Below the pieces are notes generated by a model. That model was not told the DNA's origin. It was given only the letters and a program-made list of their open reading frames with translations, and ran no database searches. From Peribolospora baueri (lineage: Eukaryota): 64,000 nt of DNA. The position numbers and the translations under genes were made by a program. Below are positions 1-64,000 of the stretch, piece by piece (the stretch's first letter is position 1; every line of letters begins with the position of its first letter). The stretch lies in contig JAMDHS010000019.1 in assembly GCA_029717555.1 (NCBI GenBank), forward strand, positions 62,001 through 126,000. The letters are read 5' to 3'.

Positions 1-51
1 ATGGATGGACATACATACTGACTGTTCGAACCGTGATGTGCTGTGAGACAG

Positions 52-2145
52 GTGTCGCCCATCGTGCGAGTCGCATTGGAACCCGCTGAGCCTTGTGAGT
101 GATTGATTGGTGCTGCTCGCGTCCTGACGACAGTGTGTGCCCCTTGCTCAGTCGCGTACCTAACGTCCACAGCCGACATGCCCAAGCTCGTGGAGGGCTT
201 GCGTCTCCTGAACCAGGCAGATCCGTGCGTCGAGATCCTCGTTCAGGAGACTGGCGAACACGTCATTCTAGGCGCAGGCGAGCTTCATCTTGAGGTAAGT
301 TTGACCCTCCTGACTTAGCCCCCGTGGACATATTGGCTGTGCGCGCTGACGATCGTGCCATGTCTCTTTTATTCCCGCCCGCAGCGCTGTCTCAGGGATC
401 TGCAAGAACGCTTTGCGAAATGCGAGGTTCAAGCATCGCAGCCAATCGTCCCCTTCCGGGAAACCGCCGTCAAAGCTCCCGACATGGCTCCTCCGAAATC
501 CAAAGACGCTCCTCGAGGCACCGTGCACGGCGCTGTGGCCAATTCGCTAGTTACCTATACCGTGCGCGTCGTGCCGTTGCCGGAAGAGGTTACGGCGTTT
601 CTCATCGCCAACGTGCGCAACATCAGGCGCTTTCAGCAGGACCACCGGCGTGGCGAAGGTTCGATCGTGGACGAGGACTTGGAAGAGGGCGAAGAAGGGA
701 CGGGGATAGATCTGTCATCGGCGATCGCTGTTAAACCGGATCAGTTCTGGCCCAAGCTCGCCGACCTACTCAGTAAAGCAGGACCGGAGTGGCGCGACGT
801 CGTTGACAAGATCTGGGCTTTCGGTCCCAGACGAGTGGGGCCGAACCTACTCGTCGACCGTGGCGACCTTCTCACGCGGTCGTGAGTGCTCCTTGCAGCA
901 TTTTTTTGCCCTACCCTTCGACTTGTGTTGCTGATAGCAAGCTTTCATTATCTACAGGCTTCGACAGCGAACGGATGAGAGACGTCTAGCGGGCCCTTCC
1001 TCTGGTCCCGCCTCGCGTCGCGGAGACGAGGCAGTCGACGAAGAACGTTTGCTCGAGCAAGCGCTACAGGCGGTCAGCATCAGCGAAGGGGGCCATGCGG
1101 CTAGCCAGCCTTCGCGTGTATCTTGGACCTCTCGAGATCTGAACGAGAGCATCGACGCTGGCTTTCAGCTTGCCACGCTGCAAGGTCCGCTGTGCTCTGA
1201 GCCCGTCCAAGGCATGGCGTACTTCGTCGAGAAGGTGGAGTTGGACAAAGAGGAAGCGAGCAAGGAGAATGGTGAGTGAGCAACCCCGCGATCGAGCCGT
1301 TTGTTTCGATGCCTCCCGAGCTGACCGCTAAATTGCATCGCCTGTAGTGCGCTCCAAGCTTTCGCAAGTCACCGGCTCGCTGATCACCTCCGTCAAGGAG
1401 GCGTGCCGGAACGGCCTATTAGACTGGTCGCCGCGACTCATGTTGGCGATGTACACGTGTGACATTCAAGCATCTAGTGAGTTGGACACTTGTCTCAGAC
1501 AATTCGGATGCATTGGCGTAGTATCTCCCTTAACCTTTCTTTGTACATTCGGTATCGCGCTTGTTCAGCTGACGTGCTGGGCAAGGTGTACGCGGTCGTG
1601 GCGCGACGAAGAGGGCGAATCACGTCGGAAGAGATGAAGGAGGGCACTTCCTTCTTCACTATCCGCGCTCTTCTTCCCGTCGTCGAGAGCTTCGGTTTCG
1701 CAGACGGTGAGCTTCTCTCACGAACGTTCGACGATCGTCGACTGGGCAGGACTGACAAGGACCCGCCCACCCGTCGCCTCTTCTTAACTCCACCAGATAT
1801 CCGGAAACGCACTTCCGGTGCCGCGAGCCCTCAACTGGTGTTCAGCGGCTTCGAGATGTACCCGCAGGATCCTTTCTGGGTGCCCACGACGGAGGAGGAG
1901 CTCGAGGATCTAGGCGAGAAGAGCGATCGTGAAAACGTGGCCAAGAAGTACATGGATGCGGTGCGGAAGCGCAAGGTGAGTGGCGGGCATCATTCGAGCC
2001 GGCAACAACACATCGTTGTCGAGCTTGGGTCTCACTGGCTTGTCTTCTCCTCGGGTCGTTCCTCGTTCGCCTCTCGCAGGGGTTGTTCGTGTCGAACCGG
2101 ATGGTAGAACACGCAGAGAAACAGCGCACGCTGAAGAAGAATTGA
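52..2145 (+). CDS. EFL1: Elongation factor-like GTPase 1 (Ria1/Efl1, 60S maturation), C-terminal part; 5' end lies outside the window
   Basis: Exons 52-94, 173-294, 385-881, 958-1271, 1348-1476, 1569-1706, 1797-1975 and 2080-2145, all GT-AG and in phase. They give [112 protein letters not shown] and the C-terminus [13 protein letters not shown], which is the Efl1-type EF-2 paralogue signature. Confidence 0.95.
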
Positions 2146-2580
2146 GCGACTCGTTCCTTCAGCTCCTGAAGGAACGAGCAAGAGGGGGGGGGCGAATATA
2201 ATACCGCGAGGACCGCGCGAGCGCGTTTAGAGCAGGGACGAAGCCCTCTTTTATTTGCTACAGAGTGGAAACGAAGAGTTGTTTCGCAATTATGCACGCT
2301 CTTCGGCGTTTCTATCAGTGAGAGTTTCTCATCACGCATGCTCAAGGCCGCAGCGTGCCAGCGCAACGCATCCTGAGAGCTATTCGAGCATCGCATGTTC
2401 TTATCTATAGACGGTAAATGATAGCCTGCTACATGAGGACGTGCGGTAGAGGAGGGAGTAGGAGTGAGGCCGAAGGAAGGTACCAAGTGGTACGTACAGG
2501 CAATTCCGTCCACGTCTTCGAGCTGATCTCGCGCGTCTCAGGAAGGCAGGACGGAAAGGAAGGGATACAGGGGCGGGCAT

Positions 2581-2905
2581 CTACAAAACAGGGTCCTGGA
2601 CAGGCAGGTGGCTGTGGGACCCTGGGCCTCCGTGGGTCTCGAAATCTGTAATGTCATGAGAGCAAACAAAATAGAACTCGGTGAGTGTCGATCAACCCCG
2701 GTCGATGGCCAAGCTGAGCTGATGTGACCGCAAACTAACCCTTAGGGTCCTTGCTCGCCACGGTGGCCCTGCGGGCTGAGCCCCCATCCTCGTGCTCGCC
2801 CTTGACGTCCTTGACCGCGTTCTCCTCCCTTCGCTTGGCGTCGAATTGCTCCAGCTCCTCGTACGTCTGCGCCACAGGCTTCGGGTTCTCGAAGGTCCTT
2901 TCCAT
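2581..2905 (-). CDS. Small (76 aa) hydrophilic hypothetical protein, 2 exons
   Basis: ATG at 2905 in a good context (cccatcATGg). Exon 2905-2740, intron 2739-2646 (GTTAGT...TTACAG), exon 2645-2581. Product: MERTFENPKPVAQTYEELEQFDAKRREENAVKDVKGEHEDGGSARRATVASKDPKDFETHGGPGSHSHLPVQDPVL*. The phase is consistent across the junction. Confidence 0.65.
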
Positions 2906-3103
2906 GATGGGCGAGCAGTTTGTGGCGTTGGTCTTGCGGCCGCGATATGGGTGCGATGTGATGAGTGGTTGCTGTTTGTGTGAGGAGGATAGCGTCGGCC
3001 GTCTGATGCGCTCCTTAAGAAGTCTCTCGTCGAGGCCAACGTCGATCTCGACGTTGAGTGTCCTTCTTGTTATGACCAACCATGATCGCTCGACACCTCC
3101 ACT

Positions 3104-3111
3104 TGACGTCA
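3104..3111. promoter_or_regulatory. Perfect CRE/ATF palindrome TGACGTCA in the divergent promoter between the 76-aa gene and RIX7
   Basis: Exact TGACGTCA about 200 bp upstream of both ATGs (2905 on minus, 3310 on plus). Function is inferred only. Confidence 0.4.
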
Positions 3112-3309
3112 CTCGCCCATCCAATCGCAGCGGAAGCCGATCGCACCGATGCTCCGGAGATACGCGGGGAAAACAAAATACTGCGGCATCCGAGTGCTCC
3201 GTGCGCGACGCTGGATCAAAATTTCCTTTTGCCGAGGCTGAACGTCGACCTCCGCGCAAGTGGTCTGCCTTTTTGCTCGCTTAGCCGCCTCTCCCCTGCG
3301 CTGAGCATC

Positions 3310-6454
<3,145 letters not shown>

Positions 6455-6695
6455 CGTAGGGTTCGGAGTTCCTATACCGCATGTTGAAAAAAAAAAGATC
6501 GACCTGGCATAGCACTAGATTACGTAGACATGGCATTCTTCCGGAACGACGTGCGTTCTATCTTCTATCGACTAGGACCGCCACGGGCACGGGCGCGGTG
6601 AAAATCTATGAATGGGTCGGTCGAAAGCGGTCTATATAGTCTAAGCCGTCGGTCGACGAAGCGGTGGAAGCGAGAACGGGGCGGGGCGTAGTAGG

Positions 6696-7784
6696 CTAGC
6701 TTCGCTCCTCGGGTTTGAGGCCAATATCCTCCCACCACACGTCAGAGGTGGCGATCCAATCGGCCATCATCTTCTTGATCGACGCGTCGTCCAAGCTGAG
6801 ATGGAGAAAAAAAAACCAAGGTCAGCAATATGTAGCGGAACAAAGAGATCGGGACCCGTGATCGTCACCGTCGTCGCCCTCGCCATACCGCCCACTTTTT
6901 CGGAATCGTTGTGATGCATTGACGACGACAACACTCACTTGACGACCTCGACGCCTTTGGACCGGAGCAAGTCCTCTCCGCCGACAAAGTTTGCATTCTC
7001 GCCCATGACGACCCGAGGGATCTGGTAGAGGACACACGTGGCGGAGCACATCTGCGGGCAAGGCGAGGCGAAACGAGGAGAGGATAGGGAGGGAAGGGAG
7101 AAAGGAAGGAAGGATGTAAGGGCGGAAAAAAAGTTCCCTCGGCCAGCCGGAAGAAAAAGAGCGGCCGGAGCGAGGACGCACGATACAAGGGGACAAAGTG
7201 GTGTACATGGTGCACTCTCTTAGGAGGCCCATCCCCCCTTCCTCTGGCTTGACGCGACCCAGGTTCTCGAGACAGCTCATCTGATGACGAGCGCGTTTGA
7301 TCGACGCGCAGGAGAAGGAAAGCGGGAGAGTCAGGTCAGAAGAAAAGGAAGAGAAGAGAGGAGCGTTGGAGCGTCGTCGGGTCGCTCACCTCGGCGTGCA
7401 GGGTGTTGGAATTGCCTGTGGTAGGGAGCGGAGTGGGCGAAAGAGAGGAGACGGGGGCATGCGGCGGTGGGTCAGAGCGAGAAGTGCGATGGCGGTTTGG
7501 CTGGCTCGGCGGGACTAGACTAGACTGGACGGCGGACGGACGACGCACGTTGGACTCTCATGTTGTGGCCGCTGGCCAGGACCTTGCCGGTGGGGTTGTG
7601 CACGAGCACGGCGCCGATGGGGATGCCGCTGGGACGAGAAAGAGAAGGAATGGAGAAGGAGAGGGGTGTGAGTGAAGGAGCGCAGGAAAACCGTGGCGGT
7701 GGGGAGGATTCACCCTTCTGCAAGGCCGTGCTTGGCCTCTTGGAATGCGAGGGCGAGGTTGTCGGCGTCGTTGGGCTTGGCCAT
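6696..7784 (-). CDS. FCY1: Cytosine deaminase, 6 exons
   Basis: Spliced product MAKPNDADNLALAFQEAKHGLAEGGIPIGAVLV...GHNMRVQRNSNTLHAEMSCLENLGR...MYTTLSPCIMCSATCVLYQIPRVVMGENANFVGGEDLLRSKGVEVVNLDDASIKKMMADWIATSDVWWEDIGLKPEERS*. It has the zinc-binding HAE and PCxxC motifs and the yeast-type WxEDIG C-terminal helix. Confidence 0.93.
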
Positions 7785-9294
7785 GCCGAGCAAGAAGGTG
7801 GAGAGGGAGAGGGAAAAGCGATTGCGGACGCCGGACGAGGGATGGATAGTGGTCCTTGCAAGCAAGCGCAAGCAACAAAATCGCGGTGGGACGGGTGTGC
7901 CGCAGCGAGATGTAAGATGATGATAGGTACCGCGCAGATAAGACAAAAAAACGGGCGGCGGTCCGGCTGGACGGACACGCAAGGGCAAGGCATCATCATC
8001 GGTCGGCCGGTCGTCTGGATCGATATATTGTCTGCTTCTGCGAAGCTGCCCTCCCTCTGTCGATCCGTCGTGCCTGCCTGTCTGATCGTCCCATCACTTG
8101 CCGCCTGATCGAGTGTCATAATGGGACCGCCCGCTGGGAGACGACGGGCCCGTGCGCGGGCTGGCCGGAACAAGGTCGGCGGCCCGTGTATTCATCCATC
8201 CATCCATCCATTCATTCATTCATTCATTCATTCATTCATTCTTCTTCTGCGGCAAGAGGACAGACCGGATCGTCCGTCATCGGCCGTCCGCCAGGTGCCG
8301 TCGGTTATGAGCGAGGGACGCTTGGCGTGGGATGTTTGTGCGACGGACGGATGATGGTGCCGTAGCCGACGCCGTACTGTACAGTACAGCACGGCGGTGT
8401 GTCTTCGAGAGTGTAATTACATTTACTAGCACGGACATGAATCTCGGGGCTTGCTTGGGGAAGGGGAAGGGGGGCGTCGCGTAGGCTGGACTACTACCGA
8501 GTCGTGCTGTACCGTGCACGGCAAAGGGGGACGAACGCGAGCGTGGCGCCTACTCCTAACTCCCTACTCCCTCCTCCTTCCGCACCCGAGCACCCGAACC
8601 CGAGCCACCACTCGTCCTCGCACACGCTCGCCTCGGTGGCCATCTCCGTCATGCGATGCGCGCCGCCAAATAGTACGCTCGGCGGAGACGGGGGCCGGGA
8701 AGGAGAGGGCTGGGTGCTAGGCGAGGAGGGACAGACAGACAGAGAGGATAGTAGGGCGCTCGCTCGACTGGACTGGCGGTCGTACCGGACGGACGGCGGT
8801 GTGCGAGGGCGAGCGAGCCAGCAAGAACGTTCTCTTCCCTCGGACAAGGCAAGCCGCAGCACCGCAGCGCCGCAGCGCCACCCTGCGTCGTCTATGCGCG
8901 CTCGCCGACGCCGCCGCTCGTCTACGCCGCCTAGCTGAGCCGAGCATCCCCCAGGCTCGCTGCGTCCGCCGCCAGCAGGCCTTCCTTTCTTCTGCTTCCT
9001 TCGCCCGGACACAACGTCGACGGACACCACACCATCTCCATCTCATTGATTCCCAACCCGACGCTCCTTCCTCTGTTCCTCCTTCGTGTTCATGCCTGCG
9101 GACGGCCCGGGGCAAGGGACGGACGACAGGACAAGGACAAGGACGACGACGTCGACGACGGCGGCCCCATCGCCCAGTTAAGACTTCCTTCCGCGCCGCC
9201 CTGTCTGAGTGTTGAGTGAGACACGCCCACCCCGTCTCGCACCTTCATTTTGCCCCCTTCCCCCTTCCTCCTTTCTCCTCCTCCCCGCCTTCGC

Positions 9295-12200
9295 ATGCCG
9301 CCGACCAGGACGGCGTTCGTACAAGCTATCCTCGACCCAAAGCCCTCGCCTCACCGTCTCGTCGACGGCCCCTCTCGTCGCAACCGTCCCTATCGACGCC
9401 CCCTCTCCTATCCCCAAGCCTACACTCCTCCTCCCATCTCCCCCGCCTCGACCTCGGCCATCATCATGAGCGCTGCCACCGAAGTCAACTCGGCCGCGCC
9501 CGGCTCCATCTCCATCTCCTCCGCCGGCTTCCCGCGCACCAGAGGCGGCAGCGTCGGCAGGCACCCTACTCCGCCCTCTTCATTCCCCGGAGGCAGCATC
9601 GCCGAGCTTCGCGCGAGAATCAATGGCGGCGGCCATGCCCATAACGCCAGCGCCAGCGCCTACGCCAACGCCAACACCAGCTCGCCAGGTCGCTCCAGCA
9701 GCATCACCGGCCTCCCCAATTCGAGCTCGCACAGCCTCTTGTCTCGCGCCTCTAACGGCCCCCACTCCGGCAAGCCCTCCGGAGGCTCGCGGTCCAAGGG
9801 CGATTATGACGAGTACGAGGATCTCCTCGACAATGACGACGACCCCGTCTTCAGCCGCCGCCATGGGAATCGTCAGACGGCCCGCGATAGCACCATCGCA
9901 CAGTCCTCCACCGCCGCTCTCGCCGACTTTCTCATGTCCACCGGCCCCGACTCCGGCGGTGGACCAGCGCCGTCCGTGGCCTCGGCCGACATGCATTCGA
10001 GCACGCCTCGCAGGAGCGTGCGCAAGTTCGCCTCTGCCTTCGGCCTCGGCCTCGGCAGGCGCGAGAGCAAGAAGAGCTTGCCCAGCTTCGCGTCCCCTTC
10101 TCTGAACGATGCCGCCGCCTCCGCCAACGCCGCCGCCTCACCGCCGGTCAATATCCCCGGTCTGGAGCGCAAGATGCTACCGAACGGCAAATTCTACTAC
10201 TCCATCCCTTCCCATGCCGGCACCAACTCTTCCTCTCGTCCCTCCCAAAACGCCACCGCCGCCACCAAGTCCAACACCGCTGCCGCCGTCCAGACTCAGG
10301 CCGATGATGTGCCCCCGTGTCCGCCGCAGAAACCGCAGTCACTATCCAAACCGCACCCCGCGGCCGGCGGTCAGACGAACGGTGCCCATCCGAGGAGCGA
10401 CTTGGCCGCCTCGATGGGCATGGGTCCCGGAAGCATGTTTGCCAGTCCGCCCAACAGCCCCAGTCCCGGTCAAGCCTCCAAGCCGACCACCGTCAGGTCG
10501 ACCAACGGCTCCAAGCTCAGCGATAGTCGCGCCAAGGATCGCGGCCCGCACCCGCCTTCTTCGGCCGCTCAGGCTTCCGCCGTGTCCGCTGTTCTCGAAC
10601 CTCCCAGCAGTCCCATCTCAGTGCAGCCGCCATCGCCCACGTCGCCCATGCCTTTGGCCCAGGACCAGCAGCAGCATCAACATCAATATCAACAGCAGCA
10701 GCAGGTTCCACCTCCGTCCCCAAAATACGTTCCGCCTCCGTCTCCCACCGGGTTGCATGACAAGCGACCCTCATCCCCGATCGACGCCGGCTGGATCCCG
10801 CGCCCGTCAAGCAGGCTCTCGGGCAACTACACCTTTTCGTACGCCAACAGCACGCCCATGAAGCCTCCTCCCGAGGGGCCCTTACCGGACCCGAGCAAGC
10901 CGTCGCCGACGCCGACTTTGAGCGAACGCGGCGGCGGCACAGCGGCCGCCCCAGAGGAGGATGTCGACCCTCAACTCAAACAGGTCAAGGCGAGGGCAGC
11001 AGCGCTAGCCCAGCTCTCCGGACCCGAGTCGGTGCCCACGAGCCCGGCTATTTCGAGCCCCGGAATAGGCTCAAGGAAGGGGTCCATCCGCCGCAAACCC
11101 CCGCCGACGTTGACCGAAAAGGACCTCGCTAGCGGCTTCGCAAGCCCCGAACAATCACCGGCGCTCGCTTCGTCCAACGGCGCGATGGCGAACAGTCCAA
11201 ACGACTTTACCGAAGGGTCTCGACCGACGACCTCCTCTTCGGGACGTGGCGCTGTCGCTCGCGGCCAGAAGGGTCTCCCCACTCCTCCGCCCAGCGCCCA
11301 AGACGTCGCTTCTCTCGCCGACGGCGGCGTGCTCCGACCCGTTCCCGTGCGAAGCCACTTTGGCGTCCATGCGAAAAAGTCTTCTTCTGAGGTCCTCCAT
11401 CCCAGCCACTTTTCTCGGCCCGGCAGCAGGGGCGGTCTGCAGCAGCAACAGCAGCAGCAGCCGCAGTCGCAGCAGCAGCATCAGCACCAAGCCGAGTTGC
11501 CTTCGTCTCCTGCATCTCCCCAGCGTTCTGAGAGTTCCCGCCCCGGTCGATCGCCTCACCAGTACCACGGGTCGTCCTCCCCCCCGATCGATGCTGGCAA
11601 GGAAGAGTGGGCGCCGTCTAGAGGGCCGGCTGTGCCGATGACGAGGAAGGACAGCGCGCGCGCCAAAGTGTCCATCGGCACCGAGGCCGGAGCCGACGGT
11701 CGTTCGAAAAGGCGCCCGCTTTCGACCGCCGTCCGTGGCCCTGTCGTCTCGCTCATAGGGCTTCCTGAGGCCGAGACCGAGTCGAAACGCGGCCTGGGCC
11801 TTTACGCCGACGAGACCGAGGATGGGACTGATCGGCGAGATGCCACCACCGGCAGGGAGGGAGGCACGACGGGGAGGCGAAGAAGTACTTCGGAGACGAC
11901 TTCGTCGTCCAGGAAGCGCTCCACCAAGAGGCATCCCACCGGCTCGTCGGAGCGCGACGGTTTGGCCCCTCTCGGCTTCTCCGCCGATACCCTCCTGGCC
12001 TCCTTGCCCGATCCCTCCTCTGTCCCCCTCCCTCCGCCTGAAGACCCGTCGGTGAACTCGCTCAACCCCGTCTCTTCTCCTCACCTCCTCTACGCTGCCT
12101 TGCTTGACAGCCGCGCTGCACGCTTCAGGCTCGAAGCCGCGTTGGCCGTACACAGAGAGAGGACGGAGATGATGGCGAACAAGTGTTTGGAGTATCTCGC

Positions 12201-12924
12201 AGGCGGGGAGAAGGACAGAAGGGCTTGGGTCAAGGAGATGCGCGGCGTCGAGGAGCAGAGGAAGAGGGCCGAGGCGGCGACGTTGGCGGCGGCGTCGGCG
12301 GCGGCATCGGCTTCTAGGAAGGCGGATAAGCAAGCTAGTAGTAGGACCGCCGCTTCCGCTAGGCACCAGACATCTTCGTCCGGTAGCGAGTCGGTGTCCG
12401 AAGATGAAGCGGCGTCCGGCGCGGGCCCTGGCGGAGCGTCTGGGTCTGGCCCCGAGCCGAACGAGACGGACAAGGATGCTGAGGGGCCTTCCGTTAGCGT
12501 TTCCGGCGAGGGAGACGGCGAGGGCGAGGACCGGGGCGAGGGCGAGGACGACTTGGAGTCGCCCGCCCCTGCCAGTCCTGCCGGCGCGAGTGGACACCAT
12601 CACTTCCGCCCCGACGTGCTCACCGAGAACGAGGACGATGGCAAGGCGGGTGAGGCGGAGGCCAGCGCCGCTTCCCGTCCGGCTGACGGAGCTGCGAACG
12701 GAGCTGGCGACGACCACAACGATGACCACGTCGTTCAAGGTGACGCGGCTGCCACTCCTACCATCCCCAAGGAGCTCCAGAACGGCTCCATCGACGCTTC
12801 TTCCTCCGCCGCCGAGCCTTCTCCCGCCTCAGGCGCCCCGGAGGAGAGCAAGGAGGAAGAAGAGGGCGCGGAGGAGAGGGAGCGGGTTGCCAAGGCCAAC
12901 TTGGGCGAGACTGGCCTGCTCTGA
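9295..12924 (+). CDS. Large Ser/Pro/Gln-rich, largely disordered hypothetical protein (about 1150-1210 aa); alternative start at 9466
   Basis: Uninterrupted 3.6-kb ORF with coding-like composition and polyQ tracts. It has a short helical motif (STAALADFLMSTGP), a predicted helical/coiled segment near 12080-12330 and an acidic tail. No domain recognised. Confidence 0.85.
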   Translation: MPPTRTAFVQAILDPKPSPHRLVDGPSRRNRPYRRPLSYPQAYTPPPISPASTSAIIMSAATEVNSAAPGSISISSAGFPRTRGGSVGRHPTPPSSFPGGSIAELRARINGGGHAHNASASAYANANTSSPGRSSSITGLPNSSSHSLLSRASNGPHSGKPSGGSRSKGDYDEYEDLLDNDDDPVFSRRHGNRQTARDSTIAQSSTAALADFLMSTGPDSGGGPAPSVASADMHSSTPRRSVRKFASAFGLGLGRRESKKSLPSFASPSLNDAAASANAAASPPVNIPGLERKMLPNGKFYYSIPSHAGTNSSSRPSQNATAATKSNTAAAVQTQADDVPPCPPQKPQSLSKPHPAAGGQTNGAHPRSDLAASMGMGPGSMFASPPNSPSPGQASKPTTVRSTNGSKLSDSRAKDRGPHPPSSAAQASAVSAVLEPPSSPISVQPPSPTSPMPLAQDQQQHQHQYQQQQQVPPPSPKYVPPPSPTGLHDKRPSSPIDAGWIPRPSSRLSGNYTFSYANSTPMKPPPEGPLPDPSKPSPTPTLSERGGGTAAAPEEDVDPQLKQVKARAAALAQLSGPESVPTSPAISSPGIGSRKGSIRRKPPPTLTEKDLASGFASPEQSPALASSNGAMANSPNDFTEGSRPTTSSSGRGAVARGQKGLPTPPPSAQDVASLADGGVLRPVPVRSHFGVHAKKSSSEVLHPSHFSRPGSRGGLQQQQQQQPQSQQQHQHQAELPSSPASPQRSESSRPGRSPHQYHGSSSPPIDAGKEEWAPSRGPAVPMTRKDSARAKVSIGTEAGADGRSKRRPLSTAVRGPVVSLIGLPEAETESKRGLGLYADETEDGTDRRDATTGREGGTTGRRRSTSETTSSSRKRSTKRHPTGSSERDGLAPLGFSADTLLASLPDPSSVPLPPPEDPSVNSLNPVSSPHLLYAALLDSRAARFRLEAALAVHRERTEMMANKCLEYLAGGEKDRRAWVKEMRGVEEQRKRAEAATLAAASAAASASRKADKQASSRTAASARHQTSSSGSESVSEDEAASGAGPGGASGSGPEPNETDKDAEGPSVSVSGEGDGEGEDRGEGEDDLESPAPASPAGASGHHHFRPDVLTENEDDGKAGEAEASAASRPADGAANGAGDDHNDDHVVQGDAAATPTIPKELQNGSIDASSSAAEPSPASGAPEESKEEEEGAEERERVAKANLGETGLL

Positions 12925-14462
12925 CGGTCGGCCAAGGCTCTCTTTTCTTCCTCGTGTTCGTCGTAAAAGTCGTTTATCTTCTGTTCTATCGTTCATTGTC
13001 GATTGGACTGGGACTCGCTTGGCCGGTTCCACGACGCTCTCGAATCCAAAATTTTGCTTTCGTTCCCTTGCTTCCTTTCTCTGTCCATCCAGCTTTCCGA
13101 CTTACCATCCCTTTGTCTTTTTTCCTTACTTCTCGCTTCGATCATCCGATCCCACTTTGGCAACTCTCGCTCGTCTTTACTCTTCGATGGACCTCTCGTC
13201 CTCTCTCTATCTCTCTGTGTGTGTGTGTGTGTCTGTGTGCGTCTCTCCGTTCCCTTTTCGTCGTGTCGCCCGCCTATCGTGGCCTGGGGTTTGGCACTCG
13301 ATGTCGTCGCTCCCTACTACCAGTTTCGTTTTTTCTGTCGCTCTCTCTTTTCCTCGCCTTTACCCCCCCGCCGCGTCTTTTTTTTTCGACTGGACGTGCT
13401 CGCTCGATCGGAATCGGTGCTATCACCCCCCCCCTTTTTCGGCCAAGCAACCCCCTTCCTTCCTTGTGGTTATCCATCCATCCCCGATACCGGGACGACC
13501 GGGACCGGGTCCGGAACCGGACCGTGCTTTCGTTCGTTTTGTCGTTTTCTTCTTCTTTCCCCTCGCTCCCTCGCTCCCTCGCTCCCTCGCTCCTCGGTTG
13601 AGTTGCAAAATAAGCGCTCGGCGCCCGCTCTCTCTCCTAAGCTTTTTTTTCTTTCGGTGTGAGTTCGTCTGTGAGACTAGAGGTAGAAAAAACGTGTCGC
13701 GTGGGAGTGGGTTCTGCTTGTGAACGGACGGACGATCGGCTCATCGCATCGTCCAAGTTCAAGTTGGACGAGGACGGGCGGGATACGGAGGAAGATGGCC
13801 AACCCCCCCTTCGTTCCTTCGTTCCTTCGTTCCTTTGTCTGCCGCCGCTCGAAATGGGGGACCCCGCCGGACGGACGGATGGACGGATGGACGGGGATGA
13901 GACTGAGACGTGTGTGTTCGATTTCTTTTCCGTCTCTTCCTTTCATATGTCTCGCTCGCTCGCTCCCTCCTCCGCGCCGGGCGGATCTATGGGAGTAAAA
14001 AGAAGCGCGCTCCTTGTCGGGATCATCGGGAGCGAGGTGTGATCTGATCGGGGCCCGGCCGGCGGTGGCGGGGGCGAAGCTGAGTCCATCACCAGAGATG
14101 ATGATGATGCACATACAGCACATGTCTCTCTCTCCTTCGTCATACCATCCGGACCATACCATACCACTCCGGACCAGGCCAGTCCAGTCCACAGTCGTAC
14201 GTACGTAGGTGGGCAGGGAGGTAGGAAGGAAGGAAGGTAGCTAGCTAGCTAGCCAGTGCGAGCACAGCGCACCCTCCCTCCTCGCTCGCTCGTCTGCCCC
14301 CGCTGTCTCCTTCCCGCCAGTCAGCCCGACGCGCCGTCGATCGCGATCGCCGCCTTCTACCAATCTCGTCGCCGCCTACACTCACACCACCACGGCCACC
14401 ACCTCCACCACCACCTTCCATCGCCCTCCACGGGCTTCAACTCGGGGACACGCCAGCATAGC

Positions 14463-17400
14463 ATGCCTCGGCCCACCTTCCTCCAGACCATCCTCAGTCG
14501 ACCTTCGCAATCCTACTCCACTTACAACCCCTCAGACAATGCCTCCTCCTCCAACCCTTCCGACTTGCCCTCCGCCTCCGACCGCTCCATCAGCCTTGTA
14601 CTCTCTCGTCCGCCCAGCGAGATTAGCTCCGCGGCAGGCGGCACGACCAAGCGACGACGGGGCCTGCTGAGGAGAAAGGCCTCCAACTCGGCCTCCAGCC
14701 TCCGTTCCCACTTCTCCGACCGCCGTCCTTCTCCTCGTAGCCATGCCGACTCGGAGAGCGACCTCGGAGCGCCAGCCCCGACCACCTCGTTTTCCGACGT
14801 CCCCCCTTCCACGCCCAACCACCACGCCGGCTTCTCTCTTTTCGGCTCCCGGCGCAGGAGGAACTCGAAAACCGCCGTTCCTGACCGCTACGCCGGCGCC
14901 GGCCTCGTTCGCAATGTCGTTTTGGCTCCCGACACGCCTCCCTCCTCCGCCTCCTCTCATCCTCATCCTCCTCACGCCCACGTCCTCGCTCCGCCGACGG
15001 AGCTCGTGCCTCCGTTTGTGTCTGACGATGGACACCTTCTCCACCGATCCCACTCCCAATCACACTCGCCGTCGTCCCCAAATGGACAACACCGCACGGC
15101 CCACGCTCGTTCTCCGTCCGCAGCCTCGTCTTCGATGTCCCATCCTCTGTCCGAACGTAAGCGGACCTCGACAAGCGACTGGGCAGCCTTTGTCGCTTCG
15201 ATAGAGGCCCGTGGCGTCCACTTTGGTCGCGTCGGCTCCTCCTCCCCGTCTTGCCCCGAAGCCGCTGGCCCGTGGCCCTCCGCTCGCTCTCGCACCACCT
15301 CCATGCCTCTCGCCACTCTCGGCGGAGACGGCCGCCAAACGGACTTGGTCCGACGCAGACGCACGCTCGTCGAGCGCGTCCGGCGCGAGCTCGCCGAGGA
15401 GGAGGAAGCTTCGTCGGACCGCCGACACTCCCTTTCCGTCGTCGGTCACCCTTCCTCCAATCCGTCTGCCGTCGGCGTCGGTGCCGGCACCCACGCCGGC
15501 TTCGATCCGCACAGCCATTGTCGTTCTGGCCAACGGCTCCGAAGTCGGACGGCGAGCCACGGCAACGCGGACGACGTCGCAAAGGCGCACAGGGACGTCT
15601 TCCGCGCTCAGTTCACAGGCGGTCGCTCTCGCTCGATGATCGCTCGTCCCGCCGCCGACGTCGCCGCCGGTCCTCCAAGTAGCCGAGGCCGAGGGAAGTT
15701 TGCTGCTGAGGCGTGCGAAGACCGTCCCTTGCCCCCCCTCCCGGAGGGAGCGAACGCGCTCAAACCGGCTTTCCGCAACGACCTTCTCGTCCTCAAGCCT
15801 GAATCCCTCCGCACCACGTCCGCCGCCCATGCCCATGCCAAGGAGGCCCCGCACGTCGGGTCGCGGCCCATGGTGGCCGTCCCGGCGTTCAGCACGAGCG
15901 CGAGCGTCGCTGAGCGGGCGTCCGCTTCTTCTGCGTCTCAAACCGGGTCAGAGTCGGAATCGGAGGCGTCGACGGAGGAGGAGGAGGAAAAGAAGAAGGA
16001 GGAGGGACATGATGGGGAGCGGGACGAGGAGAGCACGGGCGAGGACGAAGACGAAGGTGTACCGAGCCGGATCTACGCAAAGTCGGCCCCGGCGGAGGAC
16101 GGCGAGAGCGCGAGCTCGAGCTCGACCGGCTCCGTTTCCCCGGCGTCCGTCAGCGCAAAAGACGAGGCCAAGTCCACCGGTCTCGTCATCGTCGCGTCGG
16201 CGCCGCCTGATCCTGATCCTGATTCCGACTCCGGTTCGGGATCCGACCGAGGCTCGTCGTCGTCCGATTTGGAGGAGGAGGAGGAAGAAGCCCATCTCGC
16301 CCGACCTCCGGACCTTGACACGCTCGTTGAAGCCTCGGAGGACGGAAGCTCGATCGGTCATGAGATGCGGCCTGCCTCGCGCGCCTTTATGGGCTTGCCC
16401 AGGCGCAAGGCCGAGCGGTCATCGAGTCGGCCCGGCAGATCTCCTTCGCGCTCGATCGACGACGGGGGGGGCACTCGACCCGGCGCCAAGGTCGAGGACG
16501 TCGAGGACGTCCAACAACGCGTTTTCTCATCCTCTCCCCTTCAACTCCTTTCGTCCTTGGTCACGACCGACGAACCGAACTTGGACGAAACGCCCACCGC
16601 ATCCACGGCCACACCCACCCAGTCTAAGTCTGATGCGCGCTCCGACACCGACTCGGCCTCCACCGCCGCCGCCGCTGCTGCTGTTGCTGTTGCTGGCGAT
16701 CGCTCGCCTTCCTTGGTTCATCGGCTCAGCAACCTCAGCCTTGGCACCGACTTTGCCGACGCCCTCGTCCCTGCCCCTCGACGGGCAAGCTCGGACTCGG
16801 AGAGCACGCCGCGCCAGAAGGAGAGCAGTGCGGATGGCCCATTTCCGGACGGCTCGGATAAGGTTGTCGTCGCGTCCGGTCGTCGACTTGTCGACGAGAT
16901 GGAGCGACAAGGGAGCGTCGGCCAGAATGTGGTTGTCTTCGCCTCCGCTGCCGCCGTGCCAGGTTCTGTGCTCAACGTTGACAACGATGATCATTCCAAA
17001 CCGGGGACTGAGTCGACGACGACTCTGCCCTCGCCTCCCCACGGTATTTTCGGCCCTTCGCTCTCAGAGATCTTCGCCCACTACGATCTGGACAAGGGTC
17101 TCTCGGAGGAGCAGAAAGCCCAGCTGCTGCGGTGGCGCAAGCACGAAGAGGGTCGCTTCGTGCCCGGGGGTCGGGGTGGGGGTGGGGAAGAAGGACTAGG
17201 GAGGCGTTTAGCCGAGCGTTGGCTCGCCGCTGATCGGCGCGAGTTTGACTTTGGCAGTCAGAGGGCTCCCAGTCCCGGTTCTGACAAGGAGGCGGTCGAG
17301 GCGCCGGCTGACACTGGCAACGTCCCTATTGCCCCTTCCCTTCCCGGTCGGACCGAGGAGTCTCCATCCCGCGAGTTGTCCGACGCCACTGACCTGACCC

Positions 17401-20400
17401 GCCGTCCGCCCTCGCGGCCGTCGTCGATCATCGCCGACATCTTCGAGGGCGGCCTCTTCGGCTCGGACGCTCGTAGCATCGACCTCGCCTTTCCAGAGTT
17501 TGACCTCGAAGCTTTGCGTCAGCGCGTCAGAGATGAGGAGGAGGCGAGCAGGGCTGAGTTTGGTAGTAGCGATGATGATGAGGCGCCCGGACAGGGCGTG
17601 GGCGTGGGCGTGGGCGACGGCGGGGAGGGAGAGGACGACGAAGGGGAGGCGACCGAGGTGGAGAGGCGCGAGAGCGGTCGCGACAAGCGCAGCGTGTTCG
17701 AGAGCGAAGCGGAGGACGCGGAGACCGAGACCGAGACGGAGGGCGGGGCCGCAAAGTGGAGGTCGGAGAAGGGTAAGGGGCCCGCCGGGCACCAGGTGTC
17801 GGCCATCCCAGCGAGCGACGGCTTCGACATCCCATACAGCCAGACCTTCTCCGGCAGGGATGGAGAAAGCGGTGAGGCCGATAGCGTGGACGAGGACAAG
17901 GACATCGAGCGTGAGGTCGAGATGCTCACGCGCAGACTCGCTGAGCTTCAGGCCAAGAGGGAGGCCAAGAGAGCCACGAGAGCCAGCGCAAGGACCGCCG
18001 TCGGGGCTGTCGAGGTCTCGAAGAAGGCGGCCGCGTCTCCTTCATCGTCTCCGGCCGCTCCTGAACCCATGTCCAGGAACCTTTCAGGTGGCAGCACGAA
18101 CTCGTTCCGCACCGCTCCTTCTGTGTCTTCCCTCTTCGTTCCAACTTGGCCGGTCGACGACGAGGGCGCCGACGCGGACGACGACGGAGAGGACGGCGAG
18201 GGTGACGGCATGCCCGGCGATTTCCCTTCCTCGTCCAAGGCCCTCCTCGGATTGTCCCGGTCTGCCTCTGTCTCGTCCACTCGGTCCACTCGCAGGCGCT
18301 CGGGCCGCACTGGAGCCTCTAAGCGACGCAGCCCTCGTCCGAGGAGCTTGGAGGAGAACGGACTGGGGCCCGACTCGGCTGCCAGCGCCAGCGCCAGCGC
18401 TAGCTCCAGCAGCGCCTTGGCCTCACCGTTCTCCGAGGACGGTCGCGCTCGTGGAGACGTCCAGCGCAAGGACGCGATCGCCGAAGATTCCGACGAAGTC
18501 GATCAGGGCTCAACTTGTTGGCGAACGCCTTTGCAGAGTCCCGACTCGGATGATCGGACGGATCTGGCTTGGACCCCTCGCGCCCGTTCTCCGCACAAGG
18601 ACATCCGCCGAGCGCACTCGTTGTCACATCGCCGAGCCGATGATGCCCAGGCGCGGATGCGCCTGTCATCGTCAGAGCCGGAACCAACGAGCGCTTCGAT
18701 CGTATCGGAGCGAACCATCGTCGGTCAAGTGTCGCCCGCTGACTCCAACAACGCCGATACCGAACGCCTGTCTGCTGCCGGCGACGAAGCTCCATCACAA
18801 AATTCACACACGGCAGGAGGCGCTGTCACTCCCCTCCCTCCTTCTCCCCCTCCTCTTCAGTCGCGTCATCGCACTCCCCTCGATGCCAACTCTGCTCCTT
18901 CAAACGATCCGGTCGCGCCCGCGCCTTCGGAGGCGCTTCCGACGTCGCCCATGTCTGATGCGTCCAATGTCTCAAGCTCCTCTCCACTTTTCTCCCCCGT
19001 CGTGCAAGCTCGCGAAATGGATGGAGAACGGAGGCGACGATCACCAGACAACGACGGCTCTGACCTCAGCACCTCCAGCACCTCAATGACGAGTCCATAC
19101 GGGTCAGAGGTCGTGACCAGCCCGAGCAAGACGTTCGCCCACCTCAAGGAGACGTACGTGCCACCTGTGCCGCCTAAATCGCACCCTTTTCCTTCTCCTC
19201 CGCCGGAGGAGGAAGAGCGGGATCGCGCTTTGGAGACGATTCCAACGACAACTCCGATCACATCCCGAGCACAGGCCATCGGCAGTCCCAGTCTGGTTAC
19301 CGGCATTGACGTCAATCTCATCCCTCCCACACCTCCGTCTTTGGTGCATGCCAACTCCTATACCAGCGTTCAGCCAGCCCATCAGGTCCCAGAGGAGTTG
19401 CCGCCGGTCGCTCCTGTGCCGGCGCCGCCGAAGATGATCAAGCCGGCAAGCTCAGGACCGCCTGAAGGCACGTCGTCCGCCAAGGTCAAGCGGTCCTCAT
19501 CTATGAGCAGCAAGCCCCGCACTATCATCATTCCAGAGTCCGATTCAGGTCTGACGCGCTCTCTCTCCGTCTCGTCCGCTCCGGGATTAAAGTCGAAACG
19601 CAAGTCGGTGAGGAGGAGCGGAATGCCGGAGGATTGGAAAAAGGACGTCCTCCAATTGGGACCGTCGGTAACCGTCAATTCTCTGGCAGCTTCAAGGCCG
19701 TCGTCGACCGCCCGTGCCTCCGAGTCTAAAAAGAAGACGAAGAAGGTTAAGAAGCCTTCCGAGGCGCGGGGCAACGGCGGTGCCGGGGCCGATGAGCGAG
19801 CCGTACAGTCAGCGATCGCACCGCGTCGGCGAACACTGTCTTCCCCCACGCATCCCACCGCTAGTGCGAGGAACACCGCGGAGGCCCGGCCGCCTCTTCC
19901 GCCGTCCAGAGTCCAAAGGTCTTTGTCGCTTTGTTCGGCCGCGTCTAGCGGCATCCTCTCCCAGCCTCGTTCCATCCTCAAGAAACCGACGTCGGCTTTC
20001 CCGGAGCACGTGGAGCAAGGCATCACGACGTCTGGCGCGGAGCATCAGATGACCGACGAGGAACGCGGCCCTTATCGTACACCGGTCCCCCGCCGCGCGC
20101 CTTCCTCCGGTTCGTTCTACAGCCATCATTCCCATTCGCCGTTCATTGACAGCGCCGTCAACGGCCATGCTCGACCCGTCTCGTTTCCTCCGAGCGAACC
20201 TTACCAGCGCCCTTCGCTGATGTCAGCCATTGCAAATTGGGAAGAAGAGGCGGCGCGGGGCGCGTTTGACCATCCAGACGCGGTGCCTCCACGGCCGCCC
20301 GTCTCGGACCCTTCGCGAACGCCCAGCCCGTACAGGGGCAGTACGGCGGCCTCGTCTTCTCTGATGCAGTCGCAGTCGCCCTCCATCCTTCGGATGAGCC

Positions 20401-21995
20401 ACATGGGCGCTCCCGCCTCGCATTTCCTCAAGCCGCCATCGCCCGCCGTTCATCCCAGAGCGATGCCGCCGGAGCTCGGCGAGGGAGGAGGAGGTCCCCG
20501 GTGGCCGGCGAGCTTGCGGTCGTTCCCTACTTCGCTGACCTCCTTCGACGGTCAGTCCTCTGACGGAAGATACTCGGTCATGAGCGTGCCGACTGCCGGA
20601 TATCGTCCTCGCGATCCACGCCGTCTCTCTGGGGACTTGGACGACGTGCTCCTCGGTCGTACGACCATGGCCACCTTGTCGATTTCCAGCCACGCCTTCC
20701 GAAGCGCTTCGTCGGACAGGCCCAAGACGCGTGTCCCGAGCCACCGGCGTAAGCGGTCCATCACGTCCGCGAGTTCGTCGGATTTGCCGTCTCATCTGGC
20801 CGATAAGCTGGACAAGACTCAGATGTCGGTATCGGCTCACATGCCGCCGCCTAGGAAGCTGGCCACGAAGCAGGTCCTCGTCGCCGTCCTGGCCGTCGCG
20901 ATTGACGAGTTCGACCGGCTCATCATCCACGAACGCACCACCAAACACGACAACGCTCACGGCTTCGTTCCTGGCCGAAGCTTTTGTGGTAGGGTTTTGG
21001 AGACGGGCTGGGAGGTTGACAGGGTTAGAAAAGGTGATATCGTTTTCGGTCTGCAAGACAGTAAAAAGGTAAGCTGCGACACTCGCCTGCCTCTGCGTAA
21101 TTCCCCTCGTGGTCGAAAGGCCCAGACTCAAAAAGTTCACTTTTTTTTTTTTCGAATCCCTGGTCGAACACAGTGCGGAGCATTGGCCGAATACTTGTCC
21201 ATCGACCACAATCTCTTGGCCCCAGCGCCCACGACTCTGAGCATCGAGCAGATCTCAGCCCTGCCCACCACAGGAGTGCTCGCTTACCAAATCATCAAAA
21301 ATCACTGTTCGGAGCTTCCGCGCGGCGCTCGCGTTTTCATCCTCAACGCCCATGACGGCGTGGGTTTGCTCGTCATGCAGGCGGCCGCACACCTTGGCAT
21401 CCTCATCACCGCTCATTGCCCGGCCTCGGTCGCTGATGGTCTGAGTGTGTGCGAGGCTAACGGAGCGCATGAGGTCGTCATCGGTGACGCGCTGTGGGCC
21501 CTCAACTCGCAGCACGAGTCGAGCTTTGAGTTGGTGAGCTTTCATGGATGGAGCGTCGTCGACATGGTTCCATTTCGTCTCACCCGTTTCGTTTTCACCG
21601 TTCTCCGTGTATGGCAGGTCATTGACACCGTAGGCGGCCGGCGCATTTACGACGCCTCTCGTCGCATCCTGGCAAGCGAGGGCCACTTCTCTACCTGCTT
21701 CGGCGATGAGCACACTACCGCCCAGCCTACTTTCAGGTCCCATTTCCGAAGCCTGCGCCGCGCGTTCTTCAAGAAGGACAAGAAGAACATCGGCTACGAG
21801 TGGATCACTTGCGATGCCAAGGAGGACACCAGGGAGGCGCTCGAGAGGATCGCAGAGGCTGTTCAAAACGGTCGTATCTGTCCACGTCTGCGCAGCATCA
21901 TTCCCTTCGGCGACGCGCCCCGTGCTTTCGAGCCTCATCCACACGGCAAGGAGGAGGAAGACGCGGGCGCCATCGTCATCAAGATTAACGGGTGA
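14463..21995 (+). CDS. Very large protein (about 2450 aa): about 2100-aa low-complexity N-terminus plus a C-terminal medium-chain dehydrogenase/reductase (GroES-like + Rossmann) domain
   Basis: Single 7.5-kb open frame. The C-terminus reads QVLVAVLAVAID...GFVPGRSFCGRVLETGWEVDRVRKGDIVFGL...CGALAEYLSID...EQISALPTTGVLAYQ...ARVFILNAHDGVG...VIDTVGG, a quinone-oxidoreductase/Yim1-like MDR pattern. Probable in-frame introns at 21069-21173 and 21534-21617. Confidence 0.88.
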   Translation: MPRPTFLQTILSRPSQSYSTYNPSDNASSSNPSDLPSASDRSISLVLSRPPSEISSAAGGTTKRRRGLLRRKASNSASSLRSHFSDRRPSPRSHADSESDLGAPAPTTSFSDVPPSTPNHHAGFSLFGSRRRRNSKTAVPDRYAGAGLVRNVVLAPDTPPSSASSHPHPPHAHVLAPPTELVPPFVSDDGHLLHRSHSQSHSPSSPNGQHRTAHARSPSAASSSMSHPLSERKRTSTSDWAAFVASIEARGVHFGRVGSSSPSCPEAAGPWPSARSRTTSMPLATLGGDGRQTDLVRRRRTLVERVRRELAEEEEASSDRRHSLSVVGHPSSNPSAVGVGAGTHAGFDPHSHCRSGQRLRSRTASHGNADDVAKAHRDVFRAQFTGGRSRSMIARPAADVAAGPPSSRGRGKFAAEACEDRPLPPLPEGANALKPAFRNDLLVLKPESLRTTSAAHAHAKEAPHVGSRPMVAVPAFSTSASVAERASASSASQTGSESESEASTEEEEEKKKEEGHDGERDEESTGEDEDEGVPSRIYAKSAPAEDGESASSSSTGSVSPASVSAKDEAKSTGLVIVASAPPDPDPDSDSGSGSDRGSSSSDLEEEEEEAHLARPPDLDTLVEASEDGSSIGHEMRPASRAFMGLPRRKAERSSSRPGRSPSRSIDDGGGTRPGAKVEDVEDVQQRVFSSSPLQLLSSLVTTDEPNLDETPTASTATPTQSKSDARSDTDSASTAAAAAAVAVAGDRSPSLVHRLSNLSLGTDFADALVPAPRRASSDSESTPRQKESSADGPFPDGSDKVVVASGRRLVDEMERQGSVGQNVVVFASAAAVPGSVLNVDNDDHSKPGTESTTTLPSPPHGIFGPSLSEIFAHYDLDKGLSEEQKAQLLRWRKHEEGRFVPGGRGGGGEEGLGRRLAERWLAADRREFDFGSQRAPSPGSDKEAVEAPADTGNVPIAPSLPGRTEESPSRELSDATDLTRRPPSRPSSIIADIFEGGLFGSDARSIDLAFPEFDLEALRQRVRDEEEASRAEFGSSDDDEAPGQGVGVGVGDGGEGEDDEGEATEVERRESGRDKRSVFESEAEDAETETETEGGAAKWRSEKGKGPAGHQVSAIPASDGFDIPYSQTFSGRDGESGEADSVDEDKDIEREVEMLTRRLAELQAKREAKRATRASARTAVGAVEVSKKAAASPSSSPAAPEPMSRNLSGGSTNSFRTAPSVSSLFVPTWPVDDEGADADDDGEDGEGDGMPGDFPSSSKALLGLSRSASVSSTRSTRRRSGRTGASKRRSPRPRSLEENGLGPDSAASASASASSSSALASPFSEDGRARGDVQRKDAIAEDSDEVDQGSTCWRTPLQSPDSDDRTDLAWTPRARSPHKDIRRAHSLSHRRADDAQARMRLSSSEPEPTSASIVSERTIVGQVSPADSNNADTERLSAAGDEAPSQNSHTAGGAVTPLPPSPPPLQSRHRTPLDANSAPSNDPVAPAPSEALPTSPMSDASNVSSSSPLFSPVVQAREMDGERRRRSPDNDGSDLSTSSTSMTSPYGSEVVTSPSKTFAHLKETYVPPVPPKSHPFPSPPPEEEERDRALETIPTTTPITSRAQAIGSPSLVTGIDVNLIPPTPPSLVHANSYTSVQPAHQVPEELPPVAPVPAPPKMIKPASSGPPEGTSSAKVKRSSSMSSKPRTIIIPESDSGLTRSLSVSSAPGLKSKRKSVRRSGMPEDWKKDVLQLGPSVTVNSLAASRPSSTARASESKKKTKKVKKPSEARGNGGAGADERAVQSAIAPRRRTLSSPTHPTASARNTAEARPPLPPSRVQRSLSLCSAASSGILSQPRSILKKPTSAFPEHVEQGITTSGAEHQMTDEERGPYRTPVPRRAPSSGSFYSHHSHSPFIDSAVNGHARPVSFPPSEPYQRPSLMSAIANWEEEAARGAFDHPDAVPPRPPVSDPSRTPSPYRGSTAASSSLMQSQSPSILRMSHMGAPASHFLKPPSPAVHPRAMPPELGEGGGGPRWPASLRSFPTSLTSFDGQSSDGRYSVMSVPTAGYRPRDPRRLSGDLDDVLLGRTTMATLSISSHAFRSASSDRPKTRVPSHRRKRSITSASSSDLPSHLADKLDKTQMSVSAHMPPPRKLATKQVLVAVLAVAIDEFDRLIIHERTTKHDNAHGFVPGRSFCGRVLETGWEVDRVRKGDIVFGLQDSKKVSCDTRLPLRNSPRGRKAQTQKVHFFFFRIPGRTQCGALAEYLSIDHNLLAPAPTTLSIEQISALPTTGVLAYQIIKNHCSELPRGARVFILNAHDGVGLLVMQAAAHLGILITAHCPASVADGLSVCEANGAHEVVIGDALWALNSQHESSFELVSFHGWSVVDMVPFRLTRFVFTVLRVWQVIDTVGGRRIYDASRRILASEGHFSTCFGDEHTTAQPTFRSHFRSLRRAFFKKDKKNIGYEWITCDAKEDTREALERIAEAVQNGRICPRLRSIIPFGDAPRAFEPHPHGKEEEDAGAIVIKING

Positions 21996-22084
21996 ACTCA
22001 TAATCACCTCGTTGCCGTCCATTGCCACATTCTTTACCCGGCCTTCTCTGCACATTTTGGGTCACCGAACCCCTCACGGCATGC

Positions 22085-24062
22085 TCAACACAGCGTGCGC
22101 TCCCACCGGATCTCGAACCATCTAAAGCGTACCCTCGTTCCGTCCCTTCTTGCCCGTCGCCGCCGCCCTCGCTCATCGATCTCTTCAATGCCCGTGTCAA
22201 GACGCAACCGAGGCGCTCCGAAGTCATCCCAACCTCGGAGTTCTCGTTCAGCGGCGATGACGAGTCGATGTGAGTGCAAAGGCGAGCCGTCGGCCGCCGA
22301 GCCGGTAGCTGCATTCTCGGCGACGTCTCCTCGTCGAAGACTGGTGTCGGCGAGGGGGAAAGCCTTGTATAGCTCTGCCAGCTCGTCCCGGTGTGTCGGA
22401 CGAAGGGGGACGACGACGTGGAGTGTGGGCTCGTACCTCTCTTTCGTTTCTTCGTCATCCGCAGACGTGCCCACAGCGAGCCCGACATCGCTGCCGCTAG
22501 GCCTCGGCTTTGGGAAGGCGAGGTACCGCTCGGCGACGGCGCGAATCCAGTGCGGGTGTCGTACGTCGTACACGCAGTCGGCCGCGATGAGCAAAGTGAA
22601 GCTGTTGGCGGCCGAGTCGTCATCGAGGCTGGGACTCTGCGTGGAAACGGCAGGCACCACCATTCGCGGCTCGGTAGCGAAGAGAGAGACGGTTGGCGTG
22701 CCCTCTGAGGTACCTACGGCGGTGGGTGTCACGGTCGTCACCGCTGCTTCAGATCCATTCGCGTTTAGCGGGCTGTAGTTGTCCGATGAACGGTCGCCTT
22801 TGTAAGACGTCGTTGCCAATAGCGGAGAGACACCTGTGACGTCAGGATGTGCTCTATCTGGGGATGCCCACGATGAGACGGACGCGGAGGCTGGCCAGCT
22901 CGAGTAGTCGGGCTCGGCAAAGCGCGAAGTGGGCAATTGGTACGCCGTTTCCGTCAAACTTGACGTGGTCAGACCGTCGGTCGTCGCCAACGTCGATGGA
23001 AACCTTCTTGGGCCATCACGTCCATCGCGAGAAGCCCTAAACACATCGGCCCAGTTGAGCTGCGCAACGTGACAGCCGAGCAGTACGTCAGAGTCCATCG
23101 AGTTGAGAGCGACATTGTGGTGCAGGTTATTGAGCACGGTTGGATGATAGTCCGTCAAGAAGAGCGTGGCTATCTGTCTCTCATATCCATCCGCCTCATG
23201 GCCTCCGGTCGTCGCACCCTCTGCGGTCGCTTCGGCTTGCTGCCGCAAACATGCAGCGACTGCGAGCCCACAGAGCCCCGTCCCAGAGCCGAGCTCTAAA
23301 ACCCGCATTGGCGCCGCGCTCTTTTTCTTCGTGCCATCGCTCGTGAAGAAGGAATGGACGAGTCGCCGGGCGAGTAAGGGCGCGGCGCCCCACGTGCGAA
23401 CACCGAGCGCATCGTCTGTCAAGCTCGCATCTCTGAGGCGGACAGAGATCGAGCCGACGGAAGGGATTGGGAAGGAGAAGGTGCGAGTAGTTGGGCCAGA
23501 GGCTGGAGGCAAGAATGGAAGCCGCATTAAAGCGCCGTCTTCCCCGTCAAGCCGACCCGAGCTGAAGGCAAAAGAGCTCACCGGCCTTTCCCGCGCAGAT
23601 GGCCAACAACTGAGCGGCGCGATCAAGAGTCTGATCTGCGAGGTCCGCCCCTCCGTCCTCTTCCCTCTTGGTCCACTCCAGGCCAGAGGCGACGAGCCTC
23701 GTGAGCCAGTCTAGTACCCAACGGCGTTCGAAAGCCTCTGCCGAGTCGTCGCTGTCTTCCTCTTCCTGCGCATCTTCCTCCTCTGCCGTGGGTATTCGGC
23801 CGTGCTTCGCCAGACTGCGAATCAAAAGACCGTTGGCTGTTTCGCCGGCCGACGCCATTCCCTCCTTCTCCGCGCCATGCTCGGAGAAATGGACACCTTC
23901 GATGGACTCGTCGCAGATGACCACATCGGTGTCTACTCCAAACGCTATCGCGAGCTGGTCCAGCGCATGGATAATGACCGTAAGTGATGGCCTTGGCCGC
24001 CTGGCCAGAAGGGGGAGGTCACGCGAGGGGATGAATGAAGTCGGTGGCGAAAGATCGGTCAT
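22085..24062 (-). CDS. SAM-dependent protein methyltransferase of the Methyltransf_16 family (Efm2-like), 2 exons
   Basis: Motifs DDALGVRTWGAAPLLA, RVLELGSGTGLCGLA, LFLTDYHPTVLNNLHHNVALN, VAQLNW and LLIAADCVYD. The N-terminal exon has WLTRLVASGLEW and AAQLLAICAGKA and is joined by a GTGAGC...CTCCAG intron (about 23504-23581). Confidence 0.88.
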
Positions 24063-26619
24063 GCGAAGTCAGCACGGAGGGCGAAGGCTGAACGAGGGAG
24101 TCCTGTTTTCCTGTTCCGATGCGCAATTTTGTCGAACCGTTTATGTCTACGTCGATCGCGTGAGCCCACTGAGCCCGTTGACCCGAGTGCTGTGGTCCTG
24201 GCTGGGAACGGCCAGGTGGGAAGAACACAATTATCTCAGCGCGGTCCGAATATCTGCGGAAAACGTATGTGGACGAGCGCACGGCGAACGAACGCCACCA
24301 CTCTCACCTCCGTCCCTGCCCTCCCGAGCTCAAAGTCGTAGGTCAGCGACCAAGAGTCTTCCTCCTCGTCAAGTCCGTCAAGTCTGGGTGGAGGGTCGGA
24401 AGCCGGAAAAGAATGAATTGCCGAAATCCGAACCGGCCGCAATTCGCCGCAGGGCCGGATCGTCGCGACGCCGGCGCCATTCTACGACTGCCATCGCCAT
24501 CACCGTCGGGCACAGGCTTTGTTGGGCAATGGCCGTGACGACCCACCCTCTTAGTGCGTTGATCCACTCGGTTTTGCTACAAGCTCACTGCACCTACCAG
24601 AGAAGAGAGGTCTTTCTCTGACTCGTATAAGTAAAGCATGGTCGCGAAATGAGAAGAAATCTAGACGGTTGGGCTGTATTACTTGCTGAAAGCCGAAGCA
24701 CGCCCTATCACCTTACTTCCTTTCCTTTTCAGCCCGCCGTTCTCCCAGCTGATCTTTCCTGATTCCATCGCTCTCCAGGCAGTAGCGAACCGGACGCTAT
24801 GTCCTGCCCGTACCCGCAAAGCACCACCACCGCAACGGCCCACGGCCCGCATAGTTGGGCCAAATCACGCTTCCTGACTTCTGCTGTCTCATCTTCAGCT
24901 GTTAGTGGTTGAAGGAGTGCACAAGCGCGCTCAAAAAGTGCTCTTCCATGGACGATGATTGCAGGTAAAAAAAAAATGCACGGGCCCCGGCGTCAAGTTC
25001 GTCGCTTGCCTTGACAGTCCTCGGGAAAGATCTCAACTGTTGGCAACGTCAGACGTATGTTGAGGACAATGATTATGGGGAGGATGCCAATTTCATCCTC
25101 ACCACCGCCATCGTCATGAGTCGAATCTGACACATTCCTGGCCTCTTCTGCTCAACGGACCAGCAGTCGCCCGGTACTGTAAGTAGCGACAACGCGTTCT
25201 GTATCCCGTACATCTACCTTTCTTATTCTATGCCTTCCGACGGGCTGCCTTTGACCTGGGAGATGGCCCTACTGACTCGTATGACTCATATCATCTCGTG
25301 CTTTATTTATTGTACGCCCCTCTTGTGCCAGTTACGATATTTACACATGTCGGCGGGGGAACGGTTAGAAACGATGGTCTCAGCGGAGGGTCGTATTTGC
25401 AAGCCTCGCTTTTTTTTTTGCCTCTTCTCGTTCATAAATTTGTGTTCACTGGCGCTGATCTTATGTCCTAGTCTGCTGAAACCTATCTCTCCATGGCCCT
25501 TGCCGTCACACGTTCCCTTCATCACTGGATCCTACCCTCCATTCTCATAGAATCACGGTAATGACCGGGGACGATATGGCTCCAGACGCACCGAGAAAAG
25601 GCTCTCGGACATCGGATCTACGAAATCACTCCGAGCAACAATAATAGCTGATGGGCTGCGCTCTTGCCACAATGTCGACGACGCGCACCAGCCGACACCG
25701 CGGGGGAAATCGACCGTCGAGGAAGGCGTGCGCCATCGTCGTTGATTGATGCAATATATCCAACTCAGGTACGTATGGCATGATAGAGGCATGTCGGCAT
25801 GTCCGATCGATACGTGCGGAGCTGAACAGGGCGCAATGCTCGAAGCACATACCTTGCACGCGCCCGTCGCGCCGCCGGCTCGTGGACGGCTCTGGGGTCG
25901 AGGTGCACCGTGTACCTGATTGGCAAGGCGGGCGAAGGACGAAGAGGCAGAGAGGCTTGCGCACAAGAATGCACACGGTGGGGCAGCGAGCAGGCATGCT
26001 CGAGCCATGAGACGAACTATTCCAAGCCGCCGAGGGTCAGCCAGGGCGTTCTTAGGCACGAGTCGCGTCGCGACGAATGATCGCTCGCCTTGCTTGCTGT
26101 CGTCGCGCTCCTTCGGCGTCGATCAGATCAGGGGCACCGGCGGCGACTGCGGCAGCGTCACGGTGGTGGTCGAGATAGAGTAGGGGACGAAGATAATCAA
26201 CCCCTCCCACCTCCCATCTCCTTCGTCCTGTGTCTTTCCTTTCGTGACGAGGCAAGGCGGGAGCGGAATAGATCAGACAGAGGCCTATTAGACGGTGGAA
26301 TGGTTTCAAGACGAGTAGACGAAGCGGTGAGCGGCTCTGCCCTTTCCCTCCCCGCCATCTTGGTATCGCTGACCTCGCGCGCGCTTGTCCGACTTTGTCG
26401 CTCTCCTCGTTTGGTTCAGACACTGTTCCTCTCGTCACCGCCCTAGTCAGACGTTTCACCTTCCCGCTCTTTCCCTTTTCTCGATCACTTCGTATTCTTC
26501 TCTTTTGCCCGCGCTTTTTTCAGTTGTCTCGCGTTCGTCTTCCGCCCTGACCTCGCCCAACCTCGAGCACCTCGCCGTCCTAGCTCCCTAACCATCGCTC
26601 CATACCTGGCACAGCCATC

Positions 26620-29600
26620 ATGTTGTACCCCAGCCCTCCCTCCGCACCTCGGCCTCGACCGCCAGCTCGGTCCACGTCGGGCAACTCCAATGCTCGCAAG
26701 TCCGTCCAAGGGCCGACGGATCGGAGCCCAGCCGCCGCTTCTCTTCACAGGACAAAACCAGAGGAGGAGGAGGCTAATGCGGGCACGCTGAAGCACGAAG
26801 TGGACTCCAAGGCCGGGCGCGTACCGGTGGACACAAAAGTAGAGACGGTGACGACCGTGTCCAACCATCCTCCCCCGCCGTCGTACTGTGCCGCTATCGC
26901 GTCTCGTTCGACGTACACTCCTTCCCAAACAGCCCTGCACGCCACCGCTAACCACCCGCACACGCCCGGATGGCCCCTGCCTCCTCTGCATCTCGATCTC
27001 GATCTCCCACCCGAGCTCGCCCGCGCCATTACGGAACGACGCAGGAGCAGCCCCTTTCCCGACTCCGCCCACTGCGAAACCTCGGATGACGGTCGCTCTC
27101 AGCTCGCAGATGATGGCGCTTCCCCGTTGGCGAAGGCTGCAAGCGCGTTACGTATCGCGTCTGGACAGGGTGCTCAAAATAGCTTGAATGGGACAGGCCT
27201 GGGCGTGGGGAACGAGGAAAAAACGCGGGAGACGGGGGTGTTGAGCAGTAAGTGGATTGGAGATAGGAGCAGGGATGAGCTGGAGAGGCTACTTGTCGAG
27301 GCTGACAAAGTCATTAGGGAGAGAGAAAGGGGTAAGTGAGATTGAGACTTGGTTACCTCACTTCCTCTCTGTTCTTTTTGGCCTCGCTCGTCCTGGAGCG
27401 ATGCTCACTCGTCTGTCTCTTCTCCAGACCTCAGTATCACGGCCGCCATCGGCCAAAACCTTCTCGAAAAGAACATATATCTTCGAAATATGCAGACATC
27501 GCTGTATGCTGCCTATCAGCCTCAGCCAGAGTCACAATACCCTTACTACCCCCCTTCATTTCACGCATTTCCCGGTCGTGTGGGACTGCCTTCTTCTCCG
27601 CCTCAAGTGGACCAGCCGCCGCCCGCACCGGATCAGGCTGTCGAGCTGCAGCCATCCTCTGACACCGTCAGTCCCAATGAAAGGTTCCGCTTCCCGAGAG
27701 TGGAAGACGACGATCACTACACGACCTTCGGCTCGCCTTCGTCCACTCTCCAGACCATGCGTCGGCACGGACATAGCAGGAACAGCTCCCTACGTTCGAT
27801 GCACGACCGCAGTCGAAAGAGCAGCACGAGCAGCTTTGCTCATTTGGACGCCGCCATCGAACGGAGAGCGCAGTTGATCGCGTCGACGAGCGCGATTAGG
27901 ACCCCCGCTAGCACCGCACCTGGCAGTCCCGAATTTGAGAGGCGCAACCTACACTCTCCGTCAACCTCCATAGACGGCAACTACCCCGCTGCCGCTCGCG
28001 CTTCGCTGTCTCGGACCTCCCTTTCAGGGAGAGGAGTCACGTCGTCCCCGTACCGCACGTCGTCAGACACGCCCTACCTCGATGAGCTAGCCAAGCAGAA
28101 CGACGCCCTTCTGAGCCAGCTGGCCGACCTCCAGGCGGAGGCGAGTAGGGCGGAGAAGGCGGGCAAGCGCAAGTTGCGCAAACTGGAGAAGGAGATGCAC
28201 GAGCTGAAGGCCGAGATGGAGAGATTGGTGGAGCGAAATGGGGAGTTGGAGGCCAGGGGAGAGCAGACGGAGTCGAAGAGGGGCAAAGGACCCGATGTCG
28301 TTACCTGGAAGGGAGACGTGGCAGGAGGACGATCCGAAACGGACGGGGAGGACGCGAACATGGATCCGCCAAGGCGTGCCGAGTCCCGCGCCGACGATTC
28401 GCCACCTTCATCTCGTCTTTTCCACCAAAAGCGCTCCGCAGCCAAGGGGGAGGACGAAGTGGACAATGGAGACCCAACCCCGGTGGAAGGCGATCCGCGC
28501 CTGCCACCTTCCCTCTCTTCCCGTAGTCTTGCCTCCAGCTCATCTACCAATGACGCTCCTGTGGACCCGTCGGCACCGGAGGTGGAGCGTGCGTTAGTCT
28601 CTCAGCTGATGAGCAAGATCGCCGAGCTGGAAGAGGCGAACGTGGCGATCGCGGCCCAACGAGAACACATGGACGGTAGGATGGAGAGGGTGATGTACGA
28701 GGCGGATCGGATGAGGCGCGCGTACGAAGACGAGCTCGATGCAGTGAGCGTGTGGCCAGGCTCGAGCTTAAAGGGCAACAGTCCGCAAAGGACGAGGAAG
28801 AGGCGCGCCGCTGGAAACAGACTCATCATCGAGGGTCGTAGGACGGCTAAAGCGCTCGCTAGTCTCGCTCGCAGAGAACGTCTCCGGCAGGCACCGGCCG
28901 GCAGCAGTGGCAGAGTGGAGGGACACGACGACGTCTGGACCGGTCCCTCGGTGTCTTCTCTCCCCTCAAATGAGGTTGATCGACTCCTACAGACGAGCGT
29001 CTCGCCTAGCCCCAGTGCCCGGATCTTCATGTCCAGCCCTGTCACCACGAGCGGTGGAAGCGGTCGTACGTGCGGGGCCAGTCCGGGGACTTCTCTGGAC
29101 CCGGAGAGCCCGGCCGCTCGCAGGGCGAGGAAGAAGGGCGGGAGGGGCAGCAGGAAGAGCTCCCGGATGCTGGGTATGAAGGATCATCCGCGCATTCAAA
29201 TTACGCCTTCGCAGGACGACTTGGGCCGTTCGACGGTGGACGAAGGTCGCGCCTCGGGGGAGTGGACGGATGAGCCGCTTCCGATACAGATGGATCGGCT
29301 ACGACCTCTCACCCCTTCGTCTAGCAAGAAGACCGTTTGTCGGGTCGTTTCTGCACTCTCGATCGGAATTGCCGGCGGCAGAGGCTCGCCAGCCGGGAAG
29401 GTGCGCACGATGCGCAAAGTGTCCAGCTGCGCCGACCTCGCCTTTGTGAGCTCCGCTCCTGCTTCCGCGGCCTCGATGCCCGTGGGGGATGGAATGAGCA
29501 CGCTGGGCTCGTTCCCCAGCTTGTGCGGCGAAATGAGGAGTCTGGGAAGCGAGAATAGCCTTCTCAGCCTGGCTGAGCGCGATCTTTGGGGAGAGCCTCT

Positions 29601-31041
29601 GAACGGGTTTAATAGAGGTGGCGACCGTCTCATTCATTCTCTCGGCAGTGAGCTCGGCTTTCCCACCCTTCATGCGGGCGACCAGGATGACGGCGGTTTG
29701 GACCTTCCTCTCGAGTCCGCGTCTGCGCACGCCGAATCGCCTGTGCGCTCGTCGGAAGGCCATCGCGGGCGCCTCCAACTGCCGGCACGACCGATGTACA
29801 GGAGCTACTCGGAGGACGATGAGGACATCAACAGCACCATGCAGCCTTCGGATTCTCATCAGGGGTCCAGCCGTGAAAGATCGCCCGCCCACGTCCTGGG
29901 TAGACCCGTCCAGCGCTTGAGGAAGATGATGGGAAGGATCGTATCTGTGCCCGGAACGCCTCGACCCACGGAGATGAGCCGGGGCCAGATACTGAGGTAC
30001 GGCGGTTTGGAAGACGGCGAATGGCTCGACACGGAGGACGCCGCGCTGGTCGACCGCGGCGAGCTCCGCAGCCCTGACCGTCCTCCGGATGCGGAATCTT
30101 TTGATCTCCTCGACCAGGCTGCTCGATGGCAGCCCGTGCGCTGGGCGGACGATGAGGATTTCGGTCTGCCCATCACCGAAGAGGAGGCGAGTGGATTTGG
30201 GCCGTTGGCGATCATGACAAGCCAGGGTAGCGGCAGCGGCAGGCTTAGCTTGATCGGGCGAGGACACAACGATCGAGAGGGCGACTGGCGGCCGGGTCGC
30301 CTGGGCGCACCATTCGAAATTGAGAGCGCGGAGATGGTCCACGCTCGGGAGACGCTCCAGCGCCTGCGTCATCGTCGGACTCTTGTGGACGGCGAGAAAA
30401 ATCTCGCTAGCTCCGAGGGGAGGTCGTTTGGTGGGGGTGCCGTCGGACAGAGCAGCAATAGCCTGGCGTTCCCTAAGTCTTCTCAGAGCTCCGCGGACAG
30501 CTTTCCTGCCCGTCCTCCACGGTCGTCGGGTCCGGTGCATCACCCACGCCGTTCGCTCGCGATCGAAAGGCTCGGCCTCGGTTCGACGCGCGAAAGGGCC
30601 CTCTCCATTGCCACCCGTACCTCCTCCTCCGGCCGCCGTCGCAGGCCTGTCCCCGTGTTTTCAGGCTCTGGCCCGCTCTCTGATCTTGCAGCCGCCACAG
30701 GTGAGACTGTGCCTGGTAGCTATATGGCAGATGAGGAAGATGAGCATGAGGAGAGTGAGAGTGGGGAGGACGACGACGACGACTTGTCTTCAGAGGATTT
30801 CGAGCTCGTCGACGAACGTCACCAAGCGGGAGCCCTGGGCACGGACTACTACCCCGTGAGCCTCCGCGCGCGCTACCACCCGGCGATGGTCAGCAAGAGG
30901 CTGCAGAATGCGGCGGTGGAGCAGGCGTTCGTTATCTTGGCGTACATCCAGCTCGCTATCGTGCTCACCTTCGTCGTCGTAGCTTGTTGGAGCAAGGGGC
31001 CTCAGAGTGTTTTGGGAGCTCGAGGCGCCAAGGCGACGTGA
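26620..31041 (+). CDS. Coiled-coil protein (about 1440 aa) with a HAP1/TRAK-like N-terminal motif and a single C-terminal transmembrane helix (tail-anchored)
   Basis: Exons 26620-27331 and 27428-31041, intron GTAAGT...CTCCAG. The junction reads ELERLLVEADKVIRERERDLSITAAIGQNLLEKNIYLR. Heptad-rich segments lie near 28070-28270 and 28590-28740. The hydrophobic stretch FVILAYIQLAIVLTFVVVACW is followed by a 16-aa tail. Confidence 0.85.
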
Positions 31042-31644
31042 TGAGTCGGGGCAACGTCCGAGTTTGGTTTTAGAAACGTGTTGGACGCTCTCTACGTCGG
31101 CGGCGAGCCGTCTTTCCTCATCGTCAGGTTCAGACCATCGTTCGTTCATGGCGCGCTTCCCATGCGTTCGGATCCCACAGTGTAACATACACATCGAGTC
31201 ATTTCCGTATTCAAGGACGGCAGGCGGCAGCGATTCAGTGACGCGAAAGACATCATCGGGCCGCCGCGTGCGAAGCCACCGTCGTTCCATTCAACCTTTG
31301 TCCTCGCATCTCGTCGTGTCTTCTCGATGTCACTCGCACTCGCACCGGCGACCGACTCCGACGCGATCACCGCCCTTCGCACGTTTGTCGCAGTGGCGGC
31401 AGGGGTTGGTTGAGACACGCACGTTAGGGTTACGTCTCTCCGCTGTCGCGCTTCTCCGCCCCTCCTAACGCGCCTCGCCTCGTCCGTCCATCTCCATCAT
31501 CCCCTTCCATCCATCCATCCATCGGACCCTGATATCGCCTCCCACCATCTCAACCGTATTTCCATCTCCACCTTCATCGTTTCTCCTCTTCGACGCCTCT
31601 GTCTACGCATCGCATCATCACGCCTGTCACGACCTCAAACCGAC

Positions 31645-33020
31645 ATGCCCGCCGCCTCTCGCTCACCTGCAAAGTCGCGCTCGACGCGCACCACGCGCTC
31701 CTCCGCTGAGCCCATCTCTCCGCCGGTCAAGACGGTCACGCTCTCCTCTTCCTCCTCCAATGGCTCCGTCGTCGGAGCTGGCGGTCGTCCTCCGCTGCCT
31801 CGCGACTGCGCCAACGAGTTCTTGCCCGACCACGAAGTCGCCGTCAAGCGTCAAGTGATCCGGAGGGAGGGACAGAACATCATCATTGCGCGCGTCAAAC
31901 TGCCCAGCAGTCCGACCGACCACGCGTTTCTTCTCAAGCGGTGAGTCACCCGCTTCTCGGTTTTACTCTCTCCGCCGCTATCGCTGCGGTGTGTCCGCTG
32001 TGGACGGCGCATTCTGCACGTAAGCGCGTTGGACAGGCGCGCCGGTTCGGACGAGCGAGGGAGCACGCCGCTGATGCCCTGAAACTGTCCCTTTTTTGCA
32101 GCTTCGACTCTAACGCTGTAGCCGCCTCCGCCATGTTCCGCATCGCCTTCCCCACCGCTGACGGCGAGATGGAGCGCGCGGAGATGGCGTATCTGGAGCG
32201 AACATATGACTGCGAGAACGCTAACGGCGGCTCGTCCAAGTCTCCTGGCCGAGGGATCCGCCTCGCGGGCGTCTGGATGCCCGCCGACGACGCCCTTGCG
32301 GTGGCTGAAGAGTACGGCCTCACGCGATTCGTCGAGCCCCTGGTGCGCGCAGGGCCGGAGGAGGACAAGCTCCGGGAGAAGGAGAAGGAGGCGGTCAGCA
32401 CGCCGGCTAGGAGCAAGCGCTTGCGTGTGACCGAGGCCATCGATTCTCCGGCGCAGGCCGCGGCAGCCATTTCGACCGCTAGCCCGAGCCGCGTGGAGAA
32501 GTTGGAAACGACGGTGGTGCGGGTGGAGGAGACGACGAGCGCGGAGACCAAGCCGAGCGGAACGGTTTCGACGACAGCGACGGTCGTCAGCTCTACTGAC
32601 GCGGACGGGCGCCCGGCGCAGCTGACCGACGCCGAAATTGAGGCGAGGATCAAGGAGGCCAAGGACATCGTCAAGAAGGTCCAGCAAGAAGGGGGTGACG
32701 CTGGTACCGCGACCTCCACCTTAGACGCCAGCGCCGCCGGCAAGGGCCGCGGCACGAAGCGAAGCACACAGACGGTCGCCGCGGAGGACGCCGCGGAGGA
32801 CGAGAGGGAGCGTCGTGAGGAGCAGCAGGTGGCGCGCCAGTGGGCCGCCACGAGGGTGCTGCGCAGGGCCGGGAAGGCAGCTCGCGAGCGCAGGGGCGTG
32901 GTGACCCTTGGCGCTGCTGCCGCCGTCGCTGCTGCCGGGTTCGCCGTATCCCAGTTGGGCGGTCAGTTTCCCTTCGACGTGTCCCAGCTGGGCGCTCAGA
33001 TCGGAGGATTTTTCTTCTGA
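31645..33020 (+). CDS. BQT4: Bqt4-like inner nuclear membrane protein (APSES/KilA-N HTH domain plus C-terminal hydrophobic anchor), 2 exons
   Basis: Intron 31941-32101. The spliced sequence HAFLLKRFDSNAVAASAMFRIAFPTADGEMERAEMAYL...RLAGVWMPADDALAVAEEYGLTRFVEPL matches the Bqt4-type APSES domain. The C-terminus has the hydrophobic segment GVVTLGAAAAVAAAGFAVSQL...GGFFF after a basic patch. Confidence 0.8.
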
Positions 33021-33354
33021 TCCGAGCCTCCGAGGTGGCGGTGCCTGGCCATGTCGCCAGCGGCTGGACTCGATCCGTCGTTGGTGAGCCGCAGGGTTTG
33101 GGGGAAAACCCGTCACGTCTCGCTTCCGTTCTCTCCTTTCTATCCGTACTGCCCTTTCTTCCTTCTTTCCGTTTCCACGACCTCAGTCGTCGTTGTGTTT
33201 GTGAAGAGACTTTTTTTTGGTTCAGTTTCGTTCGCCAAAGTTCTCTATTTTCTCCCGTCTGCGTGGGCGGATGTCGGTGCGCCTGCGTATCCTCCCAACT
33301 TGTCAGAATATGTCGTTACCCTCGCCCTCGCTGCGGCGGACGTCGTTTGTTTTC

Positions 33355-33409
33355 CCCTTTGTCCTCGACTCCGTTTCTTCTTCCCTTTGTCCTCGACTCC
33401 GTTTCTTCT
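33355..33409 (+). repeat. Two-copy tandem duplication, 28-bp period (ccctttgtcctcgactccgtttcttct)
   Basis: gtcctcgactccgtttcttc occurs at 33361 and 33389, in the pyrimidine-rich region downstream of BQT4. Confidence 0.85.
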
Positions 33410-34267
33410 CCCCTCCATCCTCAACGCAACCCGTTCTTCGACTTCGTCCTCTCGTCCTGCCCGCCATTTCCGCCGTATACTTATCCCCTTTCCCCTTCCG
33501 TCCCCTCCTCGGTCTGCCTCCCTTTCTTTTTTCTTGCCCCACACGGCGTCGCCTCGTCGAGGGTTGGGGAATGAGGTCGAGGGTTTAAGCCAGTCGGCTC
33601 TGGCTCGTCTCTCCGCACCTCTTTCGAGATGTGGTGCCCTTCGACGACGTCGTTCTATCTGCTCGTCCTGATTTCCCCTCTTGCCCTCCCCTCCACCCTT
33701 GGCTCGTCGATGTCCGTTCGTCCGTCTGTTTCTCCTGTCTCTCCCCTTTTAGCTTAATCCGGTGGCCCCCCTTCTTTTCTTTTTCGCGTGCATTGGTGTG
33801 TGGGGAAGGAATTATTGGGGTCGACGGCTGGTGCTTTTTTCTTTCGACTGAGCGTCTTTTTGTTAGTCTGGGGAGAGAGAAGGAGTCCGAGGAGGAGAGT
33901 GGGGAAGGGCGTCATTGTGATGTGGGCGTCGACGTCGACAGTGAGGCGGCGGTCGTCGCCCGTGTAACTAACTAGCTATACAGATTATGTGCTTTTTTCG
34001 CTCTTGTTCGAGGCGGATGATGGGCTGCGAGCGTGTTTATCAATCCCATTCGACCACCTGCGCGTACTGTACTACAGGAGTCGGCCCTCGCTAAACGGAC
34101 GGCGGCGGCTCGAGAAGGAGCGTTGGATGTACGGTAGCGTTTTTTTTTTGTTAAGTCGCTTGATGGAGAGAGAATGAGCGAGCGGAGTGAGTGCGGCACG
34201 GCGCGGCGCGGCGCGGACGCTGTAGAGTCGTCTGCGGACGGGGACGGGGACGAAGCGGACTGGAGAG

Positions 34268-34268
<1 letters not shown>

Positions 34269-34318
<50 letters not shown>

Positions 34319-34329
34319 AAAAGAAAGAA
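34269..34329 (+). repeat. (GAAA)n microsatellite
   Basis: Directly visible run of about 15 GAAA units with one interruption. Confidence 0.95.
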
Positions 34330-37300
34330 GGGGTCATGCGTCGTGGACGAGCTGACGGTCTTACAAGGAGAACAAAAAGGTGGTGCTGTTTGGATTCGTC
34401 GTCGTCGGCCGGCTGGCCGTCATCACCAACGTCATCGCCATCGGGCGGGCGCTGCGGAGGGATGGGAGGGAGGCGAGGAGCAAGAGCTGACGTTACGCTG
34501 GAGCGGGCGTCGGCATTGTTCTTTTCTCATCTCATCTCATCTCATCTCACCCCGCTCCGCTCGCTGATGATCTGATCGAAGAAAAGATAGGCAGCCGAGG
34601 TGGAAGAAACGCAAACGCATGATGTGGCTGAAACGGATTGGCTGGGATGGGATGGCCCTCGCTTTCCCCGCCCACCCTGGCCCGGTCGTGCCGCACCGCA
34701 CCGCACCGCACAGCACAGCACCCCGTCCGTCGTCTTGGCCCCTGTCTCTCTGTGTGTCCGGCAGGCGGAGAGAGGGAGCGAGTGAGCAAACAAGCAAACC
34801 CCAAAGAGCGAGGCCTAGGCTAGGGCCGAGACGGGGGTGGGGGGTTTGGATCCCCATCCCCTCTGCACCCTCGAACTTGCGAAGGGGGGGTGAAACGGAT
34901 GTGGACGTGGCGCTGGGCCTCGTCCGAACGAAGCGTTTTTGGGGCGTCGTCGTCGTCGTCGTCGTCATCGTCTAGACCTAATTTCTCGTCCCCACGTTCA
35001 CTTGGCACCATCGGACGCCCACCGAGCCGCGAGCCGGAGGGCAGGGAGGAAGCAGAGCGGGAGCGTTAGCGCGGGTCACGTGCGAGCGCGTTGTTGTACG
35101 AACAAGAGAAAGAATACGGAAGCGGTGCTTAATAACAATGAAACGACGGCTTAGTTAGCGTGCGCCAGCCCCGCGGTGGACGTGCATGCCGTGCGTTCGT
35201 CTGCCGTCACTTGCCGTCACACCCCGCCCCGCCCCGCCGCTGCCGACTATCAGCGCCTCGGTCGTCCGACACGGCCTTTGTGTACACTACCGACACGACC
35301 GGCGCCCCACACGCCCGCCCCCAAGTGCCGAGCTCGGCCAAGGCCCCAGAGCCCGGCAGTGGCTTGTGTTTGTGTCTGTCTGTCTGTTTCGGTTTTTCTT
35401 TTCGTCGCGCCGAGCCGAGCCGACGGTAGAGGGACGCGGACGGACGCATGAAGGGTTGGTTCATGCTGGCCTTGGGTCGGACGACGACCACGACGACGTC
35501 TTCTTCGTTTTCGTCGAGGCGGGAGCGAGCGGACGGGCGGGCGTAAGACAGTGACCGGCGGCTGACGACGGTAGGTGCCCACCTGAGACTGACTCGTCAG
35601 GTCCATCATCATCCCTTGTAGTTAACGCCACGGCGGCTCCCGTGCTCAAGCGCAAGCGCGTCCCCGAACATACGGTTCTTGTGCATCCTTTTTTTTTCCT
35701 TTTTTTTCTGTTCGTCCCTCGTCTCAAACTCGAGACGAACCCTGATCGAGCCGAGTCGCAACGCAGCCCTAGTTCTAGTTCTAGTTCGGCAAGGCGGCCG
35801 CTGCCGTCACCAGTTGCTACGCCGTCACCGCGCCGCCATCGCCATCGTCACGCCATCGTCACAGCGGACGGCCGACCGCCGTCGGCTTTCAGCGTCGTCT
35901 ACCCTTTCCCCTCCCCTCTCCCTGGCGGATCGCATCGGATCGCATCCTGCTGTCACCTGTCTCGGATCCGAATCCGGATTCGGCTGGCCATCCCCTCGTC
36001 CGTCCTTCTCCTCCCTTCTCCGTCTCCCTCCGCTCGCATCGTGTCGCGCGCGTCGTCGGAGAAGACACGAGGGCATAGGGGGAAGAAGAAGAAGGAGGAG
36101 GCGGCTTGTTCCATCGCGTGCACCGCAGCCAGGCAGAAGAAACCCGCGGTAACTAGGCGTTGGGCGGTCGAAGAGGTAAGTCGTGCTCGTAGTCGTTCGG
36201 ATTCGTTATCATTGTACGACTGGAGCGGGGTGTACGGGGCCAGCTGCCGTCGTCGTCGTCGTCGTCGTCGTCGGGGTCGGGGTCTACATACGTGGAGCAA
36301 GTAACCAAGGGGTGGCCCGCTTACGTTGCGAGCCGAGGCAGGCGTGGAAAACGAACGAAGGGAGAAGGGAGGGATGAACGAAGGGAGGGGGCACGCATAC
36401 TGCCGCAGGCTGCAGACACATTGCTGCGTGAGTGAATGCCCCAGGCAGGGGCCATCCATTGATTTCATTCGATTTGGCTTGGTTTGATTCGATTGGAGGA
36501 GTCGCGCGCGCTCGTCCGGTCCGCCCGTCTGTCTGTTGTCGCTATCGCCCGTCGTTCTAGTTAAGCTCGCGGGCTAACGTGAGTCCAAGGGCCAAGGGCC
36601 AAGGGCCATGCATGCTACGCCGCGCTACGGGTGGATGGGATGGATGGATCGGACGGCCGAGTAGTGGTCGCCTGCTCGCCTTGCCTCGCTGCGCAGGCGG
36701 GCGCCTGATTGGGCATTTCTCCACCCTATCGTCGTCCGTCGTCCGTCGTCGTCGTCTGGCTGTGGCTGATGCTGGCTGATTGATGGCTGGCTGGCTCAAT
36801 GGCTGGCTGGCTGGCTGGCTGGCTAACCTGCCGGTCGTGTCATCCCATCCGTTGGCTGCCCCCGCCTCCCCGTGTTCGCTCCTGCATCTGCATCTGCATC
36901 TGCGTCTGCGTCTGCGTCTCCTTCTGCTTCTGTTCTGCTTTTGCTCTGCTTCTGCTTTTTGCTTATCGCTGCGCCGCCGTTGCCGCCTCTGGCCGCCGCC
37001 CCCCTTCGCCTTGTCCCCTCCGCCGCCCCTTCCCTTCCCTGCCCTGACTGACACCCACCTCCGCCACTTTTCCTTCCGCCCCCTTCCCCTTCTTCCCCGT
37101 CTCATTTCACCCTCGCCTCGCCTCCTTCTCAACGACGCTCGACCTCGACGTCGCCCTTATATTATATCCCTTCCACCCCACTCCTCCATCCCTCCCTGTC
37201 CTCTCCACCACCATCGCCTCGACACCACCGCCCGTCGCAGCGGCTCTTCCTCGCCCCACCGATCTCGCGACCCGTGCTCAACGGACATTTTTTTCCTTCC

Positions 37301-37439
37301 TCCCTTTCCCCACCCCGTTTCTCCCTCTCTCCCCCTTCGCACCGGATCCTATTCTATACCCCGGGTCAACAAAACAAACCAACAAAAGACGGCCCCCGTC
37401 TGCACCCACCCACCCAACCCCCCTCCCAGTTTGCCCTCC

Positions 37440-40400
37440 ATGGCCGCTGCCGTCCTGCGCGCTCCTCGGCACGAGGTCAAGCGCGACTCCGCGCCCACCG
37501 TCTCGCTCCACCCCGTCGCCATGAGGAGCGCCCCAGGCGAGCAGTCGTCCACCACCGTCTCGATCGAGATCCCCTCGACCCCAACCAACGAACCTGCAAA
37601 CCGCCCGCCCGACCGTCTTGGCGGCGACGCTGCCACCCCACGCCCCGTACACCCCTACCGTCCTTGCTCACCGCCCCCGGCTGCCTCGGCCGGCCCGTCC
37701 TACGGCCTCCCAGATCCCCTCCTCGACGACTTTGCCGTTCTCGCCGAGCTGCCCTCGGGCGTCCCCGTTCGCGCTTGCTCCGCCGCTCAGCTCGTCCACA
37801 TGTGGGACCGCCTCGCCTTGGACCATGACACGCATCCCAACGTCGTCTTCCCCTTCCTCCACGGCTGCGACGGCGCCGTCCAGGTCCAAAACTACTACTT
37901 TGGCGTCTCCTCCCAAGGATGCGCCGTGCCCAAGTACCGCGGCCTCACCCTCGTCAGGGCCGACGCCCCCCTCGACGCTCCTTCCTCGCGCCGCTCTTCC
38001 GCCGCCTCTGCGTCGTCCGAAAACGCCAACGCCACTGCTGCTCCTGCTCCTGCCGACGACGACGTGGGCAGCCCTGCCCGCGCCGCGCCGCCCAGCTTGG
38101 CCTCCAGCCACTCGTCCGCCTCGATCGCCGACTCGTTCGACTCGACCAACAGCCTCTTTTCACTCGCCTCGGCCGCCAGCTCGTCGGCCACGACCGTCAT
38201 CTCTGGCTCTTGTTCCGCAGACAGCTCCGGCTTCGGCCATGTCCACAAGCCATACACCCCTCAGCCCGACCACTCGCTCCTCTCCTCCACCCTCCTCCCC
38301 TCCGACCTCCTCGTCCCTGCCCGCGCCTCTCCGCCGCCCTCGACCGCCGCCGCCCTCGATCCCTCTCAACGACCCGTCTTTATCGGCTGCTTGAGGGAAG
38401 ACCGCGCCGATGATAGCCCCTCGACGGCCGCCGACATGGCCGCCTCGTCGCCCAACGCCGCCGCCAATCTCCTTCCTCGCTTCCGCCGACCCGTTCAGAA
38501 AGAAGGCGTCAATCTCCGCAACTGGGGCATTCAACCCGCCTTCTACGCCTCGATCTCCGACATTGTCGTCTACAGCCCCACCCTCGGCCCTGGCCCCACC
38601 GAGCCCGCCCTCGCCCTTGCCCTCAAGCTCGCCCTCGCCCACGAGACGACGCTCATCCAGCGCCAGGTCAGGGGACTGGACAACGGGTTAAGGTACAACG
38701 TCTTTGTCCTCACCGACGGTTTCGACACGGTCCAGCGCGACGCCAGCCACCTCGTCATGGTGCCCGACGAGCGAACGTGCGCGAGCGCCGCTTGGAGTCG
38801 GATGGAGAGCTTGCGAAGGATCGATTTTCCCGAGAGGGAGCAGGAAGAGATGCGCATCCTCACCGAGGCTAAAGAGGGAAACGAGATTGATGAGAATGTC
38901 TGGGTGGGTCCTTTGTCTATCCGACGCCGCCTCGCGCCCGCCTCGCACTCACCCTCGTCCCGTTTCCCTTTTTCTCAACAGCTGGGCAACTCGCAGGACG
39001 TGCCGGCCCCGCACCTCGAGGACGGCATGGGAGCGTCCTCGCTCGGCCTTGGCGCCGACGACCCCAACCCGCTCCGCTTCAGCATCTGTATCGAGGCGCA
39101 CGAAGGCGCGGACATGCCCTGCGAATCCACTCTCGCCCGCGCTCAGCACCACGTCGAAGAGGCAGAAGCCGAGGTTCGACTCGAGCTCGGCGGCGGCGGC
39201 GGCGGCGGCAGCAGCAGCGGCGGCGGTGGTCGGCAGGCAGTCGACGGTTTGGACGACAGCTCGGACGACGAGTCTTCCTCTGCTCGCATCCGCCGCGGCG
39301 TATTCAAGCTCGGCTTGCCCTTGGGCAGCAGCAGGAGCGCGTCTCCGGCCCCAGCTATACCGCCCGCCGAGCTTCCCGCTCCTCACCCGTGCGACATTGT
39401 CCATCTCGAGTGCCCCAGCGGCTTCCACAACCTACGTCCCTCCGCCGTCCAGGCTCGGCTCGAACAGCTCTACTTGCTCTGCGCCTGGATCAAAAAGATG
39501 GCCACCGGCTCGGCGCGCGAGCAGGACGGCACGTCGGTCAAGTCGGGCAAATTTGCCAACTACTTCTCGTCCAACGGCGCCTCCCAGCGCTCGACGCCCA
39601 AGCGGCGCATCCTCATTCACTGTTCCGACGGCTACACCCAGACCTCGGTCTTGGGCCTCTGCTACATCATGTACGCCCGCCACATGACCCTCGCCCAGGT
39701 CATGCTTCATCTTCAGTCCAAGCGCTCCTTCTATCTCTACACCGACGTCGACGGTCCTCACTCGCCCGCCCTGCCTATTCTCAAGCGCTTCGAGGCCATG
39801 CTCGAGCCCGAGCGCAAAAAGTGGCAGGACCAGCAATGGAAGGAGTGGAGGGACAGGGAGCGCAAGGAGCGAGATAGGTCGGACCGGGATCGGCCCGACA
39901 AGGAGCGCGACCGCGACCTTCGGGTTTCCCTTCGCAGACAGCGTCTTGGCTGCGCCGCCGGCGCCCACCGCGGCGACCTCGACGCTTCCTCGCACGCCTC
40001 GTCCTCGTCGACGACCTCCACCACGGTCCCCCTTTCGAACGGCAGCAGCAGCAGCCCTGCCTCGGCTGTCGTCGCCCCCGTCGTCGCCGTCTCTGAGCCG
40101 TCCGTGTGGGCCCGAGGGTTGGCTGCCGCCAGCGGACTCGTAAGCGCCGCCGCCGGTTCGTCCAGCCCCTGTAACGGCAGTGCTTCCGGCGCTCACAGAA
40201 GAAAGTCGCCGGGCCCCCCTGAAGCGGGAGAGGCGCTCGGCCACACGCACATGACCACCACCACCGCCCGTTCTTCGGCCAGGAGCCCCCGCCCGAAATC
40301 GAGCTCTTCCGCCTCGTCCTCCAGCTTTGGTGGTGGCTCGGGATTCGCCCGCATGGACTCGTCGTCGTCGTCGTCGTCACACGGCTCGACTGGCGCCAAT

Positions 40401-41294
40401 GGCAAGTGCGCTTCTTCCGGCGCCGGCGCTTATGACGCCTGGCTCAAACAGCAGCGCGCCCAAGAGCGCCTGGACAGGGTCTGGTTGCACGACGATCGGT
40501 TCCACGGCAGCTTCCCCAGTAGGATCTTGCCGTTCCTCTATCTCGGCAACTTGAACCACGCTCTCAACGCGCAGATGCTTCACGCTCTCGGAATCACTCA
40601 TGTCGTCTCGTGCGGAGAGTCTGCCTTGCAACCTCCCGCGGCGGAAGCTTCTTTCAACATGAGCGACCTCGACTCGCGGGGCCAGGTCCACGTCTCCCCC
40701 GCTCCCGATGGCTTTCCTTCGGCCGCCACGCATCCCAACTCGCTCTGGCACGAGTACCAGGCTGGCCGGATCGACGTGCTGGACCTCCGGGACCTGTGTG
40801 ACGACGGCATCGACTCGTTCGGCTCCAAGCTCCGCCAGGCCGTCGAGTTTGTCGAATCGGCTCGGCTCTCCGGCGGCAAAGCGCTCATTCACTGTCGCGT
40901 GGGCGTGAGCAGGAGCTCGACGATGACCATCGCTTACGTCATGGCCCACCTCGGCATCGGTCTCATCGAGGCCTACCTCTTTGTTCGAAGCCGTCGGTTG
41001 AACATCCTCATCCAACCCACGCTCCCGCTCATGTGGGAGCTGCACAACTGGGAGGCTTTCCTTGCTGCCGAGAGGCGCCGTCGCCGTCTGCTGTGCGAGG
41101 CGGGCACGCCTGTCGACGTCGGGCGCGTCGGGCACGTCGAGCTCGACGTTGAGCTCGACGTTGAGCTCGACGTGCTCGCCGACGAGGAAGGCCGAGGGCG
41201 CGGTCGAGGCGGCGGTGGTGAGGCGGGCAAGTCGATGCTATGGGGTTACATCGGACGCGAGATTTGCGACCTAAACCGACGGTACGGCGTCTGA
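37440..41294 (+). CDS. PPS1: Pps1-like dual-specificity protein phosphatase
   Basis: Active-site motif ALIHCRVGVSRSSTMTIAYVM, preceded by GSFPSRILPFLYLGNLNHALN and DDGID. A degenerate upstream motif ILIHCSDGYTQTS, the N-terminal VVFPFLHG and PKYRGLTLVR, and DFPEREQEEMRILT are characteristic of fungal Pps1. Probable in-frame intron at 38904-38981. Confidence 0.9.
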   Translation: MAAAVLRAPRHEVKRDSAPTVSLHPVAMRSAPGEQSSTTVSIEIPSTPTNEPANRPPDRLGGDAATPRPVHPYRPCSPPPAASAGPSYGLPDPLLDDFAVLAELPSGVPVRACSAAQLVHMWDRLALDHDTHPNVVFPFLHGCDGAVQVQNYYFGVSSQGCAVPKYRGLTLVRADAPLDAPSSRRSSAASASSENANATAAPAPADDDVGSPARAAPPSLASSHSSASIADSFDSTNSLFSLASAASSSATTVISGSCSADSSGFGHVHKPYTPQPDHSLLSSTLLPSDLLVPARASPPPSTAAALDPSQRPVFIGCLREDRADDSPSTAADMAASSPNAAANLLPRFRRPVQKEGVNLRNWGIQPAFYASISDIVVYSPTLGPGPTEPALALALKLALAHETTLIQRQVRGLDNGLRYNVFVLTDGFDTVQRDASHLVMVPDERTCASAAWSRMESLRRIDFPEREQEEMRILTEAKEGNEIDENVWVGPLSIRRRLAPASHSPSSRFPFSQQLGNSQDVPAPHLEDGMGASSLGLGADDPNPLRFSICIEAHEGADMPCESTLARAQHHVEEAEAEVRLELGGGGGGGSSSGGGGRQAVDGLDDSSDDESSSARIRRGVFKLGLPLGSSRSASPAPAIPPAELPAPHPCDIVHLECPSGFHNLRPSAVQARLEQLYLLCAWIKKMATGSAREQDGTSVKSGKFANYFSSNGASQRSTPKRRILIHCSDGYTQTSVLGLCYIMYARHMTLAQVMLHLQSKRSFYLYTDVDGPHSPALPILKRFEAMLEPERKKWQDQQWKEWRDRERKERDRSDRDRPDKERDRDLRVSLRRQRLGCAAGAHRGDLDASSHASSSSTTSTTVPLSNGSSSSPASAVVAPVVAVSEPSVWARGLAAASGLVSAAAGSSSPCNGSASGAHRRKSPGPPEAGEALGHTHMTTTTARSSARSPRPKSSSSASSSSFGGGSGFARMDSSSSSSSHGSTGANGKCASSGAGAYDAWLKQQRAQERLDRVWLHDDRFHGSFPSRILPFLYLGNLNHALNAQMLHALGITHVVSCGESALQPPAAEASFNMSDLDSRGQVHVSPAPDGFPSAATHPNSLWHEYQAGRIDVLDLRDLCDDGIDSFGSKLRQAVEFVESARLSGGKALIHCRVGVSRSSTMTIAYVMAHLGIGLIEAYLFVRSRRLNILIQPTLPLMWELHNWEAFLAAERRRRRLLCEAGTPVDVGRVGHVELDVELDVELDVLADEEGRGRGRGGGGEAGKSMLWGYIGREICDLNRRYGV

Positions 41295-42313
41295 TCGCGT
41301 CATGTTTGGGTCAGGACCGGTAGGATTGTTGTATTCTTCCCATAGTCGCCGCCGCCACCACCGCCTTCTTTCCCTTTTTTCGAGCTCGACAGCATCATGG
41401 CCTTTTTTTCCGACGAGTCGATCCCAGCCGACGTTCGGGACCGACTCGAGCAGACTTTTTTTTTTTTTTTTTCTTCCCTTCGTCGGGGTATTCCTTCCAT
41501 CGTTCGGTGACGGGCGCCCGCTGGGCGCTCAACATATCCATATCCATCCATCCAACTCTGCCGCCCAACGCGACAATGTCCGCCCAAAGGTCAGCTGTCA
41601 CCACTGCATCGTTCGTTCGGCTTTCTGTCACCGGTTTCAGCGCGATTTTCCTTTTTTGTTCGTCGGCGGGTCATCGTTCGGCTTCTGTACCAGTTTATCC
41701 ATCATCCGTCATCCAGCCCAGCCATTCGCCAGTCTTCGCCAGCCCATTGTAACCTCGCCCTCGCCCTTCCTGATCGTTTTCTCTCGCGGCGCTCTCTTCG
41801 TCGTCACGGCTCACCCGCTCGCGCGCAAGGTTGTATCGATTTTTCTTTCTTTCTGTTTTTGTCCTCGATTCGCGTCTGCTTTCGCCGCGTTTTACTCTGT
41901 CTGTCCGTCCGTGCGTCACGCCGTCTGTACGTCCCCGTCGATTCTCTGCCATGCCCCGTGTCCTGTCGTGTCCAAGCTGTTACGTATACCATGTCATTGC
42001 AAACAACCAGCTCACGTCTCTTTCGATCCGTGAGAGGTCTCGACGTGGGCGCCAAGGCCGCGAAGGTCGACGTTTGGCCGTATATAAGACATGATGTAAT
42101 GACTCCGCCGCCCCGCGCCGTCCGATTGCCGTCCGATTGCCGGTTGGGCGGTGGGCCGGTGGTAGTGGATTTAAGGAACGGTGCGGTGCGAGTGATCGAT
42201 GGGCGACTTCCCTCCGGTCCATATAGCTAGCCTAACTAGCACCTTGGCTTCCTCCACTACACGCCTCATTCATCCACATCCTCGCTCGACATTCGACTCA
42301 TTCGACATTCAGC

Positions 42314-42621
42314 ATGGCCTCCTTCAACCCTGCCGCATTCTCCACCTCCACGGCGCCCGTCAACGAGTGCATGCTGGTAAAGTGTGAGTGCCGGATATCC
42401 CTCCTTTGTTCCCTCGTTCCCTTGTTCGTTCGTTCGTTCGTTCGTTCGGGTCCGGGTTCGGGTTCGCGGTCGGGACGGGACGCATGGAATGGGTCTTGAC
42501 GACTGACTGCTTTTTAACCATTCATTGCCTTTGCCTTTTCCTTTCTGGTCTTCCCTGGTCTTGCCTTTCTTTACCTGGTCTTGCTTCGTTTTCGTTTTCT
42601 CGTCCGTCTCCTTCCTTCCTA

Positions 42622-42676
<55 letters not shown>

Positions 42677-43323
42677 TATTTTTTCCTTTCCCTCGTTCCT
42701 TTCACCCCCTCCGCCTTCGATTCGATTCGATTCGGTTTGGTTCGACGATTCGTCGACGATCCGGCGCCGGCGCACGATACGACACGATACGGTACGATAC
42801 GATACGATAGGCGACAAGTGTGGAAAGGTGCGTTGCGTTGCGTTGCCTTGCTTTCTTTATTTCTTTATTTCTTCTTTCTTTCCCTCCGGCCCGGCCCTTC
42901 GTCTCGTCTCGTATCGCTTTCGTCCGCCCTTTTTTTCTTCTTTCCCCCCCGTTTCCCCCTCGTCGTCATCGGTCGTACTACAACGATTGAGGGACCGATC
43001 AATTGGACTGATGGATAGGATGGAGCGAACGAACCGAGTCCCTTGTTTTTAACGGACGAGCCGACTTAACACCCCCTACCTATCTGCTCCCTTCCTTCCC
43101 CATTTTTGCCCACCTGCCCCTCACGTCCACAGACGACCTGGAAAGGGTGCGGCAAGCACGTCGACCAGGTGAGCGAGCCAGCGCCAGCGAGTCGGAACAT
43201 CTCTGTCTCTCTTTCCACGTCTCTTTCTTCTTTTGGAGACTCCCGACGCGCTCATTCATTTCCGGCACGCAGGTCATGGCCAACATCGCCGAGGACGACA
43301 AGTGCAAGTGCCCGCGGTCGTGA
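42314..43323 (+). CDS. 57-aa Cys/His-rich putative metal-binding micro-protein, 4 exons
   Basis: Exons 42314-42383, 42811-42827 (17 nt), 43133-43168 and 43273-43323, all GT-AG and in phase (174 nt). Product: MASFNPAAFSTSTAPVNECMLVKCDKCGKTTWKGCGKHVDQVMANIAEDDKCKCPRS*. Confidence 0.88.
42624..42676 (+). repeat. (TAT)n microsatellite inside intron 1 of the 57-aa gene
   Basis: About 17 consecutive TAT units. They account for the poly-Y/L/I/N artefact ORFs in the track. Confidence 0.95.
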
Positions 43324-43535
43324 ACAGAGAGGCGAATTCCTTCGGCGCCGGTCGCTTTCTTTCTATCTTTTCAAATCAACTCGGGGTCCTGTGAGAATTG
43401 TGTGGAGAATGTTCGACCATGAGGATCGTTTTTCTTTTTTTTTTTTGTATGTAAACGTCCCGAGGAACATGTGGGAATCTAGCACTCGAACCTTCGAGCA
43501 AAGTCGCTTCGCCGCAAGGGAAAAAATAAACATCT

Positions 43536-44645
43536 TCATCGAAGAGGTCCATCCCCCGCGCCGCCGGTGCTGCCGCCATCGCTCGCCTCCGCATCCGTCG
43601 GCGGCCGCCGTGAACGAGCACGTTCGCCGTCGACCAGCTGTCCGATGACGGCCTCGCTCACGATCTCCCTCAACCTCGGCTCCGGGTCCGTCCCCGTCCG
43701 CTCTGCCTCCTCCATGATCGCCTGCACCCGGTTCATCAGCGCCTCCGTAAGCAGCCCGGTCCGCTCGCCTTCGACGACGTCGGCTTCCGAGAGCGCTTCC
43801 GAGAGAGACACGGAAAGCGATTCGCCCGTGGTGGAGGCGAGGTAGGTGGCGATTTCCGGCTGCTCTTCCCACAGACTTCGAGCGGCCTGAAGGTAAACGA
43901 AAGAGAAACGGTGGAGAGCGAGGCGTCAGAAACGTTGACCGACATAGCAACCAGGGTGCGGGGGGGTGGCCGCCGACCGGCATCTCAAAGCGGGTCAGGT
44001 GCACCGGTCACTGACCGTCAAGCCCTCCTTGTTGACATGCTTCGCATCCGCGCCCAGCTCTTCGACGAGGAGCTTGGCAATGTCGAGCCTCTCGACGACA
44101 AAGAGCGGCGTGTCGCCGTCGTCGTCCGTCACGTTCGGGTCGCCGGAGCGCTCAGTGATGAGGTAGCGCCTGCGACAACGGTCCGGAAGGAAAAAGACAG
44201 CGTTTAAGATGGCGCCCGCATGGACGATGAAGCCTCCTCCCTTCCCTCCGTCGTTCCGAGAAGACGAAAGAACGATATGAGCTCGGCGCGACTCACAAAA
44301 TGTCCTCGTGTCCGTACGAAGCGGCGGCGTGCACGGGCGTGTAGGTGAACTGGTCGGCGACGGTCGGGGAAAGGCCTGGAAAGGGCGCGGAGAAAAAAAA
44401 AAAAAAGGAGGGACGGCGTGAGATGGAGAGTGAGGTGGTAGGTCGCACGAGAGTCAGCGTACGAGGGACGGTGTCCTTCCATGTGAGCACCCTCGTTCCT
44501 CCTCCCTCCCTCGTCCGCCACACTCACCCTCCCGCTCCACCAGCTCTTTGACGCGATCTAGATCGCCGTCGCCCGCTGCGAGCCAGATGTTCTTGCCCTG
44601 GGCGTCTGCATCGGGCACGATGTTCTCTCTGAGTCTCCCGGGCAT
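43536..44645 (-). CDS. Small ankyrin-repeat protein (yeast YCR051W-like), 4 exons
   Basis: Spliced product MPGRLRENIVPDADAQGKNIWLAAGDGDLDRVKELVEREG|LSPTVADQFTYTPVHAAASYGHEDIL|RYLITERSGDPNVTDDDGDTPLFVVERLDIAKLLVEELGAD...|...EPRLREIVSEAVIGQL. It has TPxH/TPLF ankyrin motifs. Confidence 0.88.
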
Positions 44646-44977
44646 GGTGGCTGGAATCTGAGAGGACGAGCGGTCCGTAGACACAGGACCGGCGGCCACG
44701 ATCTCTAAAAAAAAACGACGGTCGCATCCAAGGCACGTGGGGGATGACTAAGCCGATCTGACGAGCCCACTTTGGGCTCGTGCCTACATGGGTGTCTCGA
44801 GCGAAAGGAGCGGAGTGGTGGTGCTACTACACCGAGGGTGACAGCAAAGACGGGACGGTGGGGCAGCGGATCGAGATGAAAGATCAAGCAATGATCGATG
44901 GAATCTTCAAGCGAAATCACAGAGCGCTCAGAGACGACGATGGCTGGCCGGGGGAAGTAAAACACCAGCTTCCGATC

Positions 44978-46300
44978 CTACGACGCCCGGCGATTCTCGT
45001 GATGATACCCAGCCTGCCGCCGTCTTCGCGACGCCTCGGAAGCACGGACGGGTACGGCTTCAAGCCCCTTCCCCTCGTGCTGCAGCTCCGCCTCGGACCT
45101 CGAGCTCATCCCCAATTCGCCCCTCCCTCCGCCTCCCTCGCCCTGCCCCGCTCCAGCGAGACGCAACCTGCCCCAGCTGCCTCGGAGCCCGGCCCATATC
45201 TTCTGCCCCGGGGCGGGCTCGATGCTCTCGACCGCATGTCGGATAATGAGCCCCGTCGATGGGTCAAAAGTGTAACGGAAGACGACGGTGTAGTTATGCG
45301 GCGCGTGCGAAACGCGAGAGAGGGCCGTGAAGAGCAGTCGAACGTAAAGAGAATCGGTACGTGAGGATCGCGGGTCCGGAGAGGAGGCGCCGTCGGGAGC
45401 GAGGGCCGATCCTGGCGAGCCTCCACCACCACCATCTTCTCCTCCTCCTCCGCCGCCGCCTTCAGAGACCATATGTAACCTCTCCAGCTGCACCTCGGCC
45501 TCCGAGAAGACAGCATTGAGCGCGTGACGGAGGAGCTGTGCCGAGGCGAGGTAGAGGTGGCGTCCATGGAAACAGAGCTGTGGGGTCAGCGGCGAGGAGA
45601 GGCTCGTGGGCGGCTCGAAGACGAAGGCGATGGAAGGATGATAAATGGAGGTGGACGCGTCTGAAGGCTCTGTGAGCGGTTCGGACGACGTCGACGTCGA
45701 CGACGACCCGCCCCGCTCGTCCTCCCTACCCTTCCCCTTGCCTCCCGATCCGTTCCCAATCCACCGACCCTGCGTCCACCCCTCCAAGCTAGGCAAACTC
45801 AGTCCACCCAGCCCGGGCAAGCTCGAGAACGGCCGGCCACCTCCGCCTCCGCTGCCGTGAGCGCCCTCCACGGTATCCACCAAGCCCATCTCGAGAAAGT
45901 AAGGTAGCGTCTCCCGAAGCAGGCTCACGGCCCGGCCTACCCGAAGCCGATACTCGTGCTCCGACACCTCCTCCGTTGACCCTTTCCTCTTCTTCTCCTT
46001 CGGGTCGGACGGGACGCCGCCGGCGGAAGAGGGCTTCGCGGGCGCGGGGGAAGGGGAGAAGAAGTTTCGAGGGCACCTGTTGTTGTTGTACGACGAGGAC
46101 GACGGGGTGGAGGAGGCTACCATCATCGGCCCTGCCGGTGGTGGATAGAGGGACCCTGGCGGGACGTCGGGGAGAGGAGAGAAGGACAAGCGGCGGGCGC
46201 TCGCGGCCAAGCCTGGGGCCACGATCGTAAGAGAGACAGGCTGGAGGGCCGCGCTGCCCACCAGACGGGCGCTACAGTGGCGAGAAGAGAGACCCCTCAT
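44978..46300 (-). CDS. Conserved-looking fungal hypothetical protein, probably mitochondrial (resembles the Mug163/MMU163, C6orf136-like group); start uncertain (46300 or 46357)
   Basis: Intronless ORF with an Arg/Ser-rich, acid-free N-terminus. Globular blocks: YRLRVGRAVSLLRETLPYFL, SIYHPSIAF, FHGRHLYLASAQLLRHALN and YTFDPSTGLIIRHAVESIEPAP. The family assignment is from memory only. Confidence 0.7.
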   Translation of the reverse strand: MRGLSSRHCSARLVGSAALQPVSLTIVAPGLAASARRLSFSPLPDVPPGSLYPPPAGPMMVASSTPSSSSYNNNRCPRNFFSPSPAPAKPSSAGGVPSDPKEKKRKGSTEEVSEHEYRLRVGRAVSLLRETLPYFLEMGLVDTVEGAHGSGGGGGRPFSSLPGLGGLSLPSLEGWTQGRWIGNGSGGKGKGREDERGGSSSTSTSSEPLTEPSDASTSIYHPSIAFVFEPPTSLSSPLTPQLCFHGRHLYLASAQLLRHALNAVFSEAEVQLERLHMVSEGGGGGGGEDGGGGGSPGSALAPDGASSPDPRSSRTDSLYVRLLFTALSRVSHAPHNYTVVFRYTFDPSTGLIIRHAVESIEPAPGQKIWAGLRGSWGRLRLAGAGQGEGGGGRGELGMSSRSEAELQHEGKGLEAVPVRASEASRRRRQAGYHHENRRAS

Positions 46301-46680
46301 GGTTTGGTATGAATCGACATGGAGGGCGGCGAGGAAGGAGTTGGCGATCGCTCGCATGGATCTCGATCTCGATCGACGACGCGCCCCAACTCCGAGCGTT
46401 AAGTCCAGCGCCAGCTCCTTCGCCGATTGCACACAACGCATCAAGATTGATCAAAGAATCTCAGGATCTAAGATAACTAACTACAAACGTGAACCGATCG
46501 AGGGGTGGTTGTAATTATTGACTTGGCCGCTCGACGCCCGATTTGACGAATCGCCTTGACCCCCTCCCCGCCTAGTGGGGCTCATCATATCATACATGCC
46601 ACTCTGTCAACGAGTGTGCTAAGACTCCGTGCAAGTCACCTGAACGACACGATGTGGACGGGTCGACGTTCTCTTCCTCT

Positions 46681-49600
46681 CTAACGGATCCTCGTAGCCT
46701 TCAACGCTCCCGTGACGCTCGCCTCCGCCTTTTTGACCATCAGACCCTGGTCGAAGAAGACCTCGGGCGACTGACATGCCGCGAGGGCGCGGCGCATGTG
46801 CGTCGTAAGGAAGGTGAGGCCGACTTGGTAGGAGGCTGAGGGACGACAAGAGGGGACGAACGAAAGCATAAGTCCAGGGAGTGAGCAATGCTCTCGACGA
46901 CGAGAATCGGTCCAGTCTTGCGCACAAAGACACGGCTTTCACGCACCATTTGTCCAGCCGAAGCCCTCACGAGGGACAAACTTGAAGTCGAGACCCTGGT
47001 TGCCGTACTCGGCATCGACCATATGCGACAGCTTGACCGCGTCAAACTTGTGATTCAAAAACGTCGGACAGTCAGCGCGAGCGACCCCGACATCATCGCC
47101 ATCTGTGAGTACCAGCACACGCACCTTCTCGGGCACCGTCCCGTTGAAGTCGACGAAAGCGACGGTCATCAAGTACAGCCACCGATAGGCGAGCCGACGA
47201 GCGTCCTCGAGATAGCCGTACCGTTCGAGGCCGACCCAGGTCATGATTTGATGTGGCGGCTGTGAGGCATGATATAATTAAACCTTTGATTGGAATCGAA
47301 CAGGCCATTGCCCTAAGCGTGCTCTCCCCATCGAGCCACGGCACTCACCCAAGCGTAAGGGTAGTCCCACTGCCTGTTAGGCCTGTCAATCGAGATACGA
47401 CCGCGGGATTCCTCCGTACCAGACACAAGACCACCAATGACTTCAAACTTTTCCAGCGATTTGGAGCTACCCGACGCGTGATAAAACGTAAATGAGATGA
47501 TCAGACAGGGCGAGAAACGAACGGAAAGGCACGACGAGAACGCAGGCAGCGAGGGATTAGCGATGACTCACACAAGCTTCCAGGCCTGCTCTTCGCTCGC
47601 CACGCCTGACCACATGGGCCAAAAGGACGTGACCGACTCGTACAAGCTCTGCTTCTCCTGTTGTCACAAAGCGCAGACGGCGGAGACGTGTGAGCAGTTG
47701 AAGCGGTATCTCATACACTGCCCAAGTGTTTGGTCACGCTCTGGCGAGAACCGAGGCGGAAACCTCTGGTTCCACTCACGATCTCAGTGTCGTAATCGTA
47801 ATACAACGCCTTGCCCTCGTTCCACTGGTACTTGTTCATCTGTGTCTTTCTGAATTCGGCCCTGCGGAACCACTCGGCCGAGTGCTGGGGAACCTTCGTG
47901 CTCTGACGGGGCTGGTCCGGTGGGCACTCGCCGTTCACGTTGCCGTGCTCGTCCTCGGGAGGGAAAGGAGCCGTGAATTCAAACTCGTCGTCGAGATCGA
48001 TGCGGTCATCAAAGACGTCGTGGATCGCCGTTGCGATATCGATCTCGTACTATCCAGGTGAGAGGGTGGGGGGAAGAAGGGGGAGAGTAGAATGGCGCTA
48101 GTCAGACCGAGCTTCCGAGCTCATCTCCCAATGTATTCTTCGGAAACTCACCTTATATAGCAGCGCATTGAGGTCAACGGTAGCGAGGTTAGCGCACCGC
48201 TTCTCGAGCCTGTAGGTAGTGTCGTGGCCGCTCTCTCGCACGGCCCGGTCGTGGAGGAAGTACTCGTCCAGATCGGGCTCCTTGATCTCTTCCGAGTTGT
48301 ACTTGTCCGTGTACTCGTTCAGGCTCAGCCCGAGCTTCTCGGCATAGGGCCTGAGGACGTGGTAGAAGTGCGTCGCCTCGGTCTCGGGCGGAATGCCAAT
48401 GCCCTCCGGCCGGAAGCGCGAGAGCGACGTCTTGTGGTCGCGGCGAGGGTCGTTCATCCAGACAGTGTGGTACTCCTTAATGGCAGCTTGAATGGCCTTG
48501 CGGAGCCACGCCTTATTCTCCTCTGCTTTGTTTGGATCAAGGCGCGAGTAGACCTGCAGCGCCATGTCCGTCAAGAAGGGCGGTTGCGAGCGACAAAGGT
48601 ACTGGAAGGCGAGCGCGGAAAAAGAACGTCAGCGTCTGTATGCCCTTCGTGGCCCGTCGGTCCGCCGGAAGCACGAGGCGCAGCTCACGTAGCTCCTGCT
48701 GCCGTTGAGGATCTGCAAAGCGCACGAACACAACAAAGGAAGAGTCAGCATGCGGTCGTTGAAGACAAGCAGGACCCTCAAAAGCCGTCGCTGACCTTGC
48801 CGTAATTCTTGATCTCGAAAATGAAATGCTCCACCATTCCCTTGGCCATGTCGATCATGCCGTCGACAACCAGGCCGAGCGAGATGAAGTACGAGCTGTG
48901 GCCGGACGAACGGGGGTCACGCCAGCGTTCAATTTACATCACCAAGGGATGCGAACGACCAGAATCGCGATCAAAGGGACTCACTCCCAATTGTACAACT
49001 GAAAACGAAGGACACACATCGAAAGGAAATGAGGCTCAATCACGACGCAGCGGTGAACATCTCATCTGCACACGAGGCGCAGGCGCCGAGCTCACCTCGT
49101 TGAACCTCCCACCAGGAACGATAAATGGAATTCCCTTGAGCGTCTTCTTTCCGTCCACCTCCACCTCCCTCATGGCGAGCGCCAACGAGCCAGGCTTGTC
49201 GTTGAGATCGCGCACGTACTCGGGAGTGATGTGAGAGGAGAGGTACTCGACTTCGAGGTTTAGCTCTGGCTTGGTGCGCTGGATCTCCTTGTAGTACTCG
49301 TACTGCTGCGGCTCCTTGATGGGGATGTAGATACGAGGGTTCGTGCTCTGCGATCTGTTCTTGGGGTCGCTCAATATCTGTTCCAGGCCATCGCCGTCAA
49401 TACGCCTCGTGAGGTGGTGCCAGAAGGACTGGGAAATCATGCGCGACAGACGGTCCACCGGGTTTTCGGCCAAACGGGACTCGTCGAGCACGATGCGCTT
49501 ACGGCCGTGCTCCCTGGCCAAGGCGAGCTCTTGAAGGAGGTTGGAGAGCATGTAGGTCTGCGTGAACGCGGGGCAAAGGCGGTTCAGAACGGCGCCCAGC

Positions 49601-50653
49601 GCAGGCGGGCCACGGCCGCGAGTTCGTGGACAGCACGCACTCCACGAATATCGAAACCCTTGTAGCCGTTGCTCGTGGCCGTGCCGAGCGACAGCACCTT
49701 GGGTCCGCTGTCGGTGATGCTTATCTGCGAAGGTGGAACAGATGTATGCGCGCTCGCCTTAGCTGGAGGCGGAGCTCGTTGCTCAGAGTCCGTCAGAGCG
49801 CCATTCTATGCACCTGGAAGTCACCATCGGTATCCTCCTGCTCCAGCACGAGACGCATCGTCTCGTCCACATCCACCAAGAAGCGGCGTCCACCCGACCG
49901 CAGCTCGTCTAGAGAGACAGAGAGGAGATAAGGAAAAGGCGAGTCGGTAACGGCTCTTCTCGGCCGCTTCGTCTGAATCGACAGAGGCGGATTGTCGAAC
50001 ACCTCGACGGCCACCCACCGTGCGACAGTCTCCTGGGACGGATGATGGTGTCTTGATTCATCTGAGGCGGCCGTCGCTTCTGCAGGCTCTGCGTTCAGGC
50101 ACGACAAAGACACGGGCAGAAACGACGACCAGAGAACGGCAGAGTCGATGGGCGCGATCAGCCTCGAGGAAGACGCCGAGAAGCCGCAAGGACGGGAGGG
50201 CGAATGGCGATAGTCGGTAGGGAGGGCAGCCCCGGCCTTGCGCGCCACGCCGACAGCTCGCCTGTGCCTTCAGACGGCTCTTGAAAGCGTAGCAGATGTG
50301 CTCACCGCGCTGAACGTCCTTCCTCTCTGCATGACCTGCTCCTTGAGCCTGGCCACCTCATCCTCATCTGGATGGTGGTTGTGCACGCTCCACACGTCGT
50401 GGGGCGAGCGGTCGTCCATGGGGGACGCCATCATGCCGGCGCCGCCGCGAGAAGACACTTGGGAAGCTTGCAAGGTTGGAGGATGTTGGGCGTTGGAGAG
50501 CGACGGGCGACGCGGGACGGGCGAAGTAGGAGGCGTGGGCTCGGTGTCGGCGTCGACGATGGCCGAGTCGTCGGCGGCGTAGGCGTAACTGGACGGAAAG
50601 CCGTGCATGCTCGAGGATGGGTGGACGTCGAAGGCGGGTGGGACGAGGACCAT
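46681..50653 (-). CDS. NTH1: Neutral trehalase (GH37), many exons including micro-exons
   Basis: Regulatory N-terminus with PKA-type sites (RGRTFS, RRLSHD) and the Ca-binding [15 protein letters not shown]. Catalytic-domain motifs: [104 protein letters not shown]. Confidence 0.97.
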
Positions 50654-51591
50654 GGTGAAGGGAAACAGGCTGTGGCCGGAGGGGATGACGGAATGATTCA
50701 CACACGATGCTTCACCCCTCTTGAGTCTTCCTGGTTGGAGAGCCTATCGCGGCGCCAGGCAAGTGGTGGCGGTCGTGTGAGGAGGGACTGATGCGGGTCG
50801 AGAAGGGTGCGTCTTCAGTGGGACTGGACCGGTGGTGGACTGTGGACGCTATCGTCAGGCAGAGTGAAAAAAAAAAAAAGAGAGGGCGGTGGTGGAAAGG
50901 GATTAGGAAGGTCCGTCGAGGAGAGCGATTAATTGGACGACTCGGGAGTCAACAGCCACGCGGCCGTATTGAGGACGTGATCGATGGACCGCAGCAAAGC
51001 GGGGGAGGCGGCGCAGCTGGAAAGAGAAGGAGACGTTGGCGGCGGAGGGAGGGTGGCGCGGGCGGGCAGGCAGGCAGGCGCCACCTGAACGGCACGGCAC
51101 GGCCGGAAGGGTCAAGGTGGAGGATCAGAAAGCGATTCTCAAGGAGAGCTTGTTGTTGTTGTCGTCGTCGACGTCGTCGGAGACGTGCGCGGCGACGGCG
51201 AGTCACTTGACGGCTGCGACACGGGTCAGCGTCAATTGCGTCGCAAGCAGTGTATTCAGCCGGCTGTTCAATAGCAACAGCACTCGGCGCTGCGTCAGCG
51301 GTTCCCGCTTCACCCCGCCGCGCGCCGGCGTCTTTGAGCGAGCTCGCTCTTCCTCGACGTTCGATGTCGAGTAGAAAACGGACAGGACACAGTCCAAAGC
51401 AATAGGCCCTAGGTCTTTTCTAGGGATTGAAAATATGCCAGACACATATCGCATGCGAAATGACCGACCCGCCTATCTACGGTTATACGGCGAGCTCCCC
51501 ACAGATAAGCAAAACCATAGGACAAGGGACGGAGCGGTGATATCATACAGGGCGATCGAACAAGCCAAACAGAGAACGCCATCTAAGTGGG

Positions 51592-52412
51592 CTATCGAGT
51601 CGTCTGCTTGTCCTTCGACGAGCAATCGGACAAGACGAGGAAGGGGACGACAAGAGAACAGGGAACGAGACGAAGCGCTCGCGTCAGCACAAGACGCTCA
51701 CAGTCGGAAAGGACACAGTCAGATAAAGACGTACGCACCAGCAGATCCTTCGCCTCGTTGATCTTGGCGGCCAAGTATGGAGAGCCGCCCCGGTCCGGGT
51801 GGTTGGCGATCATGATCCGACGGTGGGCGTCCTTGATCCGGTTCTTCGTCAGGCCCGCGTCCCTGTACACACGGACGGTGGCGAGACGAACGAGAGCCAA
51901 AGGAAATGGCGGGGTGAGCATACGGTTTCGGACTGGCGCGATTGCCTTGGACGAACGATGTGCGGATGGCGATGAATCGCCCCGTGGACGCCAGAGCCAC
52001 CGAAACGACGAGGTTCACTGCTCGTTCTTGCGGCCTCGAACGTCGACACCGAAGCAGTGAGGGCACCTTTGCACCACCGCACAACCAGAAAACAGCGGCC
52101 TCTTGCCAGTGCGCACGTATGCCAACACGGCACGGCGCCCGCCACCAAGAGTCCGGGAGTACTCACTTGAGGCCCAAGATCTGCGCCGCCTCCTTCTTGT
52201 CCATCTTCTGCTGGAAGCCGCCTTTTATCCACTGCGAGTTCTTTGCGGCGCTCGCTCCTCCTCTCAGGAGCATCTGGCGTCCCACCACGCCCCTGGAATG
52301 TCCGCGCGGGGAGGCGAGACGGTCAGCGGTGCTGGGATGAGGGAGCGGGAGCGGAGAGGGCAGAAACTCACAGACACAGAGCGCTGACGCCTACAACAAA
52401 CGCCGTGGCCAT
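51592..52412 (-). CDS. PAM18: Mitochondrial import motor J-protein Pam18/Tim14, 4 exons
   Basis: Spliced product [23 protein letters not shown]...[69 protein letters not shown]. It has the HPD motif and the GGFxxKM signature. Confidence 0.95.
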
Positions 52413-53722
52413 CGGAGCAGGAATGGAGAGACGGAAAGAACGGTGGCGGCGGAGTGATGGCTATGTGAACGAAGAAACTCGAACGAACGCACGCTGCGAA
52501 GGAGAGAGAACGAAGGCGAATCGGTCATAGCCGGCGCCAGAAATGCTGCGGCGGAGGAAGCGCTGTGAGCAATCGACGGCCGCAGTCGATGCTTACCGAC
52601 TTGCCATCGTCCCGCAAACAGACACAGACAGGCAGACAGGCAGACGTGCGACCATTTTTCCGACCAGCGTCGGTTCGTCGCTTGGCCGCGGCGTTAGACG
52701 ACGACGTCAGCTTCCTTTTCCGTCTGACCTCCGGGCGGTTGCAGGCCTCGAAAAGCCTGTGCCGTGCCGGTCGATGAACACCTCGTGCCGCTTGACGCTG
52801 TCAGAGCGCGTACAAGCATGATGTGGTGCCATCTGGGGCTCTGACGCAGAAGCCCAGCGGCATTGTTCTAGCAGTGGCCCGCATGGCAAGGGCCTCTAGT
52901 CTCGTATGCAGGCTCACGCGAAGGCACCATCGAGGCCACCGGAAAATGACGGACTGTGGGCGTCCGACGCGGGTGCGCAGGAAGGATAAGTAGGGTGGTT
53001 CGTGGTTCTGGGGAAGGCGGGTCGTGGTGCGCGGCGCGGTGGAATAGAGTACACTCGGAGAGGTTAGAGCATACACAGCATGGTGCGTGTCTCCAGAAAA
53101 AGAGAAAATACAGCCGGCAATCCTCGGTCCGTCCTTCGAAGTTCCAGGGCAGGCCATGCGGCACGTCCACGAGAGATAAACCTAGGGCCGGGGAAACGCA
53201 ACTATGGGATCTGGCCGGCCTACTTCGAGCCTCGAGGGACGTCTGATCGACTCCGGTAGACGTCCCTCCTCGTATCTTCGTTTCCGTTCCTTCCATCCCA
53301 GCGCCGATTCTCCTCCCTCCCCTCCCTCTCCCCCTTTTCCATACAAGGCTGTCCGTCCAGCCGCCGAGGGTCATAGAGCATACACAGTAAGTAGTATCTG
53401 GGCATCTGAGCGGTCCCAACTCTCTCGCCGGCTGGCTCGTTTCGCACACAGTTCAAGTGATCGTCTTGACGCGCTGAGCAAGTGCGCGTCGATAAGGTGG
53501 TGGTGGGTGCTTGCTGCGGAGAAGAAGACGGAGGGAGGCATGTACATACAATTCTCGGGGCACCGTAGCCGAAGGGAACGAGTTCTTGACTACATGTACA
53601 TACGTTACAGGTCGCGAGAGAGAGAGCGTGAACGGGACCGAACATTGCTGACGGCGGACGGCGGACGGAGGGAGAACGGAGGACGGAGGTGGTGGTGAGC
53701 GTGGGACTGGTCGGTGGTCACG

Positions 53723-54345
53723 TCACCCCTTGGGACCGGACGGGTTGCTGGCGTTGCACTTGCACGGAAGTTTGCAAGGACACCACCTCTGTCCCGTGTG
53801 CCTGTTGAAACTGCGCGGAGAGAGGGAACGGGGCGAAAGCGTGAGAGCAGAAGGGAAGGCAAAGGGGATCAGACGAGCGTTCGCCGCGCAGGCCGGCTGA
53901 CTGGCATAGATCGCAGCACGTCAGAGAGGAGAAGGGAGCGTGTACGTACCAGATGCACCAGACGTTATCGCAATCCCGCCGCTTCGAGTCTACGCTTACG
54001 ACATCCTCGTTGCCTTCATCGCCATCGCCGTCGCCGTCGGCACAACCACTGCATCCGCATCCGCATCCGAAGGAAGAAGAAGATGCGGAGGAGGCAGCAC
54101 GGTCCGTCGGGACGAAAGGGAAGTCGTCATCAGGGAGGGGCAGAACGTCTGACGGCGCCTCTAGCGCTGGCTGAGGCTTGCAACACTGCGGAGAAAGGGC
54201 AGAAGGGATTGAGAATTGTAAAATCGGACTGTTGTCAGACGGCGTGTTCCGGGAAGGGTCGACCTGACCGGCCCGACCGGCCGAGTCCCGCCCGGTGGGA
54301 GTGCGATGCAACGCACGCCGCACGCCGCGACGTGCTCACCTTCAT
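53723..54345 (-). CDS. 109-aa metallothionein-like Cys-rich protein, 3 exons; an N-terminal extension is possible
   Basis: Exons 54345-54340 (ATGAAG), 54185-53950 and 53810-53723, with introns GTGAGC...CCGCAG and GTACGT...GCGCAG. Product: MKCCKPQPALEAPSDVLPLPDDDFPFVPTDRAASSASSSSFGCGCGCSGCADGDGDGDEGNEDVVSVDSKRRDCDNVWCICFNRHTGQRWCPCKLPCKCNASNPSGPKG* (13 Cys). Confidence 0.75.
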
Positions 54346-55031
54346 CGCCACGGCTTCGGTGGGCTTCGGCGGCGGCGGACCGGCGGTGAACCCGGGATGA
54401 TTAGAGAGAAGGGCGAGTTGAGGCCATTTAAGTGCTTGCAGAAAAACGCGGGTGTGACGAGGGGTTGAGCGGATGGAGAAAGAAAAGGAGGGGAGGAGGA
54501 TGGAGGTGGTCCAAGCTGATGGCGGCGGCGGCGACCGTGGCGACGGTATTAGGGATGGTGGCAAGCTTGGGTGGTGGTCCTCCCTGGCGCGGAACGCGAA
54601 CAGTTTCTTGGGATGAGTGTGCGTCCATCGAATGGGCGGGCGTGCATGATGGTGTGCCCCGGTCGGTCTCGTCTTTTTGTCCTCCTTCGGCGTCCTATCT
54701 ACCCCCACATCGGTGATCGCTCGGCCCCGTCCATCATTGCGAGCGGCCCCGTGCAGAGCGAGCCGGAAAGACTTGCCGTTTGTTCTCGGTCGAGTCGAGC
54801 TTGGATGGGCTGTGGAGATGAGAGGAGCGCTGGAAGGCGACGGGCGGGGGGAACTGGCATGGGTATGGGCATGGGCATGGGCATGCTCGAGTTGAGAGGG
54901 AGGGCGTGGGAAAGCGGACAAGGGCCGATGGTGGAGAGGCGAGGCGAGGCGAATGGCCATTGGCGAGTGGCCGTCCATCGTCGATGGCCTTGCTGCCGTT
55001 GGAGGTGCGATGACGGGGAGAGGGAGCGAGC

Positions 55032-55116
<85 letters not shown>

Positions 55117-55164
55117 GTAGATAGATAGGTAGATAGATAGATAGATAGATAGAAAGATAGATAG
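55032..55164 (+). repeat. (GATA)n microsatellite, about 33 units with a few GGTA/GAAA variants
   Basis: Directly visible. It produces the spurious (SIYL)n ORF. Confidence 0.97.
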
Positions 55165-57416
55165 TCTGGCTGGACTCGACATTCGACTGGCTGGCTTCAA
55201 GCTAGCACGCACGCTGCCGCTGCTGGTCGCCGTGGGTGTGGCCGTGGCCGTGTCTTTTGGCGACGTTGAACCAGAGGGTCGGGACTGGCGGCAAGGCGGG
55301 CGAGCGCTAATAAAGTGGTCGATATCGAGCGCTGCTGGAGCGAGAGGACGTCGGTAGCGTGTGCTGTGCGCACTGGACGTAGTCCGTGCTACGCAGGTCT
55401 ACCTGTGAGCCGGCCAGCCGGCTCTCTAGCTTGAGAGTGCGTGCAGACGGCCCTTGGTTGGTTGGGCCTTGGCGGAGCCGGCCGAGCCGAGACGGGAGGA
55501 GGATGCTGTGCGAGGAGAGTACGTACATAATAGGTCACGTACGTCAGCTGACGCCCCACGGCGTCGGTCCGCGTCCGTTAGCTTACTGCTAATGTAAATC
55601 TCCTGCCACATCCCACATCCGTCCGGCGAGGAGGAGCGGGGACGGAGAAGGGAGGGAGGTGGCAGGTGCAGGAGGAGCGAGGGAAGGCAGGGCGAGTAGA
55701 GAAGCAAGGCGTATAGTATGGTATAGTATAGTATAGTATGTGTACGTTTACGTCTTTGGCCGCAGGAGATGGACGGCGGCCACAAGAAGGTCGTGCGCCG
55801 GGGCTCCCGAGCGAATGCAATAATGCAAATGCAAATGCAAATGCGAGATGCGACATGACGCCGCCGCTCGGATGTGGAGCCGACCGACGGTGGCGGAGAG
55901 TGCAGAGGAGCACCTCCAATACGTCGGCCGGCCATCGACAACGTCGGTGCTATCCGTCTTTAGTCTGACCGCCGCTCTGAGCATCAAGGCGCACGCCGTG
56001 GACCTCGCACGACCGACACCAACCGTCATCTGTCGTTCATTATCATCATCATGGGCCCGGCTGAGCCAGCCCAACGGCGGGATCGGCTTGGCGTCGCGCG
56101 AGGAGACAGCGAGCTGAGCTGAGCGGCTGATACAACCTTTCTTCTCTTCAGCTGCGTCGATCAATAAAAAAAGTGTTCCTCCTCGTCAGGGAGGGCGAAA
56201 GAAAACGAAACAAAGACAGCCGTCATTTCACCTAACCCGTCCATCCTCTAGCGCTGGGCGGCTTGGTTTTCGGGCTCGCTGTTGGTGGAAGGGCCGTCGG
56301 CTGATTCGCTCATGTGTACGTACGTCTTGCACGGGCAAAACAGTCTATCTTTTCAACGTTCTTTTATTTTTATTTTTATTTTTATTATTTTTCGCCCCTC
56401 CCTCTTGCGGTCTCGTTCTACTCCATCTTATCCTCATCTCATCTCGTTAAACAGCCTGCCTTCTCGAGGCATGAGTTGTGAGAAGGTGGTGGGAGGATGG
56501 ATGGACGGATGGATCGCGTCAGTGTCATTCTCGCTGTTGGCCGATGGTGAAGTGAAAGCCAACAACTGCGCATCGGGCATCGGGCGTAGGCGGGCGCGCC
56601 GTGGTCGACACCGATCATTCCATTGACGAGGAAGGAAGGGGAAAAAAATGGAACGAAAGGAACGGCGAAAGAGGATACGCGGTAGATAGACAGACGGACG
56701 TTGCATGTCGGTGAACCGGACCTAACCGTAACCGTAACCAGCTCGTCCGTGCTCCACTCCGCCCTGTTCGTCTTCGGGATTAGGTAGGGGTATGGATTGC
56801 AAAGTCTGCGAGGAGGAGAGCGTAGAAACTACAGGGAGGTTCACGTGCTGGAAGGGGACGGAACGGACGGAGCGAAGGAGGGTCCGGGGCACGAAGCCCC
56901 GAAAAGCGATGGATGGGGTGAAGGAAGGCAGGACATACGAAATCACCAAACGAGGTCGTGATGACTATGCCAGAGCAAGGATGGATGGACAGAAGCCAAG
57001 GGAGAAGGGCGCTTGTAAAGAAGGGGGAGGCTAAGGAATGTATATACCTAGGGTTTTGTCCAAGCCAAGGCGGCGGGCCCGGCGAACGAGGAGAGGTGGG
57101 AGGATGGGTACTTGTGATCAGCCAAAACCGCTGCATCGCGGAATAGGGCCCATAGCGAAGGAACCCATTGAAGACCGATGAAACGCAGCCACGCGTACAT
57201 GGGCGGGAACGAGGAGGCGCGAGTTGGAAGAAAGGAAAGAAAAAGGTGGGAGTCGGAGTGGGTAAAATAAGGGGACCGGTTCGGTGCCTTAGAAGAGAGT
57301 AGCGTGCGTGGTGACGGAGCGCACCGGCCGATGGGAGATAGAAGCATGTTTGGATGGGCGGGAGATTGAGCCCCGGCGAAAGTAGAAAGTGGATATCCCC
57401 AACGCGGACTTCCTCC

Positions 57417-60400
57417 TCACTTGCCAATCAAGTCCTCCCCATGCACCCTAACGCGGTACAAGCAAGTCATCTCGGGATTTCCGTGGTTGCTCGTGACCTT
57501 GACGATCACAACCCCCATGGGGATGCCCAGCTCGCGCACCGCTTGGCGCACGGAGAACGTCTGCACGGAGCTCTCGTCGCTGGGATCGTAGGTGAACTGC
57601 GCGAGCAGGACGTGGTCCGGACGAGGGGGAATGGGAATGAGCTGGGGTTCGCCTGACCCGGCACCGGAATCGAGAGAGGCGTCATTGGCAGACGTCGACT
57701 CGGCGAGCCGCTGATGGTAGCGCTCGACGGCGTGCACGTCCTCCTCGCGCTCGAGCACGCCCCAGATTTCAAAGTCCTTGGGCGCCGTCGTGAGGTCGTA
57801 GGCGTTCTCTTTGGCCACGTGGTCGATCGTTATGTCCGTCACCACGATCCTCCTCGAGAGAGCGATGCCGAGCTGCCCCGTCTCGCCTCGGAAAGGCCAG
57901 CAGCTTCCGACATTGGTGTCCGGGTGCAGCGCGGTCACCGGCGGCCGGCCTTGGATGACGCCCATGCCCGTTGCCGAGCCGAACAAGCTCCCCATTATGC
58001 CCCGAGGTCGCATGGCGTAAGTCGGAGACGTGGCTGAGGGGATGATGTGTGCTCCGCCGGTGTAGAGGGCATAATCGGGTCGAGCGACAACGTCTGCAGC
58101 GTGACGACGAAGAGCCGACTCGACCAGACTGCTGATGAGGGCGGTGATGTTTTGGCCATCCGAGGTCTTGATGGTAACGTCGAGATCGCCCTCCTCGTGA
58201 GACCCGCCAAATCCAGGTAGGTGCCATTTGCTACCGGTCGAGGCGCCCCGACCGCCTTGGTGAACCTGCTCCTGACGAGCCGCCTTGGCCAGGAACTCTC
58301 GGCCGATACTCTGCACGTTCTCGTTGACCTTGGTCTCGAAGTCTGTCTTTAACGTCTTCATCTCGCGGTGGAGGACGTCGAGGAAAGCTTGTCGGGAAAC
58401 GACCGCGCCAGAGTTGACCTTGCGAGACAGCTCTGCGTCGGCCCAGGTGCGGAGCGCGGCCTCGTTCGCAGCGAGGAAATTGTTCCACGACGGCGGCGGA
58501 GCTGGAGTCCCTCCGCGCGAAGGTTTTGTCGCGAGATCGGCCTCTTCCCTGCTCAAGAAGACTTGCCTGAGGTGAGTCCAGAACGCCGGATCGATCTCAA
58601 TCTCTCCCGACTTGGCATCCATCCGCACAGCCAGACGGGACGGCAAGTAGTCCTCGATGGCCTTGACGGCGATGGACGCAACCCTCTCCGCGTCCAGCGT
58701 GACAGACACCTTAGCAGCATGCTCCACCACCTGCGAGCCGACATTTGCGAGCTCCTCCTGAAGCTTGTCCACTTCGGCATTGAGCTTGGCCACATTAGTC
58801 GCGCTGGCGCGGTGCCCAGCGCCCACTTCGTCAACTTGAGAGGACAGTTTTGCGAATTGAGATTTGACGGCCTCGATCGCCTGCTCGACTCGGCTGAAAT
58901 CACGCTTCTGCGCGTTCTCAAGCCGTTTGTCCGCTTCGCGCATCCGGCGTTGCACGTCGTCGATCGAGCCCTCGAGCTTTGCCACCCGTTTGACGATGCC
59001 AGCGGCGGAGCGATCGGACAGCTCCAACTTCTCCCGCGAATCGCGCTCGAGCAGAGCGAGCTCGGCCATGCTGTGCTCCAGCGAGGTGAGACGTTCGACC
59101 AGCTCGGCAAGCGTCTCTGGTGGGACTTCCGGGGCGCTCCAAACCTTCGGGGTGCCGAAAAAGGGGATGCTCGGGAGCAAAGCCTTGAGCTGGTTCGTCC
59201 TGGACAAAGATGTGGCGTCACGAGGCTGACTCAAGAGGCCGACAACCAAAATGGCCAAGAGGATGACGCCAACCAGGTTGAATATCCGCTTCCAGTTGAC
59301 GAGTGAGAGCTGCGTCTTGGTCATATTGCCCATCCGCGCGAAAAGCAAAACCGGGAGTCCGAGTGTGTAGTGGAGGGTGACGGCGAGGAGGCGGTAGATC
59401 ACGTAGAAGATGGACGTGAGGATAACGTAGAAGAAGAGGCATACGCTGCGCAGAAGCCTGCCTAGCGATCCTCCCACCAAGTCAGGCTCCTCATCCAGAG
59501 GTTCGTCGTCGTATTCGGCCACATTGTCCACTGACGTATCTGCGCTGTAGTCGTCGACGCCGCTCGGGATCTCGACTCCGGAATCGACCAGTGCAACCTT
59601 CCTGCTCTTGCCCTTCGGTGTCCCCCTCCGTGCCAGGCTCGAACTGACCGCGAACTCAGCGGACGCTCCCTCATCCGTCGGAACATCCTCTTCATCGTCT
59701 CCTTCCCCACCCTGACTGTTCCTCTTCCCTCCGCTCTTCCTCTTCTTCCGCCCCTTGTGCCAATCTGGGATACGTCCCGAAGGCAGAGGCCCAAGTCCCG
59801 GTTGCGACTTCCTTCTCCTACGCCTCCTGCCTTCATCCGAGAGCACGTCGTCATCGTCGCTCTCTTCGTCGGCACGAGGACGATACGTACGGTTATCAAA
59901 CGACGTCCTTCCCTTCTTCCGACGCGCGCTTCCACCACCTTCCGAGGGCTCGTAGTCGGGTTCCGCTCGAGAAGTAGGGCTGTGAAGGAACGAAAGCCAG
60001 GACCCGCTCCATCCTTGCCCGGTGGGCTTTTCGCGCGCTTCCCTCTCCAGGCTCGCCGCGTACCTTTCCTCCTCGGTGTAGTCGTAGCTTTTGCTGTTAT
60101 CTTCCTCCTCGCCTGGTGCAGGGGGGTGGGGAGAGAGCGAACTGCGTTGGCGAACGTAGAAGGTAGCCGGTTCGAGGGGCTGCCTCATGGACGTCGTCTC
60201 GCCTTCCCAATCCGCAGGAGGATCCACATCGATGAGGTCGATGGGATCCGCCGACTCATCCCCATCCAAGGGATCGGCAGCCCTTCCATTTCGTGAGCTG
60301 GCAGCGCCATTGTGTCCTCCCCTGCTCCTCGAGGTCGACGTCGATCCTACGCTCACAGGAGCCCTGGTAGCGTTCGCGCCTGTGCCTGTCCAGCCGTTGA

Positions 60401-61025
60401 AAGCGCTGGCGATGTTGACGCTCGTGTTTGCGGCGCTCGAGTCGGTGGGCTTTGGGGCACTCATGAGAGGCAGAGTACCTCCGTTAGCTCTGCGGGCTTT
60501 TAAAGCCGCGTAACGCTGTGCTGCTGTCTCTGGCTGGGGCGGGTTGGGGTCGTGGAGGTTAGCCGCCGGAGGACCGAGACCCAAGGCGTTGTCGTGCGGA
60601 TGTAGGTGAGAGAAGTCATCGCTCTGATCGTGACCTTGACCTCCTGAGAGACGTCGGGGTACGTCTGCGCTGGATGGGCTGCCGCTGGCGCCCACCGCGG
60701 CGCGACCGCGGTCGCCGCTGTTTGGAGCGCCGTAGGCGTAGCTAACCTGAGGTGTATGGGTAGAGACTCTCTCGCGTCGTCGTGCTGTGTTGGTGGACGT
60801 AGTGGAGGTGACCGATACGGGAGAACCGGGCGGCTGGGAGGGATGAGTACTTGACCGAAGCGATCGGCCCGTGGCGTTGGACGCTGCGGACGCTTGTGAG
60901 CGAGCGTCGTCTTCTGCCGCTGCTTCGTCTCCTTCGCCAGGACCGCCCCCAGGCAAGCCCAGGGTAAAGGTGCGGTAAGACTTCCTGCGACTACCGCGCG
61001 AGGCCTTTGGCGAACTGGTGAACAT
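57417..61025 (-). CDS. SUN-domain (Sad1/UNC-84) inner nuclear membrane protein; extra 5' exons are possible
   Basis: Disordered N-terminus with basic NLS-like clusters, hydrophobic segments at about 59240-59460 and coiled coils. The C-terminal SUN domain reads PDYALYTGGAHIIPSATSPTY...PPVTALHPDTNVGSCWPFRGETGQLGIALSRRIVVTDITIDHV...APKDFEIWG...VKVTSNHGNPEMTCLYRVRVHG. Confidence 0.95.
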   Translation of the reverse strand: MFTSSPKASRGSRRKSYRTFTLGLPGGGPGEGDEAAAEDDARSQASAASNATGRSLRSSTHPSQPPGSPVSVTSTTSTNTARRRERVSTHTPQVSYAYGAPNSGDRGRAAVGASGSPSSADVPRRLSGGQGHDQSDDFSHLHPHDNALGLGPPAANLHDPNPPQPETAAQRYAALKARRANGGTLPLMSAPKPTDSSAANTSVNIASAFNGWTGTGANATRAPVSVGSTSTSRSRGGHNGAASSRNGRAADPLDGDESADPIDLIDVDPPADWEGETTSMRQPLEPATFYVRQRSSLSPHPPAPGEEEDNSKSYDYTEEERYAASLEREAREKPTGQGWSGSWLSFLHSPTSRAEPDYEPSEGGGSARRKKGRTSFDNRTYRPRADEESDDDDVLSDEGRRRRRRKSQPGLGPLPSGRIPDWHKGRKKRKSGGKRNSQGGEGDDEEDVPTDEGASAEFAVSSSLARRGTPKGKSRKVALVDSGVEIPSGVDDYSADTSVDNVAEYDDEPLDEEPDLVGGSLGRLLRSVCLFFYVILTSIFYVIYRLLAVTLHYTLGLPVLLFARMGNMTKTQLSLVNWKRIFNLVGVILLAILVVGLLSQPRDATSLSRTNQLKALLPSIPFFGTPKVWSAPEVPPETLAELVERLTSLEHSMAELALLERDSREKLELSDRSAAGIVKRVAKLEGSIDDVQRRMREADKRLENAQKRDFSRVEQAIEAVKSQFAKLSSQVDEVGAGHRASATNVAKLNAEVDKLQEELANVGSQVVEHAAKVSVTLDAERVASIAVKAIEDYLPSRLAVRMDAKSGEIEIDPAFWTHLRQVFLSREEADLATKPSRGGTPAPPPSWNNFLAANEAALRTWADAELSRKVNSGAVVSRQAFLDVLHREMKTLKTDFETKVNENVQSIGREFLAKAARQEQVHQGGRGASTGSKWHLPGFGGSHEEGDLDVTIKTSDGQNITALISSLVESALRRHAADVVARPDYALYTGGAHIIPSATSPTYAMRPRGIMGSLFGSATGMGVIQGRPPVTALHPDTNVGSCWPFRGETGQLGIALSRRIVVTDITIDHVAKENAYDLTTAPKDFEIWGVLEREEDVHAVERYHQRLAESTSANDASLDSGAGSGEPQLIPIPPRPDHVLLAQFTYDPSDESSVQTFSVRQAVRELGIPMGVVIVKVTSNHGNPEMTCLYRVRVHGEDLIGK

Positions 61026-62644
61026 GTGCTCGTGGGGACGATCGCGTGACGGGGGGTGACTGTCCTCTGTACAGAAGCGAGCCGACTTTCAGTCGCGCTC
61101 GCACAAGTGGCCACCAGGGGAGAATTGGTGTGTTGAAGGGGAGAACGCGCCAAGCGAGCTACGCGTGGAAAGAAGGACAAATTGAAGGTTCAGTCGGTCG
61201 TCACTTGCACCGTGTAGCCTGCTGACCATACAAGAACGGCGCTACTTCTGATCGCCGGCGCGCGTCGCAAGTAGGAAAGGAGGCACTCTCACCTCTTTAC
61301 TCGAGAACTGCGCGTTGCAGCTGGCTTGTGGTGAACGAATATTGAAAACTTGGATGTAGACGAGGTGGATGGCTCGCTGGAAGACGAGTGGATGTTCGTG
61401 AATACTTGTCTCTGCGATGGTGGACGACAGGGGCTGCGAGCTGCTGGAGACGGGAAGGGCCGATATTGACGACGCGACTTTTGGCGTGGCACCCTCAGAT
61501 CAACCGCAGCAGCTTTCAAGTCCCCACGCATAAAGCGATGGACCGATACTAGACCTTGTTGTTAATTAACACGGTCCCCATCAAATTTGCTCTTCGCGCG
61601 GCCCGATGCGGCTGCTCAGGACGAGAAGGATGGATGAATGGATGAATGTATGAATGGATGGATGGATGGATGGGCTTTGCAGCACGACAGACGATGGGGA
61701 CATTCTGCCACGTCCTTGGGGCACGGACGAGGTCGCACCACATGCGCACGAAGAAAAAGCAGGTCGTTCCACCGCTGAGCCGCATCGGTGAAGGAACCAG
61801 CTCGTCATTCGCGTTCTGCAAACCGGTGTTCTCATGAACCGCTGCCGGATACGGTCACGTCTGGTCAAGGGCAGCGCGCGAGGCTGGGTTGTCGCCGCTC
61901 CGCAGCCTGACTGTCTTTCCACTGCGCACGTTTGGCAAGGGTCGCCAAAGGCCAAGCCTGGATATATCAGGCACCACGGTCTAAGCAGCTGGAAACGGAG
62001 GCATCTGAGCGTTGTAAGCGGAACAGGAAGAAGAACAGAGCCTCTAACTTCTGCTTCTCTGAATGGCATGAACGGGTTGGGGTCCTTTGCGAGGTACAAA
62101 AAGGCTTGACCAGCCTCCAGCTTTAGGCTATTAAACCAGGGAGTACAGGTGAAGAGGTCATGGCAAAGGGCAAGATCGTCAAGTGCACCCAATGACGATA
62201 GAAAACGAGGTGATGGAGACCTGCCTTTGTTCCGAGCGCCCGAACGTCCTCAGACGTCCACCGGCGGAAGGAACGGACGGCCAGTCTCTTCGTGGAGTGG
62301 CTCGGATCGAACTGACAAATGCCAGGTAGCCCAGGCGGAATATAGCTGAATCTGTTTGATATAAACCTGTAGAACGTCAGTTCGATTGTGCTTCTGCGAA
62401 GGCTCTTTGCGACAAGCGGGAAGAGTTGCAATGTCAGCCGAAAAAGAGGCTCGCCCCATTGCGTCAGTCGCCGCGAAACATGTGGACGTTTCGAGATGCC
62501 CTGCCTGCACGTAAAATATGTGCATGCGTGGAATCAGACAGATGCGTAGAAGCTTGCGCGAACGGCGAGCCGTTTGGAGCGCGGAGTTGCGTGTCTGATG
62601 GAGCTGGAAAGAGTGGCGAGCGTTCGGATCGGGAAGGCGCTCTC

Positions 62645-62805
62645 ACCATTTCCACGTCCACGTCGTCCATCCGGCCGACTCGATCGGATCGACCCGGCGA
62701 AGTGCGGACGAAACGGAGCGGAGTCCCTTCTGGAAACGTGGCACCCTGCTGGCAAGCTGCGGCAAACGGGGAAGCGTGAGCTGGCACGGAGAGGGATCTT
62801 CCTGG
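62645..62805 (+). promoter_or_regulatory. Candidate heat-shock/UPR elements upstream of KAR2
   Basis: TTCTGGAAAC (inverted nGAAn pair) overlaps ACGTGGC at about 62728-62742, and tandem CCACGT cores lie at about 62652-62665. KAR2 promoters are known to carry an HSE and a UPRE. The motifs are short, so the assignment is tentative. Confidence 0.35.
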
Positions 62806-63176
62806 AGCTTTAAGCAGAGCCAGCGAAGCGCACCGTTGTTTCCTGCTTACCACCACCACCCCCCATCTTTCTTTCGTCTTCTTCGCCTTCTCCTGTGGCG
62901 TTGTCGACCACTTTCTCGTTTTCCTTCTTGCCACCCTTGGACGAACGAGCATACGCACCCGGAGCACGCCGTCCTTGTCTTCCTCCTATTCGCTACGACA
63001 AGCGCGAGAGTGTCTAGTGAGTGGGTGGCGACCATCTCCAGCGTCTCCGTCTCTTGACATGAGAAGTTGATGTGGAGCTTTCGCATGGCGCTGGCAGGTT
63101 TGCTGACGTTGCACTCCTGACCGCCTTCTACCGGATACAGCCGTCGTTGACGCCCAACCCGCACTACAACCCCATA

Positions 63177-64000
63177 ATGGCGTACACCGCTAGGCCCAAG
63201 GTGGCCAAGCGACCGGCGGCCTCCAGGCCTCGGTCCTTCCTCTCCATCCTCGGTGTCTGCGCCCTCCTCCTTCTTGCCCTCCTCTCCATGGGCATGATTG
63301 GTGGCGCCGTCAAAGCTCAGGACGACAAGGAGAGCGTTGGCACTGTGAGTTTTCGTCTCTTCATCGCCCGGCGCGTTGGCCACCCTGCGCATCGATTCGT
63401 GGATGGCTGATCATTATCGACCCATTTTTGATTTGCTCTGCTTGTCGTGGCAATAACAGGTTATTGGTATCGACTTGTGAGCATATATATCATCCCTCTC
63501 TTCTCTCCTGAACCTCGTCGTGCTGACGCTCTCTCTCTTTTCCCTTTTCCCAGGGGAACCACCTACTCTTGCGTTGGTGTTCAGCGCCAGGGACGTGTAG
63601 ACATCATCGCCAACGATCAGGGTAACCGTATCACTCCTTCCTACGTCGCCTTCACCGATGAGGAGCGCCTCATCGGTGACGCCGCCAAGAACCAGGCAGC
63701 ACAGAACCCGGAGAACACCGTCTTCGACGCCAAGCGACTCATCGGTCGCAAGACGAATGAGAAGGAGGTCCAGGCTGACCTGAAGCACTACCCCTTCAAG
63801 GTGAGCTACTTATATCTGCGCGGTTTTCCTTACGTGGAGAAGAGTGGTCGCTGATCATTTCCTGGTAACGTTCGCATTTTCGCAGATCGTCGACCAGAAG
63901 GGCAAGCCCGGAATCGAGATTGAGTACAAGGGCGAGAAGCGCCAGTTCTCTCCGGAAGAGGTCAGCGCCATGGTGCTCAGCAAGATGAAGGAGACTGCCG
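63177..64000 (+). CDS. KAR2: ER Hsp70 chaperone BiP/Kar2, N-terminal part (continues beyond the window)
   Basis: Signal-peptide-like N-terminus, then [17 protein letters not shown] (17-nt micro-exon 63460-63476), [43 protein letters not shown] and [18 protein letters not shown]. Probable 5'-UTR intron at 63017-63140. Confidence 0.96.

Follow-up and report, generated by a model that had tools for sequence, protein, structure and literature searches.

The gene lies on the forward strand of the window, the 64,000-nucleotide stretch of Peribolospora baueri DNA that we analysed, and consists of two coding exons separated by a short intron (Table 1). Splicing yields a product of 4326 nt, or 1441 aa plus the stop codon, in which a CC1-box-like motif begins at aa 236 and whose N-terminal start, ML...RPRPP, agrees with the family consensus. 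The intron carries a branch-point-like GCTCAC and a pyrimidine tract, and its two in-frame TGA codons rule out intron retention as a coding form. The earlier note had proposed that removal of this intron creates the motif within a helix, and the junction is borne out by homology rather than by reads: when eight sequences are aligned, translation through the intron adds 32 residues to the P. baueri protein at just this point, where all seven relatives are continuous. Of the 139 family proteins whose CC1 match reaches 12 bits, 27 are shortened, in 17 cases with the break at profile columns 28-31; breaks at the same junction column suggest that an intron sits at this place in other genomes as well.

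Table 1. Features of the gene, with positions in the window
Feature	Positions	Strand	Remarks
Exon 1, coding	26620..27331	+	ATG; first half of CC1 after a disordered region
CC1 helix, aa 208-266 (intron inside)	27241..27513	+	77 bits to family block
CC1-box-like motif, aa 236-254, core TAAIG	27325-27477	+	within CC1 helix
Intron, phase-1 GT-AG, 96 nt	27332..27427	+	splits CC1 box
Exon 2, coding, through stop codon	27428..31041	+	
CC2, aa 452-514 (helix about 449-522), conserved LxxQNxxL ... GxxKLRKL	28069..28257	+	157/158 family proteins; helix, pLDDT >90
CC3, aa 622-674 (helix about 622-679), conserved QLxxKIxELE	28579..28737	+	155/158 family proteins; helix, pLDDT >90
Spindly-like motif SLGSELG (aa 975-981), lying alone in disordered stalk	29638..29658	+	pattern and alignment
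Conserved short helical block, about aa 1116-1146, with WADD at its end	30060..30153	+	family consensus; helices in structure model
Acidic tract then FELV, Atg8-interacting-motif-like	30793..30810	+	by eye
Juxtamembrane block GTDYYP...RARYxP, aa 1375-1391	30838..30888	+	about a third of TM-bearing rows
Single TM helix, aa 1404-1425	30925..30990	+	sole KD19 >1.6 region, peak 2.71; long helix in model
16-aa tail with invariant GP right after TM; net charge +3	30991..31038	+	no KASH end

The gene occurs as a single copy and belongs to an uncharacterised family spanning Basidiomycota and Glomeromycota; our literature searches turned up no account of the family or the protein. The order of parts is fixed: a CC1-box-like helix, two further coiled coils, a disordered stalk and one transmembrane (TM) helix followed by GP. 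The two extra coiled-coil blocks, the long disordered spacers and the lone TM helix with its 16-aa tail are all as the earlier note described them, and in the structure model (overall pTM 0.31), pLDDT is below 50 in 842 of the 1200 modelled residues. An activating adaptor needs a coiled coil, continuous or broken, that is long enough between box and Spindly motif to span dynactin. The three coils sum to about 180 residues in the P. baueri protein versus about 270 in BICD2, and CC2 and CC3 are near-continuous in Glomeromycota members, among them a compact orthologue of 550 aa; coil breaks are the rule among adaptors, and broken and short adaptors exist. The block ending in WADD is a candidate cargo- or self-binding site. 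As for the reach of the family, a Glomeromycota protein used as a single query did not recover the gene in the genome at hand (P. baueri), which indicates that the sensitivity of single queries is low. The nearest clusters in feature searches were basidiomycete, and a cluster from ascomycetes, scoring 0.89 and 0.87, is a lead only; a single 43-aa region used to look for short relatives gave one match among 40 candidates, an uninformative outcome. One family alignment with a misplaced C-terminal half was left out of the analysis.

The CC1 helix resembles animal dynein adaptors at the CC1 box. A CC1-only fungal profile, whose rows were partly picked for likeness, matched BICDR1 (E 8e-8) and TRAK2 (E 1e-4) in the PDB, the next match standing at E 0.76, and family profiles align to BICDR1 105-141 and TRAK2 121-150, that is, to their CC1 boxes. 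The same two proteins head the PDB matches of a whole-protein profile of 41 canonical-type members (E 0.011 and E 0.012, respectively), and a profile of five Glomeromycota proteins matches BICDR1 at E 3e-4; a 60-member pan-family profile recovered generic coiled coils from the PDB and neither BICDR1 nor TRAK. A bare coiled-coil chance match was rejected, the box match of the CC1-only profile being far above those of other coils. HAP1_N (PF04849) is the commonest Pfam match, found in 30 of the 41 canonical-type members at E<=0.01 and in all five Glomeromycota proteins; relatives score 18-26 bits over about 40 of its 307 positions (about 70-113), and it is the sole Pfam match of the CC1 piece of the P. 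baueri protein (positions 79-104, E 0.058, 13 bits). Every match falls below the curated cut-off of 33.9 bits, and filing the family under HAP1_N was rejected. A nematode TRAK-like protein is similar over 46 columns at the box and not beyond.

The earlier note had read a CC1-like box in this helix and named conservation of AAxxG among orthologues as a check. A CC1 box has AAxxG within a coiled coil, with small residues at the core d and a positions. In the P. baueri protein the box-like motif reads TAAIG in place of AAxxG, the first Ala of the box being Thr; among 128 family members, AAxxG is kept in 51 and the Gly is absent in 61, and only part of the family thus conserves AAxxG. The Thr occupies the position matching BICD2 A43, which is one of the two small residues that form a cavity in the core (PMC7655957), and changing AA to VV in BICD2 and Spindly abolishes LIC binding (PMC5379953). 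LIC binding may be weaker in the P. baueri copy, with its Thr for Ala, and perhaps changed or lost in crown Agaricomycetes. Co-folding of an orthologue CC1 dimer (P0002 196-262) with the genome's LIC helix peptide, run without alignment or controls, scored 0.01 against a mark of 0.34 and speaks neither for nor against binding. HBS1, sought as QxxH/Y plus an acidic patch about 30 residues past the box, is not found there because CC1 stops about 20 residues beyond the Gly. Three of the five Glomeromycota proteins have a QLQH 20 residues past the Gly; in HOOK3, HBS1 sits on the next coil, and it is not universal among adaptors.

The second signature, a Spindly-like motif in the stalk, is a new observation that the first reading did not contain. 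Past the coils, 124 of 133 members carry [ST]LxxE[LIVM], against 10.2 expected, and 83 of the 133 carry the stricter LxSE[LIVM]G, against 0.5; the pattern is short, was picked after viewing an alignment, comes from related rows and is missing from 9 of the 133. Its L and E are almost invariant in the alignment, and LLSE is invariant in Glomeromycota (5/5); the BICDR1 sequence in the PDB alignments has SLLSEI, and the Spindly motif of BICD2 reads LLSEL (bioRxiv 10.64898/2026.04.25.720804). A JxxE-hydrophobic sequence thus lies C-terminal to the coiled coil, 301 residues from CC3 in P. baueri and 26-380 across the family, and the family's box, coils and Spindly-like motif follow the canonical adaptor order of box, coils and Spindly motif (PMC5379953). 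Together, the prevalence of HAP1_N among the Pfam matches, the top PDB ranks of BICDR1 and TRAK2 and the Spindly-like motif strengthen the dynein-adaptor reading of the earlier note. Judged from sequence, we regard the protein as somewhat more probably than otherwise a tail-anchored dynein-dynactin adaptor of CC1-box type (BICDR/TRAK/HAP1/CDR2-like), likely of the ER or nuclear envelope. With both animal dynein-activation signatures in a membrane-anchored protein, it may link an organelle, for instance the ER or the nuclear envelope, directly to dynein; the adaptor would probably be dimeric, and dynein would pull the membrane without a separate receptor.

A rival reading is a golgin-like membrane tether or scaffold, in which the CC1-box-like segment binds some other amphipathic helix or is a relic and dynein is not activated. 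The 61 members without the Gly still keep the rest of the protein, HBS1 is absent and the coils are short, and the tail-anchored golgin CASP appears at 0.82-0.83 in the feature search of a Glomeromycota member, at the level of a lead only. Such a tether would, however, require two dynein signatures to coincide in the right order, and it sits poorly with the strength of the box match to BICDR1 and TRAK2 and with the LxxE motif being retained in 57 of 58 Gly-less members; we consider it rather unlikely.

At the other end, the protein has the form of a tail-anchored protein: tails are at most 30 aa long in 107 of 120 members, and a second hydrophobic window above 1.8 occurs in 2 of the 120. Tail length is 16 in P. 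baueri, with a family median of 20 and a maximum of 110. The earlier note had named conservation of the TM-KGP tail as a check: the GP adjoining the TM helix is conserved, with G and P at 100% where aligned. The note's suggestion of a KASH-like role is not supported. A divergent KASH protein, anchored in the outer nuclear membrane with a SUN-binding tail, would share the single C-terminal TM helix, with hydrophobicity of the ER type, and would have a precedent in KASH5, a TM dynein adaptor (PMC11059388). Its lumenal tail should also be conserved, no longer than about 30 aa and finish in PPPx, but none of the 120 family tails ends in PPx, the tails are short, variable in length, mostly basic and unconserved at their ends, and Pfam KASH matched neither the C-terminal piece nor this locus in a genome search. 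This makes a KASH protein extremely doubtful. For the adaptor favoured here, the membrane would most likely be the ER or the outer nuclear membrane, which takes about half the weight given the very hydrophobic TM helix and the acidic tails of Glomeromycota; the basic tails of basidiomycetes make the peroxisome or mitochondrion the next candidates.

Close to the membrane lies a further pattern, an acidic tract followed by [FWY]xx[LIV], the form of an Atg8-interacting motif. Counted by eye and without a shuffle control, it recurs in this position in all 15 smut/rust/yeast-type relatives, all five Glomeromycota and two of ten Agaricomycotina-type sequences. The protein could be a selective-autophagy receptor (for ER-, nucleo-, pexo- or mitophagy) with dynein recruitment as a second function, with its anchor and membrane-near motif on a disordered stalk; the architecture recalls TM-anchored receptors with long disordered arms. 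This reading is compatible with that of a dynein adaptor and competes with it only over the main job. As the main job we think it improbable: the pattern has four letters and is scarce in Agaricomycotina-type sequences, and autophagy leaves the best-conserved parts, the three coils and the LxxEL motif, unexplained.

Among known adaptors, BICDR1 (BICDL1) and BICD2 resemble the family in having a CC1 box (the best PDB match), coiled coil downstream and then a SLLSE[IL]-type Spindly motif. The BICD proteins, however, are soluble; their CC1 is continuous and includes HBS1, and they bind cargo through a coil at the C-terminus, whereas the fungal family has three short coils, its own TM anchor and, in basidiomycetes, no visible HBS1. 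TRAK1/2, Milton and HAP1 resemble it in the CC1 box, broken coil, Spindly motif and, as proposed for the fungal protein, organelle cargo, but the fungal match is confined to the box, below the Pfam cut-off, and the C-terminal half is unrelated; TRAKs reach mitochondria via Miro. In a TRAK-like scaffold for two motors, kinesin binding at the coil breaks would matter as much as dynein or more. CC3 is weakly colinear with TRAK2 at about 245-265 (2.8 bits, not significant), and the coil break of TRAK1 overlaps the kinesin-1 site; since TRAK matches outside the box are not significant and no kinesin motif was identified, we hold this very unlikely. KASH5 is a tail-anchored activating adaptor, as proposed here for the fungal protein, but it binds LIC through EF hands and has a SUN-binding lumenal tail, whereas the fungal protein has a CC1-box-like motif and no KASH end. 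CDR2 and CDR2L are CC1-box adaptors for the ER (PMC11580933), and the integral protein kinectin recruits CDR2; in the fungal case, adaptor and anchor would be united in one chain. Nesprin-2 differs in carrying the motifs reversed on spectrin repeats and in needing BicD2 for dynein binding; the fungal family has them in canonical order on coiled coils.

A CC1-box activating adaptor is a parallel dimer that binds the LIC helix and activates processive dynein-dynactin. The partners for such an adaptor are encoded in the P. baueri genome, which has a LIC with helix FFQSLL, p25 and p62. Hook and Num1/ApsA are present too. The latter, a dynein anchor, is the one further protein in the genome found to match HAP1_N and has a CC1-box-like motif; the view that fungal adaptors are best known as Hook-type needs this addition. 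Hook (Hok1/HookA) and Num1/ApsA/Mcp5 are the fungal dynein adaptors and anchors with which the family compares, the box of Num1/ApsA being similar, but neither has a TM helix: Num1 attaches to the cortex through its PH domain, and Hook has a Hook domain and binds endosomes via FTS/FHIP (PMC3998801). Counting against the adaptor reading, the adaptor-binding sites of dynein differ in Aspergillus. A wider scenario, to which we give only a modest chance, is that CC1-box/Spindly-motif adaptors predate the animal-fungal split and that fungi have their own set, including this family as self-anchored activating adaptors that move ER or nuclear envelope and also hand that membrane to autophagosomes via the Atg8 motif, with Num1/ApsA in the same class; mushroom-forming fungi would have rewired the LIC contact and kept that with dynactin.

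In basidiomycete hyphae, dynein moves the ER, nuclear pores and nuclei, and the well-studied adaptor there is Hook on early endosomes. We know of no named dynein adaptor for the ER or nuclear envelope in these hyphae, and our literature searches did not contradict this. A single-copy candidate with two separable targets for point mutation makes the question directly testable. The natural variants AAxxG, TAAIG and TSxxC would be useful for reading the LIC-binding code. If our reading is true, the family would provide an integral-membrane CC1-box adaptor with the canonical motif order, and the CC1-box/Spindly design would date to the fungal-animal ancestor or represent close convergence.

The gene under study, whose product carries three coiled-coil blocks (CC1 to CC3), a disordered stalk, a transmembrane (TM) helix and a short tail, is single copy in the P. 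baueri genome and lies in fungal-type DNA (GC about 60%; assembly size 22.7 Mb). Its frame from the ATG is interrupted by two TGA codons, both within a 96-nt GT-AG intron, and the protein comes to 1441 aa once the intron is spliced out. A 32-residue insertion exists in the read-through protein only, all seven aligned relatives being contiguous there, and of the 27 family gene calls shortened in the CC1 block (139 examined), 17 break at the same columns; the junction on which the earlier note built its motif is thus well supported by homology, and the gene and its motif are real. Coordinates, including those of the neighbouring genes, are collected in the table.

Features of the window and, in the last row, of loci and a contig (L013, L016, G000:C654) elsewhere in the P. 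baueri genome
Feature	Location	Strand	Basis
Gene under study	26620-31041	+	ATG at 26620
Intron	27332-27427	+	GT-AG
2580-codon open frame	14253-21995	+	mostly low complexity; end looks zinc/quinone-reductase-type dehydrogenase (by eye)
Upstream neighbour, lysine methyltransferase	22085-24068	-	Methyltransf_16 E 4.5e-13
Downstream neighbour, presumably Bqt4-like	31645-33020	+	by eye APSES/KilA-N-like with C-terminal hydrophobic helix; no Pfam match for exon pieces
Long frame, dual-specificity-phosphatase-like	36780-41294	+	two HCxxG-type motifs (by eye)
Num1/ApsA/Mcp5 orthologue	L013:988-2250, L013:1880-2740, L016:2020-5835; G000:C654	+	HAP1_N, Mcp5_PH matches

A profile of eight sequences, run against 1.84 billion representatives at E<=0.001, matched 441 clusters, from which the best 150 were taken. 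The named matches comprise smuts and allies (Ceraceosorus, Exobasidium, Meira, Tilletia, Sporisorium), rusts and red yeasts (Puccinia, Melampsora, Sporobolomyces, Cystobasidium, Mixia, Atractiella) and Agaricomycotina (Phaffia, Calocera, Auricularia, Sphaerobolus, Cytidiella, Mycena), every name among them being "hypothetical" or "uncharacterized" or an automatic HAP1_N label. With block profiles derived from the same eight-sequence alignment, CC1 was found in 131, CC2 in 157, CC3 in 155 and the TM block in 134 of 158 sequences (the query included), and all four stand in order in 112. A search with CC1 only (8000 candidates scored, 80 matches) returned no ascomycete among its named rows, one nematode HAP1_N protein (E 3e-4) with likeness confined to the box, and Glomeromycota proteins of 550 aa; as the latter match the family across CC1-CC3 (hhalign 99.5%, 286 columns) and likewise terminate in a TM plus RGP, they appear orthologue-like. 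Among single family proteins, the fern-labelled P0172 has scores close to those of the Meira protein for every block and probably stems from fungal DNA in that assembly, and P0049, P0053, P0099 and P0134 (1900-2270 aa, with 1200-1400 extra N-terminal residues) are probably gene-model fusions.

The box region, at aa 236-254, does resemble HAP1_N, as the earlier note anticipated: about positions 70-113 of that domain were matched in 30 of 41 canonical-type members and in five of five Glomeromycota, but always below the curated cut-off, and filing the query under HAP1_N was rejected. Against PDB sequences, the top two hits of the 41-member profile, both at the box, were BICDR1 (E 0.011) and TRAK2 (E 0.012), and the Glomeromycota profile hit BICDR1 at 3e-4; a profile built on 37 columns from nine fungal boxes, picked partly for their likeness to animal boxes, reached 8e-8 and 1e-4 for the same two proteins (next best 0.76), and both matches were lost with a 60-member profile including degenerate forms. 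The AAxxG core is present in 51 of 128 ungapped boxes, but 61, mostly TSxxC and with two named members, both Agaricomycetes, have neither Ala nor Gly; 11 keep Gly alone, and five, the query (TAAIG) among them, one Ala plus Gly. A43 and G47 of BICD2 form the cavity that takes the LIC (dynein light intermediate chain) helix (PMC7655957), an AA to VV change abolishes binding (PMC5379953) and, in Spindly, changing the second Ala alone impairs the recruitment of dynactin (10.1101/279398). Of these core residues, the query retains the second Ala and the Gly, with Thr standing in place of the first Ala, so its box may bind the LIC helix more weakly.

The adaptor case has gained strength since it was first put forward: a second signature of dynein adaptors, Spindly-like and new over the earlier CC1-box observation, follows in the right order in two fungal phyla. 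Of the 133 sequences having both CC3 and the TM block, 124 contain [ST]LxxE[LIVM] between the two, against an expectation of 10.2 from 200 shuffles per sequence; the counts are 83 for LxSE[LIVM]G (0.5 expected) and 129 for the loose JxxE-hydrophobic form (70.9 expected). The first pattern was picked after viewing the eight-sequence alignment and the rows are related, so the count shows conservation, not function. Judged by these alignments, the motif is conserved in the family: nine rows lack it, several of them rust-type, 57 of 58 members with a Gly-less box keep it, and LLSE is invariant in Glomeromycota, about 330 residues past the box. The BICD2 motif is LLSEL and the updated Spindly consensus JxxE-hydrophobic (bioRxiv 10.64898/2026.04.25.720804); the BICDR1 counterpart, from the PDB-match alignments, is SLLSEI. 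In the query the motif (aa 975-981) lies 301 residues past CC3 (family 26-380, median 155) and forms a short island of slightly raised model confidence in the disordered stalk, as would be seen with a linear motif.

The structure model, covering aa 239-1438, has confident helices at CC1, at the two further coiled-coil blocks already proposed, near aa 1205-1234 and at the TM segment; pLDDT is below 50 for 842 of 1200 modelled residues, and the coiled coil totals about 180 residues. No HBS1, a further adaptor element, follows the box in basidiomycete members, and QLQH, 20 residues past the Gly in three of five Glomeromycota, is a lead to a possible counterpart. As broken coils are the rule among adaptors, HBS1 chemistry varies and the Aspergillus dynein adaptor sites differ (bioRxiv 10.64898/2026.04.25.720804), this shortfall lowers the adaptor reading without sinking it.

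The proposed TM helix and 16-aa tail are evident in the query as one hydrophobic segment (peak 2.71) and a tail of charge +3; the tails of 120 members with the GP landmark have a median of 20 aa and charge +5. Basidiomycete tails are basic, and those of Glomeromycota (11 aa) are acidic, ending PN[DE][ML] in P0186, P0190, P0192, P0194 and P0197, where a Trp/Arg-rich amphipathic helix precedes the TM. ER proteins of yeast are marked by a TM GRAVY above 1.75, a measure not identical with our hydrophobicity window score, while a strongly basic tail can send a protein to peroxisomes instead (PMC5450235); our best guess for the membrane is the ER or outer nuclear membrane. KASH proteins carry a SUN-binding tail of roughly 30 aa (PMC11059388). 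The suggested KASH-like role found no support, with a PPx end in none of the 120 tails and no Pfam KASH match in the C-terminal piece or the genome locus, and filing the query as a KASH protein was likewise rejected. An acidic tract with [FWY]xx[LIV] was seen by eye just upstream of the juxtamembrane block in the query, as in 15 of 15 smut/rust/yeast-type relatives, five of five Glomeromycota and two of ten Agaricomycotina-type sequences read whole, counts that carry no control; we take it to resemble an Atg8-interacting motif.

In the open-access literature retrieved, largely as excerpts, on the CC1 box, dynein and fungi, no fungal CC1-box protein is described; open-access searches likewise gave nothing on the Spindly motif with Aspergillus or on opisthokont BicD/Hook adaptor evolution including fungi, nothing linking Num1 with either motif among the matches listed, and only unrelated work for HAP1_N in fungi. 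The Ustilago adaptor papers found are on Hook (e.g., PMC3998801) or are reviews, and the alignment seen in PMC9481740 has animal adaptors only. The nearest membrane-linked cases include CDR2 (PMC11580933) and Nesprin-2 (PMC11310688).

The P. baueri genome encodes LIC with an FFQSLL helix, p25, p62 and Hook. Of three candidates scored in a HAP1_N scan of this genome, the one kept is the N-terminal part of a gene that also encodes, at its C-terminal end, an Mcp5_PH domain (73 bits), and which by these domains is Num1/ApsA, a dynein anchor. Its box matches HAP1_N at E 2.7e-4 and the query family weakly (E 0.004, probability 8%); the core of this CC1-box-like motif reads AGRLG, a similar repeat (ATEIG) occurs once more, and LGDEL stands past the coiled coil. 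Since the other box found belongs to a protein that binds dynein, a tie between CC1-box-like motifs and dynein in fungi gains support. On balance, the query is a candidate member of the CC1-box class and would, somewhat more probably than otherwise, work like BICDR, TRAK or CDR2 with a membrane anchor of its own.
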